Assembly: GCA_963748625.1 (NCBI GenBank)
Contig: CAVVJT010000010.1
Span: 864,001-928,000 of the forward strand
Direction of reading: 5' to 3'
DNA: 64,000 nucleotides
Source of the DNA: an uncultured Chloroflexia bacterium
GTDB lineage: Bacteria > Chloroflexota > Limnocylindria > Limnocylindrales > CSP1-4
Positions 1 to 64,000 of the stretch are shown piece after piece. The position numbers and the translations under genes were made by a program. The first letter of the stretch is position 1. Each line of letters begins with the position of its first letter. The notes beneath the pieces are model-generated. The model did no database searches and was not told where the DNA came from. It saw nothing but the letters and a program-made list of their open reading frames with translations.

Positions 1-277
1 CCTGGTAGATGATGGCCAGCCCCATGTGCATCGATTCATTGGGCGTGATCTTCTCGATCTGGCGCCCCTCGTAGATGACCTCCCCGCTGTCCTTCTCGTA
101 GACCCCGGACAGGATCTTCATCAGGGTGGACTTGCCGGCCCCGTTCTCGCCCACGATCCCGTGGACGAGGCCGCCGGTGACCTCCAGCGAGATGTGATCA
201 AGCGCCTTGACGCCCGGGAACTCCTTGCTCACGTCCCTGATGGTGAGCAAGGGTTGCGGGGTGCTCCCCACGACCAT
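1..277 (-). CDS. Sugar ABC transporter ATP-binding protein (RbsA/MglA-like), 5' part; runs off the window edge
   Basis: Own translation from ATG 277: MVVGSTPQPLLTIRDVSKEFPGVKALDHISLEV...GIVGENGAGKSTLMKILSGVY (Walker A). RBS AGAGGAG upstream; follows a sugar-binding protein. Confidence 0.93.
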   Translation of the reverse strand, partial: MVVGSTPQPLLTIRDVSKEFPGVKALDHISLEVTGGLVHGIVGENGAGKSTLMKILSGVYEKDSGEVIYEGRQIEKITPNESMHMGLAIIYQ

Positions 278-321
278 CCACGTCTCCTCTGTGACCGGCC
301 GCCGATGCTGTGCGAGGTGCT

Positions 322-354
322 AGACCTCACGCCCGGGGACCGGGCGTGAGGTCT
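322..354. terminator. Perfect 15-bp stem-loop between the binding-protein and ATPase genes (mRNA stabiliser or attenuator)
   Basis: AGACCTCACGCCCGG (322-336) is the reverse complement of CCGGGCGTGAGGTCT (340-354), with a 3-nt loop. This is a typical position in ABC operons. Confidence 0.7.
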
Positions 355-370
355 CAGTCAGGTCAGCGAT

Positions 371-1429
371 TTACCACTCGGGAGCGGTGAAGTTCCCGAT
401 GGTGTCCTTGCTGATGATGTCGAACGGGATGATGTTCTCCTTCACCGCAGCGGCGTCCTTGTCCAGGAAGAGCTTGGACTCCTCCATGACCTTGGACGTG
501 ATCGTCTCGGCGTTCTGCGCGATGGAGATGTAGTTCGGCCAGCTCTCGACCTGCTGGAAGCCGGTCTTGTTGCCGTCGACGCCGATGATCATGACCTTGT
601 TGGCCCAATCCTCGTTGACGGCCTTCAGGGCGTTGATGACGCCGGTGGCGCCGTTGTCCCAGTGGGTGAAGATGAACTGGATCTCGTCACCGTACTTGGT
701 GATCATGTCCTGGGCGATGGCCTGGGCCTCGGCGGTGTCCCACGCAGACGGGTTCTGGTAGTCCATCACCTCGATGTTCTTGCCCTTGATGCCCTCGGTG
801 AAACCGGTGTGGCGGTTGGTCGCCGCGACGTGGCCGGCCTGGCCGCCGATCTCGACGCCCTTGGCGCCGTCCGGGAAGGCCGCGATGATCGCCTCCGCCG
901 CGGTGTTGCCACCCTTGATGTCATCGACGCTGACGGAGCAGTTGGAGCCGTCGATCGCCTCGGCCGCCGCCGGGACCATGCTCAGGCAGACCACGACGCC
1001 CGCATCCATCGCGGCCTTGGTGGCCGGGACGTAGCCGACTGCGTCGACCGGGTTGATGGCGATGGCGTTGGTGCCCTGCGCAACGGCGTCGTTGATGCAG
1101 GTGTTCTGCTGCTGGACGTCGCCCTTGTTGTCGCAGACCGCGACGTTCCAGCCGTACTGCTCGGCGTTCTTCTGGTACATCTTCCAGGAGAAGGCCTGCG
1201 ACGGGTTGTCGATCTGGGCGATGAACGTCAAGGTCGGCTTCTCGCCGGTGCCTGCGTCAGTCGCTGCGGGGGCTTCGGTTGCCGCCGGGGCGGTGGTCGC
1301 GGCCGGAGCCTCGGTGCCTGCGGCCGGGGCCGTCGTGGCGGTGCTGCCGCCGCAGGCGGCCACCAGGATCGCTGCCACCGACAGGGTGGCCAGCGTGATT
1401 CGAGTGCGGTTCAAGTTTGCTCTCCTCAC
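371..1429 (-). CDS. Sugar ABC transporter substrate-binding lipoprotein (RbsB-like, type 1 PBP)
   Basis: Lipobox LVAAC, Ala/Thr/Pro linker, and motifs such as AIAINPVDA, RHTGF and IIGVDG. Confidence 0.92.
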   Translation of the reverse strand: MRRANLNRTRITLATLSVAAILVAACGGSTATTAPAAGTEAPAATTAPAATEAPAATDAGTGEKPTLTFIAQIDNPSQAFSWKMYQKNAEQYGWNVAVCDNKGDVQQQNTCINDAVAQGTNAIAINPVDAVGYVPATKAAMDAGVVVCLSMVPAAAEAIDGSNCSVSVDDIKGGNTAAEAIIAAFPDGAKGVEIGGQAGHVAATNRHTGFTEGIKGKNIEVMDYQNPSAWDTAEAQAIAQDMITKYGDEIQFIFTHWDNGATGVINALKAVNEDWANKVMIIGVDGNKTGFQQVESWPNYISIAQNAETITSKVMEESKLFLDKDAAAVKENIIPFDIISKDTIGNFTAPEW

Positions 1430-1691
1430 TTCTAGGTCTCTACTCGCGCGGTCCTGATCTCAACAGTGACCACGGATGAGCCAAGGACTTGCTGTCGCCT
1501 TCAGGCACCTCCTAGCGTGTAGGCGATGCCACTATCGATACAGACCGGATCGGCCGGTCGCCGCTCGGGATGGCGCGTTCGCGCCTTGGACAAGCGTGAC
1601 GGCTCCCTCAGCGTCTCCCCGCTCCAGCGCGGATAGTAATCCGGTTGGCGCGACGAGGCCATCGTCGCGAAGTCTACGGAGTTCTGGCCCA

Positions 1692-2477
1692 TCATGTCCC
1701 CCCGAACCGGGGTGGGCGACGCTCCCGGAAGCTGGCGAGCCCTTCGCCCGCGTCGTCGGTGAAGGCCGTGAGGCCGCTGCCCAGCGCCTCGAGCGATGCC
1801 GGCACGCGCGGCCGGAGGCCGTCGACCAGCTGCTTAGCGACCTGCACGGCAACCGGCGCCTGGCCTGCGATGCGGAGCGCCATCTGCTGCGTGGCGTCCC
1901 GGAGGTCAGCCGCGGTCACGACCTCGGACAGGATCCCCCAGGCCTCGGCCCGGGGCGCCTCCACGGGCAGACCGGTCAGGATCATCTGCTTCGCGCGCGC
2001 CGGCCCGGCCAGCACGGCGAGCCGGGTCGTCATGCCCCAGCCGGGGATCGTCCCGATGCCGGTCTCAGGCGCCGCGATCTTGACGGTGTCCGCGGCGATT
2101 CGCAGGTCGCACGCGAGCGCCAGCTCGAGACCGCCGCCGTAGGCGATCCCGTTGAGCGAGGCGATCGTGGGCTGGCGCAGCCCGTCGAGCCGATCGATCA
2201 CGCGGTGCCCCAGCCGCACCCAGTGGCGCCACATGTCGATCGGGGCGAGTGACGCCCAGGCGTTGATGTCGGCGCCGGCGCAGAACGCTCGCTCACCCGC
2301 GCCCGTGACCACGACCACGCGAACCGAATCGTCCGCCTCGATGACGTTCAGCATCGACTCGAGACCCTCGAGCATCCCGGGGGTGATGGCGTTGAGCTTC
2401 TCGGGGCGGTCGAGCGTGACCGTGGCGATCGGCCCATCGATGTCGAGGCGCAGGCCGGGGGTCTCCGGGAGGCTCAT
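1692..2477 (-). CDS. Enoyl-CoA hydratase/isomerase (crotonase family)
   Basis: MSLPETPG...TLDRPEKLNAI...AFCAGADI...YGGGLELALACDLRIA...PETGIG. The start overlaps the upstream stop (ATGA, 2474-2477). Confidence 0.93.
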   Translation of the reverse strand: MSLPETPGLRLDIDGPIATVTLDRPEKLNAITPGMLEGLESMLNVIEADDSVRVVVVTGAGERAFCAGADINAWASLAPIDMWRHWVRLGHRVIDRLDGLRQPTIASLNGIAYGGGLELALACDLRIAADTVKIAAPETGIGTIPGWGMTTRLAVLAGPARAKQMILTGLPVEAPRAEAWGILSEVVTAADLRDATQQMALRIAGQAPVAVQVAKQLVDGLRPRVPASLEALGSGLTAFTDDAGEGLASFRERRPPRFGGT

Positions 2478-4066
2478 GCACCACGCTCCGCGAGCCGCAG
2501 CCCGATCGGGCCCGGCGCGAAGAGGCTCGGGTGCATCTGGCGCAGGTCCGGGCTGATCCGCAGCTCCAGTGCCGTCTGCCCCAGGATGTCGCGCTCCACC
2601 GAGATGCCAGGGGCGATCTCCGTGACCGTCAGCCCCTCGGGGAGCAACCGGATCACGCAGCGCTCCGTCACGAACACCACCTCCTGGCCGAGCTCCCGGG
2701 CCCGGCGGCCGCTGAAGGTGACGTGCTGGACCTCGGGCACGAACCGCTGGTGCTTGCCCTCCCGGAGGATGCGCACGTGCCCATCCTCGATGGCGATCTG
2801 GGCGCCCGCGGTGAAGTAGCCCGAGAAGACAAGGCGCTTGGCACGGGCGGTGATGTCCACGAAACCGCCGACACCCGCGGTGACGTGCGGGCGGGCAGCC
2901 AGGCGCGAGACGTTCACGTTGCCGTCCGCATCGACCTCGAGGAACGAGAGCATGGCCCGGTCGAAGCCGCCGCCCTGGAGGTACTGGAACTGGTCGGGTG
3001 ACGGCATGAGCGCGTCGGGGTTCTGGGCACAACCGAAGGCGAAGCCAAGGAAGGGCACGCCGCCGACGGCGCCTTGCTCGATCACCCACGTGACGGCGCC
3101 GTCGAGACCCTCCTCGAGGAGGATGCGAGGAACCAGCGCCGAGATGCCGAACCCGAGATTCACGGCCTCGCCGTCGCGCAGCTCCATCGCCGCCCGTCGG
3201 GCGATGACCTTCTCCGGTCCCCACTCGGCGAGTTCGAGCGAGGAGGTCGGCGCACGGTAGTGGCCCGCCGCCTCGGGGAGGAGCTCGGTCTGCGTCGTCT
3301 GGAGCTGGTCCGGCGCAACCACGACCGCATCGACCACGATGCCTGGCACGCGGACGGCCTGCGCAGGGAGCGTCCGGCCCTTGGCGAGTCGCTTGACCTG
3401 GGCAATGACCAGCCCACCGTTGTTGTGCGCGGCCAGCGCCTGGTCAAGGACGCCAAGGGGCGCGCCCTCGTCCTCACAGGTGAGATTGCCGTATTCGTCG
3501 GCGGTGGTTGCCCGGATGATCGCAACATCCACCGGGATGGCGCGCAGGTAGAGCCACTCACGCCCGTCGAAATCGACGACCGAGACGATGTCCTCGGTTG
3601 TCCTGCTGTTCATCCGCCCGCCGTGACGCCGGGGGTCCATGAACGTGTCCTTGCCCACCTCGGTGAGCACGCCAGGCTGCCCGACAGCGGCGGCACGGTG
3701 GAGCTGGAACAGGATCCCGGACGGGATGTTGTAGGCCTCGATCTCGTTGGCCTCGATCGCACTCACGATCTTGGGGGGTGTCGCTGACGAGGGGCCGCTG
3801 GGGTAGGAGCCGGCGATCACGCGGCGGATCTGGCCGGGTGCCGTCAGGTGGTCGATCCCGTCCACGCCGTACATGTCGCCCGCGGCGATCGGGTGGAGGA
3901 GCGTCAGGTCCCCGCCCTCGCCGGTGGCCGTGTAGCGCTCGCCGAGGGCGCGCAGGACCGCATCGGGGCAGCCGAGGCCGCTCGACGAGCTGACCGACAC
4001 GGTCGCCCCCGTCGGGATGCGCCCGACGGCCTCGGCCGCCGACAGGACCGGTACGAGGCGACTCAC
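2474..4066 (-). CDS. Fused family-I CoA-transferase (YdiF/propionate CoA-transferase type)
   Basis: TTADEYGNL, VNLGFG, catalytic IEQG motif, GNVNVS, GVGGFVDIT. The GTG start overlaps the ALDH stop (GTGA). Confidence 0.9.
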   Translation of the reverse strand: MSRLVPVLSAAEAVGRIPTGATVSVSSSSGLGCPDAVLRALGERYTATGEGGDLTLLHPIAAGDMYGVDGIDHLTAPGQIRRVIAGSYPSGPSSATPPKIVSAIEANEIEAYNIPSGILFQLHRAAAVGQPGVLTEVGKDTFMDPRRHGGRMNSRTTEDIVSVVDFDGREWLYLRAIPVDVAIIRATTADEYGNLTCEDEGAPLGVLDQALAAHNNGGLVIAQVKRLAKGRTLPAQAVRVPGIVVDAVVVAPDQLQTTQTELLPEAAGHYRAPTSSLELAEWGPEKVIARRAAMELRDGEAVNLGFGISALVPRILLEEGLDGAVTWVIEQGAVGGVPFLGFAFGCAQNPDALMPSPDQFQYLQGGGFDRAMLSFLEVDADGNVNVSRLAARPHVTAGVGGFVDITARAKRLVFSGYFTAGAQIAIEDGHVRILREGKHQRFVPEVQHVTFSGRRARELGQEVVFVTERCVIRLLPEGLTVTEIAPGISVERDILGQTALELRISPDLRQMHPSLFAPGPIGLRLAERGA

Positions 4067-5565
4067 CGCGACGCGGCCCCGGGGCGCGGCATCCACCACG
4101 ACGTGCGCGGGCCCAGGTGCATCTGCACCGACTTCAGCTCCGTGAAGGCGTCAATGCTGAACCGCCCGAACTCGCGCCCGATCCCGCTCTCCTTGTAGCC
4201 GCCGAAGGGGAGCTCCGGGTACCCGTCCAGGAACGTGTTGACCCAGATGGTGCCGGCGCGGATGGCGCGGCTCATGCCGATGGCCGTGTCGAGGTCGCGT
4301 GTCCAGACGCCTGCGGACAGCCCGAACGGGGTGGCGTTGGCGATCCGTGCCGCCTCCTCGGGCGTGTCGAACGTCAGCACCGACAGGACGGGGCCGAAGA
4401 TCTCCTCGCGGGCGATCCGCATCGACGGCTCCACGCCCGAGAACACGGTGGGCGCCATGAAGCGGCCGCATTCGGTGTCGAGGCGGCCGCCGCCCAGGAG
4501 CAGGTCGGCGCCCTCGGCGCGGCCGGAGTCCACGAGCTCGACGATCTTGGCGAACTGCTCGTCGGTCGCGATGGCCCCGACCTTGGTCGCAGGATCGAGG
4601 GGGTCGCCGACGGGAACGGTCTGGGACCGCTCCACGACCCGGGCGACGAACTCGTCTGCGATCGAACGCTGCACGAGCAGGCGGCTGCCGCTGTTGCAGC
4701 ACTCGCCCATGTTGAAGTAGACGCCGTAGACAACCGCGTCCAGGGCGGCCTCCAGGTCGGCGTCGGCGAAGACGAGCTGGGGGTTCTTGCCCCCGAGCTC
4801 CAGCTCGACCTTCTTGAGGTTGCTCTTGGAGGCATCGATCACCCGCCGGCCGACATCGGTCGATCCGGTGAAGCTGATCATGTCGACGTCCGGGTGGGCC
4901 GCCAGCGGCGTGCCGATCACCCGTCCTGAGCCGGTGACGACGTTCAGCACGCCGTCCGGGAGCCCGGCCTCCTGGGCCATCTGGGCGAGGCGCAGGGTGG
5001 TCCCCGGCGTGATCTCCGCCGGCTTGACGACGGCCGTGCAGCCCACGGCGAGGGCGAATGGCAGCTTCTGGCTGATGATCAGCAGCGGGAAGTTCCAGGG
5101 GGTGATCATCCCCACCACGCCGACCGGCTCCCGCAGCACCATCCCGAACATCGAGGAGCCCAGGGTGTTGTACGTGTCGCCGTACGTGTGGCGGCACAGC
5201 GTGGAGGCGTACTCCCAGAGGTCGGCGGACGACAGGATCTCGTCGCGCGCCTGGGTCACGGGCTTGCCGCTCTCGAGCGCCTCGACGTAGGCGAGGTCGT
5301 CCGCGTTGGCACGGATGGCCTCGGCGATGCGGTTGAGGATCCGGGCGCGCTCGACGCCGGGCATCATCGGCCACGGGCCCTCGTCGAACGCACGCCGCGC
5401 CGCGGCGACGGCTCGTTCGAGGTCCACCACACCGGCCCTCGGGTAGCGGCCCACCACGACGTCGTGCGCCGGGCTCATCCGCTCGAAGGTGTCGCCATCG
5501 GCAGCGCCGACCCACGTGCCGTCGATGAGGTTCTGGTAGTCGCGGGCGGTGATCGCCGAAGTCAC
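4063..5565 (-). CDS. NAD(P)-dependent aldehyde dehydrogenase (sorbosone/betaine-aldehyde dehydrogenase-like)
   Basis: ITPWNFP, SFTGST, LELGGKNP, GECC (catalytic Cys), EEIFGPV, PFGGYKESG. Confidence 0.95.
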   Translation of the reverse strand: MTSAITARDYQNLIDGTWVGAADGDTFERMSPAHDVVVGRYPRAGVVDLERAVAAARRAFDEGPWPMMPGVERARILNRIAEAIRANADDLAYVEALESGKPVTQARDEILSSADLWEYASTLCRHTYGDTYNTLGSSMFGMVLREPVGVVGMITPWNFPLLIISQKLPFALAVGCTAVVKPAEITPGTTLRLAQMAQEAGLPDGVLNVVTGSGRVIGTPLAAHPDVDMISFTGSTDVGRRVIDASKSNLKKVELELGGKNPQLVFADADLEAALDAVVYGVYFNMGECCNSGSRLLVQRSIADEFVARVVERSQTVPVGDPLDPATKVGAIATDEQFAKIVELVDSGRAEGADLLLGGGRLDTECGRFMAPTVFSGVEPSMRIAREEIFGPVLSVLTFDTPEEAARIANATPFGLSAGVWTRDLDTAIGMSRAIRAGTIWVNTFLDGYPELPFGGYKESGIGREFGRFSIDAFTELKSVQMHLGPRTSWWMPRPGAASR

Positions 5566-5584
5566 GAGTGGATGCTCCTTGTGG

Positions 5585-6283
5585 TCAAGCGGGACGCTGC
5601 GTGCCGCCCGTGCGGGCCGCAGCGACGAGGGCGATGAGGTGGGCGACCGCGGGCGTCAGGGCGGCGGGGTCGGCATCGGAGGCCGGGTCTGTGTATGCCT
5701 TGGAGATGAGCGCGGAGCCGAAGCCCAGGCAGGCGGCCCCGGCGCCGATCCACTCGCCGACGCTGGCCTCGGTCGCCTGGACGCCCCCCGTCACCACGAC
5801 CTGTGTCTCCGGGAGCGGGCCGCGGATCGCCCGCAGGAAGGCCGGCCCGAGGCTGTCGCCGGGAAACAGCTTGACGAGCTCGACCCCCGACTCCTCGGCG
5901 GTCACGATCTCCGTCGGCGTCGCGCAGCCGGGGATGTACGGGATGCGACGGCGGTTGCACAGCCGGGCGACATCCGCGGAGAAGCTCGGACCCACGATGA
6001 ACCTTGCGCCGGCCGCGATGTACCGGTCGGCGGCCTCGGGATCACGGATGGAGCCGGCGCCCAACAGGGCATCCGGGTCATGGCGTGCCGCCTCCTGGGC
6101 GAGCGCGCTGAATGCGGACCACGCGCCGGGCCCGCGGTCGGTGAACTCGATCACGCGCGCACCGCCCTCGCGGAGGGCGGCGGTGATCCGCAGGGCCCGC
6201 TCAGCGTCCGGCGTGTAGAACAGCGGCAGGACACCGGCCTCCACGGCGGCGACCAGCACCTCGAGGCGCGGCGAGAGTCTCAA
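5585..6283 (-). CDS. eda: KDPG/KHG aldolase
   Basis: IEFTDR, GAGSI, GARFIVGP, PGCATPTE, VKLFPG (Schiff-base Lys), TGGV. TTG start overlaps the kdgK stop (TTGA). Confidence 0.9.
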   Translation of the reverse strand: MRLSPRLEVLVAAVEAGVLPLFYTPDAERALRITAALREGGARVIEFTDRGPGAWSAFSALAQEAARHDPDALLGAGSIRDPEAADRYIAAGARFIVGPSFSADVARLCNRRRIPYIPGCATPTEIVTAEESGVELVKLFPGDSLGPAFLRAIRGPLPETQVVVTGGVQATEASVGEWIGAGAACLGFGSALISKAYTDPASDADPAALTPAVAHLIALVAAARTGGTQRPA

Positions 6284-7326
6284 CGCTCCACCCTCCCTGA
6301 TCCTGAACCGCCGGCCAGGGCATCGACTTCCGCGACCGAGACGAGGTTGACGTCGCCGCGGATCGAGTGCTTCAGGCAGCTGGCGGCCACGGCGAACTCG
6401 AGGGCGGCCTCCGCCGTTCGTCCGTCGATGAGGGCGTAGATGAGGCCCGCCGCGAAGGAATCGCCCGCCCCTACGCGGTCGACGATGGGGGCAATGCGGT
6501 ACGAGCGAGCGACATGGAAGGCATGGGGCGTCCACAGGACGCCGGACCAGGTGTTCTCGGACGCGGACACCGAGCCACGCTGCGTGAAGGCAATCGTGCG
6601 CAACCTGGGGAACCGCTCCGCGAGTCGTGCGGCCACGTCGGCGTAACCGGCGGGATCCACCCTGCCGTCAGCGACGGAGCTGCCCGGGGCGCGGATGCCG
6701 AAGACCCTGTCGGCGTCCTCCTCGTTGCCGATCAGGACATCCGCCTCGGCCACGATCCCCGCCATGACGTCACCCGCTTGGGCTCCCCAATCCCAGAGCT
6801 TCGCCCGGTAGTTGAGATCGACGGAGACTGTTGCCCCCGCAGCACGGGCCGCCCGGACGGCCGCAAGGGCGGCCTCGGCAGCAGGGGCGGACAGGGCCGG
6901 CGTGATCCCGGTGGTGTGGAACCAGCCCGCACCGTCGAGCAGGGCCGTCCAATCGTAGGCCGCTGCCCCCGCCCTCGCGATGCACGAGTCAGCCCGGTCG
7001 TAGATGACGCGACTGGCGCGCTGGGAGGCGCCGGGCTCGAGATAGTAGACGCCCAGGCGTCCCGCCTCCGAGGCGATGCCCGACGTGTCCACGCCGAGGC
7101 CGCGGAGAAACCGGATTGCCCCATCACCCAGGTCATTGCGTGGGACACGCGTGACAAACCGGGCAGGGACGCCGAAGCCCGCCAGCGATGCGGCAACGTT
7201 CGCCTCGCCGCCTCCATACGTTGCGTCGAAGGACGGCGCGCCAGCGATCCGCATCCCGTCGGGCGCGCTCAGGCGAAGCATCACCTCGCCAAAAGTGACG
7301 ACTCGCGGGGTTGTCTCGTTCGCCAC
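6280..7326 (-). CDS. kdgK: 2-keto-3-deoxygluconate kinase (PfkB family)
   Basis: VVTFGEVMLRLS, GGGEANVA, VIYDRADS, DLNYRAKLW, DRVGAGDSFAAG. Adjacent to eda; GTG start at 7326 is inferred. Confidence 0.9.
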   Translation of the reverse strand: MANETTPRVVTFGEVMLRLSAPDGMRIAGAPSFDATYGGGEANVAASLAGFGVPARFVTRVPRNDLGDGAIRFLRGLGVDTSGIASEAGRLGVYYLEPGASQRASRVIYDRADSCIARAGAAAYDWTALLDGAGWFHTTGITPALSAPAAEAALAAVRAARAAGATVSVDLNYRAKLWDWGAQAGDVMAGIVAEADVLIGNEEDADRVFGIRAPGSSVADGRVDPAGYADVAARLAERFPRLRTIAFTQRGSVSASENTWSGVLWTPHAFHVARSYRIAPIVDRVGAGDSFAAGLIYALIDGRTAEAALEFAVAASCLKHSIRGDVNLVSVAEVDALAGGSGSGRVER

Positions 7327-7833
7327 GTCCGTTCGCAATCCTCGTACTGTAGGCGATCTTGTCGGGCGCCCCGAATGCAGCAGGGACGCCCGACAAGAGG
7401 AGGAGGAGCAGAGGCCACGGTCCAGCGAGACCGCCACAGGGCGGTCGCCACAGCATGAAGTCGTCGAGAGCGGACGTCGCCGGCCTCCTCCAGCCATAGC
7501 GCCAAACCGCAACCTTCACCGTCGACAGTACGCGCGACCGGCGGCCGCACAACACTCACTGGCATGGCCGATAGGTGGACAGGAGTGAACGACGTAGCCG
7601 GGCGCAAGCACGATCGGCACGGGTCGGCCATCGTGGGTCAGCGGCGAGTGCAGTCGTGTCCACCTGAAGGCGAGCGATCGGACTTGACGCGCCGGGCCTG
7701 CTGTCCTCAGCATCGAGAGTGTTCAGCGGCGAGTGCAGAACGTCCGACGTCGCCCTCGCATCACGGGTGGACAGACACGTCGGCCCGGTCTCCCGCGAGG
7801 ACCGCATCCACACCCCGCCCGAAGGAGCGCCCG

Positions 7834-9210
7834 GTGATCATTGACGAGACTGTGACCCTTGAGGACCTGCGTGCCCCGCTCGCCGCGTTCTGGCCCGTGT
7901 CGGGAGCCAGGATCGCCGGCCTGTGCGAGACCTGGGACGCCTCGAAGGGCTCGCCCGTCTTCACGGTCCGGGGCCGGTACACGAGCCAGGGCTGGACCGA
8001 GTGGACCCAGGGCTTCCAGTTCGGGTGGGCGATCCTCCAGTACGACGCCACGGGAGACGAGCGCTTCCTCGAGATCGGGCGGCGGGGCACGGTCGAGCAC
8101 ATGGCGCCGCATGTCTCGCACATCGGCGTTCACGATCACGGGTTCAACAATGTCAGCACGTACGGCGCACTCCGCCGGCTGATGCTCGAGGGGCGCATCC
8201 CCCACGACGAGTGGGAGCTCGCCTTCTACGAGCTCGCCCTGAAGGCGTCGGGTGCCGTCCAGGCGGCGCGCTGGCGACCGACCCACGAGGGCCCCGGATA
8301 CATCTACTCGTTCAACGGTCCGCAGTCGCTGTTCGCCGACACGATCCGGTCGGTGCGATCGCTCTTCCTTGCGCATCGGCTGGGTCACGCGCTCATGGGC
8401 GAGAACGACGAGCGGATCTCGCTGCTCGGCCGCGGCATCGAGCACGCCCGCACGACCGCGCGCTGGAACGTCTTCTACGGCGAGGGCCGGGATGTGTACG
8501 ACGAGTGGGGACGGGTGGCCCATGAGAGCGTGTTCAACGTGAACGACGGGCGGTTCCGCACGCCGTCGACGCAGCAGGGGTACTCGGGGTTCTCGACGTG
8601 GACCCGGGGCCTGGCCTGGATCATCGCGGGCTACCCGGAGGAGCTCGAGTTCGTCGAGAGCCTCTCGGACGACGAGCTGGCCCCGCACGGGGGCCGCGAC
8701 GACGTCACCGCGATGCTGTTGCGAGCGGCGCGCGCGTCGTGCGACTTCTACATTGCCAACACCGCCTCGGATGGCGTCCCGTACTGGGACACCGGCGCTC
8801 CTGGCCTCGTGGCCATGGACGGCTGGCGGGACCGGCCGGCCGACCCGTACAACCGGCATGAGCCCGTGGACTCCTCGTCGGCGGCCATTGCCGCCCAAGG
8901 GCTGCTGCGGTTGGGCCGGTACCTGTCGAGCCGAGGCGACCAGGACGGCTCCCGGTACACCGCGGCCGGCCTCATCGCCCTGCGGACCGTGCTCGGCCAG
9001 CCATACCTCTCGACCGATCCCGCCCACCAGGGACTGCTGCTCCACGGCGTCTACCACAGGCCGCGCGGCTGGGATCTCGCCCCGGACGGTGACGGCGTCC
9101 CGCGCGGCGAGGCGGTGATGTGGGGTGACTACCACCTCGTCGAGGCGGCCTTGCTCGCCCAGCGGCTGCTGGACGGGGCGCCGTACTACAGCTTCTTCGG
9201 ACCGCTCTGA
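7834..9210 (+). CDS. Glycoside hydrolase family 88-like (unsaturated glucuronyl hydrolase-like) protein
   Basis: WTEWTQGF, HDHGF, QQGYSGFSTWTRGLAW, PYWDT, DSSSAAIAAQGL, WGDY. RBS GAAGGAG before GTG 7834. Confidence 0.8.
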   Translation: MIIDETVTLEDLRAPLAAFWPVSGARIAGLCETWDASKGSPVFTVRGRYTSQGWTEWTQGFQFGWAILQYDATGDERFLEIGRRGTVEHMAPHVSHIGVHDHGFNNVSTYGALRRLMLEGRIPHDEWELAFYELALKASGAVQAARWRPTHEGPGYIYSFNGPQSLFADTIRSVRSLFLAHRLGHALMGENDERISLLGRGIEHARTTARWNVFYGEGRDVYDEWGRVAHESVFNVNDGRFRTPSTQQGYSGFSTWTRGLAWIIAGYPEELEFVESLSDDELAPHGGRDDVTAMLLRAARASCDFYIANTASDGVPYWDTGAPGLVAMDGWRDRPADPYNRHEPVDSSSAAIAAQGLLRLGRYLSSRGDQDGSRYTAAGLIALRTVLGQPYLSTDPAHQGLLLHGVYHRPRGWDLAPDGDGVPRGEAVMWGDYHLVEAALLAQRLLDGAPYYSFFGPL

Positions 9211-10388
9211 GGGGTCTCCGTGTCGCTGCGGCGGTCCGGTCCGCGTGCCGGCTCACGCAGCACTCCCGAGAGCAGCAGGCCGATTGCGACAAGTCCGCCG
9301 GTGAGGGTCAGGGCACGCAAGGTCCCCGTCTGCTCGCCGAGGAAGCCGATCAGCGGCGGGCCGGCCAGGAACGCGACGTAGCCCATCGTCGCGACCACGC
9401 TCACCCGGGCGGCGGCATGCTCGGGCTCATCGCCCGCTGCGCTCATCCCGACTGGGAAGCCGAGCGCGACCCCGAGGCCCCAGAGCACGGCGCCTGCCAT
9501 CGCGATGGCGAACTCGGAGCTCCAGATGATCAGCGCGAGACCAACGAGTGCGAGCAACCCGAACAGGCGAACGATGAGGACCCGGCCATGACGGTCGATC
9601 AGCCCTGGGCCGAACCAGCGCCCCAAGGTCATTGCGGCCAGGAAGAGGGCAAAGGTCAGCGTGGCGAGCGCGGCGGACACGCCGTAGCCGTCAATGATCG
9701 CGACAGCGAGCCAGTCGTTGCCGGTGCCCTCGGTGAAGGCCGCAGCGAACACGAACACGCCGATCAGGATGGTGCGTCGCTCGGTCCATGCCGCCAGCGG
9801 GCTTCGGCCCCCGCCCCCGCCGGCCTCCTCGGGCGGATCAGGGAGGAAGTCGCGAACGGCGACCTGACCGACGACTGCCACGATCGCCGCGACGGCGACA
9901 AGGTGGACGGATGTCGGGACGCCGACTGCCACCATCGCCGCGCCGAGGAGTGCACCAGCGACGGTCCCAATGCTGAAGCCGGCGTGGAAGCGGGGCATGA
10001 TCGCCTTTCCGAGCGCCCGCTCGACGGCCGACCCTTCGACGTTCATCGCGACGTCCCACGTTCCATTGCCGACGCCGAACGCGAAGAGCCCAACGACCAC
10101 CGGGATCACTCCGACCTGCTGGCCAAGCCCAACCGTGGCGAGGCCTGCGGCGGCAACGAGCGACATCGCCCCGACCGTCCGGGCCGTACCGATGCGACGC
10201 ACAACCAGGCCGGCCATGGGCATCGAGAGCACCGAGCCGGCGGCAATGGCCAGGAGCACCAGGCCCAGGCTGCTGGGTGACAGCTGCAGCGCATCTCGGA
10301 TGCTCGGAATCCGCGACGCCCAGCTCGCGAACGCGAACCCGCTGAGGATGAAGACGGCGTACACGGCCATCTTCGCTCGAGCGGTCAC
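9186..10388 (-). CDS. MFS transporter
   Basis: About 12 hydrophobic segments; WASRIP, DVAMN, FHAGFSIG, GRWFG, GPPLIG. Confidence 0.9.
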   Translation of the reverse strand: MTARAKMAVYAVFILSGFAFASWASRIPSIRDALQLSPSSLGLVLLAIAAGSVLSMPMAGLVVRRIGTARTVGAMSLVAAAGLATVGLGQQVGVIPVVVGLFAFGVGNGTWDVAMNVEGSAVERALGKAIMPRFHAGFSIGTVAGALLGAAMVAVGVPTSVHLVAVAAIVAVVGQVAVRDFLPDPPEEAGGGGGRSPLAAWTERRTILIGVFVFAAAFTEGTGNDWLAVAIIDGYGVSAALATLTFALFLAAMTLGRWFGPGLIDRHGRVLIVRLFGLLALVGLALIIWSSEFAIAMAGAVLWGLGVALGFPVGMSAAGDEPEHAAARVSVVATMGYVAFLAGPPLIGFLGEQTGTLRALTLTGGLVAIGLLLSGVLREPARGPDRRSDTETPQSGPKKL

Positions 10389-10610
10389 GGTCGCGCGACC
10401 TCAGCGCCAAGGGCATGGAAGGTTCCGGCTGGCCCGCTCGTGACGAGGCCATCGACCCGCTCCGGCGGCGCGACAACGTATGGGCTCACCGTGCTCACCT
10501 TACCCGATGCAGGACGACGGTCCGTGCGGTGCGAGCTTCGTGGAACACCCCACCATCTCGGACGATCCGTGCGTGCGCGGGCGCCCTACGTGCGCGGTTG
10601 CGCGTCCCGG

Positions 10611-10717
10611 CCCACGTGGGGGGCGAATCCGCACCTCCCACGCACGAGGTGCGCGTGAAACCCGACCTTTCGAACCCGGACCCTGCGTGAAGCGGGGCGG
10701 AACGCCCCCCACGTGGG
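10611..10717. repeat. 15-bp perfect inverted repeat enclosing 77 bp (REP/MITE-like element)
   Basis: CCCACGTGGGGGGCG (10611-10625) and CGCCCCCCACGTGGG (10703-10717). Each arm contains the palindrome CCCACGTGGG. Confidence 0.6.
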
Positions 10718-10792
10718 GCGCGGTGCGGGTCGTGAGCGCGGAGGTTGGGGCCGCCGCCGCGCGGAGCGCGAGGCCGCCGCGACGATCGGCCC

Positions 10793-11437
10793 TCAGCACT
10801 CCACCACGTTGAGCGCGAGCCCGCCCCGGCTCGTCTCCTTGTACGTGTGGTGCATGTCCTCGCCCGTCTCGCGCATCGTCTTGATGGCGGCCATCCCTGT
10901 GCGGAACGCGTGTGACAGCACCGTCACCTCGGGGACCGCATGGTGGGGATCGGCACTGGCGAGCAGGTCGTCGTCCACGATGAACCCGCCGCCCACGGAA
11001 TACACGGTGAGGTGGTCGAGCTCCTCGCCGTCCCCGTCGAGCGCGCTGAAGCGCACGTTGTTGACGTGGAACGGCTCGCGGTCGTCGTGGCTGATCCGGT
11101 CGCTGGACTCCACCTCCACCGCGACCTCGCGGCGGCCGTTGAGCTGCAGGCGGCGGGAGGCGTCGATCAACGCGACGCGTGCCGGGGCCCCGGCGGTATC
11201 GATCGTGTCCGGGGCGGAGCCCTCCAGGCCCAGGACCACCGCCATCCCCGTGCCATGGCCACGCCCGGTCGCCCCGAGGCTGCCGTACAGCTGCGCGCGC
11301 ACGAGCGCCGTCGCGTCCAGGAGCCCGTGCCGGTCCAGGCGGGCGGCGAAGCGCGCCGCAGCGCGCATCGGGCCGACCGCGTGGGAGCTGGATGGGCCGA
11401 TTCCGATCTTGAACAGGTCGAAGGCGCTGACGGCCAA
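10793..11437 (-). pseudogene. sdaA: L-serine ammonia-lyase (Fe-S, single-chain) with a large in-frame internal deletion
   Basis: N-terminus SAFDLFKIGIGPSSSH...LYGSLGATGRGHGT...YSVGGGFIV is joined directly to the C-terminal KTMRETGEDMHHTYKETSRGGLA. 214 aa versus about 455 for full-length enzymes. Confidence 0.8.
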
Positions 11438-11460
11438 GGGACGCTTCCTTCTCGGTGGGG

Positions 11461-11892
11461 CTAGCGGCCGTCCCCGATCCGCAGGTGCGACCGGTAGCTC
11501 CCCGCGCGCATCCCGAAGAGGAGGCCGAGCAAGCCACGCCGGACAAGCTCCACCCTGCCGACGCGCCAGCCACGTGCCTGGGCTGCTGCACGGCCCTGCT
11601 CCGTGACCAGGGCGAGGTTCGCGACCGTCGCCAAGGCCGCCACGGCCGTCTCGGCATAGAGGAGCGCGGCCTGCCGCCGATCCTCGGTCGCAGTCTCGCG
11701 GGTCGCGATCCGGGCGACGTCGATGGCGAGAATCCCAACGGTCACCGCGCCCACCACCGCGGCCCCCGGGCGTCCGAGCCTGGCAATGGCGAGCTGCGTG
11801 AGCGGGAACCCCGACCCGCTGACGACGGCGAGCACGACGCCGAGTCCCTGGTGCATGAGCCAACCCCTCCCGGTGCCGGGCGCCAGTCGCAC
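11461..11892 (-). CDS. Hypothetical small membrane protein
   Basis: ORF of 143 aa with 3-4 hydrophobic segments, co-oriented with its neighbours. Start is uncertain. Confidence 0.5.
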   Translation of the reverse strand: MRLAPGTGRGWLMHQGLGVVLAVVSGSGFPLTQLAIARLGRPGAAVVGAVTVGILAIDVARIATRETATEDRRQAALLYAETAVAALATVANLALVTEQGRAAAQARGWRVGRVELVRRGLLGLLFGMRAGSYRSHLRIGDGR

Positions 11893-11957
11893 CGGCGCGA
11901 GGCTCGAACCCTACCCCACGCGGAGCTGGCTCGTGCGCCGCACGGTCAGGGCATCGG

Positions 11958-13160
11958 TCAGCGCATCGCTCCGAAGGCGACGCCGGCCTGGCCCGCGACG
12001 GCGGCCAGCGCCACGACGGCGATCGGCGGGACGCGTCCCGTGATCAACAGGGCGAAGCCCGCGGCTGCGACCACGATGTCGAGGGGGCCGGTGATCGCCG
12101 TCGTCCAGACCGGCGAGTAGAGGGCTGCGGCCAGGATGCCGACGACAACAGCGTTGACGCCGAGTAGCGCCCGTCCGAAGCGCGGCGACGCCCGCAGGCG
12201 GTCCCAGGCGGGCATCGCGCCAAGGACGAGCAGGAAGCCGGGCAGGAAGATCGCGACGAGGGCGAGAGCTCCGCCGGCGACGCCGTTGGGCGCCACGCTG
12301 GACACCACGCCGAGGTACGCCGCAAACGAGAACAGCGGCCCGGGCACCACCTGGGCGGCACCGTAGCCGGCCACGAACGCGCTGTCGCTCACCCAGCCCG
12401 GCTCGACGACATTGGCGTGGAGCAGGGGGAGGACGACGTGACCGCCGCCGAACACGAGCGCCCCAGAGCCGTAGAACGCGTCGGCCACGGCCGCCGCCTG
12501 GCCTCCCGCCACCCGGGCCACGGGCAGGAGCACCAGGAGCGCGGCGAAGAGCCCCAGGGCGAGGGCGCCGGTTCGCCACGAGGACGCGGACCCGCTCGGG
12601 CGCCGCACAGGTTCGCGCGAATCGCCCAGGGCAAGCAGTCCCACGAGCGCTCCCGCCGCGATGAGCGTCAGCTGGACGAACGGCGTGGCCCAGGCCAGCG
12701 CCAGGACCATCGCGGCGAGGGCCAGGAGACGCCGGGACAGGTCGGGCGCGAGGGATCGTGCCATCGTCATGACAGCCTGTGCCACCACGGCAACCGCGGC
12801 GATCTTGAGCCCGTGGACCCAGCCGGCGCCCGACAGGTCCGTGCCTGCGGCGAACAGCCCGAATGCGATCATCAGCACCGCGGACGGCAGGGTGAAGCCG
12901 ATCCAACCGGCGATCGCTCCGGCAAGCCCCGCCCGCCGCGATCCGATCGCGATCACGAGCTGCGTGCTGGCCGGGCCGGGCAGCGCCTGGCAGAGCGCGA
13001 CAAGATCGGCGAAGTCCGCCTCCGGGAGCCATCGCAGCCGCTCGACGTACGCGCGCCGGAAGTACCCGATGTGCGCGATCGGCCCGCCGAACGAGGTCAG
13101 GCCGAGTCGCAGCGCGGCGACGAGGACCTCGGCGACAGAACCCGCGTGGACGCTGGTCAC
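11958..13160 (-). CDS. chrA: Chromate efflux transporter (long-chain CHR family)
   Basis: LGLTSFGGPIAHIGY, LCQALPGPASTQL, GALVFGGGHVVLPLL, AQVVPGPLFSFAAY, IFLPGFLL. Confidence 0.93.
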   Translation of the reverse strand: MTSVHAGSVAEVLVAALRLGLTSFGGPIAHIGYFRRAYVERLRWLPEADFADLVALCQALPGPASTQLVIAIGSRRAGLAGAIAGWIGFTLPSAVLMIAFGLFAAGTDLSGAGWVHGLKIAAVAVVAQAVMTMARSLAPDLSRRLLALAAMVLALAWATPFVQLTLIAAGALVGLLALGDSREPVRRPSGSASSWRTGALALGLFAALLVLLPVARVAGGQAAAVADAFYGSGALVFGGGHVVLPLLHANVVEPGWVSDSAFVAGYGAAQVVPGPLFSFAAYLGVVSSVAPNGVAGGALALVAIFLPGFLLVLGAMPAWDRLRASPRFGRALLGVNAVVVGILAAALYSPVWTTAITGPLDIVVAAAGFALLITGRVPPIAVVALAAVAGQAGVAFGAMR

Positions 13161-13336
13161 GCCCTGAGTCTAGCGGCGCTCGAACAGCTGTCGGGCGCGG
13201 TCGAGCGCAGCGTCCACCGGGACGTCAACCACCACGTCGAGCAGACGGATGTCGGGCCCCGTCGCGTGCCGATCGGCCCGTGATCCCAGTGATGGGGACT
13301 GGCGCCGACGCGCCACTGGCCCGACCATGAGCGGCG

Positions 13337-14122
13337 ATGTCGGACATGCCTGCCCAACGCCGCCGTCCTCGCATCCGGATCCGCCGAGTCGTCCTGGCCC
13401 CGTTGCTGACGGGCGTGGCCATCCTGGGCTGGCTCTGGATCACCGATGCCCGCCAGATGTGGCGGACGACCCCCGTCTACGACCCGCCGGTTCTGGCCGG
13501 GCAGATGGCGATGCCCTGGTGCACCGGCGGCTTCTATGTCCGGCGTGGCGACGAGATCATGGTCACGGTCGCGGCTCACTGCGGGCAGGAGGGGCAGGAG
13601 GTGCAGGCCCGGGACGGGGGAGACAGGCTCGGCGTCCTGGGGCCGGCCGCCACCTACACCCCGTGCGCCCATGAGGACCGCCAGTGCCTCGCCTCCGACC
13701 TGAGGGCCCTGCGCCTCGATGCCGGGCACATCCCATGGGGTCACCTCAACGAGGTCGACATGGGGGCCGGCGGCTACCGCGTCATCCCGCCCGGGACGCG
13801 CCCGCTCGCCTGCGATGACATCCGGGCCGGCGACACGGTCGAGATCAACGGTCGCACCCGCTTCCGGACCGGCACGGTCATCGAGAAGGACGAGATTGAC
13901 AACGATCGCGACCCGAACTACTTCCCCTGCATGGTCGCAGCCGACATCAGGGTCCAGACGGGCGATTCGGGCGGGGCCGTCCTGGTGAACGGGCTGCCCG
14001 CGGGCATCACGTCGCGGGGGTACGCAGGGTGGCTCGGCTTCACGCCGCTGGCGGAAGGGCTCGAGGTCCTGGGCCTGGAGCTGTGCACCGAGCCGGACTG
14101 CGGCCTGGATCCGCCCGGCTGA
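13337..14122 (+). CDS. Trypsin-like (S1) serine protease with N-terminal membrane anchor
   Basis: CTGGF, AAHC (His), SDL (Asp), GDSGG (Ser); basic plus hydrophobic N-terminus. Confidence 0.82.
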   Translation: MSDMPAQRRRPRIRIRRVVLAPLLTGVAILGWLWITDARQMWRTTPVYDPPVLAGQMAMPWCTGGFYVRRGDEIMVTVAAHCGQEGQEVQARDGGDRLGVLGPAATYTPCAHEDRQCLASDLRALRLDAGHIPWGHLNEVDMGAGGYRVIPPGTRPLACDDIRAGDTVEINGRTRFRTGTVIEKDEIDNDRDPNYFPCMVAADIRVQTGDSGGAVLVNGLPAGITSRGYAGWLGFTPLAEGLEVLGLELCTEPDCGLDPPG

Positions 14123-14208
14123 GAGGCCGGTCGCGCTGGCGCCCGATCCTGTCGATACCGCCACCGGCACCAGGGAGGGGGGACGACCTCGCCCGGGCGC
14201 TCTGCGCG

Positions 14209-14249
14209 TTGACCTGCCGACCCGTCCAACGGTATGCTCGATAATCGAT
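14209..14249 (+). promoter_or_regulatory. Sigma70-like promoter with an overlapping operator-like site
   Basis: TTGACC (14209-14214), 18-nt spacer, TATGCT (14233-14238), then TCGATAATCGAT (14238-14249), which is identical to 28297-28308. Confidence 0.65.
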
Positions 14250-14292
14250 GATGTGTGGCGGGCTCGGGACCCCGCCCAAGGAAGGGACAGGC

Positions 14293-15078
14293 ATGAGCTA
14301 CCTGGACGCGTTCAGCCTCGAGGGCAAGGTCGCCATCGTCCCGGGTGGGGCCGGCGCCATCGGTGCGGCGATCTCCAAGGCCCTGGCGGGCGCCGGCGCC
14401 AAGGTGGCGGTGATGGCCCGCACGCTCCCCCAGGCGGAGTCGGTGGCCGCCGAGATCAACGAGGCAGGCGGTGACGCGATCGGCGTGGCGGCGGATGCCA
14501 CGGCGGAAGCCGACTGCGAGGCAGCCGTCGCGGCCACTGTCGAGCGGTTCGGCCACCTTGACATCATCGTCAACTGTGTTGGTGGCGGCGCGGGCAAGGT
14601 CCTCTTCGGCGCGGAGGAGTATCCGCGCGACGCCTGGGACTGGATCATGGAGCTCAACGTCCGGAGCACGCTGGTCGCCACCCAGCCCGCCGTGAAGCAG
14701 ATGATCGCCCAGGGCACCGGCGGCAAAGTCGTCAACATCAGCTCCGTGCGGGCGCAGCTCGGCATCAACGCCGGCTACTCCGCCTATGTCGCTGCAAAGG
14801 GCGCCGTCGAGTCGCTGACCCGCCAGTGGGCCACCGAGTGGGCCAAGCACGGCATCAACGTCAACGGCATCCGGCCGACCTTCGTGGACACCCCGCAGGT
14901 CGCCATGCTGCTGGGGGATCCCGCGTTCAAGGCGGGGATCGTCAGCCGCATCCCGCTCGGCCGCGTGGGCGGCACGGACGACATGACGGGCGCCGTCGTG
15001 TTCCTGTGCTCCCCCGCCGCGGCCTTCGTCACCGGCCAGACCATCGGGCTCGATGGCGGCCTCACCGCCACCCAGTAG
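14293..15078 (+). CDS. Short-chain dehydrogenase/reductase (gluconate 5-dehydrogenase/KduD-like)
   Basis: PGGAGAIG, NISS, YVAAK, EWAKHGINVNGIRP, TGQTIGLDGG. Purine-rich RBS upstream. Confidence 0.92.
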   Translation: MSYLDAFSLEGKVAIVPGGAGAIGAAISKALAGAGAKVAVMARTLPQAESVAAEINEAGGDAIGVAADATAEADCEAAVAATVERFGHLDIIVNCVGGGAGKVLFGAEEYPRDAWDWIMELNVRSTLVATQPAVKQMIAQGTGGKVVNISSVRAQLGINAGYSAYVAAKGAVESLTRQWATEWAKHGINVNGIRPTFVDTPQVAMLLGDPAFKAGIVSRIPLGRVGGTDDMTGAVVFLCSPAAAFVTGQTIGLDGGLTATQ

Positions 15079-15102
15079 CCCCTGCAGAGAGCGAGACCGA
15101 GA

Positions 15103-15996
15103 ATGGAGCAGGTCACCGACCGGATCTGGGCCGAGACGAAGGTCCGCGGGTGCAACCCGTGCTTCGTCAAGACGTCCAAGGGACCCGTGGTCATCGATAC
15201 TCCGCAGCTCCCCACCCGCGCGGTTGCGATGCGCGACATGGTCGAGTCGATCGGGCCGATCCAGTACCTGATCAACACGGAGCACCACGTCGACCACATC
15301 TTCGGCAACTACTGGTTCAAGGGCCGCACGCAGATCGTCCACCACCAGGGCGTCCACGACCGGTTCATGACCGTCTATCCGGAACTGGACCCGTTCACGT
15401 ACGCCCTCGAGGCCCTGCCGACCGATGATCCTGACGGCGCCGCCCTCGTCCCCGACCGCGAGACCTATTACGCGAACATGGGTACCGGCGACATCGTGTT
15501 CAGCGGTGACCTGACGCTCAAGGTCGGCGACCGCACGTTCGCGCTGCTCCACACCCCGGGCCACACGCCGGGCCAGGTGGCCGTCTACGTGCCCGAGGAG
15601 CGCGCCGTCTTCACCGGCGACACGATCTTCTCCGAGTGCACCACGTGGCTCATGACGTCCAACGTGGACCAGTGGATCACGGCGCTCGACCGGATCCGCG
15701 CCCTGGACATCGACTACGTGATCCCGGGCCACGGCCCGGTGCAGCCGAAGTCGTACCTGGCCACGCAACGCTCGTTCATGCTCGAGTGGAAGGCGGCCGT
15801 CGCGGTGGCGATCGCGAAGGGCTGGAGCCGCGAGGAGACCATCGCGCGGGTCAGCTTCGCCGAGCGCTACCCGGTGGATATCGGGCAGGAGTACATGATG
15901 GAGTACATCCAGGAGCGCAACGCCGGCGCCCTGTACGACCTGTTCACCAAGCCCACCGAGACGACCTTCCCCGCGGAGCACCCGCCGGCCCGGTAG
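15103..15996 (+). CDS. Metallo-beta-lactamase-fold hydrolase (cyclase-like)
   Basis: VIDTP, NTEHHVDHIFGN (ExHxDH variant), TPGHTPG, FTGD, IPGHG. Confidence 0.88.
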   Translation: MEQVTDRIWAETKVRGCNPCFVKTSKGPVVIDTPQLPTRAVAMRDMVESIGPIQYLINTEHHVDHIFGNYWFKGRTQIVHHQGVHDRFMTVYPELDPFTYALEALPTDDPDGAALVPDRETYYANMGTGDIVFSGDLTLKVGDRTFALLHTPGHTPGQVAVYVPEERAVFTGDTIFSECTTWLMTSNVDQWITALDRIRALDIDYVIPGHGPVQPKSYLATQRSFMLEWKAAVAVAIAKGWSREETIARVSFAERYPVDIGQEYMMEYIQERNAGALYDLFTKPTETTFPAEHPPAR

Positions 15997-16313
15997 GGCG
16001 CAGCTGGGTCCGAGCTCCGTCCGCTCGGGCGATCCAGCGGCCCCCTCCCCATGTTCGCAGGCCCGTTCCCGGGGGCCGGGACAACGGTTCCAGCGCATGC
16101 CAGGATCCCCGGGCACGGGACAGTCGCTGCGTAAGGGTGCCCCTGGTGCGCGAGGGGCCGCATGGTGCGGGAAGGCCGACGCGTGACGCGATGGTTGTCC
16201 CGCTGGGCGGGAATCGAATGGGAACGGCGCGCGTCGGGGGGACGAACGGCCCGGGTGGGACCCCCCTTCTGCCCGATTGCCGGGCAGCCAGCGCGACGTG
16301 CACGATCGCAGCG

Positions 16314-18317
16314 ATGAACGTCGTCTGCCCCTACTGCCGTGTGCCTGTTGCCGTCGACTCGGCGGGCAACAGCGCCTGTGGGCACCTGCGGGGCAACGCG
16401 GGAGCGCCGGTGCCGCCACCGGTCACCCAAGCCGCACCTCCCCCGCCGGCTCCGGTGCGTCCCCCATCGACGCAGCCGCCGCCGGTCATGCCCGCGCCTC
16501 CGGCCGCACCCCAGGGCGCGACGCCCGGCTGGTCCGCGCCCCCTCCCAAGCGCGGCGGCTGCGGCAAGGCGCTCGGCTGCCTCGCCATCGGTGGGGCGCT
16601 TGTCGTCGCCGCGCTGGTCGGCATCATGCTCTTGCCCGACAGCCTGCTGGACGACCCGTCGGCGGCCGGCGCTACCCGGGCCCCCGGCGCTGCGACCACC
16701 GGCCCGGCGACCACCGAGCCCACACCGCCGCCCGCGGCCGGACCCCTCACCGGCACCATCACCGTCGGCGAGGGCGCGCCCGTGCTGGCGACGAAGGTCA
16801 AGGCCGGCAAGGCAGCCACGCTCAGGGCACCTGGTGATGGGCCTGCCGCCGGGCTCGTGATCGAGGTGCCAACGGGGGCCTACCCCGAGAAGCGGACCTT
16901 CCAGGTCTCCGCGGCCCCGCTCGACATCTCCGGCTTCGACGGTGCCGTCACCCCGATCTCGCCGCTGTTCACGATCGACAACGGCGGCGGGTACGCAGCA
17001 TCACCCATCGAGATCACCATCCCCGTGGACATCCCCGACGGCAGCTTCGCGATGGGCTTCTACCTCCACGACGACGGGTCGCTCGAGGCGATCCCGGTGC
17101 TTGAGGAGAGCGCAGCTTCGATCACGATCGCCACGCGCCACTTCTCCTCGCTGTTCATCGCGATGATCGCCACGGCCAGCCTGCCGGAGACGGTCGGGAC
17201 CGGCTTCCGCGCCGGGGAGGACGATTTCGCGGCACCCAACTACGGCAGCTACATCGCCCCCGGTGGCCACTGCGCGGGCCAGTCACTCGCCTCGATGTGG
17301 TACTTCTCCGAGCGGCGCAGCCAGGGCGCCCCGCAGCTGCACACGCTCTACGAGGGCGTTGGGGACTTCTCGATGACCGAGACGTGGGTCGATGACCGCG
17401 ACATCTACCGCCTCGCCTCGTCGGTGCAGGTCGACCAGGACCTCGGCCTGCTCTACAAGGCGGAGCGAGCCCTCAAGCTTGCCGACTACCAGCGGACGGC
17501 CTGGCTGTCCTTCCGCTATGCGATGCACGTGACGGCCCAGCCCCAGTACGTGAGCCTGGCGGTCAGGGGCGAGGACGGCGGGCATGCCCTGGTCGCCTAC
17601 GCCTACACCCCGTACGGCCTCTTCGTCGCTGACCCGAACGCCCCGGGCGAGCTGCGCAGCATCCATTGGAATGCGGATGCCGGCCGCTTCGACCCCTACG
17701 GCTCGGGCCCCACCGCCGAGACCAGCGACCGGATGTACGACCAGGTCATGTTCTACGCGAAGAGCTCGCTCATCGATTGGGGGCGGATCGGCGCGCGGTG
17801 GGCTGCACTCGAGGACGGCACCATCGGCCAGGACCGCTTCCCGACCTTCTCCTACGAGTACCTGGCCGGCCAGGATGCGACGGGGGTCGACATCTGGCTG
17901 CCGCTGACCGACGGCACAACCGTGCCCGCCTCCACCATCACCATCCGCGCAAGCTCGTGGCCCCCGGCCTCCGGCGAGGTGACGGTGTACGCGGACGCCG
18001 ATCGCTCGTTCGGGGTGCTCGGCACGTTCCCCGCCGGCTGGCCGAACCAGGGAAACGTCGACCTGGGGTACGGAACCTTTGCGATCGGCCTGTATGCGCA
18101 GGCGATCCCCAAGGGCAAGGCCGAGTCCGAAGCCGTGGACTTCCGGACCATCCGCGTCACCACCGGCCTTCCTCCATCCTTCACGCCCGCGCCGCCCGCC
18201 GCCGAGCCGACCCCCGACGCCGGGTACGACTGCAGCACCAAGCCCAAGGGCCAGATCGAGCAGCTCGACTGGGCGCTCCACTGCGAGCAGATCCAGACGA
18301 TCCAGCCGGCACCCTGA
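16314..18317 (+). CDS. Single-pass membrane protein: Zn-finger-like N-terminus, Pro-rich linker, TM helix, beta-rich domain, putative papain-like Cys-His-Asp domain
   Basis: MNVVCPYC...ACGH; TM ALGCLAIGGALVVAALVGIMLL; TRHFS; GHCAG...GHALVAY...VADPN. Confidence 0.7.
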   Translation: MNVVCPYCRVPVAVDSAGNSACGHLRGNAGAPVPPPVTQAAPPPPAPVRPPSTQPPPVMPAPPAAPQGATPGWSAPPPKRGGCGKALGCLAIGGALVVAALVGIMLLPDSLLDDPSAAGATRAPGAATTGPATTEPTPPPAAGPLTGTITVGEGAPVLATKVKAGKAATLRAPGDGPAAGLVIEVPTGAYPEKRTFQVSAAPLDISGFDGAVTPISPLFTIDNGGGYAASPIEITIPVDIPDGSFAMGFYLHDDGSLEAIPVLEESAASITIATRHFSSLFIAMIATASLPETVGTGFRAGEDDFAAPNYGSYIAPGGHCAGQSLASMWYFSERRSQGAPQLHTLYEGVGDFSMTETWVDDRDIYRLASSVQVDQDLGLLYKAERALKLADYQRTAWLSFRYAMHVTAQPQYVSLAVRGEDGGHALVAYAYTPYGLFVADPNAPGELRSIHWNADAGRFDPYGSGPTAETSDRMYDQVMFYAKSSLIDWGRIGARWAALEDGTIGQDRFPTFSYEYLAGQDATGVDIWLPLTDGTTVPASTITIRASSWPPASGEVTVYADADRSFGVLGTFPAGWPNQGNVDLGYGTFAIGLYAQAIPKGKAESEAVDFRTIRVTTGLPPSFTPAPPAAEPTPDAGYDCSTKPKGQIEQLDWALHCEQIQTIQPAP

Positions 18318-18357
18318 CACCCGCAGCTCCGCGCCTGTCTCCCCTACCCTGATCAGC

Positions 18358-19014
18358 ATGTCCGGCCTGCTGTATCCGAGCTATGCGCTCGCCTATGTCG
18401 TGCTCCTCGCCTGGGGCTCACGCCTCCTCGTGCGGCGGCCGCGCGCCAGCACGGCGATCATCCTGGCCGTCACCTTCGGCGTCTTCTGGGACAACCTGGT
18501 CCTCGCGTTCGGCGGACTTCTGGGTGACGGTGAGCTCCTCCTCGCCCTGTCGGTCCCCCGGTTCGCGCTGCACCAGCTGGTGCTGCCGTGGCTGATCTAC
18601 GCCGCGTGGTCGATGGCGGACCAGGCCGGCCACGGCTGGGCGGCGCAACGCTGGGCGCAGCCCGGGGCGATCAGTCTCGCCCTGCTCGTCATGGCGGCAG
18701 GCATCGCGACCCGGCTGCTGGGCGTCACGCTGGAGCCGGCGGTCCTTGACGGCGTCCTGCGCTACGTGGCGGTCGGGATCAAGGGGCCGCCCATCGTGAG
18801 CATCGTCAGCATCGCGTTCGTGGGTGTCGCGGGCATCCGATTCTGGCGGTCGGGCTGGCCCTGGGTCACCGTCGCCGCCATCGCGGTCGCCGTCGGCGAG
18901 GGCTTCCCTGACGAGAGCGTCCGGCGGGTGGTCGGGTCGGCCCTCGAACTGGTGTTCATCGCCGTGCTGCTCGAGACGCAGCGGCGCCTGGACGCCGGCC
19001 GGCTCCGCGCCTGA
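18358..19014 (+). CDS. Hypothetical polytopic membrane protein
   Basis: About 7 hydrophobic segments in 218 aa; co-oriented with the upstream gene. Confidence 0.7.
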   Translation: MSGLLYPSYALAYVVLLAWGSRLLVRRPRASTAIILAVTFGVFWDNLVLAFGGLLGDGELLLALSVPRFALHQLVLPWLIYAAWSMADQAGHGWAAQRWAQPGAISLALLVMAAGIATRLLGVTLEPAVLDGVLRYVAVGIKGPPIVSIVSIAFVGVAGIRFWRSGWPWVTVAAIAVAVGEGFPDESVRRVVGSALELVFIAVLLETQRRLDAGRLRA

Positions 19015-19033
19015 CCGCCACGGGTCGCCGTCC

Positions 19034-21160
19034 TCAGGCCCGGCCGGCGGCCGTCTCCTCCGCGCGGGTGCGGCCCGCCAGGGCGATGAGGTCCTCGTGG
19101 AGCTCGAACCAGGCGCCGTGGTAGCTGTCCACCTTGGGGCTCGCGATGTACTTCCCGTTGCCGCCCTCCACCTGGGCCGCCGCAGCGGACAGCCGCACGC
19201 CGTAGAGCGCCAGCCTGGGCAGCCCGGCCGATACCGACGCGAGCCATCCCTCCACGTCACGGTGCAGCTCGCCGAGCCGGGCCAGGACCGCGGCGTCGTA
19301 GGCGGCGTCGGCATGGTCGTTGAAGACGCCTGGCCCCTTGGTCTGCCAGTCGGTGACGACCTGCTTCATCCGCCGGTCGAGGGTGACGAAAGCGTCGAGC
19401 GCGGCGTCCGCGGCAGCCGGGCCCCAGGCGGCACGATCCTCTGCGACCAGCGCCGCGGCGGCCTCCTTGCCCCCGTCGGTGAGGCGGAAGGCGCCCGAGA
19501 ACGGCTCGGCCAGGCCATCGGCCACGAGGGTGTCGATCTTGGACGTCGCCACATCGACCGGGACGCCCATCGCGACCGCGAGCGTGTCCGGCGTGGCGTT
19601 GCCCTTCGCCCTGAGCATCCGGAGCGCCAGGCTCCGCAGGTCGCCCTCCGCCGCCGCTGCCGGTGACGGCGCCCGTGCAGCCCGTGGCTCCTCATCCTCG
19701 CCGATCGCGGTCCCGAGCTCCCGCGCCCACCCGAGCAGCACCTTCGCCTCGGGCACGACCTCCTCCACGCCCGAAGCGACGCCCTCGAAGACCTCGCCGG
19801 TGGCGCCGTCGATCGTGATCACCGCGCCTGCGGCCAGCGTGCGCCCGCCGATGGCCACCACCCCATCCCCGATCACCACGTCGGATGCGCCCACGACCGC
19901 GGGAATCCCCCACCCCCGTGCGACCACCGCCGCGTGCGAGACGAAGCCGCCGGTGGACGTCAGGATCCCGGTCGCCCGGCCCATCCCGTGGACGTCGTCG
20001 GGCGAGGTCTCGGCGCGGACGAGGATCACGTCGCGGCCCGCGTCGGCGACCGCAACCGCGGCGTCCGGCGTCAGCGCGATCTCGCCGCAGGCGATGCCCG
20101 GAGAGGCCGCGAGGCCCGACGCCAGCAGCACGCCACCACCATCCCGGCACACGACCGAGCGGGGCGGATCGGCCAGGATCAGCCGCACGCGCTCCACCGC
20201 CTCCTCGCGGGACAGCGGGAACGTGGGGTCTTCCGCCATGTCGAGTGCCATCCGGAGCGCGGCCTGGGGCGTCCGCTTGCCGACCCGCACCTGGAGCAGG
20301 AACAGCCGGCCCTGCTCGATGGTGAACTCGATGTCACAGCAATCGCGGTAGTGGCGCTCGAGGCGGCCTGCGAAGTCCCGCAGCTCCGCCCCGACCGACG
20401 GCAGGCGCGTCTCAAGGACGGCGATCGGCTCCGTGGCGTGCGTGCCTGCGACCACGTCCTCGCCCTGGGCGTTGAAGAGGATGTCGCCGTAGAGCAGGTG
20501 CTCGCCGGTCGCCGGGTTGCGCGTGAAGAGCACCCCGGTTCCCGAGTCCGGGCCCCGGTTCCCGAACACCATCGCCTGGACGGTGACCCCGGTGCCCAGG
20601 TCGTCCGCGATCCCCTCGTGCTCGCGGTAGGCCTTCGCCCGATCGCTGTTCCAGGAGCGGAACACCGCCTCGACGGCGCCGCGCAGCTGGTCCCACGGGT
20701 CGGCGGGCACTGCGGGTACGCCCACGATCGAGCAGTACGAGGCCCGGAACCGCGCGTGGCAGTCGGCGGCGAACGCCGCGTCGCCTGAGACCCTCGCCAG
20801 GCCCGCCTCGGTCGCCTCGTTGAGTCCGAGGTTCAGGATCGTGTCCATCATCCCGGGCATCGACCGCGGAGCGCCGGACCGGACCGAGACGAGCAGCGGG
20901 TCGATCGCCGATCCGAAGCCCCGCCCGACCTTCAGCTCGAGCGCGGCCATCTGCGCGCGCAGCTCGTCGGTCAGCCCGGCGGGCCAGCCGTGGGCGAGGT
21001 AGTCCAGGCAGGCCTCGGTGGACACCGTGAACGCCGGCGGGACCGGCAGCCCCATCGCCACCGCCATGGTCGAGATGTTGGCGGCCTTGCCGCCGATCTT
21101 GCGCTGCAGCTCGGGGAGCGGCAGGCCATGGTCGACGTCGTACGCGAAGACGAACGTCAC
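19034..21160 (-). CDS. PPDK-like protein (ATP-grasp plus phospho-His swivel domain) lacking the pyruvate-binding barrel, fused to a wHTH/helical C-terminal domain
   Basis: IGGKAAN, LLVSVRSGAPRSMPGMMDTILNLGLN, VQAMVFGN, NAQGEDVVAG, DIEFTIE, GGFVSHAAVVARG; C-terminal NDHADAAYD...DSYHGAWFELHEDL. GTG start overlaps the upstream stop. Confidence 0.88.
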   Translation of the reverse strand: MTFVFAYDVDHGLPLPELQRKIGGKAANISTMAVAMGLPVPPAFTVSTEACLDYLAHGWPAGLTDELRAQMAALELKVGRGFGSAIDPLLVSVRSGAPRSMPGMMDTILNLGLNEATEAGLARVSGDAAFAADCHARFRASYCSIVGVPAVPADPWDQLRGAVEAVFRSWNSDRAKAYREHEGIADDLGTGVTVQAMVFGNRGPDSGTGVLFTRNPATGEHLLYGDILFNAQGEDVVAGTHATEPIAVLETRLPSVGAELRDFAGRLERHYRDCCDIEFTIEQGRLFLLQVRVGKRTPQAALRMALDMAEDPTFPLSREEAVERVRLILADPPRSVVCRDGGGVLLASGLAASPGIACGEIALTPDAAVAVADAGRDVILVRAETSPDDVHGMGRATGILTSTGGFVSHAAVVARGWGIPAVVGASDVVIGDGVVAIGGRTLAAGAVITIDGATGEVFEGVASGVEEVVPEAKVLLGWARELGTAIGEDEEPRAARAPSPAAAAEGDLRSLALRMLRAKGNATPDTLAVAMGVPVDVATSKIDTLVADGLAEPFSGAFRLTDGGKEAAAALVAEDRAAWGPAAADAALDAFVTLDRRMKQVVTDWQTKGPGVFNDHADAAYDAAVLARLGELHRDVEGWLASVSAGLPRLALYGVRLSAAAAQVEGGNGKYIASPKVDSYHGAWFELHEDLIALAGRTRAEETAAGRA

Positions 21161-23427
21161 GACGCGGGTTCCTTGGCCTGCAGCGCGTGCCAGACGCGCT
21201 CGGGGGTGAGCGGGAGGTCGTGGAGCTCGATGCCGGCGGCCTCGCGCACGGCAGCTGCCACGGCTGACGCCACGCCCAGCAGCGCGCCCTCGCTCATGCC
21301 CTTGCTGCCATACGGTCCCGGCCCGTCCGCATTCTCGACGGCCTCGCTGTGGAGCTCGACCGGGAGGTCCATGGACGTGGGGATCCGGTAGTCGATGGCG
21401 CCCAGGTTCCGGATCCGGCCCCAGTCGTCCCAGATGTAGTGCTCCATGAGCGTGTGGCCGAGGCCCATGATCGCCGCGCCCTCGTCCTGCATCCGGACCT
21501 GGAGCGGGTTGAGGGCTTTGCCGACATCGCTCACCGTGATGTGCCGGTGGATCGTGATGTCCCCGGTCTCCTCGTCGACGGACGCCTCGATGGCGGTTGC
21601 GTTGAACTCGAAGAAGGCGGCGGCGCCCGAGAGCGGGTGTGCGGGGTCGGCGTCCTTGCGGGTCTCGCCAAGACCCGTGATCTCGCCACCCAGCCTGCCG
21701 AAACCCGGCTTCATGACGTCCACAGGGGCGAGCTCGCGGCCGTCGGGCAGGCGGATGCGGCCGTTCGCGACCTCGATCGCCGCCTCGTCGATGCCGTGGA
21801 CGCGCGCGGCCATCGTGCGCAGCCTGGCCTGGACGTCCCGGCACGCAGCAAGGACGGCGTTGCCCATGAGCACGGTGGAGCGCGACGCCGACGTCTGCTG
21901 GTCGTACGGGACGATCGCGGTGTCGCCCATGACGACCGTGACCCAGTCGAGCGGGGCGCCCAGCTCCTGTGCGGCGATCTGTGCCAGGACGGTGCGGGCG
22001 CCCTGGCCCATGTCGGATGTGCCCGCGTACACGACGACCGACCCGTCGCCGAGGAGGCGCACGGTCGAATAGGACAGGCCGGTGGTGGGACCGGACTTGA
22101 TGCCCAGGGCGATGCCGCGGCCACGGCCCTCGGGGATCGGTGTGTCCCAGCCGATGCGATCCGCAGCGAGGCGGACGGTCTGCTCCCACTCCCCGTCGCA
22201 GGGCGTGTCGAACGGGATGAAGCGATCGCCCTTGTGCGCCAGGTTGCGCAGGCGGATGTCCAGCCGGTCGATGCCGAGCGCCTTCGCGCCGTCGTCGAGG
22301 TTGGACTCGACCGCCCAGTTGACCTGGGGGTTGCCGAAGCCGCGGAAGGCGGTCGAGGGGACGGTGTGCGACAGGATCGAGCGGGCCACGATGCGGACGG
22401 CGGGCACGAGGTACGGCCCGGCGGCCGGGTACGACCCCTTGCCCACGACCCGGTCCGCGATGTCCGTGTACGCGCCGATGAGATAGTCGGCGCGGATGTC
22501 CTGGAAGGCGATGCGACCGTCGGTGGTGAAGCCGGTCCGCACGTGGGTCTCGCACGCGGCGCGTCGCACGGCCTGGAACGTCTCCTCGAGCGTGAGGACG
22601 AGACGCACGGGCCGCCCGACCTTGAGCGCGGCGAACACGACCGCCGGCTCGTACTTCGCGTGCTGCTTGCCGCCGAAGCCGCCACCCGGGTCCGGGGCGA
22701 AGACCCGCACCTTCGCAAGCGGCAGGCCGACGAGCTGGGCGATGGTCTTCTGGAGCCAGTTGGGGTGCTGGATCGTGGACCACACGGCTATACCCCCGCC
22801 ATCCGGCGCGGCCATGAAGGCGTGGGGCTCGATGGCGAAGTGGGTGACCATGGGGAAGGTGTAGCGGCCCTCCACGATGACGCCTGCGGCGCGCTCGGCG
22901 GCCACGAGGTCGCCCCACTCGACGCGGTGCTCGTTGAGGACGTTGGTGTCCGCCCGCGGGTCGGCGGCGCCGCGGAGGGCCGGGTCCTGGACGAGGGGCG
23001 CGCCGGGCGCCAGCGCGGTGCCGATCGTGACGACCGCGGGGAGCTCCTCGAAGCTCACCTTGACGGCCGCGGCGCCGGCCTCGGCCTGCTCGAGCGTGTC
23101 GGCCGCGACAAGGGCGACGGGATCACCGTGGAACTTGGTCTCGCCGATCGCGAGCACCGGCCGGTCCACGCGCTGCGGGCCGAAGCGGGGCATCGGGTCC
23201 GGCAGGTCCGCGGCCGTCAGGACGAGGCGCACGCCGGGCAGGGCGAGTGCAGCCGATGCGTCGATCGCGTCGATCCGGGCACGGGCGACCGGCAGGGTGA
23301 CCAGCTTCGCGTGGAGCACGTCGGCGAGGCGGATGTCCGCGAGGTACTGCTGGGCGCCGGTCACCCGGTCGATGCCGCCGACACGATTCGGGGAGCCGCC
23401 GATGACCGGGTGGTCGGCAGGGCTCAC
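21157..23427 (-). CDS. Xanthine oxidase/dehydrogenase family molybdopterin-binding large subunit
   Basis: IEPH, GGGFGGK, AFRGFG, DMGQGARTVLAQIAA, DVGKALNP, DYRIPT, KGMSE (catalytic Glu). Confidence 0.93.
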   Translation of the reverse strand: MSPADHPVIGGSPNRVGGIDRVTGAQQYLADIRLADVLHAKLVTLPVARARIDAIDASAALALPGVRLVLTAADLPDPMPRFGPQRVDRPVLAIGETKFHGDPVALVAADTLEQAEAGAAAVKVSFEELPAVVTIGTALAPGAPLVQDPALRGAADPRADTNVLNEHRVEWGDLVAAERAAGVIVEGRYTFPMVTHFAIEPHAFMAAPDGGGIAVWSTIQHPNWLQKTIAQLVGLPLAKVRVFAPDPGGGFGGKQHAKYEPAVVFAALKVGRPVRLVLTLEETFQAVRRAACETHVRTGFTTDGRIAFQDIRADYLIGAYTDIADRVVGKGSYPAAGPYLVPAVRIVARSILSHTVPSTAFRGFGNPQVNWAVESNLDDGAKALGIDRLDIRLRNLAHKGDRFIPFDTPCDGEWEQTVRLAADRIGWDTPIPEGRGRGIALGIKSGPTTGLSYSTVRLLGDGSVVVYAGTSDMGQGARTVLAQIAAQELGAPLDWVTVVMGDTAIVPYDQQTSASRSTVLMGNAVLAACRDVQARLRTMAARVHGIDEAAIEVANGRIRLPDGRELAPVDVMKPGFGRLGGEITGLGETRKDADPAHPLSGAAAFFEFNATAIEASVDEETGDITIHRHITVSDVGKALNPLQVRMQDEGAAIMGLGHTLMEHYIWDDWGRIRNLGAIDYRIPTSMDLPVELHSEAVENADGPGPYGSKGMSEGALLGVASAVAAAVREAAGIELHDLPLTPERVWHALQAKEPAS

Positions 23428-23900
23428 GACGCGACCTCCCCGCTCGCGACGGCCTCAACCGCCTCGAAGATCTGCTCGTAGCAGGCGCACCGGCAGAGGT
23501 TCCCTGCCATCCCCTCCTCGATCTCGTGGCGCGTCGGGTGCGCGTGCTCCGCGAGCAGGGCATGCGCCGACATCAGCTGGCCCGGGATGCAGAAGCCGCA
23601 TTGGACCGCGCCCTTGTCCAGGAACGCCTGCTGGAGCGGGGCAAGGCGGCCGTCGCGCGACGCCAGGCCCTCCACGGTGAGGATCGCGGCGCCGTCGCAC
23701 TCCGCCGCAAGCACCAGGCAGGCGTCCACGCTCCGGCCGTCGAGCAGCACCGTGCACGCGCCACACTCCCCCACGAGGCAGCACTCCTTGGTGCCGGTCA
23801 GCTCGAGATCGCATCGCAGGACGTCGAGAAGGGTGGCATGCGGGGCGACGTCCACGGTGCGGGCGATGCCGTTCACGGTCATCGTGACGTTGATGGTCAT
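23424..23900 (-). CDS. 2x[2Fe-2S] small subunit (CoxS/XdhC-type)
   Basis: GTKECCLVGECGACTV, QCGFCIPG, GNLCRC. Confidence 0.95.
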   Translation of the reverse strand: MTINVTMTVNGIARTVDVAPHATLLDVLRCDLELTGTKECCLVGECGACTVLLDGRSVDACLVLAAECDGAAILTVEGLASRDGRLAPLQQAFLDKGAVQCGFCIPGQLMSAHALLAEHAHPTRHEIEEGMAGNLCRCACYEQIFEAVEAVASGEVAS

Positions 23901-24769
23901 GCCGGCACCTCCCCATCGAGGCGGGCGAGCGCCGTCGCCAGCGCCCGGCGGCCCAGGACCCGGAGCATCGCGAGCCGGTACTCGGGCCCCGCACGCATGG
24001 ACGTCGGCGACGGGTGTGCATCAGCGAACAGGTGCTCGAACACGGCCGCGCGGTCCTCCTCGGACGAGGTCGGGTCCGCGAGGATGCCCGACGAGTCCAT
24101 GCGGAGCAGCGGCCGCGGCCCGACGCTGCCGAACGCGACCCGGGTCACGTCGGAACCGTCCACTCCGCAGGCGAGCGTGACCGACGCGAGGTCGTGGCCG
24201 CGGCGTCGGGTCCGCCGCTGGTGGGCACTCGCAAGGCGGACATGGCGCGCAGGGAGCTCGATCGCGGTGACCAGCTCGCCCCGCGCCAGCGTGGTGACCC
24301 CGGACCGGACGAAGAACGCATCGAGGGGGATGCGGCGCGCGCCGCCCGGACCCGCGGCGACGATGATGGCGCCATGGATCAGGAGCGCTGGCGCCGTGTC
24401 GGCCGCCGGCGACGCATTGCACAGGTTGCCCGCGAGCGTCGCCCGGTTGCGGACCTGGACCGAGCCGACAACCGCCGCCGCCTCCGCAAGCGCGGCGACG
24501 TGACGCCGGATCACCGGGTGCGCCGCAATCTCGGTCATCGTGGTCGTGGCGGCGATGACCAGCCAGCCCCCATCGCCGGCACGGATCCCCGGCGCCAGCT
24601 CCGGCACGCGCTTCACGTCCACCACGATCGAGGGCGTCGCCGATCCATCCCGGAGGCGGATCAGGAGGTCGGTGCCGCCCGCCAGCACGCGCGCCGCGGA
24701 CCCGTGCTCGGCGAGCAGGGCCACGGCCTCCGCGAGGCTTGTCGGGCGGGCGTACTCGAACGGATGCAT
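23897..24769 (-). CDS. FAD-binding medium subunit (CoxM-type)
   Basis: FEYARP, LAGGTDL, QVRNRATLAGNLCNASPAAD. No Cys-rich [4Fe-4S] insert. Confidence 0.93.
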   Translation of the reverse strand: MHPFEYARPTSLAEAVALLAEHGSAARVLAGGTDLLIRLRDGSATPSIVVDVKRVPELAPGIRAGDGGWLVIAATTTMTEIAAHPVIRRHVAALAEAAAVVGSVQVRNRATLAGNLCNASPAADTAPALLIHGAIIVAAGPGGARRIPLDAFFVRSGVTTLARGELVTAIELPARHVRLASAHQRRTRRRGHDLASVTLACGVDGSDVTRVAFGSVGPRPLLRMDSSGILADPTSSEEDRAAVFEHLFADAHPSPTSMRAGPEYRLAMLRVLGRRALATALARLDGEVPA

Positions 24770-24772
24770 GGT

Positions 24773-25666
24773 TCAGGCGAGGATCCTGTCCACCTCGTCC
24801 ATGAGGACCTGGGGGTTAGCCGCACGGATGAAGTAGAAGGGGCGCTCGCAGAACCGGTTCACGAACTCCGCGCGGCGGGCGCGCAACTCGTCGTTGTCCA
24901 CCAGGGGCATCACATGTCCCGGCGCGAGCAGCTCGTTGGTCAGGAAGTAGTTCTGGAGGCTGTGCAGGAACTGGAACTGGCGCTCGAACGGGATGAGCTC
25001 GTTCGTGGCCGCGTCGAAGTTGCCGTCGATGGCCGGGACGATGACGAGGTCGATGTCGGGCTCGCCGTCGAAGAGCTCCCACTCCGGCATCACCGGGCCC
25101 CAGAACTTCTCGACGCCCTTGTTCGGGGCAGCCTTGTCGGAGCGCTCGGTGCCCTCGGTGCGCTTGACGAGGAACACGTCCACGGAGCCCATGACGGCGC
25201 GGCCGTCGTCAGCGATGACCGTGGTCTCGGAGGCCACCTGGCGCGCGCCGCGCTTGCCGGCCTCGATCAGGCCCATGGACTTGCCGTGGTTGGACTCGCC
25301 GCCCAGGAACAGGAACGTCCTGCCCTTGTAGTTCACGGCAGCGGAGTGGGACGGGTGGAGACCGACCGCCTCCATGCGCAGCGCGAGCACGGCCACGATG
25401 ACCTTCTGGATGGGACCCGCCGGCCAGTCCCCGGTGAACGTGACCCGGCGACCGTCGTACTCGACCTTCTTCGCCCCATCCTGGTTCCAGATGATGTCGG
25501 GCTCGGCCAGGGTGACCTCGGGCGAGATCCGAACATCGGCCAGGCGGTAGTTCATGAAGGACATGTCGTCGAGCACGTGCTCGCGCGGCGCGCCCCCGTG
25601 GACGTCGATCCGCAGGCGGGCGGCGCCGCAGGAGAACTCCTCGGTGAGCTGGAGCGTGTCGTTCAT
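24773..25666 (-). CDS. Hypothetical protein with a divergent HPr-kinase-like P-loop domain
   Basis: HSAAVNYKGRTFLFLGGESNHGKS...KRGARQVASE resembles the HprK C-terminal layout (H..V...G.....G.SG.GKS...RG..LVADD). Confidence 0.62.
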   Translation of the reverse strand: MNDTLQLTEEFSCGAARLRIDVHGGAPREHVLDDMSFMNYRLADVRISPEVTLAEPDIIWNQDGAKKVEYDGRRVTFTGDWPAGPIQKVIVAVLALRMEAVGLHPSHSAAVNYKGRTFLFLGGESNHGKSMGLIEAGKRGARQVASETTVIADDGRAVMGSVDVFLVKRTEGTERSDKAAPNKGVEKFWGPVMPEWELFDGEPDIDLVIVPAIDGNFDAATNELIPFERQFQFLHSLQNYFLTNELLAPGHVMPLVDNDELRARRAEFVNRFCERPFYFIRAANPQVLMDEVDRILA

Positions 25667-26409
25667 CGTGTCCTTCCGGGGGTGTCAGTCAGCGAGGGCT
25701 CAGCGGGGCCTGCGGGATCGGCGGACGCACCGGGTTCGGCCGGCTCCCCGGGCATCTCCACCCAGCGCTCGGCGAGCGAGGCGCGGGCAAGCTCGAAGTG
25801 GTGGCGGATGGCGTCCTCGGCGACGGCCGGGTCGCCGCCCCGAAGGCTCTCGATAATGGGCCCGTGGAGCTCTGCCATGCGGACGCGGTCGCCGCCCGGG
25901 AGGGCCATCGTGATGTACGTGCGCGAGTGCGGCTCAAGCCTGCCCCACACGCGGGCCAGCGTCGCGTTGCCGGCGAGGTCCACCAGGTCGCCGTGGAAGC
26001 CGGCGTCGGCGGCCGCCTCGGCCACGGTGTCCCCGGCGCGCGCGGCGTCGAGCATGTCGGCCAGGCGCCGCGCCAGGCGGACGAGATCGGCCTCGCCCAG
26101 GTTGGGCAGCGCGAGCCGGATGGCCAGGGCCTCGAGCTCGGCGCGCACCACGTACGCCTCGAGCATCTCGGCCTTCGACGGCCGCCGCACCCGGGCGCCG
26201 CGGAAGGCGGCGATCTCCACGACCCCGAGCGCCTCGAGGTCGCGGAGCGCCTCGCGGACGGGCGCCTGGCTGGTTCCCAGCTCCTTGGCCACCCGGGTCT
26301 CGATGATGCGGGACCCGGGCGGATAGCGGCCGTCGAGGATGCCCTCGAGCAGGCGGTCCTTGACGGCGTCCGACAGGACGCTGCGGGCGATGGCGGTCTC
26401 GGCAGTCAT
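25663..26409 (-). CDS. GntR (FadR subfamily) transcriptional regulator
   Basis: GRYPPGSRIIETRVAKELGTSQAPVREAL...RGARV; FCD-type domain with DAGFH and RHH. Confidence 0.93.
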   Translation of the reverse strand: MTAETAIARSVLSDAVKDRLLEGILDGRYPPGSRIIETRVAKELGTSQAPVREALRDLEALGVVEIAAFRGARVRRPSKAEMLEAYVVRAELEALAIRLALPNLGEADLVRLARRLADMLDAARAGDTVAEAAADAGFHGDLVDLAGNATLARVWGRLEPHSRTYITMALPGGDRVRMAELHGPIIESLRGGDPAVAEDAIRHHFELARASLAERWVEMPGEPAEPGASADPAGPAEPSLTDTPGRTR

Positions 26410-26423
26410 CCTGTCGTTCCCGG

Positions 26424-28217
26424 TCAGTCGATCGCCGGGATTGCGGGCGCCGCACGCTCGATGATGTCGACCACGCCGAGGACGTACGTCGTCCCGTCCT
26501 CGCGGGTGACCTCGCGGGAGGTGAGCCGCACCCGGTCACCGGTCCTGATCTTCGCGGTGGCGTTCGAGGTGCCCACGACCGCGGGAATCTCGTACTCGCG
26601 CGCGAGCACGGCCGGGTGCGCGGCGAACCCCCCGGCATCGGTCACGAGGCCTTGGATCTTGCCGAACAGGATCTGCCAGGCCGGGTTGGTCATCTGGCAG
26701 ACGAGGATGTCGCCGGGCTTGACCTGGTCGAACTCGGCCTCGGACAGGACCACGCGGGCGACGCCCTCGACGGTACCCGGCGAGCCCAGGATGCCGGTGA
26801 CCTCGGCCTCGGCCGCCCCGATGGAGCGATAGAACTTCTCCGGGAAGGCCCACAGGTTGAGATACGGGAAGTCGAGCTGGGCCTGGGTGCAGGTGCCCAC
26901 CCAGTCACGCGGCGTGACATCGTAGGCGGCGTCGCGCTCGGCCTTGTTCTTGGCGACCAGGGCACGGGCGTCGCCGGTCGGGTTGCCGATGACGTACCGC
27001 AGCTCGTTGTAGTGCATGAGGATCACGTCGTCGGGGCGGTCGATGGCGCCCGATGCCACGAGCTTCTCGCCCACCGCGAGCAGGACCTGGCGCACGTGCG
27101 CGTTGGCGCCCTGGTCGATGTAGAAGTGGTGGTCCGGGGTGAGCGGCGCCATGCGCAGGTTGACCGTCAGGGCCCGCTGCATGTCGGCGAGAGCGTCACC
27201 CTCCAGGCCGTCGAGGATCTCGGCTGAGGCGGCCTTGATGTCGTCGGCGAGGCGCTTCTTGGACGCCGGGTAGTCGTAGTCCTGGGTCACCTGGTCCCGC
27301 ACGAGGCCGATGATCGGCTCCATGTTCTCGAGGAAGCTCGGGAAGATGAACTCGTGGCTCCAGACCGCGTGCCAGCCGAACTCCTGCTGGTACGGCTTGA
27401 CGCGCTCGGCGATGAAGCGCTGGCCGCGCGGGCTCGCCTCGAGGGCCGCGACGATGTCCGCGGGCTCCTTGTGGTCGAAGGCAGCCTGAAGGTCAGGGTT
27501 GACCGTGACCTCCTCCTTCATGACCCACAGGGCCTCGATCTTGTCCCAGTTGCGGTCGGTGGCCGAGTTCTGGAGCCGGCCGAGGAGCGCGGGGTCCGCC
27601 TTGCCATGCTTGGCGGCGGTGGCCTGGAGGTCAAGGGTGCCGCTGAACTGGGCGAAATTCAGCATCCAGTGGATCTTCCAGTGGCGATCGTGGATGTCGA
27701 TCGCGTCCTCAAGGAGCACCGCGGCCCGGGCAAGGGACATGCTGTCCTTGGTCGCCAGCCGCGCCTCGAGGTAGTCGAAGTTGCGCTGCATCTCGGGGAC
27801 CAGGCGGTTCTTCCACCAGTCCGCGAACTCCATGCCGTACACGCCAAGCGTGCCGAACAGGTAGCCCCCGATGTTCGCCGCGTACGCCGGGTCCTGCGGG
27901 ACGACGGCGTTCATCGCGAACCCGTTCTCCTGCATCGCGACCTTGACGCCGGCTTCGGCCGGGACCGCCGCGGTGTACAGGTAGCCGTTGATCTTCTTGG
28001 CGATCCAGTCGCTCGCGAACGGCGTGCCGAAGCGGCGGAACATGTGGTCGCACGTGAGCCACCAGCCGCCGATGTCCTCGTACATCGGCGACAGCGGCTG
28101 CGGGCAGTGCAGGTCGTCGAAGACCCAGAAGAGGTCCTTCTCCGTCTCGCTCGACCACTCGACCGGGAACGACTCGTCACCGAAGAAGGTGGCGAGCGCT
28201 GTCTCCTTGAGGGGCAC
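26424..28217 (-). CDS. PEP-synthase-family phosphotransferase subunit: large helical substrate domain plus phospho-His swivel domain, no ATP-grasp
   Basis: N-terminal WVFDDLHCPQP, long helical core; C-terminal GSPGTVEGVARVV, GDILVCQMTNPAW, TDAGGFAAHPAVLAREYEIPAVVG. RBS AGGAGG. Confidence 0.85.
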   Translation of the reverse strand: MPLKETALATFFGDESFPVEWSSETEKDLFWVFDDLHCPQPLSPMYEDIGGWWLTCDHMFRRFGTPFASDWIAKKINGYLYTAAVPAEAGVKVAMQENGFAMNAVVPQDPAYAANIGGYLFGTLGVYGMEFADWWKNRLVPEMQRNFDYLEARLATKDSMSLARAAVLLEDAIDIHDRHWKIHWMLNFAQFSGTLDLQATAAKHGKADPALLGRLQNSATDRNWDKIEALWVMKEEVTVNPDLQAAFDHKEPADIVAALEASPRGQRFIAERVKPYQQEFGWHAVWSHEFIFPSFLENMEPIIGLVRDQVTQDYDYPASKKRLADDIKAASAEILDGLEGDALADMQRALTVNLRMAPLTPDHHFYIDQGANAHVRQVLLAVGEKLVASGAIDRPDDVILMHYNELRYVIGNPTGDARALVAKNKAERDAAYDVTPRDWVGTCTQAQLDFPYLNLWAFPEKFYRSIGAAEAEVTGILGSPGTVEGVARVVLSEAEFDQVKPGDILVCQMTNPAWQILFGKIQGLVTDAGGFAAHPAVLAREYEIPAVVGTSNATAKIRTGDRVRLTSREVTREDGTTYVLGVVDIIERAAPAIPAID

Positions 28218-28296
28218 CGTTGATCCTCCTTGTGCCCGGGGCTGACGTCCCCGCGGGCCTGGGTGTGGCTGGTGTACCGGCGCGACGGATCTACCT

Positions 28297-28343
28297 TCGA
28301 TAATCGATTAGCGATGGTAGGCCTGCGGCGGAGCGGGCGTCAA
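28297..28343 (-). promoter_or_regulatory. Sigma70-like promoter of the minus-strand operon with a downstream operator-like site
   Basis: On the minus strand TTGACG (28343-28338), 18-nt spacer, TACCAT (28319-28314), then the pseudo-palindrome that reads TCGATAATCGAT on the plus strand at 28297-28308. Confidence 0.65.
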
Positions 28344-28396
28344 GACGGGTACCCGTGCGATGGGAGACCGCTCGGATTGCAGCCGGCGGCCGCCGA

Positions 28397-29062
28397 TCAA
28401 CCCCCGCCCGACAGCCAGCCACCGGCCAGGTGCGCCGACGCCTCGTCGAAGTGCCGGCGCAACGCGGCCTCGACCGCCGCCGCATCCCGAGCCCGGAGCG
28501 CCGCGAGCACCGGCAGGTGCAGGTCCGCGGACCACTGCGCATCGGCCCCCGGCGCGACCAGCGTGATGTAGGTGCGCGAGAATGGCTCCAGGGACTGCCA
28601 CACCCGCTCCAGCGTGCCGTTCCCTGCCAGCGCGAGGATCCGCGCATGGAATGCCGCATCCACGACGGCCACGGCATGCCGGTCTCCAGCCCGCGCTGCG
28701 TTCTGCATGCCGGCGCCAAGCGCCTCGAGCTCGTCGAGGTCGGCCCCGGTCATCCCGGGCACACCCAGCCGCGCGCCCAGCGCCTCCAGCTCGGAGCGGA
28801 CGATGTACGCCTCCAGCAGCTCCGCCGTCGACGGCATTCGCACGCGCGCACCGCGGAACGGCATGATCTCCACGATCCCGAGCGCTTCGAGGCCGCGCAG
28901 GGCCTCCCGGACGGGCGCCTGGCTGACCCCGAGCTCCCGCGCCACCCGCGTCTCGACGATCCGCGCCTCGGGCGGATACTTGTCGGACAGGATGTCCTGC
29001 AGGAGCCGGTCCTTGACCTGCTCGGCGAGCACACTGCGGGAGATGGTCGGGTCGGCTGGCAT
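28397..29062 (-). CDS. GntR (FadR subfamily) regulator, paralogue of 25663-26409
   Basis: SRSVLAEQVKDRLL...ETRVARELGVSQAPVREAL...LEPFSRTYIT. Confidence 0.92.
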   Translation of the reverse strand: MPADPTISRSVLAEQVKDRLLQDILSDKYPPEARIVETRVARELGVSQAPVREALRGLEALGIVEIMPFRGARVRMPSTAELLEAYIVRSELEALGARLGVPGMTGADLDELEALGAGMQNAARAGDRHAVAVVDAAFHARILALAGNGTLERVWQSLEPFSRTYITLVAPGADAQWSADLHLPVLAALRARDAAAVEAALRRHFDEASAHLAGGWLSGGG

Positions 29063-29080
29063 GGAGCACTCGAGTGGGCT

Positions 29081-30016
29081 GTGAACGGTTCGGAGCATAG
29101 CGCTGCCACGCAGCCGCGAGGGCTCGAACAGCACGGCGATCCCGTCGCTGACGGGCGGATCGCGAGCGTCCCGCACCACTGGACAGTCTGGGCGTTCGCG
29201 GACATCCACGGCGTTGCCTCCGGCTTCGAGCAGGGGCTGCGCGAGGCGGGGCTGGTCGACGAGCGCCTCCGCTGGGTGGCCCCGCCCGAGACCGCGCTCG
29301 TGGGCTGTGGGGACTACGTGGACCGGGGCACGGCCAACCGCCGCGTGACCGCGCTCCTCCGTCGCCTCCAGGCGGAGGCTCAGGCCGCCGGCTCCCTCGT
29401 GATCCCCGCCCGTGGCAACCACGACCACCTTCTCTCCACGCTGGCCGAGGGCACCAGCGTCGATCTCGCCACCTGGCTGGCATATGGCGGCGGTGCCACC
29501 CTCGACGACTTCGGGCTCCCCACGCCGGATCGCGCCGACCCCGCCCCCACCCTGCGGCGCATGGACGAGGGGCAGCCGGGCTTCCTGGCGTGGCTGGCTT
29601 CCCTCCCTCACGCCGTCCGCTGGCGTGACGTCCTCTTCGTCCACGGCGGCCTCCCGCCATGGGCGGGCCTCGACGACTTCGGCACGCAGACCGAGCAGCA
29701 CCTCTACGTCCGCCGCGACTGGTTCACGACAGCGTGGGAGACGGGCGTGTTCACGCGCTTCGAGGAGGCAGGCATCGCGCGCGTCGTCTTCGGTCACACC
29801 CCGCGTCCTGACGGCGCGCAGCTGTTCCACGGTGGCCGCTCCATCGACCTCGACACCAACGCCTGCGGCAACCCCCACATGCCCGATGACGCCCGGCGCC
29901 TGGTCACCCTGCTCGAGCTGCACGGCGACATCCCCTTCGCGGAGGCCCGGCGGGTCGTCGTGGACACCCGCGACGCTCCCGACCGCTCGCGGATGCAACC
30001 TCCCGGCAACCCTTGA
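29081..30016 (+). CDS. Calcineurin-like metallophosphoesterase (PPP/ApaH-like)
   Basis: DIHG, GDYVDRG, RGNHD, VHGG, FGHT, DLDT. Start is uncertain. Confidence 0.85.
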   Translation: MNGSEHSAATQPRGLEQHGDPVADGRIASVPHHWTVWAFADIHGVASGFEQGLREAGLVDERLRWVAPPETALVGCGDYVDRGTANRRVTALLRRLQAEAQAAGSLVIPARGNHDHLLSTLAEGTSVDLATWLAYGGGATLDDFGLPTPDRADPAPTLRRMDEGQPGFLAWLASLPHAVRWRDVLFVHGGLPPWAGLDDFGTQTEQHLYVRRDWFTTAWETGVFTRFEEAGIARVVFGHTPRPDGAQLFHGGRSIDLDTNACGNPHMPDDARRLVTLLELHGDIPFAEARRVVVDTRDAPDRSRMQPPGNP

Positions 30017-30087
30017 CGACCGTCGGCCTCCGCGATGGCCGGCCCGCCCGGTGTAGGCTCGGGAACTACTGCTAGGAGACACCACCG

Positions 30088-31161
30088 ATGAACGCCCCCG
30101 CCAAGCTGAACGCTCTCGGCCAGAGCCTGTGGCTCGACAACATCACCCGTGACCTGCTCGACTCCGGCACGCTCGCGCGCTACATCGCGGAGCTCTCGGT
30201 CACCGGGCTCACGTCGAACCCGACGATCTACGACAAGGCGATCAGCGGCGGCACCTCCTACGACGAGGACGTGCGCGAAGGCGCCGCGGCCGGCCTCGAC
30301 GCCGAGGGCATCTTCTTCGAGCTTGCGCTGGCGGACCTGCGCCGGGCGGCCGACCTGTTCCGGCCCATCCACGACCGCACCCTGGGCGTGGACGGGTTCG
30401 TGTCGCTCGAGGTCTCACCCCTGCTGGCCGACGACGCGGAGCAGACGCAGGTCTGGGCGGCGAAGCTGCACGCAGCGGGCGGGCGGCCGAACCTGTTCAT
30501 CAAGATCCCGGGCACCCCGGCGGGCCTCGTCGCCATCGAGGAGACGATCTTCGCGGGCGTGCCGGTCAACGTGACGCTCCTCTTCAGCGTGGACCAGTAC
30601 CGCGGCTGCCTGGAGGCCTACACGCGGGGCATCGAGCGCCGCGTCGAGGCAGGGCTGTCGCCGTATGTCGCGTCCGTGGCGTCGGTGTTCGTCAGCCGCT
30701 GGGACGGGGCCACCGCGTCGAAGCTCCCGGCGGAGCTCAAGAACCGCCTGGGCCTGGCGATCGGGCGGGCCGCGTACGCCGAGTACCGGTCCTTCACCAG
30801 CTCCGACCGCTGGCAGCGCCTGGCGAACGTCGGCGCGCGGCCGCAGCGCCTGCTCTTCGCCTCCACCGGGACGAAGGACCCGGCCGAGTCGGACACGATG
30901 TACATCGGCGGGCTGGCCGCACCGAACACCGTCAACACGATGCCCGAGGACACGCTCCTCGCGTTCGGTGACCACGGCGAGATGGGTGGCCTGCTCGACC
31001 CGGACATGGAGCACGCGCTCAACGAGCTGGCACGCTTCGCCGATGCCGGCATCGACATCGACGGGCTGGGGGCCGAGCTGCAGGCCAAGGGCGCCGCGTC
31101 CTTCGTGGACTCGTGGGCGTCGCTGGTGAAGCGGATCGAGGAGAAGGCCGCCGCGGGCTGA
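30088..31161 (+). CDS. tal: Transaldolase
   Basis: GQSLWLDNI, GLTSNPTI, VSLEVSP, NLFIKIP, VNVTLLFS, VASVFVSR, ASTGTK, TVNTMP. Confidence 0.96.
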   Translation: MNAPAKLNALGQSLWLDNITRDLLDSGTLARYIAELSVTGLTSNPTIYDKAISGGTSYDEDVREGAAAGLDAEGIFFELALADLRRAADLFRPIHDRTLGVDGFVSLEVSPLLADDAEQTQVWAAKLHAAGGRPNLFIKIPGTPAGLVAIEETIFAGVPVNVTLLFSVDQYRGCLEAYTRGIERRVEAGLSPYVASVASVFVSRWDGATASKLPAELKNRLGLAIGRAAYAEYRSFTSSDRWQRLANVGARPQRLLFASTGTKDPAESDTMYIGGLAAPNTVNTMPEDTLLAFGDHGEMGGLLDPDMEHALNELARFADAGIDIDGLGAELQAKGAASFVDSWASLVKRIEEKAAAG

Positions 31162-31370
31162 GGCCGGGGCAGCCGCCGCGGCTTGAGGTCAGGGGCAGGC
31201 TGCAGCGGGGTCCGCACGCTGCCGCGGATGCGGCGGATGCGGCGGATGCCCGACACTGCCGCGGATGGACGCTGCGTCCGTGAACAAGTCGAGCCTCTAC
31301 CACAGGGTAGCGGGTCGCCACGGACACACCATCCAGCCACAGGATGCGGTCTCTGACACGCAGGGCCCGA

Positions 31371-34241
31371 TCAGAGGCGCTCCGCCAGCACCTCGGCGAG
31401 GTGGCGGGCGCGACGTCCGTCCAGGAACTCGATCTGCGTGCGGCACGAGAAGCCGTCGGCGAGGATCTCGGTGCCCGCGCCGGTCGCGCGCAGGGCCGGC
31501 ATGAGCGCCAGTTCCGCGACGTCCCTCGAGATCTTCTCGTGGCCGGCCTCCGCGCCGAAGGAGCCCGCGAGGCCGCAGCAGCCCGCGAGGGTCTGCGTCG
31601 GGGTGATGCCCGCAGCGGTCATCAGGCGTGTGTCGGCCGCGGTGCCAATCACGGCCTGCTGGTGGCAGTGGGGCTGGACGAGGGCTTCGATCGGCGCGCC
31701 GTCGGGCGGGATCCAGCCGGCCTCATCGAGCACCTCCGCCAGGGTCCGGACCCGCCGCGCCACCGAGGCGCCGCGCTCGTCGTGCGGCAGGAGCTCGCCG
31801 ATGTCGCGGCGCAGGGAGGCGGCGCATGAGGGCTCAAGGACGACGATCGGCTCCTCACCCGCGAGTTCAGGGGCGGCAAGCGTCCGGGCCACCACCGCCT
31901 TCGCTGCGTCGAGCTGACCGGTCGTCACGTACGTGAGCCCGCAGCACACCTGGGTGCGCGGCACCACGGGCTCGAAGCCCGCCGCGCGGAGCACCCGCAG
32001 GGCCGCCATCCCGACCTCCGGCTGGAGATGGTTCGTGAAGGTGTCAGGCCAGACCACGACGCGGCCCCGCGGCGCGGGGGATGCGGGACGCGGGAGCGCT
32101 TCCCGGTCCGCCTGCTGCTGGAACGACCGCCGCGCGATCGGCGGGATCCTCCGCTCCCCACTGATCCCCGCGATCAGCCCGAAGAGCCGCCGCGCAGGCG
32201 CAACCCGCATGACGCCGTTCGCCGCCGCGACACCCACCCCGCCCGGCACCCGCCGAACGAGGCGCAACCACGCCGGCAGTCGGCCCAGCGAGTAGTGCAT
32301 GCGCGGTCGCCGCCGGCCGCGGTAGGCATGGTCGAGGACCTCGGCCTTGTACGTCGCCATGTCCACGCCCGTCGGGCAGTCGGACAGGCACGCCCGGCAG
32401 GAGAGGCACAGGTCGAGGGCGTCGAGGACGTCGGCCGAGCGCCATCCGTCCGCCGCCAGCGAGCCAGCCGCCATCTCCTGGAGCAGCCGCGCCCGGCCCC
32501 GGGTGGAGTGGCGTTCCTCCCCGGTTGCCCGGTATGACGGGCACATCGCCGCAGTCCCCTGCCGCGAGATGCACTTCCCCACCCCGATGCACCGCTCGAC
32601 GCCGGCCCGCAGGTCGCCGCCGTCGGCCTCGTGGGCCAGCACCGGCGCAAGATTCAGGAGCGTCGGCCGCGGCCGGCGGAGGTCCACGTCGAGGGGCACG
32701 GCGTCCACGAGGATCCCCAGGTTCAGCCCGTTTCCCGGGTCCCACGCGCGCTTCCAGGCCCGGAACGCCTCGAGCAGCTCCGGGGAGAAGATGCGCCCGA
32801 GGAGTTCGCCGCGTGCGCGCCCGTCGCCGTGCTCCCCGCTCAGCGTCCCGCCGTGGCGCGCCAGCAGATCCGCCGCCGCCTCCATGAACCCTCGCAGGCG
32901 CGCCTCCCCACCCGGCCGGTCCAGCCCGAACCCCACCCGCAGGTGGATGCATCCCTCCCCGAAATGGCCGTACGTGACGCCCTGGAGGCCTTGGTCGCGC
33001 AGGAGCACCCGCAGCTCGCCCAGGTATGCACCCAGGCGCGCAGGTGGCACCGCTCCATCCTCGAAGCCGGGCCACGCGGGCGAGCCGTCCGCGAGTCGCG
33101 CGGCTCTGCCGGCCCCATCCTCGCGCACACGCCAGAGCTCCGCCTGGGCACCGGCCGCCTCGTGGAGCACGGCGTCGGCCGCCCCGACCCGCGTCCCGAC
33201 GGCTGCCGCCAGGCGGGCCGCCTGCGCGCGCATCGCCCCCGCATCCTCCCCACCGACCTCGCACAGCAGCCACGCGCCTGCCGGCGGCAGCAGGCCCGGG
33301 TCCTTCCAGCCGGTCAGCAGCTCGGCGGTGAGGCTCTCCACGGTGTACGGCTGCTCCGGCAGCAGCGAGGGCACGGCCGAGGCCGCCGCGATGTCATCCG
33401 CGAAGGCAAGTACCAGCAGGCCCTTGGAGGCAGGCGGGCGCTCCAGGCGGAGCGTTGCGGCCGAGACCACGGCGCACGTCCCCTCCGTGCCCACGAGGGC
33501 TCGGGCGAGGTCGCTCCCCCGCTCCGCCAGCAGCCAGTCGAGGGCGTACCCGGACACGCGCCGCGGCCAGGGCGCAAGCTCCCGGCGAATGGTGTCGCCA
33601 TGCACGGCCAGCAGGTCCGCGATGGCGGCCGTCGCACGCGGCGCCGGACCCTCCGACGCGAATGGCCCGGTGCCCCGCAGATCCCCGACCCGCCGGCGGA
33701 CCCCGTCGGCCGTGACCAGCTCCAGGCCCAGGGTGGCGTCGGCCGTCGTCCCCCAGCGCACCGAGTGGCTGCCGCAGGCGTTGTTGCCCACCATCCCGCC
33801 GATGGTGCATCGGCTGTGCGTGGATGGATCAGGCCCGATGCGCAGGCCGTGGCGCGCGGCCGCCACCTGGACATCGTCGAGCACCGTGCCCGGCAGGACC
33901 GTGACCGTGGCGGTGTCCGGATCCAGGTCCAGGATCCCGGCCATGTGCCGCGAGGTGTCCACCACCAGCCCCGGCCCGATCGCGTTCCCGGCGATCGACG
34001 TCCCGGCGCCGCGCATCGTGAGCGGCACGCCGGCCTCGGCGGCCAGCGCAACCACGGCAGCCAGGTCGTCCGCGTCCCGCGGAGCCACGACGGCACCGGG
34101 GAGCACACGGTAGTTCGACGCGTCCGAGCTGTAGAGCGCGCGCGTCCCGACGTCATCCGCCACCGACCCGCGCACGGTCGACCGCAGCCGCGCCACGACG
34201 GCTGCGAGCGGTTCGGCGGCAGGACCGGGGACGACGGTCAT
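31371..34241 (-). CDS. FAD-linked oxidase fused to Fe-S/CCG domains (YdiJ/GlcD-GlcF-type 2-hydroxyacid dehydrogenase)
   Basis: RGAGTSIAG, GGMVGNNACG, GHFGEGCIH, SGEHGDG, CIGVGKC, CLSCRAC..DCP, CCG motifs. Confidence 0.9.
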   Translation of the reverse strand: MTVVPGPAAEPLAAVVARLRSTVRGSVADDVGTRALYSSDASNYRVLPGAVVAPRDADDLAAVVALAAEAGVPLTMRGAGTSIAGNAIGPGLVVDTSRHMAGILDLDPDTATVTVLPGTVLDDVQVAAARHGLRIGPDPSTHSRCTIGGMVGNNACGSHSVRWGTTADATLGLELVTADGVRRRVGDLRGTGPFASEGPAPRATAAIADLLAVHGDTIRRELAPWPRRVSGYALDWLLAERGSDLARALVGTEGTCAVVSAATLRLERPPASKGLLVLAFADDIAAASAVPSLLPEQPYTVESLTAELLTGWKDPGLLPPAGAWLLCEVGGEDAGAMRAQAARLAAAVGTRVGAADAVLHEAAGAQAELWRVREDGAGRAARLADGSPAWPGFEDGAVPPARLGAYLGELRVLLRDQGLQGVTYGHFGEGCIHLRVGFGLDRPGGEARLRGFMEAAADLLARHGGTLSGEHGDGRARGELLGRIFSPELLEAFRAWKRAWDPGNGLNLGILVDAVPLDVDLRRPRPTLLNLAPVLAHEADGGDLRAGVERCIGVGKCISRQGTAAMCPSYRATGEERHSTRGRARLLQEMAAGSLAADGWRSADVLDALDLCLSCRACLSDCPTGVDMATYKAEVLDHAYRGRRRPRMHYSLGRLPAWLRLVRRVPGGVGVAAANGVMRVAPARRLFGLIAGISGERRIPPIARRSFQQQADREALPRPASPAPRGRVVVWPDTFTNHLQPEVGMAALRVLRAAGFEPVVPRTQVCCGLTYVTTGQLDAAKAVVARTLAAPELAGEEPIVVLEPSCAASLRRDIGELLPHDERGASVARRVRTLAEVLDEAGWIPPDGAPIEALVQPHCHQQAVIGTAADTRLMTAAGITPTQTLAGCCGLAGSFGAEAGHEKISRDVAELALMPALRATGAGTEILADGFSCRTQIEFLDGRRARHLAEVLAERL

Positions 34242-34320
34242 CGGCAGGCTCCCGTACGAGGGTCGACGTGGACACTCAGGGTACGGTGCCGGGACTTGAC
34301 AGGTCGGCCGGCAGCATCGA

Positions 34321-34338
34321 TAGTTGCACGCGCAACCA
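34321..34338. promoter_or_regulatory. Imperfect palindrome, candidate repressor (MarR-like) site upstream of pirin
   Basis: TAGTTGCACGCGCAACCA with GTTGC/GCAAC arms, in the divergent promoter region. Confidence 0.4.
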
Positions 34339-34379
34339 CACAGTGGAACCACACATCAGCCAGGAAGGCAGGCGTCCCC

Positions 34380-35394
34380 ATGCCGGCCGTCACCGTCGAC
34401 GACCTCACGATTCTCCCCCGGATCTCCCTCCCCGACCCGATGGTCGCCCGCCAGCGGCCCGTCACGGCGCTCACCACCGCGCCCAAGGGCTACGAGGGCG
34501 AGGGCTTCCCGGTGCGTCGCGCGTTCGCCGGTGTCTATCTCGAGGACCTGGATCCGTTCATCCACCTCGACCAGATGGGCGAGGTGGAGTACGCGCCGGG
34601 CGAGGCGAAGGGCACGCCGTGGCACCCCCACCGCGGCTTCGAGACCGTGACGTACCTGCTCGACGGCGTCTTCGAGCACGCGGACTCCAACGGCGGGGGC
34701 GGCGTCATCACCAACGGCGACACGCAGTGGATGACGGCGGGCGCCGGCATCCTCCACATCGAGAGGCCACCGGAGTGGCTGGTCGCCCAGGGTGGCCTGT
34801 TCCACGGGTTCCAGCTGTGGGTGAACCTGCCGCGCTCGATGAAGCTGGTCGCCGCCGCGCTACCAGGACATCCGTGCGTCGGAGGTCTCGCTGCTGACGT
34901 CGCACGACGGCGGCGCACTGGTGCGGGTGATCGCGGGTGAGGTGGCCGGCCACGCCGGTCCGGGCATCACGCACACGCCGATCACGCTGCTGCACATCAC
35001 GCTGGCGCCGGGCGCATCGATCCAGCTGCCCTGGCGGGCGGATTACAACGCGCTGGGCTACGTGCTGGCGGGACACGGGTCCGTGGGGGCCGAGCGCCGG
35101 CCGGCGCAGATGGGGCAGCTCGCGGTCTTCGGGACCGGGAACACGCTCACGTTCTCAGCCGATGCCGTGCAGGAGAGCCGGGCGCCCTCGCTGGACGTGC
35201 TGGTGCTGGGCGGGCGCCCGATCCAGGAGCCGGTCGCGTGGATGGGCCCCTTCGTGATGAACACGCGCGAGGAGGTCATGCAGGCGTTCGAGGACTACCA
35301 GGCCGGACGCCTCGGGCAGATCCCCGCGGTGCACAACACGCCGGCGGGGATCCAGGAGACGCGCAAGGCCGACGGGGAAGAAGCCGGAGCCTGA
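34380..35394 (+). CDS. Pirin family protein (one frameshift near 34855)
   Basis: EGEGFPVRRAF, WHPHRGFETVTY, QWMTAGAGILHIE, QLWVNLP; continues in another frame with GPFVMNT. Confidence 0.88.
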
Positions 35395-35411
35395 AGCGCG
35401 ACGCTTTCGGG

Positions 35412-35873
35412 CTACTCGCCCGTGACGAGCGGGTTGCCCGCGGCCGCCCAGTCCTTCACGCCGCCGGCCATGCTGGTGACGCTGGGCAGGCCCGCCTCGA
35501 GCAGGATGTCGCGGCCCGCCTGGGAGCGGTTGCCCGAGCGGCAGACCACGACGACCTGCTGGTCCGCCGGGACTTCCTTGACGCGGTTCGGCAGCTCGCC
35601 CAGCGGGATGAGCGTGGCGCCGTCGATGTGGCCCTCCACCCACTCGGAGGGCTCGCGGACATCGAGCACGAACGCGCCCGCAGCCTGGAGCTCCTTGGCC
35701 TTGGCGACGTCCACCTCAGCGGGGAGCGCAGCAGGCGCAGCCGCACCGGCACCGGAACCGGACGTGGCGGCGGGGGCAGGGGTGGCGGCTCCACCGCCAC
35801 AGGCGGCGAGGGCGACCACGACGAGGGCAAGAGCCGCGAGGCGGCGAACGCGAGAGATCGCGGGAGAGGTCAC
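35412..35873 (-). CDS. Rhodanese-domain lipoprotein
   Basis: Lipobox LAAC; LDVREPSEWVEGHIDGA, active-site CRSGNRS. Confidence 0.9.
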   Translation of the reverse strand: MTSPAISRVRRLAALALVVVALAACGGGAATPAPAATSGSGAGAAAPAALPAEVDVAKAKELQAAGAFVLDVREPSEWVEGHIDGATLIPLGELPNRVKEVPADQQVVVVCRSGNRSQAGRDILLEAGLPSVTSMAGGVKDWAAAGNPLVTGE

Positions 35874-35931
35874 GGGTGACTCCGGGTGCGGGTGACGGGC
35901 GGTGGTGTCGACGACAGGCCCGCCGGTGCGC

Positions 35932-36447
35932 TCACGCCCGACCGGGCCGGGAACTCCGATGGTACCGCTCCATCACGGATTCGACCGCCGAGCGTGCCTC
36001 CCGCCAGACCTCCTGGTCGCCGGCGATGTCGGCGCCCGGCCCGAACCGCGCCACCTGGGCCATCGCGTTGATCACCGCCGTGTGCTGCTCGAGCCGCGAA
36101 CGCCCGGCATCGACGACGCCCGTGACCAGGTACCGGCGCACGAGGTCGAACGGTGCAGTCCAGCGGCCGATCCTGATCCGGTCACCCGTCCGCAGCGTGT
36201 CGAGCCAGTCGTCGTCGCCCACCGGGAAGCGATCGTGCTCCACGACGTGGGCGTTGACGTCCAGCCGGAAGCCCGGCCGAGCCTGCGATGGGAATCGGCC
36301 GTCCGCATCCGACTCTCGGTAGCAGACGGGGCACTCGGGCAGGCGGGCAGATACGTGCGGGGCATCCCCGAAGCGCAGCCCGCATCGCCGGCACATGACG
36401 GCATCGACGCGCGACGTCGTGGCGCCGCACTGGAGGCAGGTTCGCAC
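35932..36447 (-). CDS. Hypothetical protein with zinc-ribbon motifs
   Basis: CLQC...CRRC...CPVC...HVVEH; lies between pgm and the rhodanese gene. Confidence 0.6.
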   Translation of the reverse strand: MRTCLQCGATTSRVDAVMCRRCGLRFGDAPHVSARLPECPVCYRESDADGRFPSQARPGFRLDVNAHVVEHDRFPVGDDDWLDTLRTGDRIRIGRWTAPFDLVRRYLVTGVVDAGRSRLEQHTAVINAMAQVARFGPGADIAGDQEVWREARSAVESVMERYHRSSRPGRA

Positions 36448-36452
36448 CCGCG

Positions 36453-38114
36453 TCAGCCCGGCGTCCGCCCGGCCTTGGCCACGATCACCCGCGCCTCGTC
36501 CAGGATCAGGGCGAGATGCTCCTCGCCGCGGAAGGACTCGGCGTAGAGCTTGGTCACGTTCTCAGTGCCCGACGGACGGGCGGCGAACCACCCGAAGTCC
36601 GTGGTCACCTTCAGACCGCCGATCGGGGCGTCGTTGCCGGGAGCACGCGTGAGCTTGGCCGTGATCGGGTCGCCGGCCAGGATCGTGGCCGAGACGGACG
36701 ACGGCGAGAGACGTCCGAGCGCCGCCTTGACCTCCACCGTGGCCGGTGCGTCGATGCGCTTGTACGCCGGGGAACCGAACCGCTCTGTGAGCCCCACGTA
36801 GGTCTCCCACGGGTTCTTGCCGGTCTTCGCCGTGAGCTCGCAGGCGAGCAGGTCGGCGATCAGGCCGTCCTTGTCGGTGGTCCAGACGCTGCCGTCCATG
36901 CGCAGGAAGCTCGCCCCGGCGCTCTCCTCGCCACCGAAGCCCACCGTGCCGTCCACCAGGCCGTCCACGAACCACTTGAAGCCCACGGGGACCTCGAGGA
37001 GACGGCGGCCGAGGTCGGCGACGACGCGGTCGATGATCGAGGACGACACGAGGGTCTTGCCCACCGCGACATCCGGACCCCACGCGCGCCCACCTCCGAA
37101 TAGGTACGAGACGCACGCGGCGATCACGTGGTTGGGGTTCATGAGACCCACCTGCGGGACCACGATCCCGTGCCGGTCGGCGTCGGCGTCGTTGCCCAGG
37201 GCGATGTCGAAGCGGTCGCGCAGGCCAACGAGCCCGGCCATCGCGAACGGCGACGACGGGTCCATGCGGATGCGCCCGTCCCAGTCGAGCGTCATGAATC
37301 CGAAGGTCGGGTCCACCGTGGTGTTCACGACCGTCAGGTCCAGGCCGTACTGCTCGCCGATCAGGCCCCAGTACGCGACCGCCGCGCCGCCCAGCGGGTC
37401 CACGCCCAGCCTGAGGCCTGACGCGCTGATCGCCGCGAGGTCCACCACGTTCGGAAGGTCGTCCACGTAGGCCTGGCGGAACGGGTACGTCCCAGCCTGC
37501 GCCCGCGCCTGCTCGAAGGGCACGCGCTTGATGCCCGCCAGCCCGTCCGGGCCGGACGCCGCCAGGATCCGGTTCGCCTCGTCCTGGACCCACTTCGTGA
37601 CGTCGGTGTCGGCCGGGCCGCCGTTGGGCGGGTTGTACTTGAAGCCGCCGTCCTCGGGCGGGTTGTGGGACGGGGTGACCACGATGCCGTCTGCGAGGCC
37701 ATCGGCAAGGGTGCGGCCCCGGTTCGCGACGATGATCGCCAGCGAGAGCGCCGGCGTGGGCGTGTACCCGTCTTCCGCGTCCACGCGCACGTCGACGCCA
37801 TTGGCGACCAGCACCTCCAGCGCGGTGCGCCAGGCGGGCGCTGACAGGGCGTGGGTGTCGCGGGCGATGAACAGCGGCCCGGTATAGCCCTGCAGCGTGC
37901 GGTAGCGGCAGATCGCCTCCGTGGTCGCGAGGATGTGGTCCTCGTTGAAGGCGGCCTTGAACGCGGATCCGCGGTGGCCCGACGTGCCGAAGGCGACCCG
38001 CTGGGCGGGATCGAACGGATCGGGATGGAGCTTGTAGTAGGCACGCTCGAGGGCGGCGAGGTCCACGAGCTCGGAGGGCAGGGCGGGCAGGCCGGCGCGC
38101 GGGTTCTGGCTCAT
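36453..38114 (-). CDS. pgm: Phosphoglucomutase
   Basis: [14 protein letters not shown] (phospho-Ser), DADADR, GFKWF, GEESAG, RPSGTE. Confidence 0.97.
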
Positions 38115-38160
38115 CGGTTGGTCGGGTCCTCTGGGCGACGGGAGGAACGCGTGTCGCCGG

Positions 38161-38970
38161 TCACTCTACTGCGCGCGCACGCAGGACGATGGTCTCGTCG
38201 TCCGGCGCGGGCGAGCGGCGCGTGTAACGGCCTTCGACCTCGACGTCCACGAAGCCGGCCTCGTGGAGCATCGCGACAATCTCGTCGGTCGTGTACATGC
38301 TCCAGCGCAGGGAGCCTCCCTCCTCGAGGATGACCGCGCCGTCGCGCCACAGGCGGGCCCGCATGTCCATCCGCTGGACGCGGGTCGACGGATCGAAGGC
38401 GCCGGTGCGGACAAGCAGCTCGAGCTCGTCGCCGTCCGGGAGTGGGCCACGGTCGCGGGCCTCCGGCCAGGGGTCGGGAAACGTGTGCGCCGGATCACCG
38501 AGGCGCGCCAGGGTCTCGGGCATCGCTCGATCCAGGCTCAGCGTGAGGGTGCCACCGGGTCGCAGGCAGGCGTGAAGGTGGCACAGGGCGTCGAGGTCGG
38601 CGGCCTGGTCGCCCCCGATGCCGAAGGAGTCGCAGCAGATGATGGTCCGGTAGCGGCGCAGAGGCACGAAGTCCCGGAAGGTGCCCTGGACCAGGCGTGA
38701 GGCGATGTCGAGTCCGAGGCGTGCGGCGCCAGCGCGGGCGCGATCGAGCATGTCGGCCGAGACGTCCACCCCATCCACGTCGAAGCCCGCCTCGAGCAGC
38801 GGCAGCAGCAGGCGGCCGGTCCCGCACCCGAGGTCCAGGGCAGGCTCGCCTGCGCGCCTGATCTCGTCGCCATAGAAGGCGAGCTCGTCAGGCTCGAGCC
38901 GGTTGACCTCGGCCCACCAGCGCGCGACCAGCCCGTAGTGCCAGGTGCCGCTTGCCGCGGGATCGTCCAT
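38161..38970 (-). CDS. Class I SAM-dependent methyltransferase
   Basis: [23 protein letters not shown]. Confidence 0.88.
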
Positions 38971-38998
38971 GCACGGAGCCTACCCGAGGGCGCAAGCG

Positions 38999-39040
38999 GC
39001 GCGGGCGTGGGAGGCGCGGACGTGGGAGGCGCGGGCGTGG
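38999..39040. repeat. Tandem 15-bp repeat, about 2.8 copies (GCGCGG(G/A)CGTGGGAG)
   Basis: Read directly in the divergent intergenic region. Confidence 0.6.
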
Positions 39041-39340
39041 ACTCGACTGGGAGTCACCTGGGAGCCTCGGCTGAGCGGTCTGTACGCACAACCTCGACTT
39101 GGCTGCACGCACCACGCTCAACGGGTCGCCTCCTGACTCCGGGCCGAGTCAGCGCCCGGCGAGACCGCTCTGCCGCGAGCACGCGATGCACGTGGAGCAC
39201 GTCGCAGTGACGGACGTCACCGCAGCGGTTACCATGACCACGAACCGAGCCAGCACCTCGTACGGGGCTCGTCCGAGACCGCCAGCCTGTCCGGCGGCCG
39301 GATGCAGGAGCCCGCGATGCCCTGGACGGAGGAGGTCTCT

Positions 39341-40426
<1,086 letters not shown>

Positions 40427-40515
40427 GCTGGTCGGGCCCAGCGTCGGCCCGCATCGACCCGACGACGGCCGGCTCGCCAAGTGGCGTGCCGGCCGTTCCA
40501 CGTACCGAGGACCAC

Positions 40516-41127
40516 ATGACCGACCCCGCGCCGAACGATCCCCGGCCCTTCGGCGACGATCCGCTCGAAGAGCACGTCATCGCGTCGCAGGTCGTGCACC
40601 GCGGCCGGTATCTCGAGTTCCGGGTGGACACCATCGCACGCGCGGACGGCACCACCGGCACACGCGACGTGGCCGGCCACCCAGGCGCGATCGCGGTCCT
40701 GGCGCTCGACGATGACGGGCGCTTGCTGTTCGTGCGCCAGTGGCGGAGCCCGGCAGGGCGCGCGATGCTGGAGATCCCGGCGGGGACGCTCGACATCCAT
40801 GACGGCGTGACCGAGGACCCGGAGATCGCCTCCCGCCGCGAGCTGGAGGAGGAGACCGGCCATCGGGCCACGACGTGGCAGAAGCTCTCCACCTTCTGGA
40901 CGGCCCCGGGGTTCACCTCGGAGCTGATGCACCTCTACCTGGCGACGGGGATCGCGGGTGCGTCGGAGGACGAGCGGCTCACGCCCGACGAGGACGAGCG
41001 CCTGGAGCTCTACCACCTCACGATCGACGAGGCGCTCGAGCGGATCGACAGCGGCGCCATCTGCGACGCCAAGTCGATCCTCGGCGTGCTCTGGGTGGCC
41101 CGGCTGCGCCAGGCCCGGGCGGGCTGA
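40516..41127 (+). CDS. NUDIX hydrolase, ADP-ribose pyrophosphatase type
   Basis: HPGAIAV, EIPAG...ASRRELEEETG, APGF, DAKS. Confidence 0.9.
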   Translation: MTDPAPNDPRPFGDDPLEEHVIASQVVHRGRYLEFRVDTIARADGTTGTRDVAGHPGAIAVLALDDDGRLLFVRQWRSPAGRAMLEIPAGTLDIHDGVTEDPEIASRRELEEETGHRATTWQKLSTFWTAPGFTSELMHLYLATGIAGASEDERLTPDEDERLELYHLTIDEALERIDSGAICDAKSILGVLWVARLRQARAG

Positions 41128-41139
41128 GAAGGCTCCCGC

Positions 41140-42051
41140 GTGACCGAAGTGATGGCGCTTCCCGACGGCGTCCGGCTGTTCCGGCCGGGTGACGAGGTGG
41201 CGATCCTCGCAGCCATGCTCGCCGCGCTCGATCGGGACGAGCTCGAGGGGATTGACCGCCACTGGGTGGAGGAGTCCGTCAAGCGGATGGCCGAGGAACC
41301 GATGGCTTGCGCCATCGCCGAGGATCGCGGTGAGCTCGCAGGCTGGGTGTTCCCCTACCACGACGACATCCACGTGGACCTGCCCTACCGCCGGCGCGGT
41401 CACGGCCGCAGGCTGGTGGCGGCGGGCCGCATCCTCGCGCCGCGCTGCGGGCTGCCCTTCCTGCGCGCCTGGGTGCCGCGGCGCGCCGGGGCCGAGGCGT
41501 TCGCGACGGCCTGCGGCATGCACTACCACTCGTCGCTGTGGCGCCTGGTGCTGGACCGGAACCTCCCGTCCATGCCGCCGGCGTTCGCCGACGACCTGGT
41601 GGAGCGGTGGCTGATCCCCGGCGATGACGACGCCGCCTTCGTGGCGCTGGTCAACGAGATCTTCCTAGACCACCCCTTCCCGCTCGTCCTTGACCTGGAG
41701 CGGATCCGGCGCGTCCACGCCTCGCGCGAGTTCGACCCGTCGTCGATCCTGCTGGTCGCGCCCGTGTCGGACCCCGGGGCACTCGTGGGCTTCTGCCGGG
41801 TGGGCGCCTATCCCGACGACGACGGCCGACATGTCGGCGAGGTCAAGCTCCTCGGTGTGCGCCGGCCGTGGCGTGGGCGCGGGATCGCGCGCCAGCTGGT
41901 CCGATGGGGCATCGAGGCGTGCCGCGAGCGCGGCGTCGAGGACACGTACCTCGCGGTCGAAGGCGAGAACGAGCGGGCCATCGGGTTGTACGAGGACGAG
42001 GGCTTCCGCCGACTCGTCGAGTGGCCGCACTGGGCGGCGGACCCGCTGTAG
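41140..42051 (+). CDS. Tandem-GNAT acetyltransferase (MshD-like architecture)
   Basis: RRRGHGRRL and LGVRRPWRGRGIA acetyl-CoA motifs; NERAIGLY..EGF. Confidence 0.82.
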   Translation: MTEVMALPDGVRLFRPGDEVAILAAMLAALDRDELEGIDRHWVEESVKRMAEEPMACAIAEDRGELAGWVFPYHDDIHVDLPYRRRGHGRRLVAAGRILAPRCGLPFLRAWVPRRAGAEAFATACGMHYHSSLWRLVLDRNLPSMPPAFADDLVERWLIPGDDDAAFVALVNEIFLDHPFPLVLDLERIRRVHASREFDPSSILLVAPVSDPGALVGFCRVGAYPDDDGRHVGEVKLLGVRRPWRGRGIARQLVRWGIEACRERGVEDTYLAVEGENERAIGLYEDEGFRRLVEWPHWAADPL

Positions 42052-42081
42052 GGCCTGTCGCGGGCGGCCAGGCGTAGGACG

Positions 42082-42586
42082 TCAGCCCGCCTCGGGCGAG
42101 GAGGCGCGTCGCTCGTCCACCCGGCGCTCCTCCTCGGCTCGCCGCTCCTCCTCGGCTCGGCGCTCGGCGGCATGGTCCGGGGCCGGGACCCGCGCCAGTG
42201 CGGACCGGTACAGCGCGGACTCGGGCGCCAGCGCGACGGCCACCCGCAGGTGCGTCCACGCCTCGCGCTCCCGGCCCAGCTTGCGCAGGCTCTCGCCCAG
42301 GGCGAAGTGGCCATAGTGCGAGGCAGGATCGACCTCGAGCAACGCCTCGAAGGTTCCAGCGGCCGCTGCATGCTGGCCGGCGTTGAAACGGGCCCGCCCG
42401 AGCGCCTCCAGGATCGACGCCTTGCCGGGCTCCAGGCGTGCAGCCCGCTCCAGCACGATGGCGGCCTGCGCATGGTGCCGGCCGTGCATCAGCGCGTGCC
42501 CGCGCTGGAGGAGGTCGTACGCCGAATTCCTCCTCGGCCTCGTCGCCAGGCTCGGGGTCGGGGATCGCGTGTTCCGGGTCGCGCAT
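42082..42586 (-). CDS. TPR-repeat protein (probable frameshift near 42525)
   Basis: AYDLLQRG...LERAARLEP...EALGRARFNAG...YGHFALG...AVALAP; acidic N-terminus MRDPE...EEE lies in the adjacent frame. Confidence 0.75.
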
Positions 42587-42663
42587 CGCATGCCGATGCT
42601 CGCACGGATGCGCGGGCCGTGCCGGTAGGATGGGCCCTCCTCCATCGCTCTCGCGGAGTCCGC

Positions 42664-43860
42664 GTGGTCATCCTCCGGATCTCGATCGCCCTGTTCCTGG
42701 TGCAGGCGGGGTTCCACGCCTGGACGGCGTCGCTGCCGCTGGCGCTCGCCCGCGGCGGCGCACCGGAGGCCACGATCGGCATCGTCATGGGCCTCGCCGC
42801 GGTCGTGTCGATCCCGGGCGCCCTGGCCGGCGGCCGCCTGCTCGACACGTTCGGCGGCTCGAGGATGTTCCTCGTCGCCGGCACGGCGTACCTCGCGGCC
42901 GCCGTCATGCTGCTCCTCGGAGGGAACGACCCGACATCGTCCCCCGCCCTCGTCGCTGCGGCACGCATCCTGCAGGGGATCGGCATCGGGATCGCGATGC
43001 CCGCGGCGCTGTCGCTCGTGCCGCGCCTCGTGGAACCGTTCCACCAGCCCGCCGCACTCTCGTATGTGAGCGCCGCGCAGAACGTCGCGCTGATGGTGAT
43101 GCCGTTCATCTCGGTCGCGGTGCTCGACCTCACCTCGTTCCAGGGCGTCGGCGTGCTGGTCCTGGTGCTGGTGGGCATCGGGCTCGCCCTCAGCAGGGCG
43201 CTCCCCCTCCGGCCGCTCGCCGAGGCGACCGACACCGGGATGGAGGCCGCCCAGCGGCGCTGGGGGATCGCGTACCGGCGGGCATGGACCGCGCCGCTGC
43301 TGATCGTCGTGCTCTTCGTCGCCCATTGGGGCGTGGTGACGGCCTACCTCCCCGTCCGCGCCGATGAGGCCGGCGCGGGCATCGGCCTGTTCTTCTTCGC
43401 GGACGGAATCGCGATCGTGCTGACGCGCCTCGCGGCCGGACGCCTGGTGGAGCATGTCTCGCTGCGGGCCCTGATCCTGGCCGGTGCGGGCATGACGGCG
43501 GTGGGCGTCGGGCTCCTGCTGCTGCCCGTCACCTCGCTGACCCTCCTGGTGTCGGGGCTGCTGGGTGGGGCGGGCGGCGCCATCGTCATGACGCCGGTGA
43601 CGATCGAGCTCTCACGCCGCTCCAGCGACGCCGACCGGGGCTCTGCGTTCGCGCTCTACTCGGTCAGCCTGGCGATCGCGATGACGCTCGGTTCCATCGG
43701 AGGTGCGCCCATCGTGGCGGCACTCGGGCTCAACGCGGGGCTCGTGGCCGGCATCGTGCTGATCGGCGTGGCGATGGTGATCACCGCGCTCGACGCGCCG
43801 CTCGGCGAGCCGCTGCGCATGCCGGCGATGACACCGGTCCCGCCAGTCGAGGTGCCGTGA
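42664..43860 (+). CDS. MFS transporter
   Basis: About 12 TM segments; GRLLDTFG, ARILQG, DRGSAFALY. Confidence 0.88.
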   Translation: MVILRISIALFLVQAGFHAWTASLPLALARGGAPEATIGIVMGLAAVVSIPGALAGGRLLDTFGGSRMFLVAGTAYLAAAVMLLLGGNDPTSSPALVAAARILQGIGIGIAMPAALSLVPRLVEPFHQPAALSYVSAAQNVALMVMPFISVAVLDLTSFQGVGVLVLVLVGIGLALSRALPLRPLAEATDTGMEAAQRRWGIAYRRAWTAPLLIVVLFVAHWGVVTAYLPVRADEAGAGIGLFFFADGIAIVLTRLAAGRLVEHVSLRALILAGAGMTAVGVGLLLLPVTSLTLLVSGLLGGAGGAIVMTPVTIELSRRSSDADRGSAFALYSVSLAIAMTLGSIGGAPIVAALGLNAGLVAGIVLIGVAMVITALDAPLGEPLRMPAMTPVPPVEVP

Positions 43861-43881
43861 GGGAAGGTCCGGAAGCCGCGG

Positions 43882-44905
43882 TCAGCTGTCGCGCCAGGCG
43901 GTGAGATCGAGGCGCTTGAGGCGCGGACTCTCCGTGCGCCCGGGGATGCGCCCGCGCTTGGCGATCGGCACGCCGTCGATCTCCTTGATGTCGCCGGTGA
44001 AGTCGATCGGCGTGGCACCCGAGATGTGGGAGCCGACGGCGAACGAGTCCACGGGCGATCCCTCGTCCTTGAAGTAGCGGATCCGATCGGGGGTCAGCCC
44101 GCCCGACACCGTGATCGTGACGTGGTTGAAGCCCGCCTGGTCGAGCCGGGCGCGGATCTCCGTCACGAGCGCGGCGGTGACGCGCCCCCGCTCCGACGGT
44201 GTGTCAAGGCGGATGCCGTACAGCCTGTCACCCAAGCGCTCGTGCGACGCGCAGCGCCTCCTCGGCCTCGTCCTTGAAGGTGTCGACCAGGACGATACGG
44301 GGCACGTCGGGTGGCATGTCGCGGTCGAACGCCTCCGCGGCGCGAACCGTGTCCCCGAAGATCAGCACCAGCGAGTGGGGCATGGTGCCGGTGGGGTTCA
44401 GCCCGGCGAGGCGGGCGCCGGCGGGTGTGGACGCGCCGACGCATCCACCGACGATGGCGGCGTAGTCGAGCACATCGGTGATGTCGGGGTGGACGTGGCG
44501 CGCGCCGAAGGAGATGACTGGCTGCGGAGCCGCGGCCGCGACACACTGGCGCGCAGCGGTGGCCCACCCGGTCGACTGCGCGAGCATGCCGAGCATGGCG
44601 GTCTCGTACAGCGCGAATGCCCGGTACCGGGCGTGGATCCGGAGGACGACCTCCTTGGGGGTCACGATGTCGCCGTCGTCGAGGCACTCGACGATCGCAC
44701 CCTCCTCGTTGGCCAGCACGTGGCCCAGGAGGTTGGTCGCCTCCCCCATCCCGCACAGGACGGCGTCCTCGCGGCCGAAGACCTCCATCGTCACCACGGG
44801 GTCCATGCCCTCGCGGTCGAGGATGCTGTTGGCCCGGGCGAAGTAGACGTCCGCCGTGGCGCCCGAGAGGATCTCGTGCGACGGACGCGTGCGTTGGAGG
44901 CCCAT
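43882..44905 (-). CDS. Nicotinate phosphoribosyltransferase (short type), frameshift near 44232
   Basis: ADVYF, SFGARH, GTMPH, LVDTF; then IRLDTP, SGG, FAVGS, AKRG in the next frame. Confidence 0.85.
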
Positions 44906-45110
44906 CAGGAGCGCCCGCGCGACGCGGCGGCCCGGGAGGTCACGGTAGGGCTCGGCTCCTTGGTCCTCGCGACGCAGCGCCCGCGTGGTCACGTGGACGG
45001 GTGCGTTGGGCCGGAGTGTACCGCAGGCCCAGCGGGCCTCAGGACTCCAGCGTGCCTCCAGGCCCCAGCGTGCCGGGCGAACCACCTGCCTCGCTTCCAG
45101 TGCAGACCGA

Positions 45111-47114
45111 TCAGGGCGTCCGGCGCCGACGCAACCCCACGGCCAGCCCGACAACCGCGAGCAGCAGGGCCGCGATCGCCGGCAGTGCCGCCATGGCGGC
45201 CAGGCGCCCCGTCCCTGCATCGGTCGCCCCCGCCAGACGCGCGGCCAGTGCCTCGGCTCCGGTCCGCGCTGTCGTCACGTCCCCGGCCGCCCATGCGTCC
45301 CGCGCAGCCGCCAGCGTGGCGGCCGGATCCTCGTCCCCCAAGCCGAGGTCCGCCAGCCAGTCACGCGGCTCCCCCGCAGCCGCGGCAGCCGTGACCAGCG
45401 CGGGCAGTGCCGCGTGGGCCTCCTCGATCCGTCGCGCGAGCGTCACCAGGTCAGCCTCGGATCGCGCCGATGCGTACGCGGTCCCTAAGGCCGCAGGCAT
45501 GGGCAGCCCCAGGGCCGCCGACTCGGCCGCGAGCGCATCGCGGGCCGCGAGCGCGGCCTCCGCGGCCTCGATCGCGTCCTGCGCGGTCGCGAAGCTCCAC
45601 GCGTCGAGCGCGAGGCGGACGGCCGGTGGCGGGGACCACGCTCCTGCCCGCAGGTCGAGGGCGTGGTACGCCGTCCGCGCCTCGGATCTGGCGGCCAGCG
45701 GCGGATCGGCGTCGCGCGGGAGCGCCCAGTCCGCCACGAGGGACGCCACGTCGTCGGCGCCGCCAAGCTCCTCTGCGAGGTCGACGAGGCGGCGCCAGTC
45801 GTTCGGGATGGTCGCGGGTTCGGGAGTACCGGCACCCGGGTAGGCCGTCGTCCCGGCTGCCGCGGCGGCGAAGACGCGCCGCATTCCGGCCTCGCCCGTG
45901 GCGTTCACGACCTTGCGGATCACGGTCCACGAGGCCGCGTAGCCGAACCGCTCGCGGCGTACGGCTGCCTGGTCGCCGATGGCGGCAGGCGGCGGCCACG
46001 CGCTGAGCGGGAAAGCGCCGCTCGACCTCCGCTTGACCTTCGGCGGCCCCGGCACGTCCACCCCCTGGGCTCGCAGGACGCGGGCGGCGTACTCCTCCGC
46101 GAGGCCCTCGGTGATCCAGCGCTCCGTGAACAGCCGGCCGTTGAGCCAGGCGTGCGATGCCTCGTGGAGGATCGTGAGCCTGTCGAGCTGCTCGCCGATG
46201 GTGATCCGGGCCGTCGCCGCGTCGTAGAAGCCCGCGTACCCCTCGAGCAGTGGCGTGTGCACCTCGCTCACGGTCATTGTCCCGGTCACCGGCCACGGCA
46301 GACCGATCCGCCGCTGGAGCTCGGGGATCCCCTCGGCGATCACCCGGCTCGCCACACGCTGCCACTTGACGTCCTCCGGCCAGGCCCGGAGCAGCACCTG
46401 CGAACCGCCCGGCAGGGCGATGGCTCGCGTGGCGAGCGCAGCATCATCGGTGGCGTCCACGAACGCGTACCAGGTCAGTGGATCCTGCGTGGACGCGGTG
46501 AGGACGGTCGCCCCCGTGGCGGAGGTGGATGCCTCGAGCGGCTCGCCCCGGGTTGCCACATCGTAGTCCGCCGGCACCACGACCTTGACGGAGCCGCGAT
46601 CGCCGTAGGCCCACACGGGGAACGAGAGGAACGCCTCCCCGATGCGCACCCCGCTCGCCGAGCGCGCCTTGCCGGCCGGCAGGTCGAAGACCAGCTCGAT
46701 GGCCGCCTGCTCGCCGAAGTACAGCGGTTCGAGGAACGGGACCGTGATGAGCTTGAAGCCGTCGCGACGCGACGGGTCCGGGTCGAGCGTGGCGCCGTCC
46801 TGGGTGGCCCGCACCCGCACGGCCTCGGGCGGCACGGCGACGTTGACAGCCTCGTAGCGGTACCGCGTGACGACGCCCGCGGCGCGGGTCACGGGCTTGC
46901 GATTGGCCGCGGCGATCCTCACGGTGACCCGGACACGACGCGCGTCGGTGTCCACCTGGTACACCGCCTCGGTCGCCACCTCCAGCTCGTCGCCGGCCGC
47001 CTGCACCGGGACAGGGGCGAAGGCGGACGGTACCGGCAGGCCCGGTGCGGCTGCGGGGCCCAGTGCCACCGCGAGCGCAAGCAGCCAGGCCGCGAGGACC
47101 GCGGCGCGGATCAC
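45111..47114 (-). CDS. Secreted, C-terminally anchored gluzincin (M1/MA-like) metallopeptidase
   Basis: Signal peptide; GYAGFY, HEASH...WITEGLA; C-terminal TM followed by RRRR. Confidence 0.75.
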   Translation of the reverse strand: MIRAAVLAAWLLALAVALGPAAAPGLPVPSAFAPVPVQAAGDELEVATEAVYQVDTDARRVRVTVRIAAANRKPVTRAAGVVTRYRYEAVNVAVPPEAVRVRATQDGATLDPDPSRRDGFKLITVPFLEPLYFGEQAAIELVFDLPAGKARSASGVRIGEAFLSFPVWAYGDRGSVKVVVPADYDVATRGEPLEASTSATGATVLTASTQDPLTWYAFVDATDDAALATRAIALPGGSQVLLRAWPEDVKWQRVASRVIAEGIPELQRRIGLPWPVTGTMTVSEVHTPLLEGYAGFYDAATARITIGEQLDRLTILHEASHAWLNGRLFTERWITEGLAEEYAARVLRAQGVDVPGPPKVKRRSSGAFPLSAWPPPAAIGDQAAVRRERFGYAASWTVIRKVVNATGEAGMRRVFAAAAAGTTAYPGAGTPEPATIPNDWRRLVDLAEELGGADDVASLVADWALPRDADPPLAARSEARTAYHALDLRAGAWSPPPAVRLALDAWSFATAQDAIEAAEAALAARDALAAESAALGLPMPAALGTAYASARSEADLVTLARRIEEAHAALPALVTAAAAAGEPRDWLADLGLGDEDPAATLAAARDAWAAGDVTTARTGAEALAARLAGATDAGTGRLAAMAALPAIAALLLAVVGLAVGLRRRRTP

Positions 47115-47157
47115 CCCGCGACCCGGGTCATCGCCCGGCGGGTGCCTGCGGCGCGGA

Positions 47158-49227
47158 TCACCCCCGCGGCCCCGCGTGCCTACGGCCGACGGATGCCTTC
47201 GCAGGCCGGCGGTTCCGCCGCACGGTCCCCGCGACCACCGATGTGATCACGAGCAGGGTGGCGACACCGGCCAGGGCGAGCATCGCCCTGCGACGCCCCT
47301 CCTGCCAGGCGCCGGTCCAGGCGCGGTAGGCATCATCGGCGAAGTCAAGCGTGCCCTCGAGGTCGTCGCGCCCGAACGCCACACGGGCCGCGGCGAGGTC
47401 GGCGTCAGGATCCTCGCCCAGCATGCCGATCCGGCTGAGGACGTCGTCGTCGGCGCTGCGCGCAGCGGCTGCCTGGTCGATGGCCAGGATGACGTTGCGC
47501 TGGGTCTCGGCCTCGGCGCTCGCATCGGCCATGCGCCCCTCCTCGAACGGGGCCTTCATCCTGTCCGGGAGTTCCACGCCCGCAGCAGCGGCAAGCTCGA
47601 GCAGCGCGGCATGTTGGGCGAGCACGGTGCGCGCATCGGCCATCTGCTGCTCGGCCGTGTCGAACTGCCATGCCCGCAGCGAGTCACGGATGCCGCGCGG
47701 CAGCTGCCACTCACCCGTCAGCGCAAGCGTCCGCTGGTACGACCGCCGCGTCTCGGCGCGGGCGTCGAGCATGGCCGCCTCCTCGGGCCGGACCACCCAC
47801 GTCCGCCACAGGTCTTCGAACGACGTGCCCGTCTCAGCCTCGAGCAGGTCCAGCAGGCCCCGCCAGTCCGGCGCCCCATCCACGCCCTCGGGGAGGGATG
47901 TCTGGGCGCCCGGTCCTTCGGCCCCAGCGTTCGCGGGTGGCTGGTAGGCGCCGCTACCCGAGGCGGCGGCGGCCCAGACCCGGCGCAGGGCATCGTCGCC
48001 TGCCCGCTCGGCGATGGCCGCGGCAAGCTCGCGCGAGGCAGCATAGCCATAGGCCTCGAGGGCGGCGATCGCCGGGTCGGCCGTGGCGTTGGGGGCCGCG
48101 AGCGGCCAGGCGTTGAGCGGGACCGCAGCCTCCTTGGCGGCATCGGTCATCGCAGGTGTCTTGGCGGCGACATCAAGCGCCTCCGCGGTACGCATCGCGT
48201 AGAGGGATGCGAACCCCTCGTTGGCCCAACGGTCCGCGAGCAGGGCGCCGTTGAACCAGCCGTGCGCCGCCTCGTGGAGCGTCGTCAAACCGTCGGCCCA
48301 GTAGGCGACCTCGATCCGGTTGGCCGCAGGCTCGAACAACCCCGCGTACGCGCCCTCGCTCCGGCTGACCGCCTCCTGCACGACCAGCTCGTCCTCGTGG
48401 GGCCAGGCGATGCCGATCTGGTCGCGCAGGACCGGCAGTCCGTTGCGGAACAGGCGCCCGGTCCGGTTCGCCCACGCGGCGTCATCGGCCCAGGACCGCA
48501 GGACCAGCGATACCGGTCCGTCTGCGGTCTTCACCTCCACCGCGTGGTCCTTGAACTCCGCGGACTGCTGGCCCAGGACGTAGGCGAACCAGGTGAGGGG
48601 CGAGGCGATGCGCCCGCTCCGCAGGATCGTCCCACCGCCTGCGCTCGTGGCCGTGACCGGCATCGACCCCGCGGTGACCGACACGTCCCAGCCCGCAGGA
48701 AAGGCGATGGAGACCGTTGAGCCACTCGCGCCGTTGGAGGCGTATGCCCAGAGGGGCACCGTGATGAGGCCAGTCCCGACCCGCGTCTGCGGGTTGGCGC
48801 CCTTCCCGGCGCCGAGCAGGTCGAAGGTGAGCTTGTAGCTGTGCCGGTCACCCGAGTAGAGGCGCTTGCCGAAATCGAGGCGCAGCAGCGTGCTGTCCTT
48901 GGCGCGCCGCGCGACACGGACCGAGGCGCCCGGGGCGCCCGTGAGCCGGAACCCCGTGGTCCCGGGCTGTACGGCAAGGAAGGCGTGGTCGAAGAAGTAC
49001 CGCCTCGTGCGCGTCTCGCGAGTCTGGTTGGTGGCGCTGATGGCGACCGTGATGCCCACGCGCCGGTCGTCGGGCCTGACGAGGTAGGCGGCGTCCGTCA
49101 CGATCGTCAGGGCGGTTGCGGCGGCACGGACCTCGGCAACAGGGCCGATCCCGGCGACGGGCGCCCCCAGGCCGCCGACCAGCGCGAGTGCGAGCGCAGC
49201 GGACAGCATCCGGATCGTCGCGGTCAC
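47158..49227 (-). CDS. Secreted, C-terminally anchored gluzincin metallopeptidase, paralogue of the downstream gene
   Basis: Signal peptide; AYAGLF, HEAAH...WANEGFA; DWRGLLDL; C-terminal TM plus basic tail. Confidence 0.75.
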   Translation of the reverse strand: MTATIRMLSAALALALVGGLGAPVAGIGPVAEVRAAATALTIVTDAAYLVRPDDRRVGITVAISATNQTRETRTRRYFFDHAFLAVQPGTTGFRLTGAPGASVRVARRAKDSTLLRLDFGKRLYSGDRHSYKLTFDLLGAGKGANPQTRVGTGLITVPLWAYASNGASGSTVSIAFPAGWDVSVTAGSMPVTATSAGGGTILRSGRIASPLTWFAYVLGQQSAEFKDHAVEVKTADGPVSLVLRSWADDAAWANRTGRLFRNGLPVLRDQIGIAWPHEDELVVQEAVSRSEGAYAGLFEPAANRIEVAYWADGLTTLHEAAHGWFNGALLADRWANEGFASLYAMRTAEALDVAAKTPAMTDAAKEAAVPLNAWPLAAPNATADPAIAALEAYGYAASRELAAAIAERAGDDALRRVWAAAASGSGAYQPPANAGAEGPGAQTSLPEGVDGAPDWRGLLDLLEAETGTSFEDLWRTWVVRPEEAAMLDARAETRRSYQRTLALTGEWQLPRGIRDSLRAWQFDTAEQQMADARTVLAQHAALLELAAAAGVELPDRMKAPFEEGRMADASAEAETQRNVILAIDQAAAARSADDDVLSRIGMLGEDPDADLAAARVAFGRDDLEGTLDFADDAYRAWTGAWQEGRRRAMLALAGVATLLVITSVVAGTVRRNRRPAKASVGRRHAGPRG

Positions 49228-49829
49228 CCTGCGCCCTCGCCGCCTGGGTCGATCGGCTTCAGGTGTTCAACTGGCTCCGCGGGGTCGACCAGCTCCGAGG
49301 GATCGAGCAGCTCCGCGAGCTCGCCGGCGTACCGGGCAACCAGGCGCAGGCCGGGTCCGTCGCGCCGGGCGGGCGGCGGCGCCTCGGTATTCCAACCGCC
49401 TGCCTTGAGCCAGGTCGTGGCGTCGGCGTGGAAGCGGTCCGCGACCGCGAGCTGGCGGGCGAGCGCGAGACCCAGCGCATCCCGGTCCACCACGGCGATC
49501 GGCAGCTCCGCGGTCAGCAGCGGTCGCTCATCTTCCCCGATGGAGAACTTGAGGAACGGCAGCTCGTCATTCCAGCGCAGCAGCTTGCGGTAGGACACCC
49601 GGAAGCTGTCGTTGATCGGCGGCGCGAAGTGCGTCCAGGCGATCAGCGCGAACGCCGGGTCGAGAATCAGGGTGACGCGCAGCGACGCACGGCGGCGCCC
49701 GTCGAGGACCAGGTCCCATGACGTGACGCCTTCGCGGTCGGCGCGCTCCAGGGGCTCCAGGCCCAGCTCGGCGAGCCAGGCCTCGACGTCGGCCGGGGCA
49801 ACGGTCGACGCCCGGGGGGCGAGAGACAT
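49224..49829 (-). CDS. YbjN-like (type III chaperone-fold) protein
   Basis: YRKLLRWNDELPFLKFSI resembles the YbjN LL..N......KF.. pattern. Stop overlaps the peptidase start. Confidence 0.6.
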   Translation of the reverse strand: MSLAPRASTVAPADVEAWLAELGLEPLERADREGVTSWDLVLDGRRRASLRVTLILDPAFALIAWTHFAPPINDSFRVSYRKLLRWNDELPFLKFSIGEDERPLLTAELPIAVVDRDALGLALARQLAVADRFHADATTWLKAGGWNTEAPPPARRDGPGLRLVARYAGELAELLDPSELVDPAEPVEHLKPIDPGGEGAG

Positions 49830-49854
49830 GGCGCGGAGTCTACCCCGGCCACGC

Positions 49855-49886
49855 AAGAACCCCGCCCGGGTGGCCCTGGGCGGGGT
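49855..49886 (-). terminator. Rho-independent terminator after glgC
   Basis: Minus strand: ACCCCGCCC...GGGCGGGGT stem followed by TCTT. Confidence 0.65.
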
Positions 49887-49920
49887 CGTCGTGCGCTGGC
49901 CGGTCCATCGCCGGCAGGGG

Positions 49921-51225
49921 TCAGCCGAGTCCCATCAGTGGCTCGTCGGCATCGTTGCTGCCGTCCTTGCGGACCTTGCGCTCGACCGTGCCGCCGGAGC
50001 GGACGTGCCGGGCACCGAAGTCCGACGACCTGACCTTCTCGCCCACCTTGACGTTCCGCCCGAGACGGGCGCCGCGCGGGATGACCGACTGCTTGCCGAT
50101 CACCGTGATCCCGGTGTTGAGCCGGCCGGGCTCCTGCTTGTTAGGGGTGTCGAAGTCCGGGCCGTCGCCCACGATCGCGCCCTGGCCGACAATGACCTCC
50201 TTGTCAAGGATCGCCCGGTCAACGACGGCACCCGAGCGGATGACCGAGTCGAACATGACGATCGAGTCCCGGACCACCGCCCCCACGTCCACGCGGACGC
50301 CCGGCGACAGGACGCTGTTCACCACGGTGCCGTTGATGACGCAGCCATGGGAGATCATCGAGCGGTGGACCTGCGCGGTCGGGCCGACCTTCGCGGGCGC
50401 GCGCTCCTCCGACCGCGTGTGGATCAGCCAGTCCTTGTCGTACAGGTCGAGCTCGGGGTTGTCGTCCAGGAGCGCCATGTTGGCCTCCCAGAACGACTGG
50501 ATCGTGCCCACGTCCTGCCAGTATCCGTCGAACCGGTAGCCGAAGACCCGGGCGCCGCCCTCCAGCATGGCCGGGATGACGTTGGCGCCGAAGTCGCGCC
50601 GGTCCTCGGACAGCCAGTGGATGAGCGCACGCTTGGAGAAGACGTAGACGCCCATCGACGCGAGGTCGCTCTTGGGCACCTTCGGCTTCTCCTGCCACTC
50701 GGTCACCCGGTCCTGCTCGTCGAGGGCGAGGACACCCATGCGGCTCGCCTCGGCGATCGGCACGCGCCTGACGGCGATGGTCACGTCCGCGCGCTTGCGC
50801 TTGTGGGCGGCGATGAACGGCTGGTAGTCCATCTTGTAGATGTGGTCGCCCGCAAGGATCAGGACGATGTCGCCGCCACGCTCGATCGCGTTGATGTTCT
50901 GGAGGACGGCGTCCGCCGTACCGCTGTACCACTCGGCGACCTTGCCACGCTTGACGTACGGCTGCAGCATCCGGACGCCGCCCTGGCTGCGGTCGAGGTC
51001 CCACGGGCGCCCGCGGCCGACGTGGTCGTTGAGGGAGCGCGGGTTGTACTGGGTCAGGATGGCGACGCTGTCGACGCCTGAGTTGACGCAGTTGGACAGC
51101 GTGAAGTCGATGATCCGGTACTTGCCGCCGAAGGGGACGGCAGGCTTCGCGCGAACCGACGACAGGATCGAGAGCCGCTCACCCTCGCCTCCCGCCAGGA
51201 TGACTGCCAGAACCGGCTTGACCAA
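49921..51225 (-). CDS. glgC: Glucose-1-phosphate adenylyltransferase
   Basis: [59 protein letters not shown]; hexapeptide C-terminus. Confidence 0.96.
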
Positions 51226-51579
51226 GCGACCTTCCTCCGGTGCGGGTGCTCCCCGCTGGGGATGCTAGCACCGCCATGTGGCGCAAGGCCCACCGGTCCG
51301 CGGTTCGTGGGTCGAGTGCGCCCGGTCGACTCGATGACCAGCTTCCGGCCGGCGGCGCTTCGGTTGACTCGGTGACCGGCTTGCACCCGGCGGCGCCCCA
51401 GATATGGGGAGAATCGCGGAGCTCCACGCTGGGCTGCAGGCCCTGATTGTTGATCCGTCGGTCGAGCCACGTGGGCCGCGGCCCACTTCGCCCAATGGTT
51501 GGGTGATGGCCCCGGACCGGGCAGCGAGGACGTCCCGGCAGGCCGTCCGGAAACCGCGACCGAACCTTGGATCGGGACG

Positions 51580-52938
51580 CTACGTGAACAGGCGCGGGTT
51601 CACGAACTCGCCGCGGAACTGGATCATCCAGTGCAGGTGCGCGCCCGTGGAATGGCCGGTGTTGCCCTCGTGGCCGATGACCTCGCCCTTCCTCACGCTT
51701 CCCCCCGAGCCGGCCGGGCAGCCCGGCGTCATGTGGGCGTACCAGGAGGTCAGATTGGAGGAGTGGGCGATGATGACGATCCAGGCCGGGTCGGCGCCGT
51801 CGGCATAGTTCCAGCCGCAGTAGACGATGCGCCCGGCCCCGGACGCCCGGACCGGCGTGCCGTAGGCGTTGACGATGTCGATCCCGCTGTGGAAATGCGC
51901 GCAACTGCCTCGCGGCGGCTCCCAGGAGAAGCCGGTGCAGCCGTAGTCCTGGGTGATCGTGCCCGCCATCGGCCAGATGAGCGTCCCGTTGTACTGGGAC
52001 GGGATGTTGCCGTGGTTGGCCTGCGTCGCGACCAGCTTGTCGATCTTGCGCTGGAGGGCCCGCCTGGCGGCCGCGGTCGCCGCGAGCGCCCTGCGCAGCT
52101 TCGCCTTGTTCGCAGCGAGCTTCGCGTACCTGGCCTTCTGCTCGGCGAGGGCCTCCTTGGCCTGCTTCTCGAGCTTGCGCAGCCGCGCTGACTCGCGCTT
52201 GAGCTCCTCCATGCGGCGGTCCAGCCTCTGCTTCTGGACGGCCGTCTCCTGGCGGAGGGTGTTGGTCTCGGCGCGGGTTGCCTCGACCGTCTGGTGGAGC
52301 GCCAGGAGGGTCTCCCGGTCGAGGGCGATCTGGCGAGCGAGGAGCCGGTCCTGCTCCGCGGCATCGAGCTGGGAGCTCATCTGGGTGAGCATGTCCGTGA
52401 ACGAGGCTCCGGAGAGGAAGGTCTCCAGCAGCGAGGTGCGCTCGGCCTCGTAGGCATCACGCACACGCTGGGCCAGCTCGGCCTTGCGGGTGCGCAGCTC
52501 ATCGCGCTTGGCCGCCTCCTTGTCCTCGATGTTGCCGAGCTGGTGGTCCAGGTCCTGGAGGTTGTTGACGAGCGACTGGTAGGCGGCGCGGACCTTGTCG
52601 ATCTCGTCCGTGAGGACGTTCACGCGGCGCCGTGTGGCGGCGAGATCGGTCGTGATCCCGTCGAGCTCGGTCTTGGTGGCGTCGATCCGGCTCTCGAGGG
52701 TCGCCTGCGAGCCGTTGATGTTCGCAATCAGGGAGCGCTGCTGCCGGATCTTGGCCTCGAGCGCCTTGCGCTGGGCCTGGGCGTCGGCAAGCTCGTCGCC
52801 GTTCACGGGTCCCGGTGCGGCGACAGGCACGGCCAGCGCGGTCACCAGGAACGGGACCACGAGGATGGCCAGCAGGAGCCGGTGGCGATGTCCCCGGCGG
52901 ATCCGGGGAAAGGTCTGCGCTGCGGTGTGGCGGGTCAA
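51580..52938 (-). CDS. Coiled-coil M23 peptidase (EnvC/CwlO-like murein hydrolase or activator)
   Basis: Signal/TM segment, long coiled coil, HSGID, YAH, GNTGHSTGAHLHW. Confidence 0.9.
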   Translation of the reverse strand: MTRHTAAQTFPRIRRGHRHRLLLAILVVPFLVTALAVPVAAPGPVNGDELADAQAQRKALEAKIRQQRSLIANINGSQATLESRIDATKTELDGITTDLAATRRRVNVLTDEIDKVRAAYQSLVNNLQDLDHQLGNIEDKEAAKRDELRTRKAELAQRVRDAYEAERTSLLETFLSGASFTDMLTQMSSQLDAAEQDRLLARQIALDRETLLALHQTVEATRAETNTLRQETAVQKQRLDRRMEELKRESARLRKLEKQAKEALAEQKARYAKLAANKAKLRRALAATAAARRALQRKIDKLVATQANHGNIPSQYNGTLIWPMAGTITQDYGCTGFSWEPPRGSCAHFHSGIDIVNAYGTPVRASGAGRIVYCGWNYADGADPAWIVIIAHSSNLTSWYAHMTPGCPAGSGGSVRKGEVIGHEGNTGHSTGAHLHWMIQFRGEFVNPRLFT

Positions 52939-53220
52939 CGAGCAGGCGTCCTCATCTCAGGCGGCGTCGCTGCCGTCCCGGTTCCGTGCGGTCCGGGCGC
53001 GACCTCGACGACCACCGGACCTGGCGCCGCCCCGGAGGGCACTCCCGAGACGACCTGAACCGGCGTTCGGCCCGAGTCTACCAAGGGACGGGCAAACGGG
53101 CCTCGATGGCGTCCGTGCGCCGGCGGGCGCGAGTCCGGCGACATGCGAGCAGCACGGCTCGGTCGCGAGCGTGAGACATCCCGCGGGTCGCGGGCCGAGG
53201 GTGGAGGACCCGGACATGGA

Positions 53221-53256
53221 ACGGCCCGGGCCGCACGCGCTGGCGACCCGGGCCGT
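53221..53256 (-). terminator. Hairpin downstream of the betaine-binding-protein gene
   Basis: ACGGCCCGGG / CCCGGGCCGT 10-bp stem; no strong U-tract. Confidence 0.5.
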
Positions 53257-53279
53257 GAGCCCGTCAGATCAGCGACGGC

Positions 53280-54282
53280 TCAGGGGAGCCACGCCTTCCA
53301 GACGCTCTCGTTGGCGTCGAGCCACTTCTTCGCGGCCTCGTCGTTGCTCATCTTGTCGACGGCGATGTACGACGCGACCACGTTCTGGTCCTCGTTGGTC
53401 CAGTTGAAGTTCTTGATCAGGTCGAAGGCAGGCCCGCCACTCTCGGCGGAACTTGGTCGAGGCGATCTTGTTCAGGGTGTACGGCGGGTAGTCGCAGGCG
53501 ACCTTCTTGGGGTCGGCGTCGCAGCCCTCGGTGTACGGCGGCAGCGGCACGTTGACCATGTCGACCTGGGCGAAGAACCAGTTCGGGTCCCAGGAGTAGG
53601 CCAGGATCGGCTTGCCGGCCTTCGCGGCGGCCTCGATCGCCTTGTTGGAGGCGGCCTCGGAGCCGGAGTAGATGACCTTGAAGTCGAGGCCGAGGTTCTC
53701 GACCAGCGCCTCGTCGTTGGTGACGTAGGCCGGATCGCCGTCAAGCAGCTGGCCCTTGTCGCCCGACTCGGAGGTCTTGAACTGGTCGGCGAACTTGTTG
53801 AGGATCTTGGGATCCTTGTCGGCGGTCAGGATGTCCGGGTTGGCGTCGGCGAAGGCCTTGGTGGTGTACCAGCCGATCTTGCCCATGTTCCCGGTCGGGC
53901 CGAGGTCGATCGCGACCTTCTCGTCGGTGACGTACTTCTGGATCAGGTCGTCGTGGCCCCAGTTCTCCAGGATCACGTCAACCTCGCCGGTCGGGAAGCC
54001 CTCCCAGCTGACCTGCTCGCTGAGCGCCTTCACGACCGTCTTGCAGCCGAGCTCGTTGCGGAGCAGGTAGTCCACGACGGCCATGTTGGCCGTGTAGCCG
54101 ACCCACGGGTTGTCAGCGATGTTGACCGTGTAGTCGCAGACGGCAGCCGTGCCACCACCCGCGTCAGTGGGGGCAGCCGTCGCCGCTCCGGTACCGGTGC
54201 TGCCGCCGCAGGCGGCGAGAACGATGGACAGGGTCGCCGCGCCCGCGGCGAGCTTCCCGATGGTGCGGTGCTTGAGCGTCAA
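53280..54282 (-). CDS. proX: Glycine betaine/choline ABC substrate-binding lipoprotein (frameshift near 53448)
   Basis: Lipobox LAAC, NPWVG, VDVILENW, WDPNW; the C-terminus (KNFNWTNEDQ...VWKAWLP) is in the adjacent frame. Confidence 0.82.
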
Positions 54283-54376
54283 GCTTGTCTCCTCCTCCAA
54301 GGACCGACCGGGGTCTGCCCCGGCGGTTCGCGCATGATGGGGCCTCTCGCCGGTTCCTGCCGGACGGGCCCACGCC

Positions 54377-56316
54377 CTACTCCTGCGAGGCGCCCTCCTT
54401 GCGGGCGCCGGCGCCCTGCGTGATGCGGTCGAGCATGATGCCGAGGGCGACCATGGCGAGGGCCGCTGCCATGCCGCTCCCGAAGTTGGATCGCTGCGCG
54501 AGGCCCGCGACCACCTGGTAGCCGAGGCCGCCGCCGCCGACGAGCCCGCCGATCACGACCATCGCGAGGACCAGCACGATCCCCTGGTTGGTCGCGGTGA
54601 GCAGCGAGCGCCTGGCCATCGGCAGCTGGACCTTGCGGATCACCTGGAACGACGTCGAGCCCGACGAGGTCGCGGCCTCGATCGTCGTGGGCGACACGCC
54701 CCGCACGCCGTCCTCCACCAGGCGGATGACGGCCGGCGCGGCATACACGACCGCGGCCACGATCGCCGTGAACCGGGTCGAGCCGAAGAGCGCCACCGCC
54801 GGGATCAGGTAGACGAACGAGGGCATGGTCTGGGCGGCGTCGTTGATGGGACGCAGGATCCGGGACACCACCGACGACCGGGCGGCCCAGGTGCCCATGA
54901 CGATCCCGATGATCATGGTGAACGCCACCGCCACCAGGACCTGGGTGAGCGTCTCCATCGCGGGCTCCCAGACCTGGAGCAGGTACACCGACAGCGCGGC
55001 GATCGCCACGATGGCCATCGCCCGGCTCCCGGTGATGATCGCGGCAAGCCCGGCGGCGAGGAACACGATCAGCCACCAGGGTGAGAGCGTCAGGAACCAC
55101 TGGACCGGGTTGATGACCAGCACCGTGACGAGCTCCATGACCCCGCTGGTGAGGAACACCAGGTTGGTCTCGATCCACGCGACGATGGCGTTGATCGGCT
55201 CGGCGATGGAGATCGAGAGGGCCTCCGGGAAGATGTTGGCCGCCTCGATGGTGAGGCCCGCCACGATGCCGACGACGGCGACGGCCGCGCACACGGCGAG
55301 CACGGTGCGGCGGCTGAACCGCGAGGGCCGCGAGAAGCCGCGGGCGCGCCGGTCGGTGGAGGCGCTCGCGCTCGCCGAGAGCCGGTCGAGGATCATCGCG
55401 AGCAGCACGATCGCGATGCCCGCCGTGAACGACTCGCCCACGTCGAGCGTCTTGAGGCCCTTCATGACCGCCTCGCCCAGGCCGCCGGCCCCGACGAACG
55501 CGGCGATGACCACCATGGACAGCGCCATCATGATCGTCTGGTTGACGGCCAGGCCGATCGTGGACCGGGCCATCGGCAGCTGGACCTTGAACAGGATCTG
55601 GGCGCCCTTGGAGCCCAGGGACGTGGCCGCCTCCACGGTCTCGGGAGCGACACCGCGGATGCCCAGGGCCGTGAGGCGGATGGCGGGCGGGATCGAGTAG
55701 ATCAGCGTTGCGACGACGGCCGTCGCGTTCGCCGATGCCGAAGAAGATGACCAGCGGGATCAGGTACGCGAACGTCGGCATGATCTGCATCAGGTCGAGC
55801 ACCGGCGTGACCAGCCGCAGGACCCGGTCGGAGAGGCCGGCGAGGATCCCGAGCGGGATCCCCAGCAGCAGCGACACCACCACCGCGACGAGCACCTGGG
55901 ACAGCGTCAGCATGGTGGCGATCCCAGAGCCCGAACGCCCCGATCAGGAGGAACGCGAGCGCCAGGGCCAGGCCGGTGCGCAGGGTGACGCTGGCGACGC
56001 CCAGGGCGAGGGTCGCCGCGATCACGCCCGTCCAGCCCACGGCGAGCAGGACGCCGTCCACCATCTCGACGCCCCAGTTGAGCAGCGTCCCGCACCGGAA
56101 CGATCCAGGCGAAGTACCAGGCGTCGGCGTTGGCGTCGAGCCAGTCACGAACGCCGTTCAAGAAGGCGAACAGCGCCGCATCCGGGTCGTACGGCTGCAG
56201 GAACTGGCCCTGGAAGATGACGAAGAGGATGGCCGTGATGCCGAACAGGAGCGCGAACTGCCGCGACTGCGACAGGCGGACCCGGGGCTGGCGACGCGCG
56301 GCGACGGCTGCCGCGG

Positions 56317-56320
<4 letters not shown>
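54377..56320 (-). CDS. proW: Glycine betaine ABC permease with two ProW-type repeats (frameshifts near 55715, 55915 and 56090)
   Basis: [23 protein letters not shown]...[20 protein letters not shown]; second repeat [11 protein letters not shown]. Confidence 0.82.
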
Positions 56321-57409
<1,089 letters not shown>

Positions 57410-57564
57410 GCAGTGCTCCGTGGACGGCGAGGGTGCGAGTGGCGTGGACCACGGGCGGGCTCCTCCTCCCGGCCGGGTGGCCTGCGGCGGCCTGCGACCG
57501 CTCGCGAAGGCTGCAGTATGCCGATCCGCGGGTCTCCTGTGGTGGCGCGACCGTCAGCGTGTCG

Positions 57565-58307
57565 TCAGCGGGAACGGCGCTCGCCCAGGGCCACGATCTG
57601 GGTGCCCAGCTCGCCGTAGCCGGTGGCGGTGTGCTCGAACCGCAGACCGAGGCGCTCCGCGGCGCGCCGGGCCCGCTCCAGCAGGTCGGGGTCCTCGCGC
57701 TGGGACAGGTAGACCAGGCGCGTGTAGTTGCCGAAGTAGTCGGCCAGCAGGTGCGGGTGCCGGTCCAGCCCGAGCCCGCCGATCACGAGGGTCTCGAAGC
57801 TGCGGGCGAGGAAGTCCGTGAGGTAGAAGGTCCCGGGCTCCGCGTTGTGGATCGCGTCGAACGCCGGAAGGCCGGCGTAGAAGGCGTAGCAGTGGGCGCC
57901 CAGGCAGGCGGCCCACGCCGTGCTTCTCCAGCACGACGTCCAGGGCGCCGCGCCGTGCCACAGTCCGCGTAGGCGACGAACGTGCGCTCGTAGCCCGGGG
58001 CGAGGGCCGTCAACGCCTCGTCCACGGCGCCCGCGATCAGGTCGGGCTGGTTGTGCAGCGGCGCCGGCAGGCAGCGCACCTCGATCTCGTCGAGGCCGTT
58101 CGCGCGCACGACCGCCAGCAGCTCCTGCGCGAGCGCACCGCAGCCGAGGACCAGGGTCGTGGCACCCTCGCGCGGTGGCCGACGCCCGCCGGACAGCCCC
58201 GCAACGGGGGCGGACGTCCGGCGCATCGGGCGGCGAGGCCGGTTGGGGCGGTGCGAGCGGCTCGGGCGGCTGCTGGGGGGCGGCATCGGGTCCGTATGGT
58301 CGCGCAT
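57565..58307 (-). CDS. DUF1638-like protein (frameshifts near 57912 and 57955)
   Basis: LGCGALA, CLPAPLHNQP, YADCGT, GAHCY, PGTFYLTDFL, GLDRHP..L..YFGNY. Start is uncertain. Confidence 0.7.
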
Positions 58308-58511
58308 CGTCCCGCTGCGCGCCAGCGCCTGACGCCCACACCCCGGATCTGGGCGGAGCCGATGAAGGTTGCAGCGGCGCGCTGCAGGGCGCCGCTCCCC
58401 CCGATCGGCGCCGCGGCCGGCGACGTCTGGCGGCGGGTGATGACGCTGCGCGGCGCCGAGGTCACTACGGCATCCGTCCGGCGTAGGCATCCAGCGTCTG
58501 TGCCGGCCCGA

Positions 58512-58620
58512 CCGGCTCCCGTCCCCGGCTCCCGTCCCCGGTTCTCGGCTCCCGGCCCCCGGGCTCCGGCCCCGGCTCCCGTTCCTGGCTCCCCGTTCCC
58601 GGCTCCCGGCTCCGGCCCGG
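58512..58620. repeat. Degenerate short tandem repeat (6-8-bp CCGGCTC-type units)
   Basis: GGCTCCCGTCCCCGGCTCCCGTCCCCGGTTCTCGGCTCCC...; no A on the plus strand across the tract. Confidence 0.7.
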
Positions 58621-58855
58621 ATGCGCGACCAGCGTGCGTACGGGCGGGTGCCCTGCGGTTCCTGCGCGCCTGGCGCGCAGGATCGATGCTCCAGGACCCG
58701 TGAGGCGTGGACCTGCGCGCTGGGCGCGCAGGAGTGACGGGTCACGCTCCCGCAGGCACTCCCGGCGCGCACCGGCACGGGCGAGGGCCAGCGGCGGAGC
58801 GAGGAGCGGGAGCTGGGCGAGGGCCGGGAAATGCCTCCCCGTCCGCCCGCGGAGC

Positions 58856-60520
58856 TCAGGCCTGGTCGCGCCGGAAGAACGGCACCGGCTCAGGCGCAAG
58901 GGGCGTGGAGCCCAGCACGAGGTCGGCAGCCTTCTCGGCCAGCATCATCACCGGGGCGTAGATGTTGCCGTTCGTGACGTACGGCATCGAGGAGGCATCG
59001 ACCACCTTGAGTCCGTCCACGCCGTGCACCCCCATCGTCAGCGGGTCCAGCACGGACATGTCGTCCACGCCCATGCGCGCGGTGCACGACGGGTGCAGGG
59101 CCGTCTCGGCGTCCTTGGCCACCCAGTCCAGGATCTCCTGGTCCGTGGCAACCTTCGGCCCGGGCGACATCTCACCCGAGCTGAACGGCTCGAACGCCTT
59201 CTGGCCCAGGATGTTGCGGGCGACATGGATGGCCTCCACCCACTCGCGGCGGTCCTGCTCGGTGGACAGGTAGTTGAACCGCAGGGCCGGGTGGACGGTG
59301 GGATCGGTGGAGGTGATCTTCACGGTGCCGCGCGCGTCGGAGTACATCGGCCCGATGTGCACCTGGTAGCCATGGCCGCCCTGCGGCTTCGACCCGTCGT
59401 AGCGGATCGCGAGCGGCAGGAAGTGGAACATGAGGTTCGGGTACTTCTCGTCGGCGTTGGAGCGGGCGAACCCGCCACCCTCGAAGTGGTTGGTGGCACC
59501 TGGGCCCTTGCGCATGAACAGCCACTGGAAGCCGATCCACGGCGCACGCCACGGCTGGAGCGCCGGCTGCATCGAGACCGGCAGCTTGCAGCCGTTCTGG
59601 ACGTAGACCTCCAGGTGGTCCTGGAGGTGCTCGCCGACGCCCGGCACATGGGCCACGGGGTTGATCCCGAGTGCCTTGAGCTCGTCCGCGTTGCCCACGC
59701 CCGAGAGCTGGAGCAGCTGCGGTGAGTTGAAGGCCCCGCCTGCAAGGACCACGGTGCCACCGAACGCCCGCTCGACCGTGCCCTTGCCCTTGCGGGTCGT
59801 GTACTCGACGCCGACCGCGCGCGTCCCCTCGAACAGCACGCGGGTCACGAACGCGCGCGTCACCACCTTGAGGTTCCGCCGCCCCATCACCGGGTGCAGG
59901 TAGGCGCGCGACGCGGACAGCCGGCGCCCGTTGCGGATGTTGCGGTCGAACGGCGCGAAGCCCTCCTGGCGGTAGCCATTGACGTCGCTCGTCAGCTCGT
60001 AGCCTGCCTGGCGGGTCGCCTCGAAGAACGCCCCGAACAGCGGGTTCGTGGCAGGCCCGCGCTCCAGGCCCAGCGGGCCGGACTTGCCGCGGAACGGGTC
60101 ATCGAGGTCGGCGGCGAGGCAGTTCTCCATGCGCCGGAAGTACGGCAGGCAGTGGGCGTAGTCCCACGTGTCCATGCCCGGATCGGCCGCCCAGCGCTCG
60201 TAGTCGAGCGGGTTGCCGCGCTGGAAGATCATCCCGTTGATGGACGAGGAGCCGCCCAGGATCTTGCCGCGGGCATGGTAGATGCGGCGGCCGCCCATGA
60301 ACGGCTCGGGCTCCGACTCGTACTTCCAGTCGTAGTACTTGGACCCGATCGGATAGGTCAGCGCGGCCGGCATCTGGACGAAGGCGTCGAACCGGTAGTC
60401 CGGCCTGCCCGCCTCCAGCACCAGCACGCGGTTCTTCGGCGCCGCGCTCAGCCGGTTGGCGAGCACGCTGCCCGCGGAGCCACCGCCGACGATGATGAAG
60501 TCGTGCTGCATCTGTCCCAT
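58856..60520 (-). CDS. betA: Choline dehydrogenase (GMC oxidoreductase)
   Basis: [52 protein letters not shown]; next to a betaine transporter. Confidence 0.92.
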
Positions 60521-60647
60521 GGCGCGGGATGCTAACAGCGCTGGTGGTGGCCCGGATGGGCCGGTCGGCACGTCGCAACACGTGACGCCGCGTGGCGCGC
60601 CGGCCCGCGGCAGCGCTAACCGGGCCCTGCGGCGGCCCGCGGCAGCG

Positions 60648-61427
60648 CTAGCCGGGGCCGAGAATCCCCCAGACGGCGCCCGCGATGAGGAACGGCCCGA
60701 AGGGCACGTAGGTCTTGAGCGTGATCCTGCGCAGCACCAGCAGCACCACGAGCACGACCCCCGCGAGCAGGATCCCCCAGACCACGCCGGACACCAGGCG
60801 GAAGGGTCCAGCCATGAGCCCCACTGAGACGAGCAGCTTGACGTCACCGCCGCCGAATGCGCCCTTGCCGAACGGGATCGAGATGAGGAGGAGCACGACG
60901 GGCACCGCCACTGCCAGGAGCAGCGCCAGCGGCAGGGCCGACGCCGGGACCAGCGGGTTGAGCCCGGCAAGCGAGAAGACGATGCGCCAGGGGGATCGCC
61001 GGCAGCGTGATCACGTCCGGCAGGAGGCGCTGGTCAAGGTCCGTGGCCAGGAGCAGCACGAGCGCCGCGATGTAGGCGCCGAAGCCCACCCAGGACGCCG
61101 GCTCCGGCGTATGGGCCGCCAGGACGGCGAACGACACGGCCCCGAACGCGGCGACGACCACCGTCCGCCAGTCCGGCCGGCGCGGGACCACCACCCCGTG
61201 CACCAGGTCCGCCACGATGCTCGTGCGGGTGGTCGTGCTGCCAGGCCTTGCCCTCGACAGGCTCGTCGCCTGCCGCGTGGTCGTGGACATGCTCCATGTC
61301 GGCCTCGTCCGCGTGATCGTGGACGTGCTCGTGGAGATGCTTGGGCCAGCGCGTGCTGATCCGGTCGCTCGCGATGCCCCACAGCGCCGCCGATGACGGC
61401 GAGCAGGATCACGAGCGGCGTCAGCAC
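60648..61427 (-). CDS. Prepilin peptidase (A24) with a His-rich loop (frameshifts near 60985, 61215 and 61380)
   Basis: [11 protein letters not shown] and GGGDVKL (both catalytic Asp residues), VPFGPFL. Confidence 0.78.
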
Positions 61428-61496
61428 GCGCCGACTCCGCGCTGGAGCTTGGCCTGGCGGGTTGGCGGATGGGTTGGCCCGGCCGGTCGATGCGGC

Positions 61497-63010
61497 TCAG
61501 CCCGCCGACGCGCCCTGCCAGGGCGATCTCGACGAGCGTGGCATGCGTCACGCCGGTCGCGCCCTTGGCGGCGTACGGGTAGGCCTTGCGGAAGTACGCG
61601 GTCCCACCGATGTCGAGATGGGCCCACGGCACCGTCCGGAACTGCTCCAGGAACAGCCCGCTCTTGACGAGGGATCCGTCCGCGGTTCCGGTGTTCTGGA
61701 AGTCCGCGTACCAGCTCTCCATCTCGGACATGTAGTCCTGCACCAGCGGGAAGCGCCAGTAGCGCTCGCCCGCCCGGTCGGCGGCCGCTTCAACATCGCC
61801 CCACCAGGGATCAGGGGTGGCGAACACGCCGGTGACAAGGTTGCCGATCGCCCGACCGACGGCGCCGGTGAGGGTCGCGACATCGACCATGTGCGTGGCG
61901 CCGAGCTGCTCCGCGTAGGTCATGGCGTCGCCGAGGATCAGGCGGCCCTCGGCGTCGGTGTTGATGATGTCCACCCACTTGCCGTTGAGCGCCTGCACGA
62001 TGTCGCCCGGGTGGGCGGCGTGGCCGCTGGGCATGTTCTCGACTGCGGGCGCGACGGCGAGGAGCGGCATGTCCGGTGCGAGGCGCTTCGCAGTGGCGAT
62101 GGCCGCGATCACGGTGCAGGCACCGATCTTGTCCATCTTCATCTCTTCCATCCGGTCGGCGGGCTTGATGCTGATGCCGCCCGAGTCGAAGCAGACGCCC
62201 TTGCCGATGAGGGCCAGGTGGCGTCCGGCCGCATCCTTGTCGCCGGCGCCGCCGTTGCGCAGCACGATCATGCGCGGGGGGTTGTTGGCAGCCCTTGCCG
62301 ACCGCGAGGAACATGCCCATGCCCATCTCGGCGGCACGCTTCTCGTCCACGACGTCGATCTCGAGGCCGTGTGCCTGTGCGATCGCGTCTGCCTCGTCGG
62401 CGAGGACCTGCGGCGTGATGTCGTTGGCGGAGCGGTTCGCCAGGCGGCGGGCGATGTTGGCGCCTTCGCCGATGATCTGGCCGCGCCCGGCGCCGGCAGT
62501 TGCGGCGGCCTCGGAGCCCGGGGCGACGATCAGGATGAGCTCATCGAGGGCGGGCGGCGCGGCGTCCGTGTCCGCGCGGTAGATCGTCTTGGGCTCGAAG
62601 GAGCCCTCGACCACACCGCGGGCGGCGAGCTCGGCGGCAAGGGCGACGTCGCCATCCAGGCCGTCCGCGAGGGGCGTGACCCACAGGGCCATCGTGTGGA
62701 CGTCGCGGGCGACGAGCCGGCGGATCGCGGTGGCCGCCACGCGTCGGGCAATCTCGCGGTCGAGCGTCGGCTCGGACCCCGAGGCGACGGCGAGCAACCG
62801 GCGGACCGGGATCGAGCCCGGGGCGCCGGTGGCGGTGTGGTAGCGCTTGGCGCGCAGCTCGCCGAAGGCCAGCAGCGAGGCAAGCTCGCCCCCGGCCTGG
62901 CGATCGAGCTCGCCGAGCTCGCCGACAACGTCGGGCTCGCCGACGATCGGCACGACGAGGACGTCTGCGGGGATCTCCCAGGGGTGGCCGGTGACCACAC
63001 GGATCTGCAC
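61497..63010 (-). CDS. pepA: Leucyl aminopeptidase (M17), frameshifts near 62290 and 61515
   Basis: GKGVCFDSGGISIK, MKMDK, ENMPSG, NTDAEGRLILGD, DVATLTGA, WAHLDI. Confidence 0.9.
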
Positions 63011-63137
63011 GAAGGACCTCCGAAGCTCGCGGCGGCCTGGCGGCCGCGAGGGGCACTAGCGGAACGGCTGGCGGCGAGTGTACCCCGGTCCAACCTCACG
63101 TCCGGCGCTCCGCGCGACGTTGGCAACGCGGTTCGAA

Positions 63138-63210
63138 CCCGGCTCCCCGGCCCTCTTCCGGCTTTCCGGCTGTCGGGCTCTCCGGCTCCCCGGCCCTGTT
63201 CCCGGCTCCT
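63138..63210. repeat. Degenerate CCGGCT-type tandem repeat
   Basis: CCCGGCTCCCCGGCCCTCTTCCGGCTTTCCGGCTGTCGGGCTCTCCGGCTCCCCGG...; same family as 58512-58620. Confidence 0.6.
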
Positions 63211-63215
63211 CGTGC

Positions 63216-64000
63216 CTACTCCGGCAGCGTGACCCCCTCCTGGAGCTGGCGCTGGACGTCCAGCTCGGCCGCGAGCGCGCCGCGCGCCTTCTCGATGCTG
63301 ATCACGGCCTGGTTGAGTCCCCCCTGCGCCGCGTCGCTCATGATCACGACCAGCGCCCTCGTGTCCCGGGGGAGGCGCGCGCGGGCATCGCTCTCGGCCT
63401 GTGACGCGGCGCGCACCTCGTTGGTCACGACCCCATCGGACGCGAGCATCGTCTCGTACAGCGTGCGCAGCGCGCGGTCATAGGCCGCGTTGAGGTCCAG
63501 CCACTGGACGAGGGTCGTGGTGTCGGTCCGCGCCGCCAGCCGGTCCGCGAGCTCCCGCGCCTCGGCGAGCGTCGCGTCGGGCGCAGCCAGCCCGTCGAGC
63601 GCCTGGCGATAGCGGCCGGCGGCGCCATCCGTGGCGGCTGCGGCGGTCTCCTCGTCGTGGCGGGCGAGCAGGCGACTCAGGCGGACGGCGTCAAGCGCCT
63701 GCCCCGTGAACGTCGCCCAGTCGCCTTCCAGGCCCGTGGCCAGGCCGGCGGCATCGGCGAGCTGCGTGTAGCGATGGCGCAGGTCGGCCGAGACGTAGAG
63801 CTCCCATGCCTCGCCCGTGTGCGGGATGGCCGCGAGTGATCCGTCGAGCCGCCCGGCCAGTGCCCTTGTCTCGAGGAGGATGGCCGTGCCCTCCGAGATC
63901 GTGTCCTGCAGGCCCTGCTCGTCGCCCTCGACGAGCAGGGCAAGCGCCTGGCGAGCGGTGGAGGAGAGCCCGTCGACATGTTCGGCAAGCGCTTCCAGGT
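63216..64000 (-). CDS. Hypothetical alpha-helical protein, 3' part (start outside the window)
   Basis: Own translation gives one open frame with GC3-biased codons from the window edge (..LEALAEHVDGLSS..) to the TAG at 63216. Confidence 0.7.
   Translation of the reverse strand, partial: LEALAEHVDGLSSTARQALALLVEGDEQGLQDTISEGTAILLETRALAGRLDGSLAAIPHTGEAWELYVSADLRHRYTQLADAAGLATGLEGDWATFTGQALDAVRLSRLLARHDEETAAAATDGAAGRYRQALDGLAAPDATLAEARELADRLAARTDTTTLVQWLDLNAAYDRALRTLYETMLASDGVVTNEVRAASQAESDARARLPRDTRALVVIMSDAAQGGLNQAVISIEKARGALAAELDVQRQLQEGVTLPE

Follow-up and report, generated by a model that had tools for sequence, protein, structure and literature searches.

The operon described here lies on the minus strand of a 64,000-nucleotide stretch of DNA (the window) and consists of seven genes in the order G-F-E-D-C-B-A, which span positions 19034 to 28217 (Table 1). 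The initial annotation listed these genes in the same order and described them as packed with overlaps or gaps of at most 14 bp; coordinates and junctions bear this out, the latter being -4 bp for A/B, B/C, C/D and E/F, +3 bp for D/E, and +14 bp for F/G. The gene frames of the operon are backed by the third-position GC frame plot. The gene for a second regulator, H, is found 179 bp upstream of G, and its product is 58% identical to F.

Table 1. Genes, domains, and putative regulatory sites of the operon and of the SDR-MBL unit (positions in the window)
Feature	Position	Strand	Description
H	28397-29062	-	second GntR/FCD regulator (Pfam), paralogue of F
Promoter-like site	28314-28343	-	TTGACG-18-TACCAT, before G
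Operator copy 1	28297-28315		TCGCTAATCGATTATCGA, directly after the -10 hexamer, before G
G	26424-28217	-	597 aa; substrate domain and swivel phospho-His, without ATP-grasp
F	25663-26409	-	GntR/FCD regulator within the operon; PF00392, PF07729
E	24773-25666	-	297-aa orphan, mini PEPCK/HprK-fold P-loop protein (predicted); motif GGESNHGK129S
D	23897-24769	-	FAD subunit, CoxM/CutM type; PF00941 (FAD_binding_5), PF03450 (CO_deh_flav_C)
C	23424-23900	-	2x[2Fe-2S] subunit; PF00111 (Fer2), PF01799 (Fer2_2)
B	21157-23427	-	molybdopterin subunit, XDH family; PF01315, PF02738, PF20256 (Ald_Xan_dh_C, MoCoBD_1/2)
A	19034-21160	-	708-aa truncated PPDK; PF01326, PF00391, without PF02896
A, ATP-grasp domain			residues ~1-340
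A, swivel domain			residues ~341-480, His409
A, extra C-terminal domain	19037-19678		residues ~495-708
MBL-fold hydrolase	15103-15996	+	TIGR04558, 92.8 bits, below cut-off
SDR	14248-15078	+	gluconate-5-dehydrogenase/KduD-like; NF006070, 208 bits, below cut-off
Operator copy 2	14237-14249		runs up to the SDR gene's first base

Conservation of this gene set, which had been put forward as a check on the system, is established by its members being present in 58 to 80 of 80 related loci: E in 80, D in 79, C in 78, F in 77, G in 73, B in 72, and A in 58. These counts are affected by the many loci that are cut by contig ends, and they overstate independence, as the genomes compared are themselves related to one another and several of the metagenome loci are nearly identical; of the two sets of E loci (420 and 542), the best 80 of each were covered. 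The window holds a reduced version of the cluster, since the cyclase-family and Zn-ADH genes that sit between B and A in most relatives are missing, and both the UPF0261 gene, which heads the operon in relatives, and a PEP-hydrolase-like gene are found on another contig in the host genome. This genome, a MAG of a soil Chloroflexota bacterium of the Limnocylindria type and not of an actinomycete, is 98.3% complete (4.63 Mb), and a cyclase-family domain (PF04199) was not found anywhere in it. In relatives, the operon is accompanied by genes for divergent TAL/FSA, a split transketolase, and Zn-ADH.

Each of the terminal genes of the operon encodes a dikinase-like part. In G, Pfam recognizes PF00391 at residues 500-565 and no PF01326; the catalytic His534 lies within the intact motif TDAGGFAAH, which fits the T/SxxGGxxxH swivel pattern. 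Residues 243-569 match RPH (5hv2, E = 3.7e-25), and along 91% of its length G shares 24.7% identity with the CreH-type protein encoded in a cre-like cluster from Rhodococcus. For the N-terminal ~240 residues, no sequence match was found in the PDB or Pfam library searched; precomputed annotation assigns PF27448 to its homologues. Residues 21-484 of A match the truncated PPDK family NF004531/PRK05878 (502.8 bits, cut-off 456), with which the Rv1127c/Rv1126c pair of M. tuberculosis may be compared, and residues 18-479 match PPDK (9pzl, E = 8e-118); the His409 motif of its swivel domain is intact. Assignment of A as a genuine pyruvate, phosphate dikinase was rejected: the PEP/pyruvate TIM barrel (PF02896) is absent, and the score against TIGR01828, the model for genuine PPDK, is 501.7 versus a cut-off of 843. 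A separate protein of 206 aa encoded on a Diaphorobacter plasmid shares 39% identity (1e-38) with the C-terminal ~200-aa domain of A, which on the Diaphorobacter and M. avium plasmids forms a separate adjacent gene. The Pfam matches of this domain to MarR are weak (E values of 0.1 to 0.3), and other records label it MarR-like.

The genomic distribution of these parts argues for the proposal, made in the initial annotation, that the two incomplete dikinases complement each other in trans. A G relative (47% identical) encoded on a T. roseum plasmid is paired with a grasp-only PPDK_N protein in a cluster that also includes XDH, and three metagenome loci (L099, L101, and L106) likewise combine G relatives with grasp-only proteins. 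A-type and G-type genes adjoin on two unrelated plasmids, those of Diaphorobacter and M. avium. In the host genome, PF01326 is confined to a full-length PPDK, A itself, and a PEPS/RPH-like protein; a search with this domain revealed no grasp-only gene.

The molybdenum enzyme formed by B, C, and D belongs to the XDH family. The best PDB match of B is the alpha subunit of 4-hydroxybenzoyl-CoA reductase (4-HBCR; 336 bits), followed by quinoline 2-oxidoreductase (221 bits), and B falls below every NCBIfam cut-off, including that of TIGR03194 (4-HBCR alpha; 436.5 versus 994.55). D (290 aa) matches CutM over its full length and HcrB only over residues 4-119. An assignment of the enzyme as 4-HBCR was rejected, given the score of B against TIGR03194 and the lack, in D, of a match to the [4Fe-4S] insertion of the ~324-aa beta subunit. 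All three subunits match the glyceraldehyde dehydrogenase models at 135 to 307 bits, below cut-off in each case.

The protein family represented by E carries no annotation. No Pfam or NCBIfam domain matched E; PF07475 (Hpr_kinase_C) was not recognized even at E values up to 5, and PF01293 gave no match. The AlphaFold2 model of E reached a pLDDT of 88.7 with an alignment, versus 42.6 from the single sequence. In comparison with T. thermophilus PckA, 247 of the 297 residues of this model could be aligned (Z = 12.6, VIA), covering only residues ~92-453 of PckA; the Foldseek probability for PEPCK was 1.00, and the E profile matched PEPCK (1j3b) over the P-loop region with an E value of 0.008. Residues 101-297 could be superimposed on HprK/P with a Z score of 10.7 (rmsd of 3.3 over 123 residues), but the N-terminal sheet domain matches PEPCK and not HprK. 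The model gives E the fold of a half-size ATP-PEPCK, the match to HprK being weaker; its earlier description as HprK-like is correct only at the level of the superfamily, whereas the whole protein is predicted to be closer to ATP-PEPCK. An alignment of 18 sequences (down to 37% identity) contains 42 invariant positions, many of them charged, that are spread over both domains. A complex prediction for G and E, with both proteins entered as alignments, scored 0.00, which counts neither for nor against binding.

Strong matches to E were found in 9 of the 301 sampled genomes of Chloroflexota, all from one class, and its distant members come from metagenome loci with a low to medium GC content, including one archaeal-looking contig (L109) with a PCNA gene. 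Among the 37 E loci of at least 8 kb, a pterin oxidoreductase of the Mo-XDH or AOR type is encoded near E in all, and a dikinase part in 30. The link between dikinase and molybdenum enzyme suggested previously is seen in close relatives of E, where an XDH-type FAD subunit was found in all 16 loci of at least 8 kb and G in 10 of these; however, it is not obligatory, as distant E/G clusters have AOR-family genes instead (AOR in 15 of 15 distant loci of at least 8 kb, G in 11 of 15). The E profile had no match in the T. roseum and Diaphorobacter plasmid records, and E is not needed in every such cluster, as it was not found on the T. roseum plasmid that carries G, a grasp protein, and XDH.

The site upstream of G is the only promoter-like site between positions 18900 and 29300, with an average of 0.2 in shuffled sequences. 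It is followed by one copy of an exact 12-bp operator that occurs three times in the 4.63-Mb genome, compared with no occurrences of the reversed control pattern; each copy directly follows a TTGAC[GC]-18-TA..AT/CT promoter-like site. The exact operator was found in 69 of the 80 related loci, the control pattern in none. The second copy precedes the SDR and MBL-fold hydrolase genes on the plus strand, ~3 kb past the end of A and separated from it by two plus-strand genes of unknown family. Since one operator stands before both units and is kept before the SDR orthologues in relatives, the two units are probably co-regulated, in line with what had been proposed for the SDR and the hydrolase. 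The best NCBIfam matches of the SDR are gluconate-5- and glucose-1-dehydrogenases. The third copy precedes an operon that encodes DeoC (219 bits, cut-off 117), a SIS isomerase (257 bits, cut-off 135), an IolG-like GFO dehydrogenase, and a monosaccharide-type ABC transporter.

From this gene content we infer every chemical step of the following scheme, as well as the substrate and the regulator bound to the operator; its chances can be put at about even. The operon would be a repressor-controlled catabolic module in which G and A form a split dikinase, B, C, and D carry out an oxidation, and E transfers a phosphoryl group. ATP would be bound by A's ATP-grasp domain, and His534 of the G swivel domain would be (pyro)phosphorylated and ferry the phosphate to the N-terminal substrate pocket of G itself, where the hydroxyl or enol of a small molecule could be phosphorylated as in PpsAB, CreHI, and HpeHI. 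The same compound or its phospho-form may then be oxidized by B/C/D, the site of oxidation being an aldehyde or a C-H bond adjacent to a heteroatom. E would perform a further phosphoryl transfer on a pathway intermediate; in our preferred guess, it would pass the phosphate to ADP or Pi and may couple this to carboxylation or decarboxylation. F and/or H would repress the three promoters with the common operator, those of the operon, the SDR-MBL unit, and the deoC/sugar-uptake operon. As for the substrate, a hydroxylated aromatic or N-heteroaromatic compound appears the most probable class, at somewhat less than even chances, followed by a sugar-derived aldehyde, acid, or enol as a plausible second, with any other compound distinctly less probable.

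The sugar-type genes allow for a different reading, rather unlikely in our view, in which the whole pathway is of the carbohydrate type. The molybdenum enzyme would then be an aldehyde or lactol oxidoreductase, replaced in anaerobes by the tungsten AOR. The remaining roles, likewise rather unlikely, would be those of a sugar-acid dehydrogenase for the SDR and a lactonase for the MBL-fold protein, and the dikinase and E would phosphorylate a sugar-derived acid or enol. This is consistent with the content of the third operator-controlled operon, the best matches of the SDR, the TAL/FSA, split transketolase, and Zn-ADH genes that accompany the operon in relatives, and the sub-cut-off matches of B/C/D to glyceraldehyde dehydrogenases; moreover, aldehyde oxidation is common to the XDH and AOR families, which appear interchangeable around E. 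However, a common operator is no proof of a common pathway, the closest solved match of B is 4-HBCR and the next one quinoline oxidoreductase, and the characterized relatives of G are described as acting on phenols or rifampin (PMC12167813). The UPF0261 family, whose gene heads the operon in relatives, is reported to include the phenol kinase MarK (PMC12624787). Against the preferred scheme, in turn, the sugar-type regulon partner is a poor match for the phenols that serve as substrates of every characterized relative.

Two further readings concern individual proteins of the scheme. Phospho-carrier proteins are the targets of HprK and PDRP, and E, with its predicted similarity to HprK/P and its gene placed between those for the regulator and the enzyme, might be a kinase/phosphorylase of this kind that toggles the swivel domains of G or A. 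This appears improbable, given that the whole of E, including the N-terminal sheet domain, resembles PEPCK over HprK and that its invariant charged residues extend over both domains. A PDRP-type Thr switch is ruled out: the regulatory Thr of PEPS and PPDK is located two residues before the catalytic His (PMC12167813), and this position is occupied by Ala in G and Val in A. The other reading holds that A is an autonomous phospho-relay or regulator and that G is charged by PEP or by the housekeeping PPDK or PEPS. A does keep a swivel His of its own and carries an additional domain (MarR-like by annotation), both superfluous in a simple two-component model, so it may run a separate relay, and the genome does encode a full PPDK and a PEPS/RPH-like protein. 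Yet A closes the packed operon that G opens and is retained in 58 of the 80 related loci, of which many are incomplete; A-type genes stand beside G-type genes on unrelated plasmids, and G relatives elsewhere have a dedicated grasp partner in their clusters. An independent A therefore seems very improbable.

Coming back to the preferred scheme of a split dikinase, an oxidation, and a phosphoryl transfer by E, a bolder and unlikely version of it can be formulated. The combination of E, dikinase, and pterin oxidoreductase might be an old and mobile module of both Bacteria and Archaea, with the mini-PEPCK as a new enzyme class that returns the substrate phosphate to ADP, possibly with a PEPCK-like CO2 step, and with a substrate that is an enol or aldehyde, non-aromatic and belonging to central or sugar metabolism. 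If so, "phosphorylate first" catabolism would come nearly without energy cost. The exchange of Mo-XDH for AOR around one kinase core suggests that aerobes and anaerobes carry out one chemistry with different cofactors. Should E be a phosphoryl-recovering or carboxylating enzyme, it would add a step to the phosphorylation-activation logic by which phenol, cresol, and acetovanillone are catabolized.

The known phenol pathway can be ruled out, as had been argued previously for the window: no match to UbiD (PF01977) was found in the 98.3%-complete genome. The description of the system as undescribed was only partly right, since two-component dikinases (PMC12167813) and the Mo hydroxylase of the 3hpd cluster (bioRxiv 10.1101/2020.01.08.898148) have been published. 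In a literature search with subscription journals outside its scope, no paper was found on E or on the pairing of AOR with a dikinase, nor was a solved mechanism found for 3hpd orf9/orf10.

The two-component dikinases PpsAB, CreHI, and HpeHI/AcvAB are described as phosphorylating phenols and, similarly to G, combine a substrate domain with a C-terminal swivel domain and rely on a separate ATP-grasp protein; rifampin is the substrate of the other characterized G relatives (PMC12167813). G is ~25% identical to its counterparts in PpsAB, CreHI, and HpeHI, whereas HpeH, CreH, and PpsA are ~45% identical to one another. Their grasp partner is a PEPS-like ATP-grasp alone (~340 to 376 aa), unlike A, which is of the PPDK type with its own swivel His and, compared with the NF004531/PRK05878 family, is additionally fused to the ~200-aa domain. 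E and the pterin oxidoreductase are additions relative to these systems. E shares with PckA and HprK/P the predicted PEPCK-like P-loop fold and the motif pattern GxxxAGxIQK...H...GxSxxGK[ST]; in contrast to PckA, which has ~530 aa with an N-terminal oxaloacetate-binding region, it has 297 aa and no PF01293, and its genomic partners are dikinase parts, not the gluconeogenesis or PTS genes of PckA and HprK.

The closest parallel is the 3hpd cluster for 3-hydroxypyridine breakdown in Ensifer adhaerens HP1, which can be likened to this operon by its published description (bioRxiv 10.1101/2020.01.08.898148); the Ensifer sequences were not among the plasmid matches listed (40 records out of 239, and 60 out of 103). 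There, the Mo hydroxylase HpdA1-4 depends genetically on the dikinase-type pair of orf9 ("pyruvate-phosphate dikinase") and orf10 ("PEP-utilizing protein mobile subunit"), whose role that account leaves unexplained. Common to both are an XDH-family Mo/FeS/FAD enzyme, PEP-utilizing and PPDK-annotated proteins, and a GntR regulator. By the same description, 3hpd differs in its separate SRPBCC subunit (HpdA3) and the maleamate genes hpdBCDE, neither of which was found by Pfam among the operon proteins or the other scanned ORFs of the window, and E, present here, may be a further difference unless orf8 of 3hpd resembles it. Since the 3hpd work, it has been a puzzle why a dikinase is needed by some Mo hydroxylases. 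This cluster supplies a second, widespread test system for the question, and brings to it one defined operator, a pair of candidate repressors, and E as a conserved new partner. The operon is a fresh variant of the pairing of a dikinase with a molybdenum enzyme known from 3-hydroxypyridine breakdown.

A plot of third-position GC by frame and the ORF list resolve seven minus-strand genes at 19034-28217 of the window, which has a GC content of 72%. The junctions between them are -4, -4, -4, +3, -4, and +14 bp. Together with the Pfam and NCBIfam assignments, these data agree with the operon described in the initial annotation in every checkable particular. A second GntR regulator, H, is encoded 179 bp upstream of G and is 58% identical to F. 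The genome assembly has a reported contamination of 7.74%; as the contig is 1.4 Mb long, this casts no doubt on the operon.

Operon genes (in order, with Pfam and NCBIfam domain assignments), neighboring genes, and regulatory sites
Feature	Position	Strand	Description
G		minus	597 aa; sole domain, PEP-utilizers swivel (phospho-His), residues 500-565
F		minus	GntR + FCD
E		minus	297 aa; no family match
D, C, B		minus	XDH-family FAD, 2x[2Fe-2S], and molybdopterin subunits, respectively
A		minus	708 aa; PPDK_N + PEP-utilizers, PEP-binding barrel absent
Two genes between the MBL gene and the end of A	16401-18317 and 18361-19014	plus	Good codon-position GC, no Pfam family; one ~640 aa, Pro-rich in its N-terminal part and containing a hydrophobic stretch; the second ~217 aa, membrane-like
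Calcineurin-like phosphoesterase (PF00149)	~29150-30016	plus	Divergent from H
Transaldolase	30088-31161		
GlcD/GlcF-like fusion	31371-34355	minus	994 aa; FAD-linked oxidase + 4Fe-4S + CCG domains; just past the transaldolase gene
Two long ORFs	45111-47246 and 47158-49266	minus	~700 aa each; coding-type GC pattern, no Pfam match
Promoter-like site before G	28343-28314		TTGACG-18-TACCAT
Operator site 1	upstream of G		ATCGATTATCGA, behind TTGACG-18-TACCAT
Operator site 2	about 14238-14249		ATCGATTATCGA, ends at SDR start; behind TTGACC-18-TATGCT (promoter read by eye)
Operator site 3	C10 972138-972155 (locus L174 8139-8156), 44 kb beyond the window		ATCGATTATCGA, behind TTGACG-18-TACCAT

The gene set co-occurs in other genomes. 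Among the best 80 of 420 E-encoding loci from a species-level genome collection, all 80 of the Limnocylindria type, tblastn (E value of ≤1e-10, at least half of the query) detected E in 80, D in 79, C in 78, F in 77, G in 73, B in 72, and A in 58, with many loci stopping at contig edges. The E gene is found in 22 of the 24 other genomes of the genus, in none of 16 genomes (~1.1 Mb) of the sister family, and, as a strong match, in 9 of 301 genomes sampled across the phylum, all within the same class. Most relatives encode two extra proteins between B and A, a PF04199 “cyclase”-family hydrolase and a Zn-dependent alcohol dehydrogenase; most also have two further genes before G, coding for UPF0261 and PEP-hydrolase-like proteins. 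In the genome studied here, the latter pair sits on a different contig and a PF04199 gene was not found; the operon in the window is therefore a reduced form. The PF00149 phosphoesterase, which could act as the phosphatase of a phosphorylate-first pathway, is kept at its position in only 5 of the same best 80 loci.

Protein E is the orphan of the operon. A phmmer search of 1.84 billion representatives retrieved only 177 clusters at E values of ≤0.001, many of them fragments, and led to no named family. When a model built from a 17-row alignment (pLDDT 88.7) was submitted to Foldseek, the top ~33 matches were ATP-dependent PEP carboxykinases (PEPCKs; probability 1.00), and HprK/P appeared only from rank 37 on. 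In VIA-align, the model superimposed on residues 92-453 of Thermus thermophilus PckA with a Z score of 12.6 (247 residues, rmsd 4.5), and its residues 101-297 superimposed on HprK/P with a Z score of 10.7 (123 residues, rmsd 3.3). The profile of the E family matches PckA at an E value of 0.008, exactly across the P-loop region, and gives weak matches in frames of PEPCK size (530-607 aa) in Chloroflexota genomes; the nearest clusters in a language-model atlas are named “PEP carboxykinase family protein.” Given these leading fold and profile matches, E is better described, on its predicted structure, as a half-size PEPCK than as the “HprK-like” protein of the initial annotation, a label that holds at the superfamily level. 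With 42 positions invariant across 18 sequences that are as little as 37% identical, including H107, G123-E-x-N-H-G-K129, E147, R169, E174, R175, D177, and D214, E looks like an enzyme.

Residues 243-569 of G align with rifampin phosphotransferase (E value of 3.7e-25), and 91% of its length aligns, at 24.7% identity, with a “PEP-utilizing enzyme” from a Rhodococcus plasmid cluster; these alignments place G, over its full length, as a remote homologue of the substrate/swivel component in two-component dikinases. The Rhodococcus cluster has the order P450, ATP-grasp protein, PEP-utilizing enzyme, SDR, ferredoxin, reductase, HD-domain protein, and aldehyde dehydrogenase, as in the cre (4-cresol) cluster. 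In G, the motif TDAGGFAAH534 matches the T/SxxGGxxxH rule, a family trait given, along with the mechanism of two-component dikinases, in PMC12167813. Precomputed annotation lists Pfam family PF27448 for all listed G homologues; this may be the name of the N-terminal substrate domain.

Unlike the known partners of such proteins, A is of the PPDK type (residues 18-479 match Clostridium PPDK with an E value of 8e-118), retains its own swivel His409, and has an extra C-terminal domain. It scores 502.8 against a cut-off of 456 for NF004531, the model for truncated “PPDK.” On a Diaphorobacter plasmid, the counterpart of its last ~200 residues (39% identity, 1e-38) is a protein of its own, 206 aa long, whose gene is flanked by those for a PEP-utilizing enzyme and a truncated PPDK; this trio is seen again on a Mycobacterium avium plasmid. 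A-type and G-type genes adjoin in unrelated bacteria. On the Thermomicrobium roseum megaplasmid (G relative 47% identical, Mo subunit 37%) and in metagenome loci L099, L101, and L106, the cluster that encodes a relative of G also encodes a dedicated grasp-only protein. In the window's 98.3%-complete genome, PF01326 is confined to a full-length PPDK, A, and a PEPS/RPH-like gene, and no grasp-only gene was found. These observations favor the proposal that the two incomplete dikinases, G and A, act together and complement each other in trans, although a simple two-component scheme would need neither A's own swivel His nor its additional domain.

A metagenome scan seeded with divergent E sequences yielded 542 loci, of which the best 80 were examined; neighbors were counted in the 37 that span 8 kb or more, the 43 shorter ones being excluded.

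Genes near E in 37 metagenome loci, by identity of E to the window protein
E class	Loci	AOR	XDH	G	Grasp	Cyclase	HMGL-like	Cupin
Distant (<45%)	15	15	0	11	8	10	9	10
Intermediate (45-58%)	6	3	0	2	6	3	0	0
Close (≥58%)	16	0	16 (FAD subunit)	10	5	9	0	0

Several of these loci are near-duplicates, which leaves perhaps six arrangements that are independent. Near E there is always a pterin-dependent oxidoreductase, its family varying, and usually also dikinase parts (30 of the 37 loci have a G or grasp gene). Aldehyde oxidation is common to both pterin families. One arrangement (L106) additionally includes a DMSO-reductase-type enzyme, and in the intermediate class a GntR gene follows E in all six loci. 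On contig L109, a PCNA_N-domain gene (13993-14772) adjoins an E/G/AOR/cyclase/HMGL cluster; the contig is therefore probably archaeal, an indication that the module extends to Archaea. The literature searched yielded no paper on E or its pairing with AOR.

The sole promoter-like site within 18900-29300 lies before G and is directly followed by TCGCTAATCGATTATCGA. Across the 4.63 Mb of the genome there are exactly three copies of the 12-mer ATCGATTATCGA and none of a control pattern. The third copy precedes an operon encoding deoC (219 bits; cut-off, 117), an IolG-like GFO dehydrogenase, a SIS isomerase (257 bits; cut-off, 135), and a monosaccharide-type ABC transporter; close by is a gene for a ROK-family regulator/kinase. 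The exact operator is present in 69 of the best 80 of 420 related loci (115 sites versus 0 for the control). An SDR orthologue (≥60% identity) is encoded in 18 loci: in 13 of them the exact operator stands just upstream of that gene, two have a one-mismatch copy there, and three end short of that point. As the operator precedes both the operon and the SDR gene and is conserved in relatives, the suggested co-regulation of the SDR-MBL gene pair gains support. Either F or H would be the candidate binder.

The substrate is perhaps best sought among aromatic or heteroaromatic hydroxyl compounds, a reading that falls somewhat short of an even chance. All characterized relatives of G point there, as do the UPF0261 protein MarK and the solved structures that B matches best, the 4-HBCR alpha subunit (336 bits) and quinoline oxidoreductase (221 bits). 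A sugar-derived compound is a real possibility, if a less likely one: the deoC/sugar-transport operon shares the operator, the SDR is gluconate/KduD-like, TAL/FSA and transketolase genes lie beside the operon in relatives, and XDH is exchanged for AOR around E. Some other kind of substrate is unlikely.

Given published work on 3hpd, HpeHI, and UPF0261, a system of this kind cannot be called “undescribed,” as in the initial annotation. In Ensifer adhaerens HP1, according to a preprint (bioRxiv 10.1101/2020.01.08.898148), the Mo hydroxylase HpdA1-4 converts 3-hydroxypyridine only with orf9 (“pyruvate-phosphate dikinase”) and orf10 (“PEP-utilizing protein mobile subunit”); that text reports that a phosphorylated intermediate was not seen and that clusters of this type are present in 38 actinobacterial and proteobacterial strains. 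PMC12167813 establishes HpeHI and names the two-component dikinase subfamily, and PMC12624787 describes the first UPF0261 activity, an ADP-forming phenol kinase (MarK). Identity of B/C/D with 4-HBCR was rejected: D is without the HcrB insertion, and B scores far below the model cut-off. The operon is real and conserved, a variant of the known dikinase-coupled Mo hydroxylase. It differs from the 3hpd cluster, whose SRPBCC subunit and maleamate genes were not found by Pfam among the operon proteins and the other window ORFs scanned, in the PPDK-type fused A and in the presence of E; what is new here is this conserved mini-PEPCK partner, together with a defined regulon.
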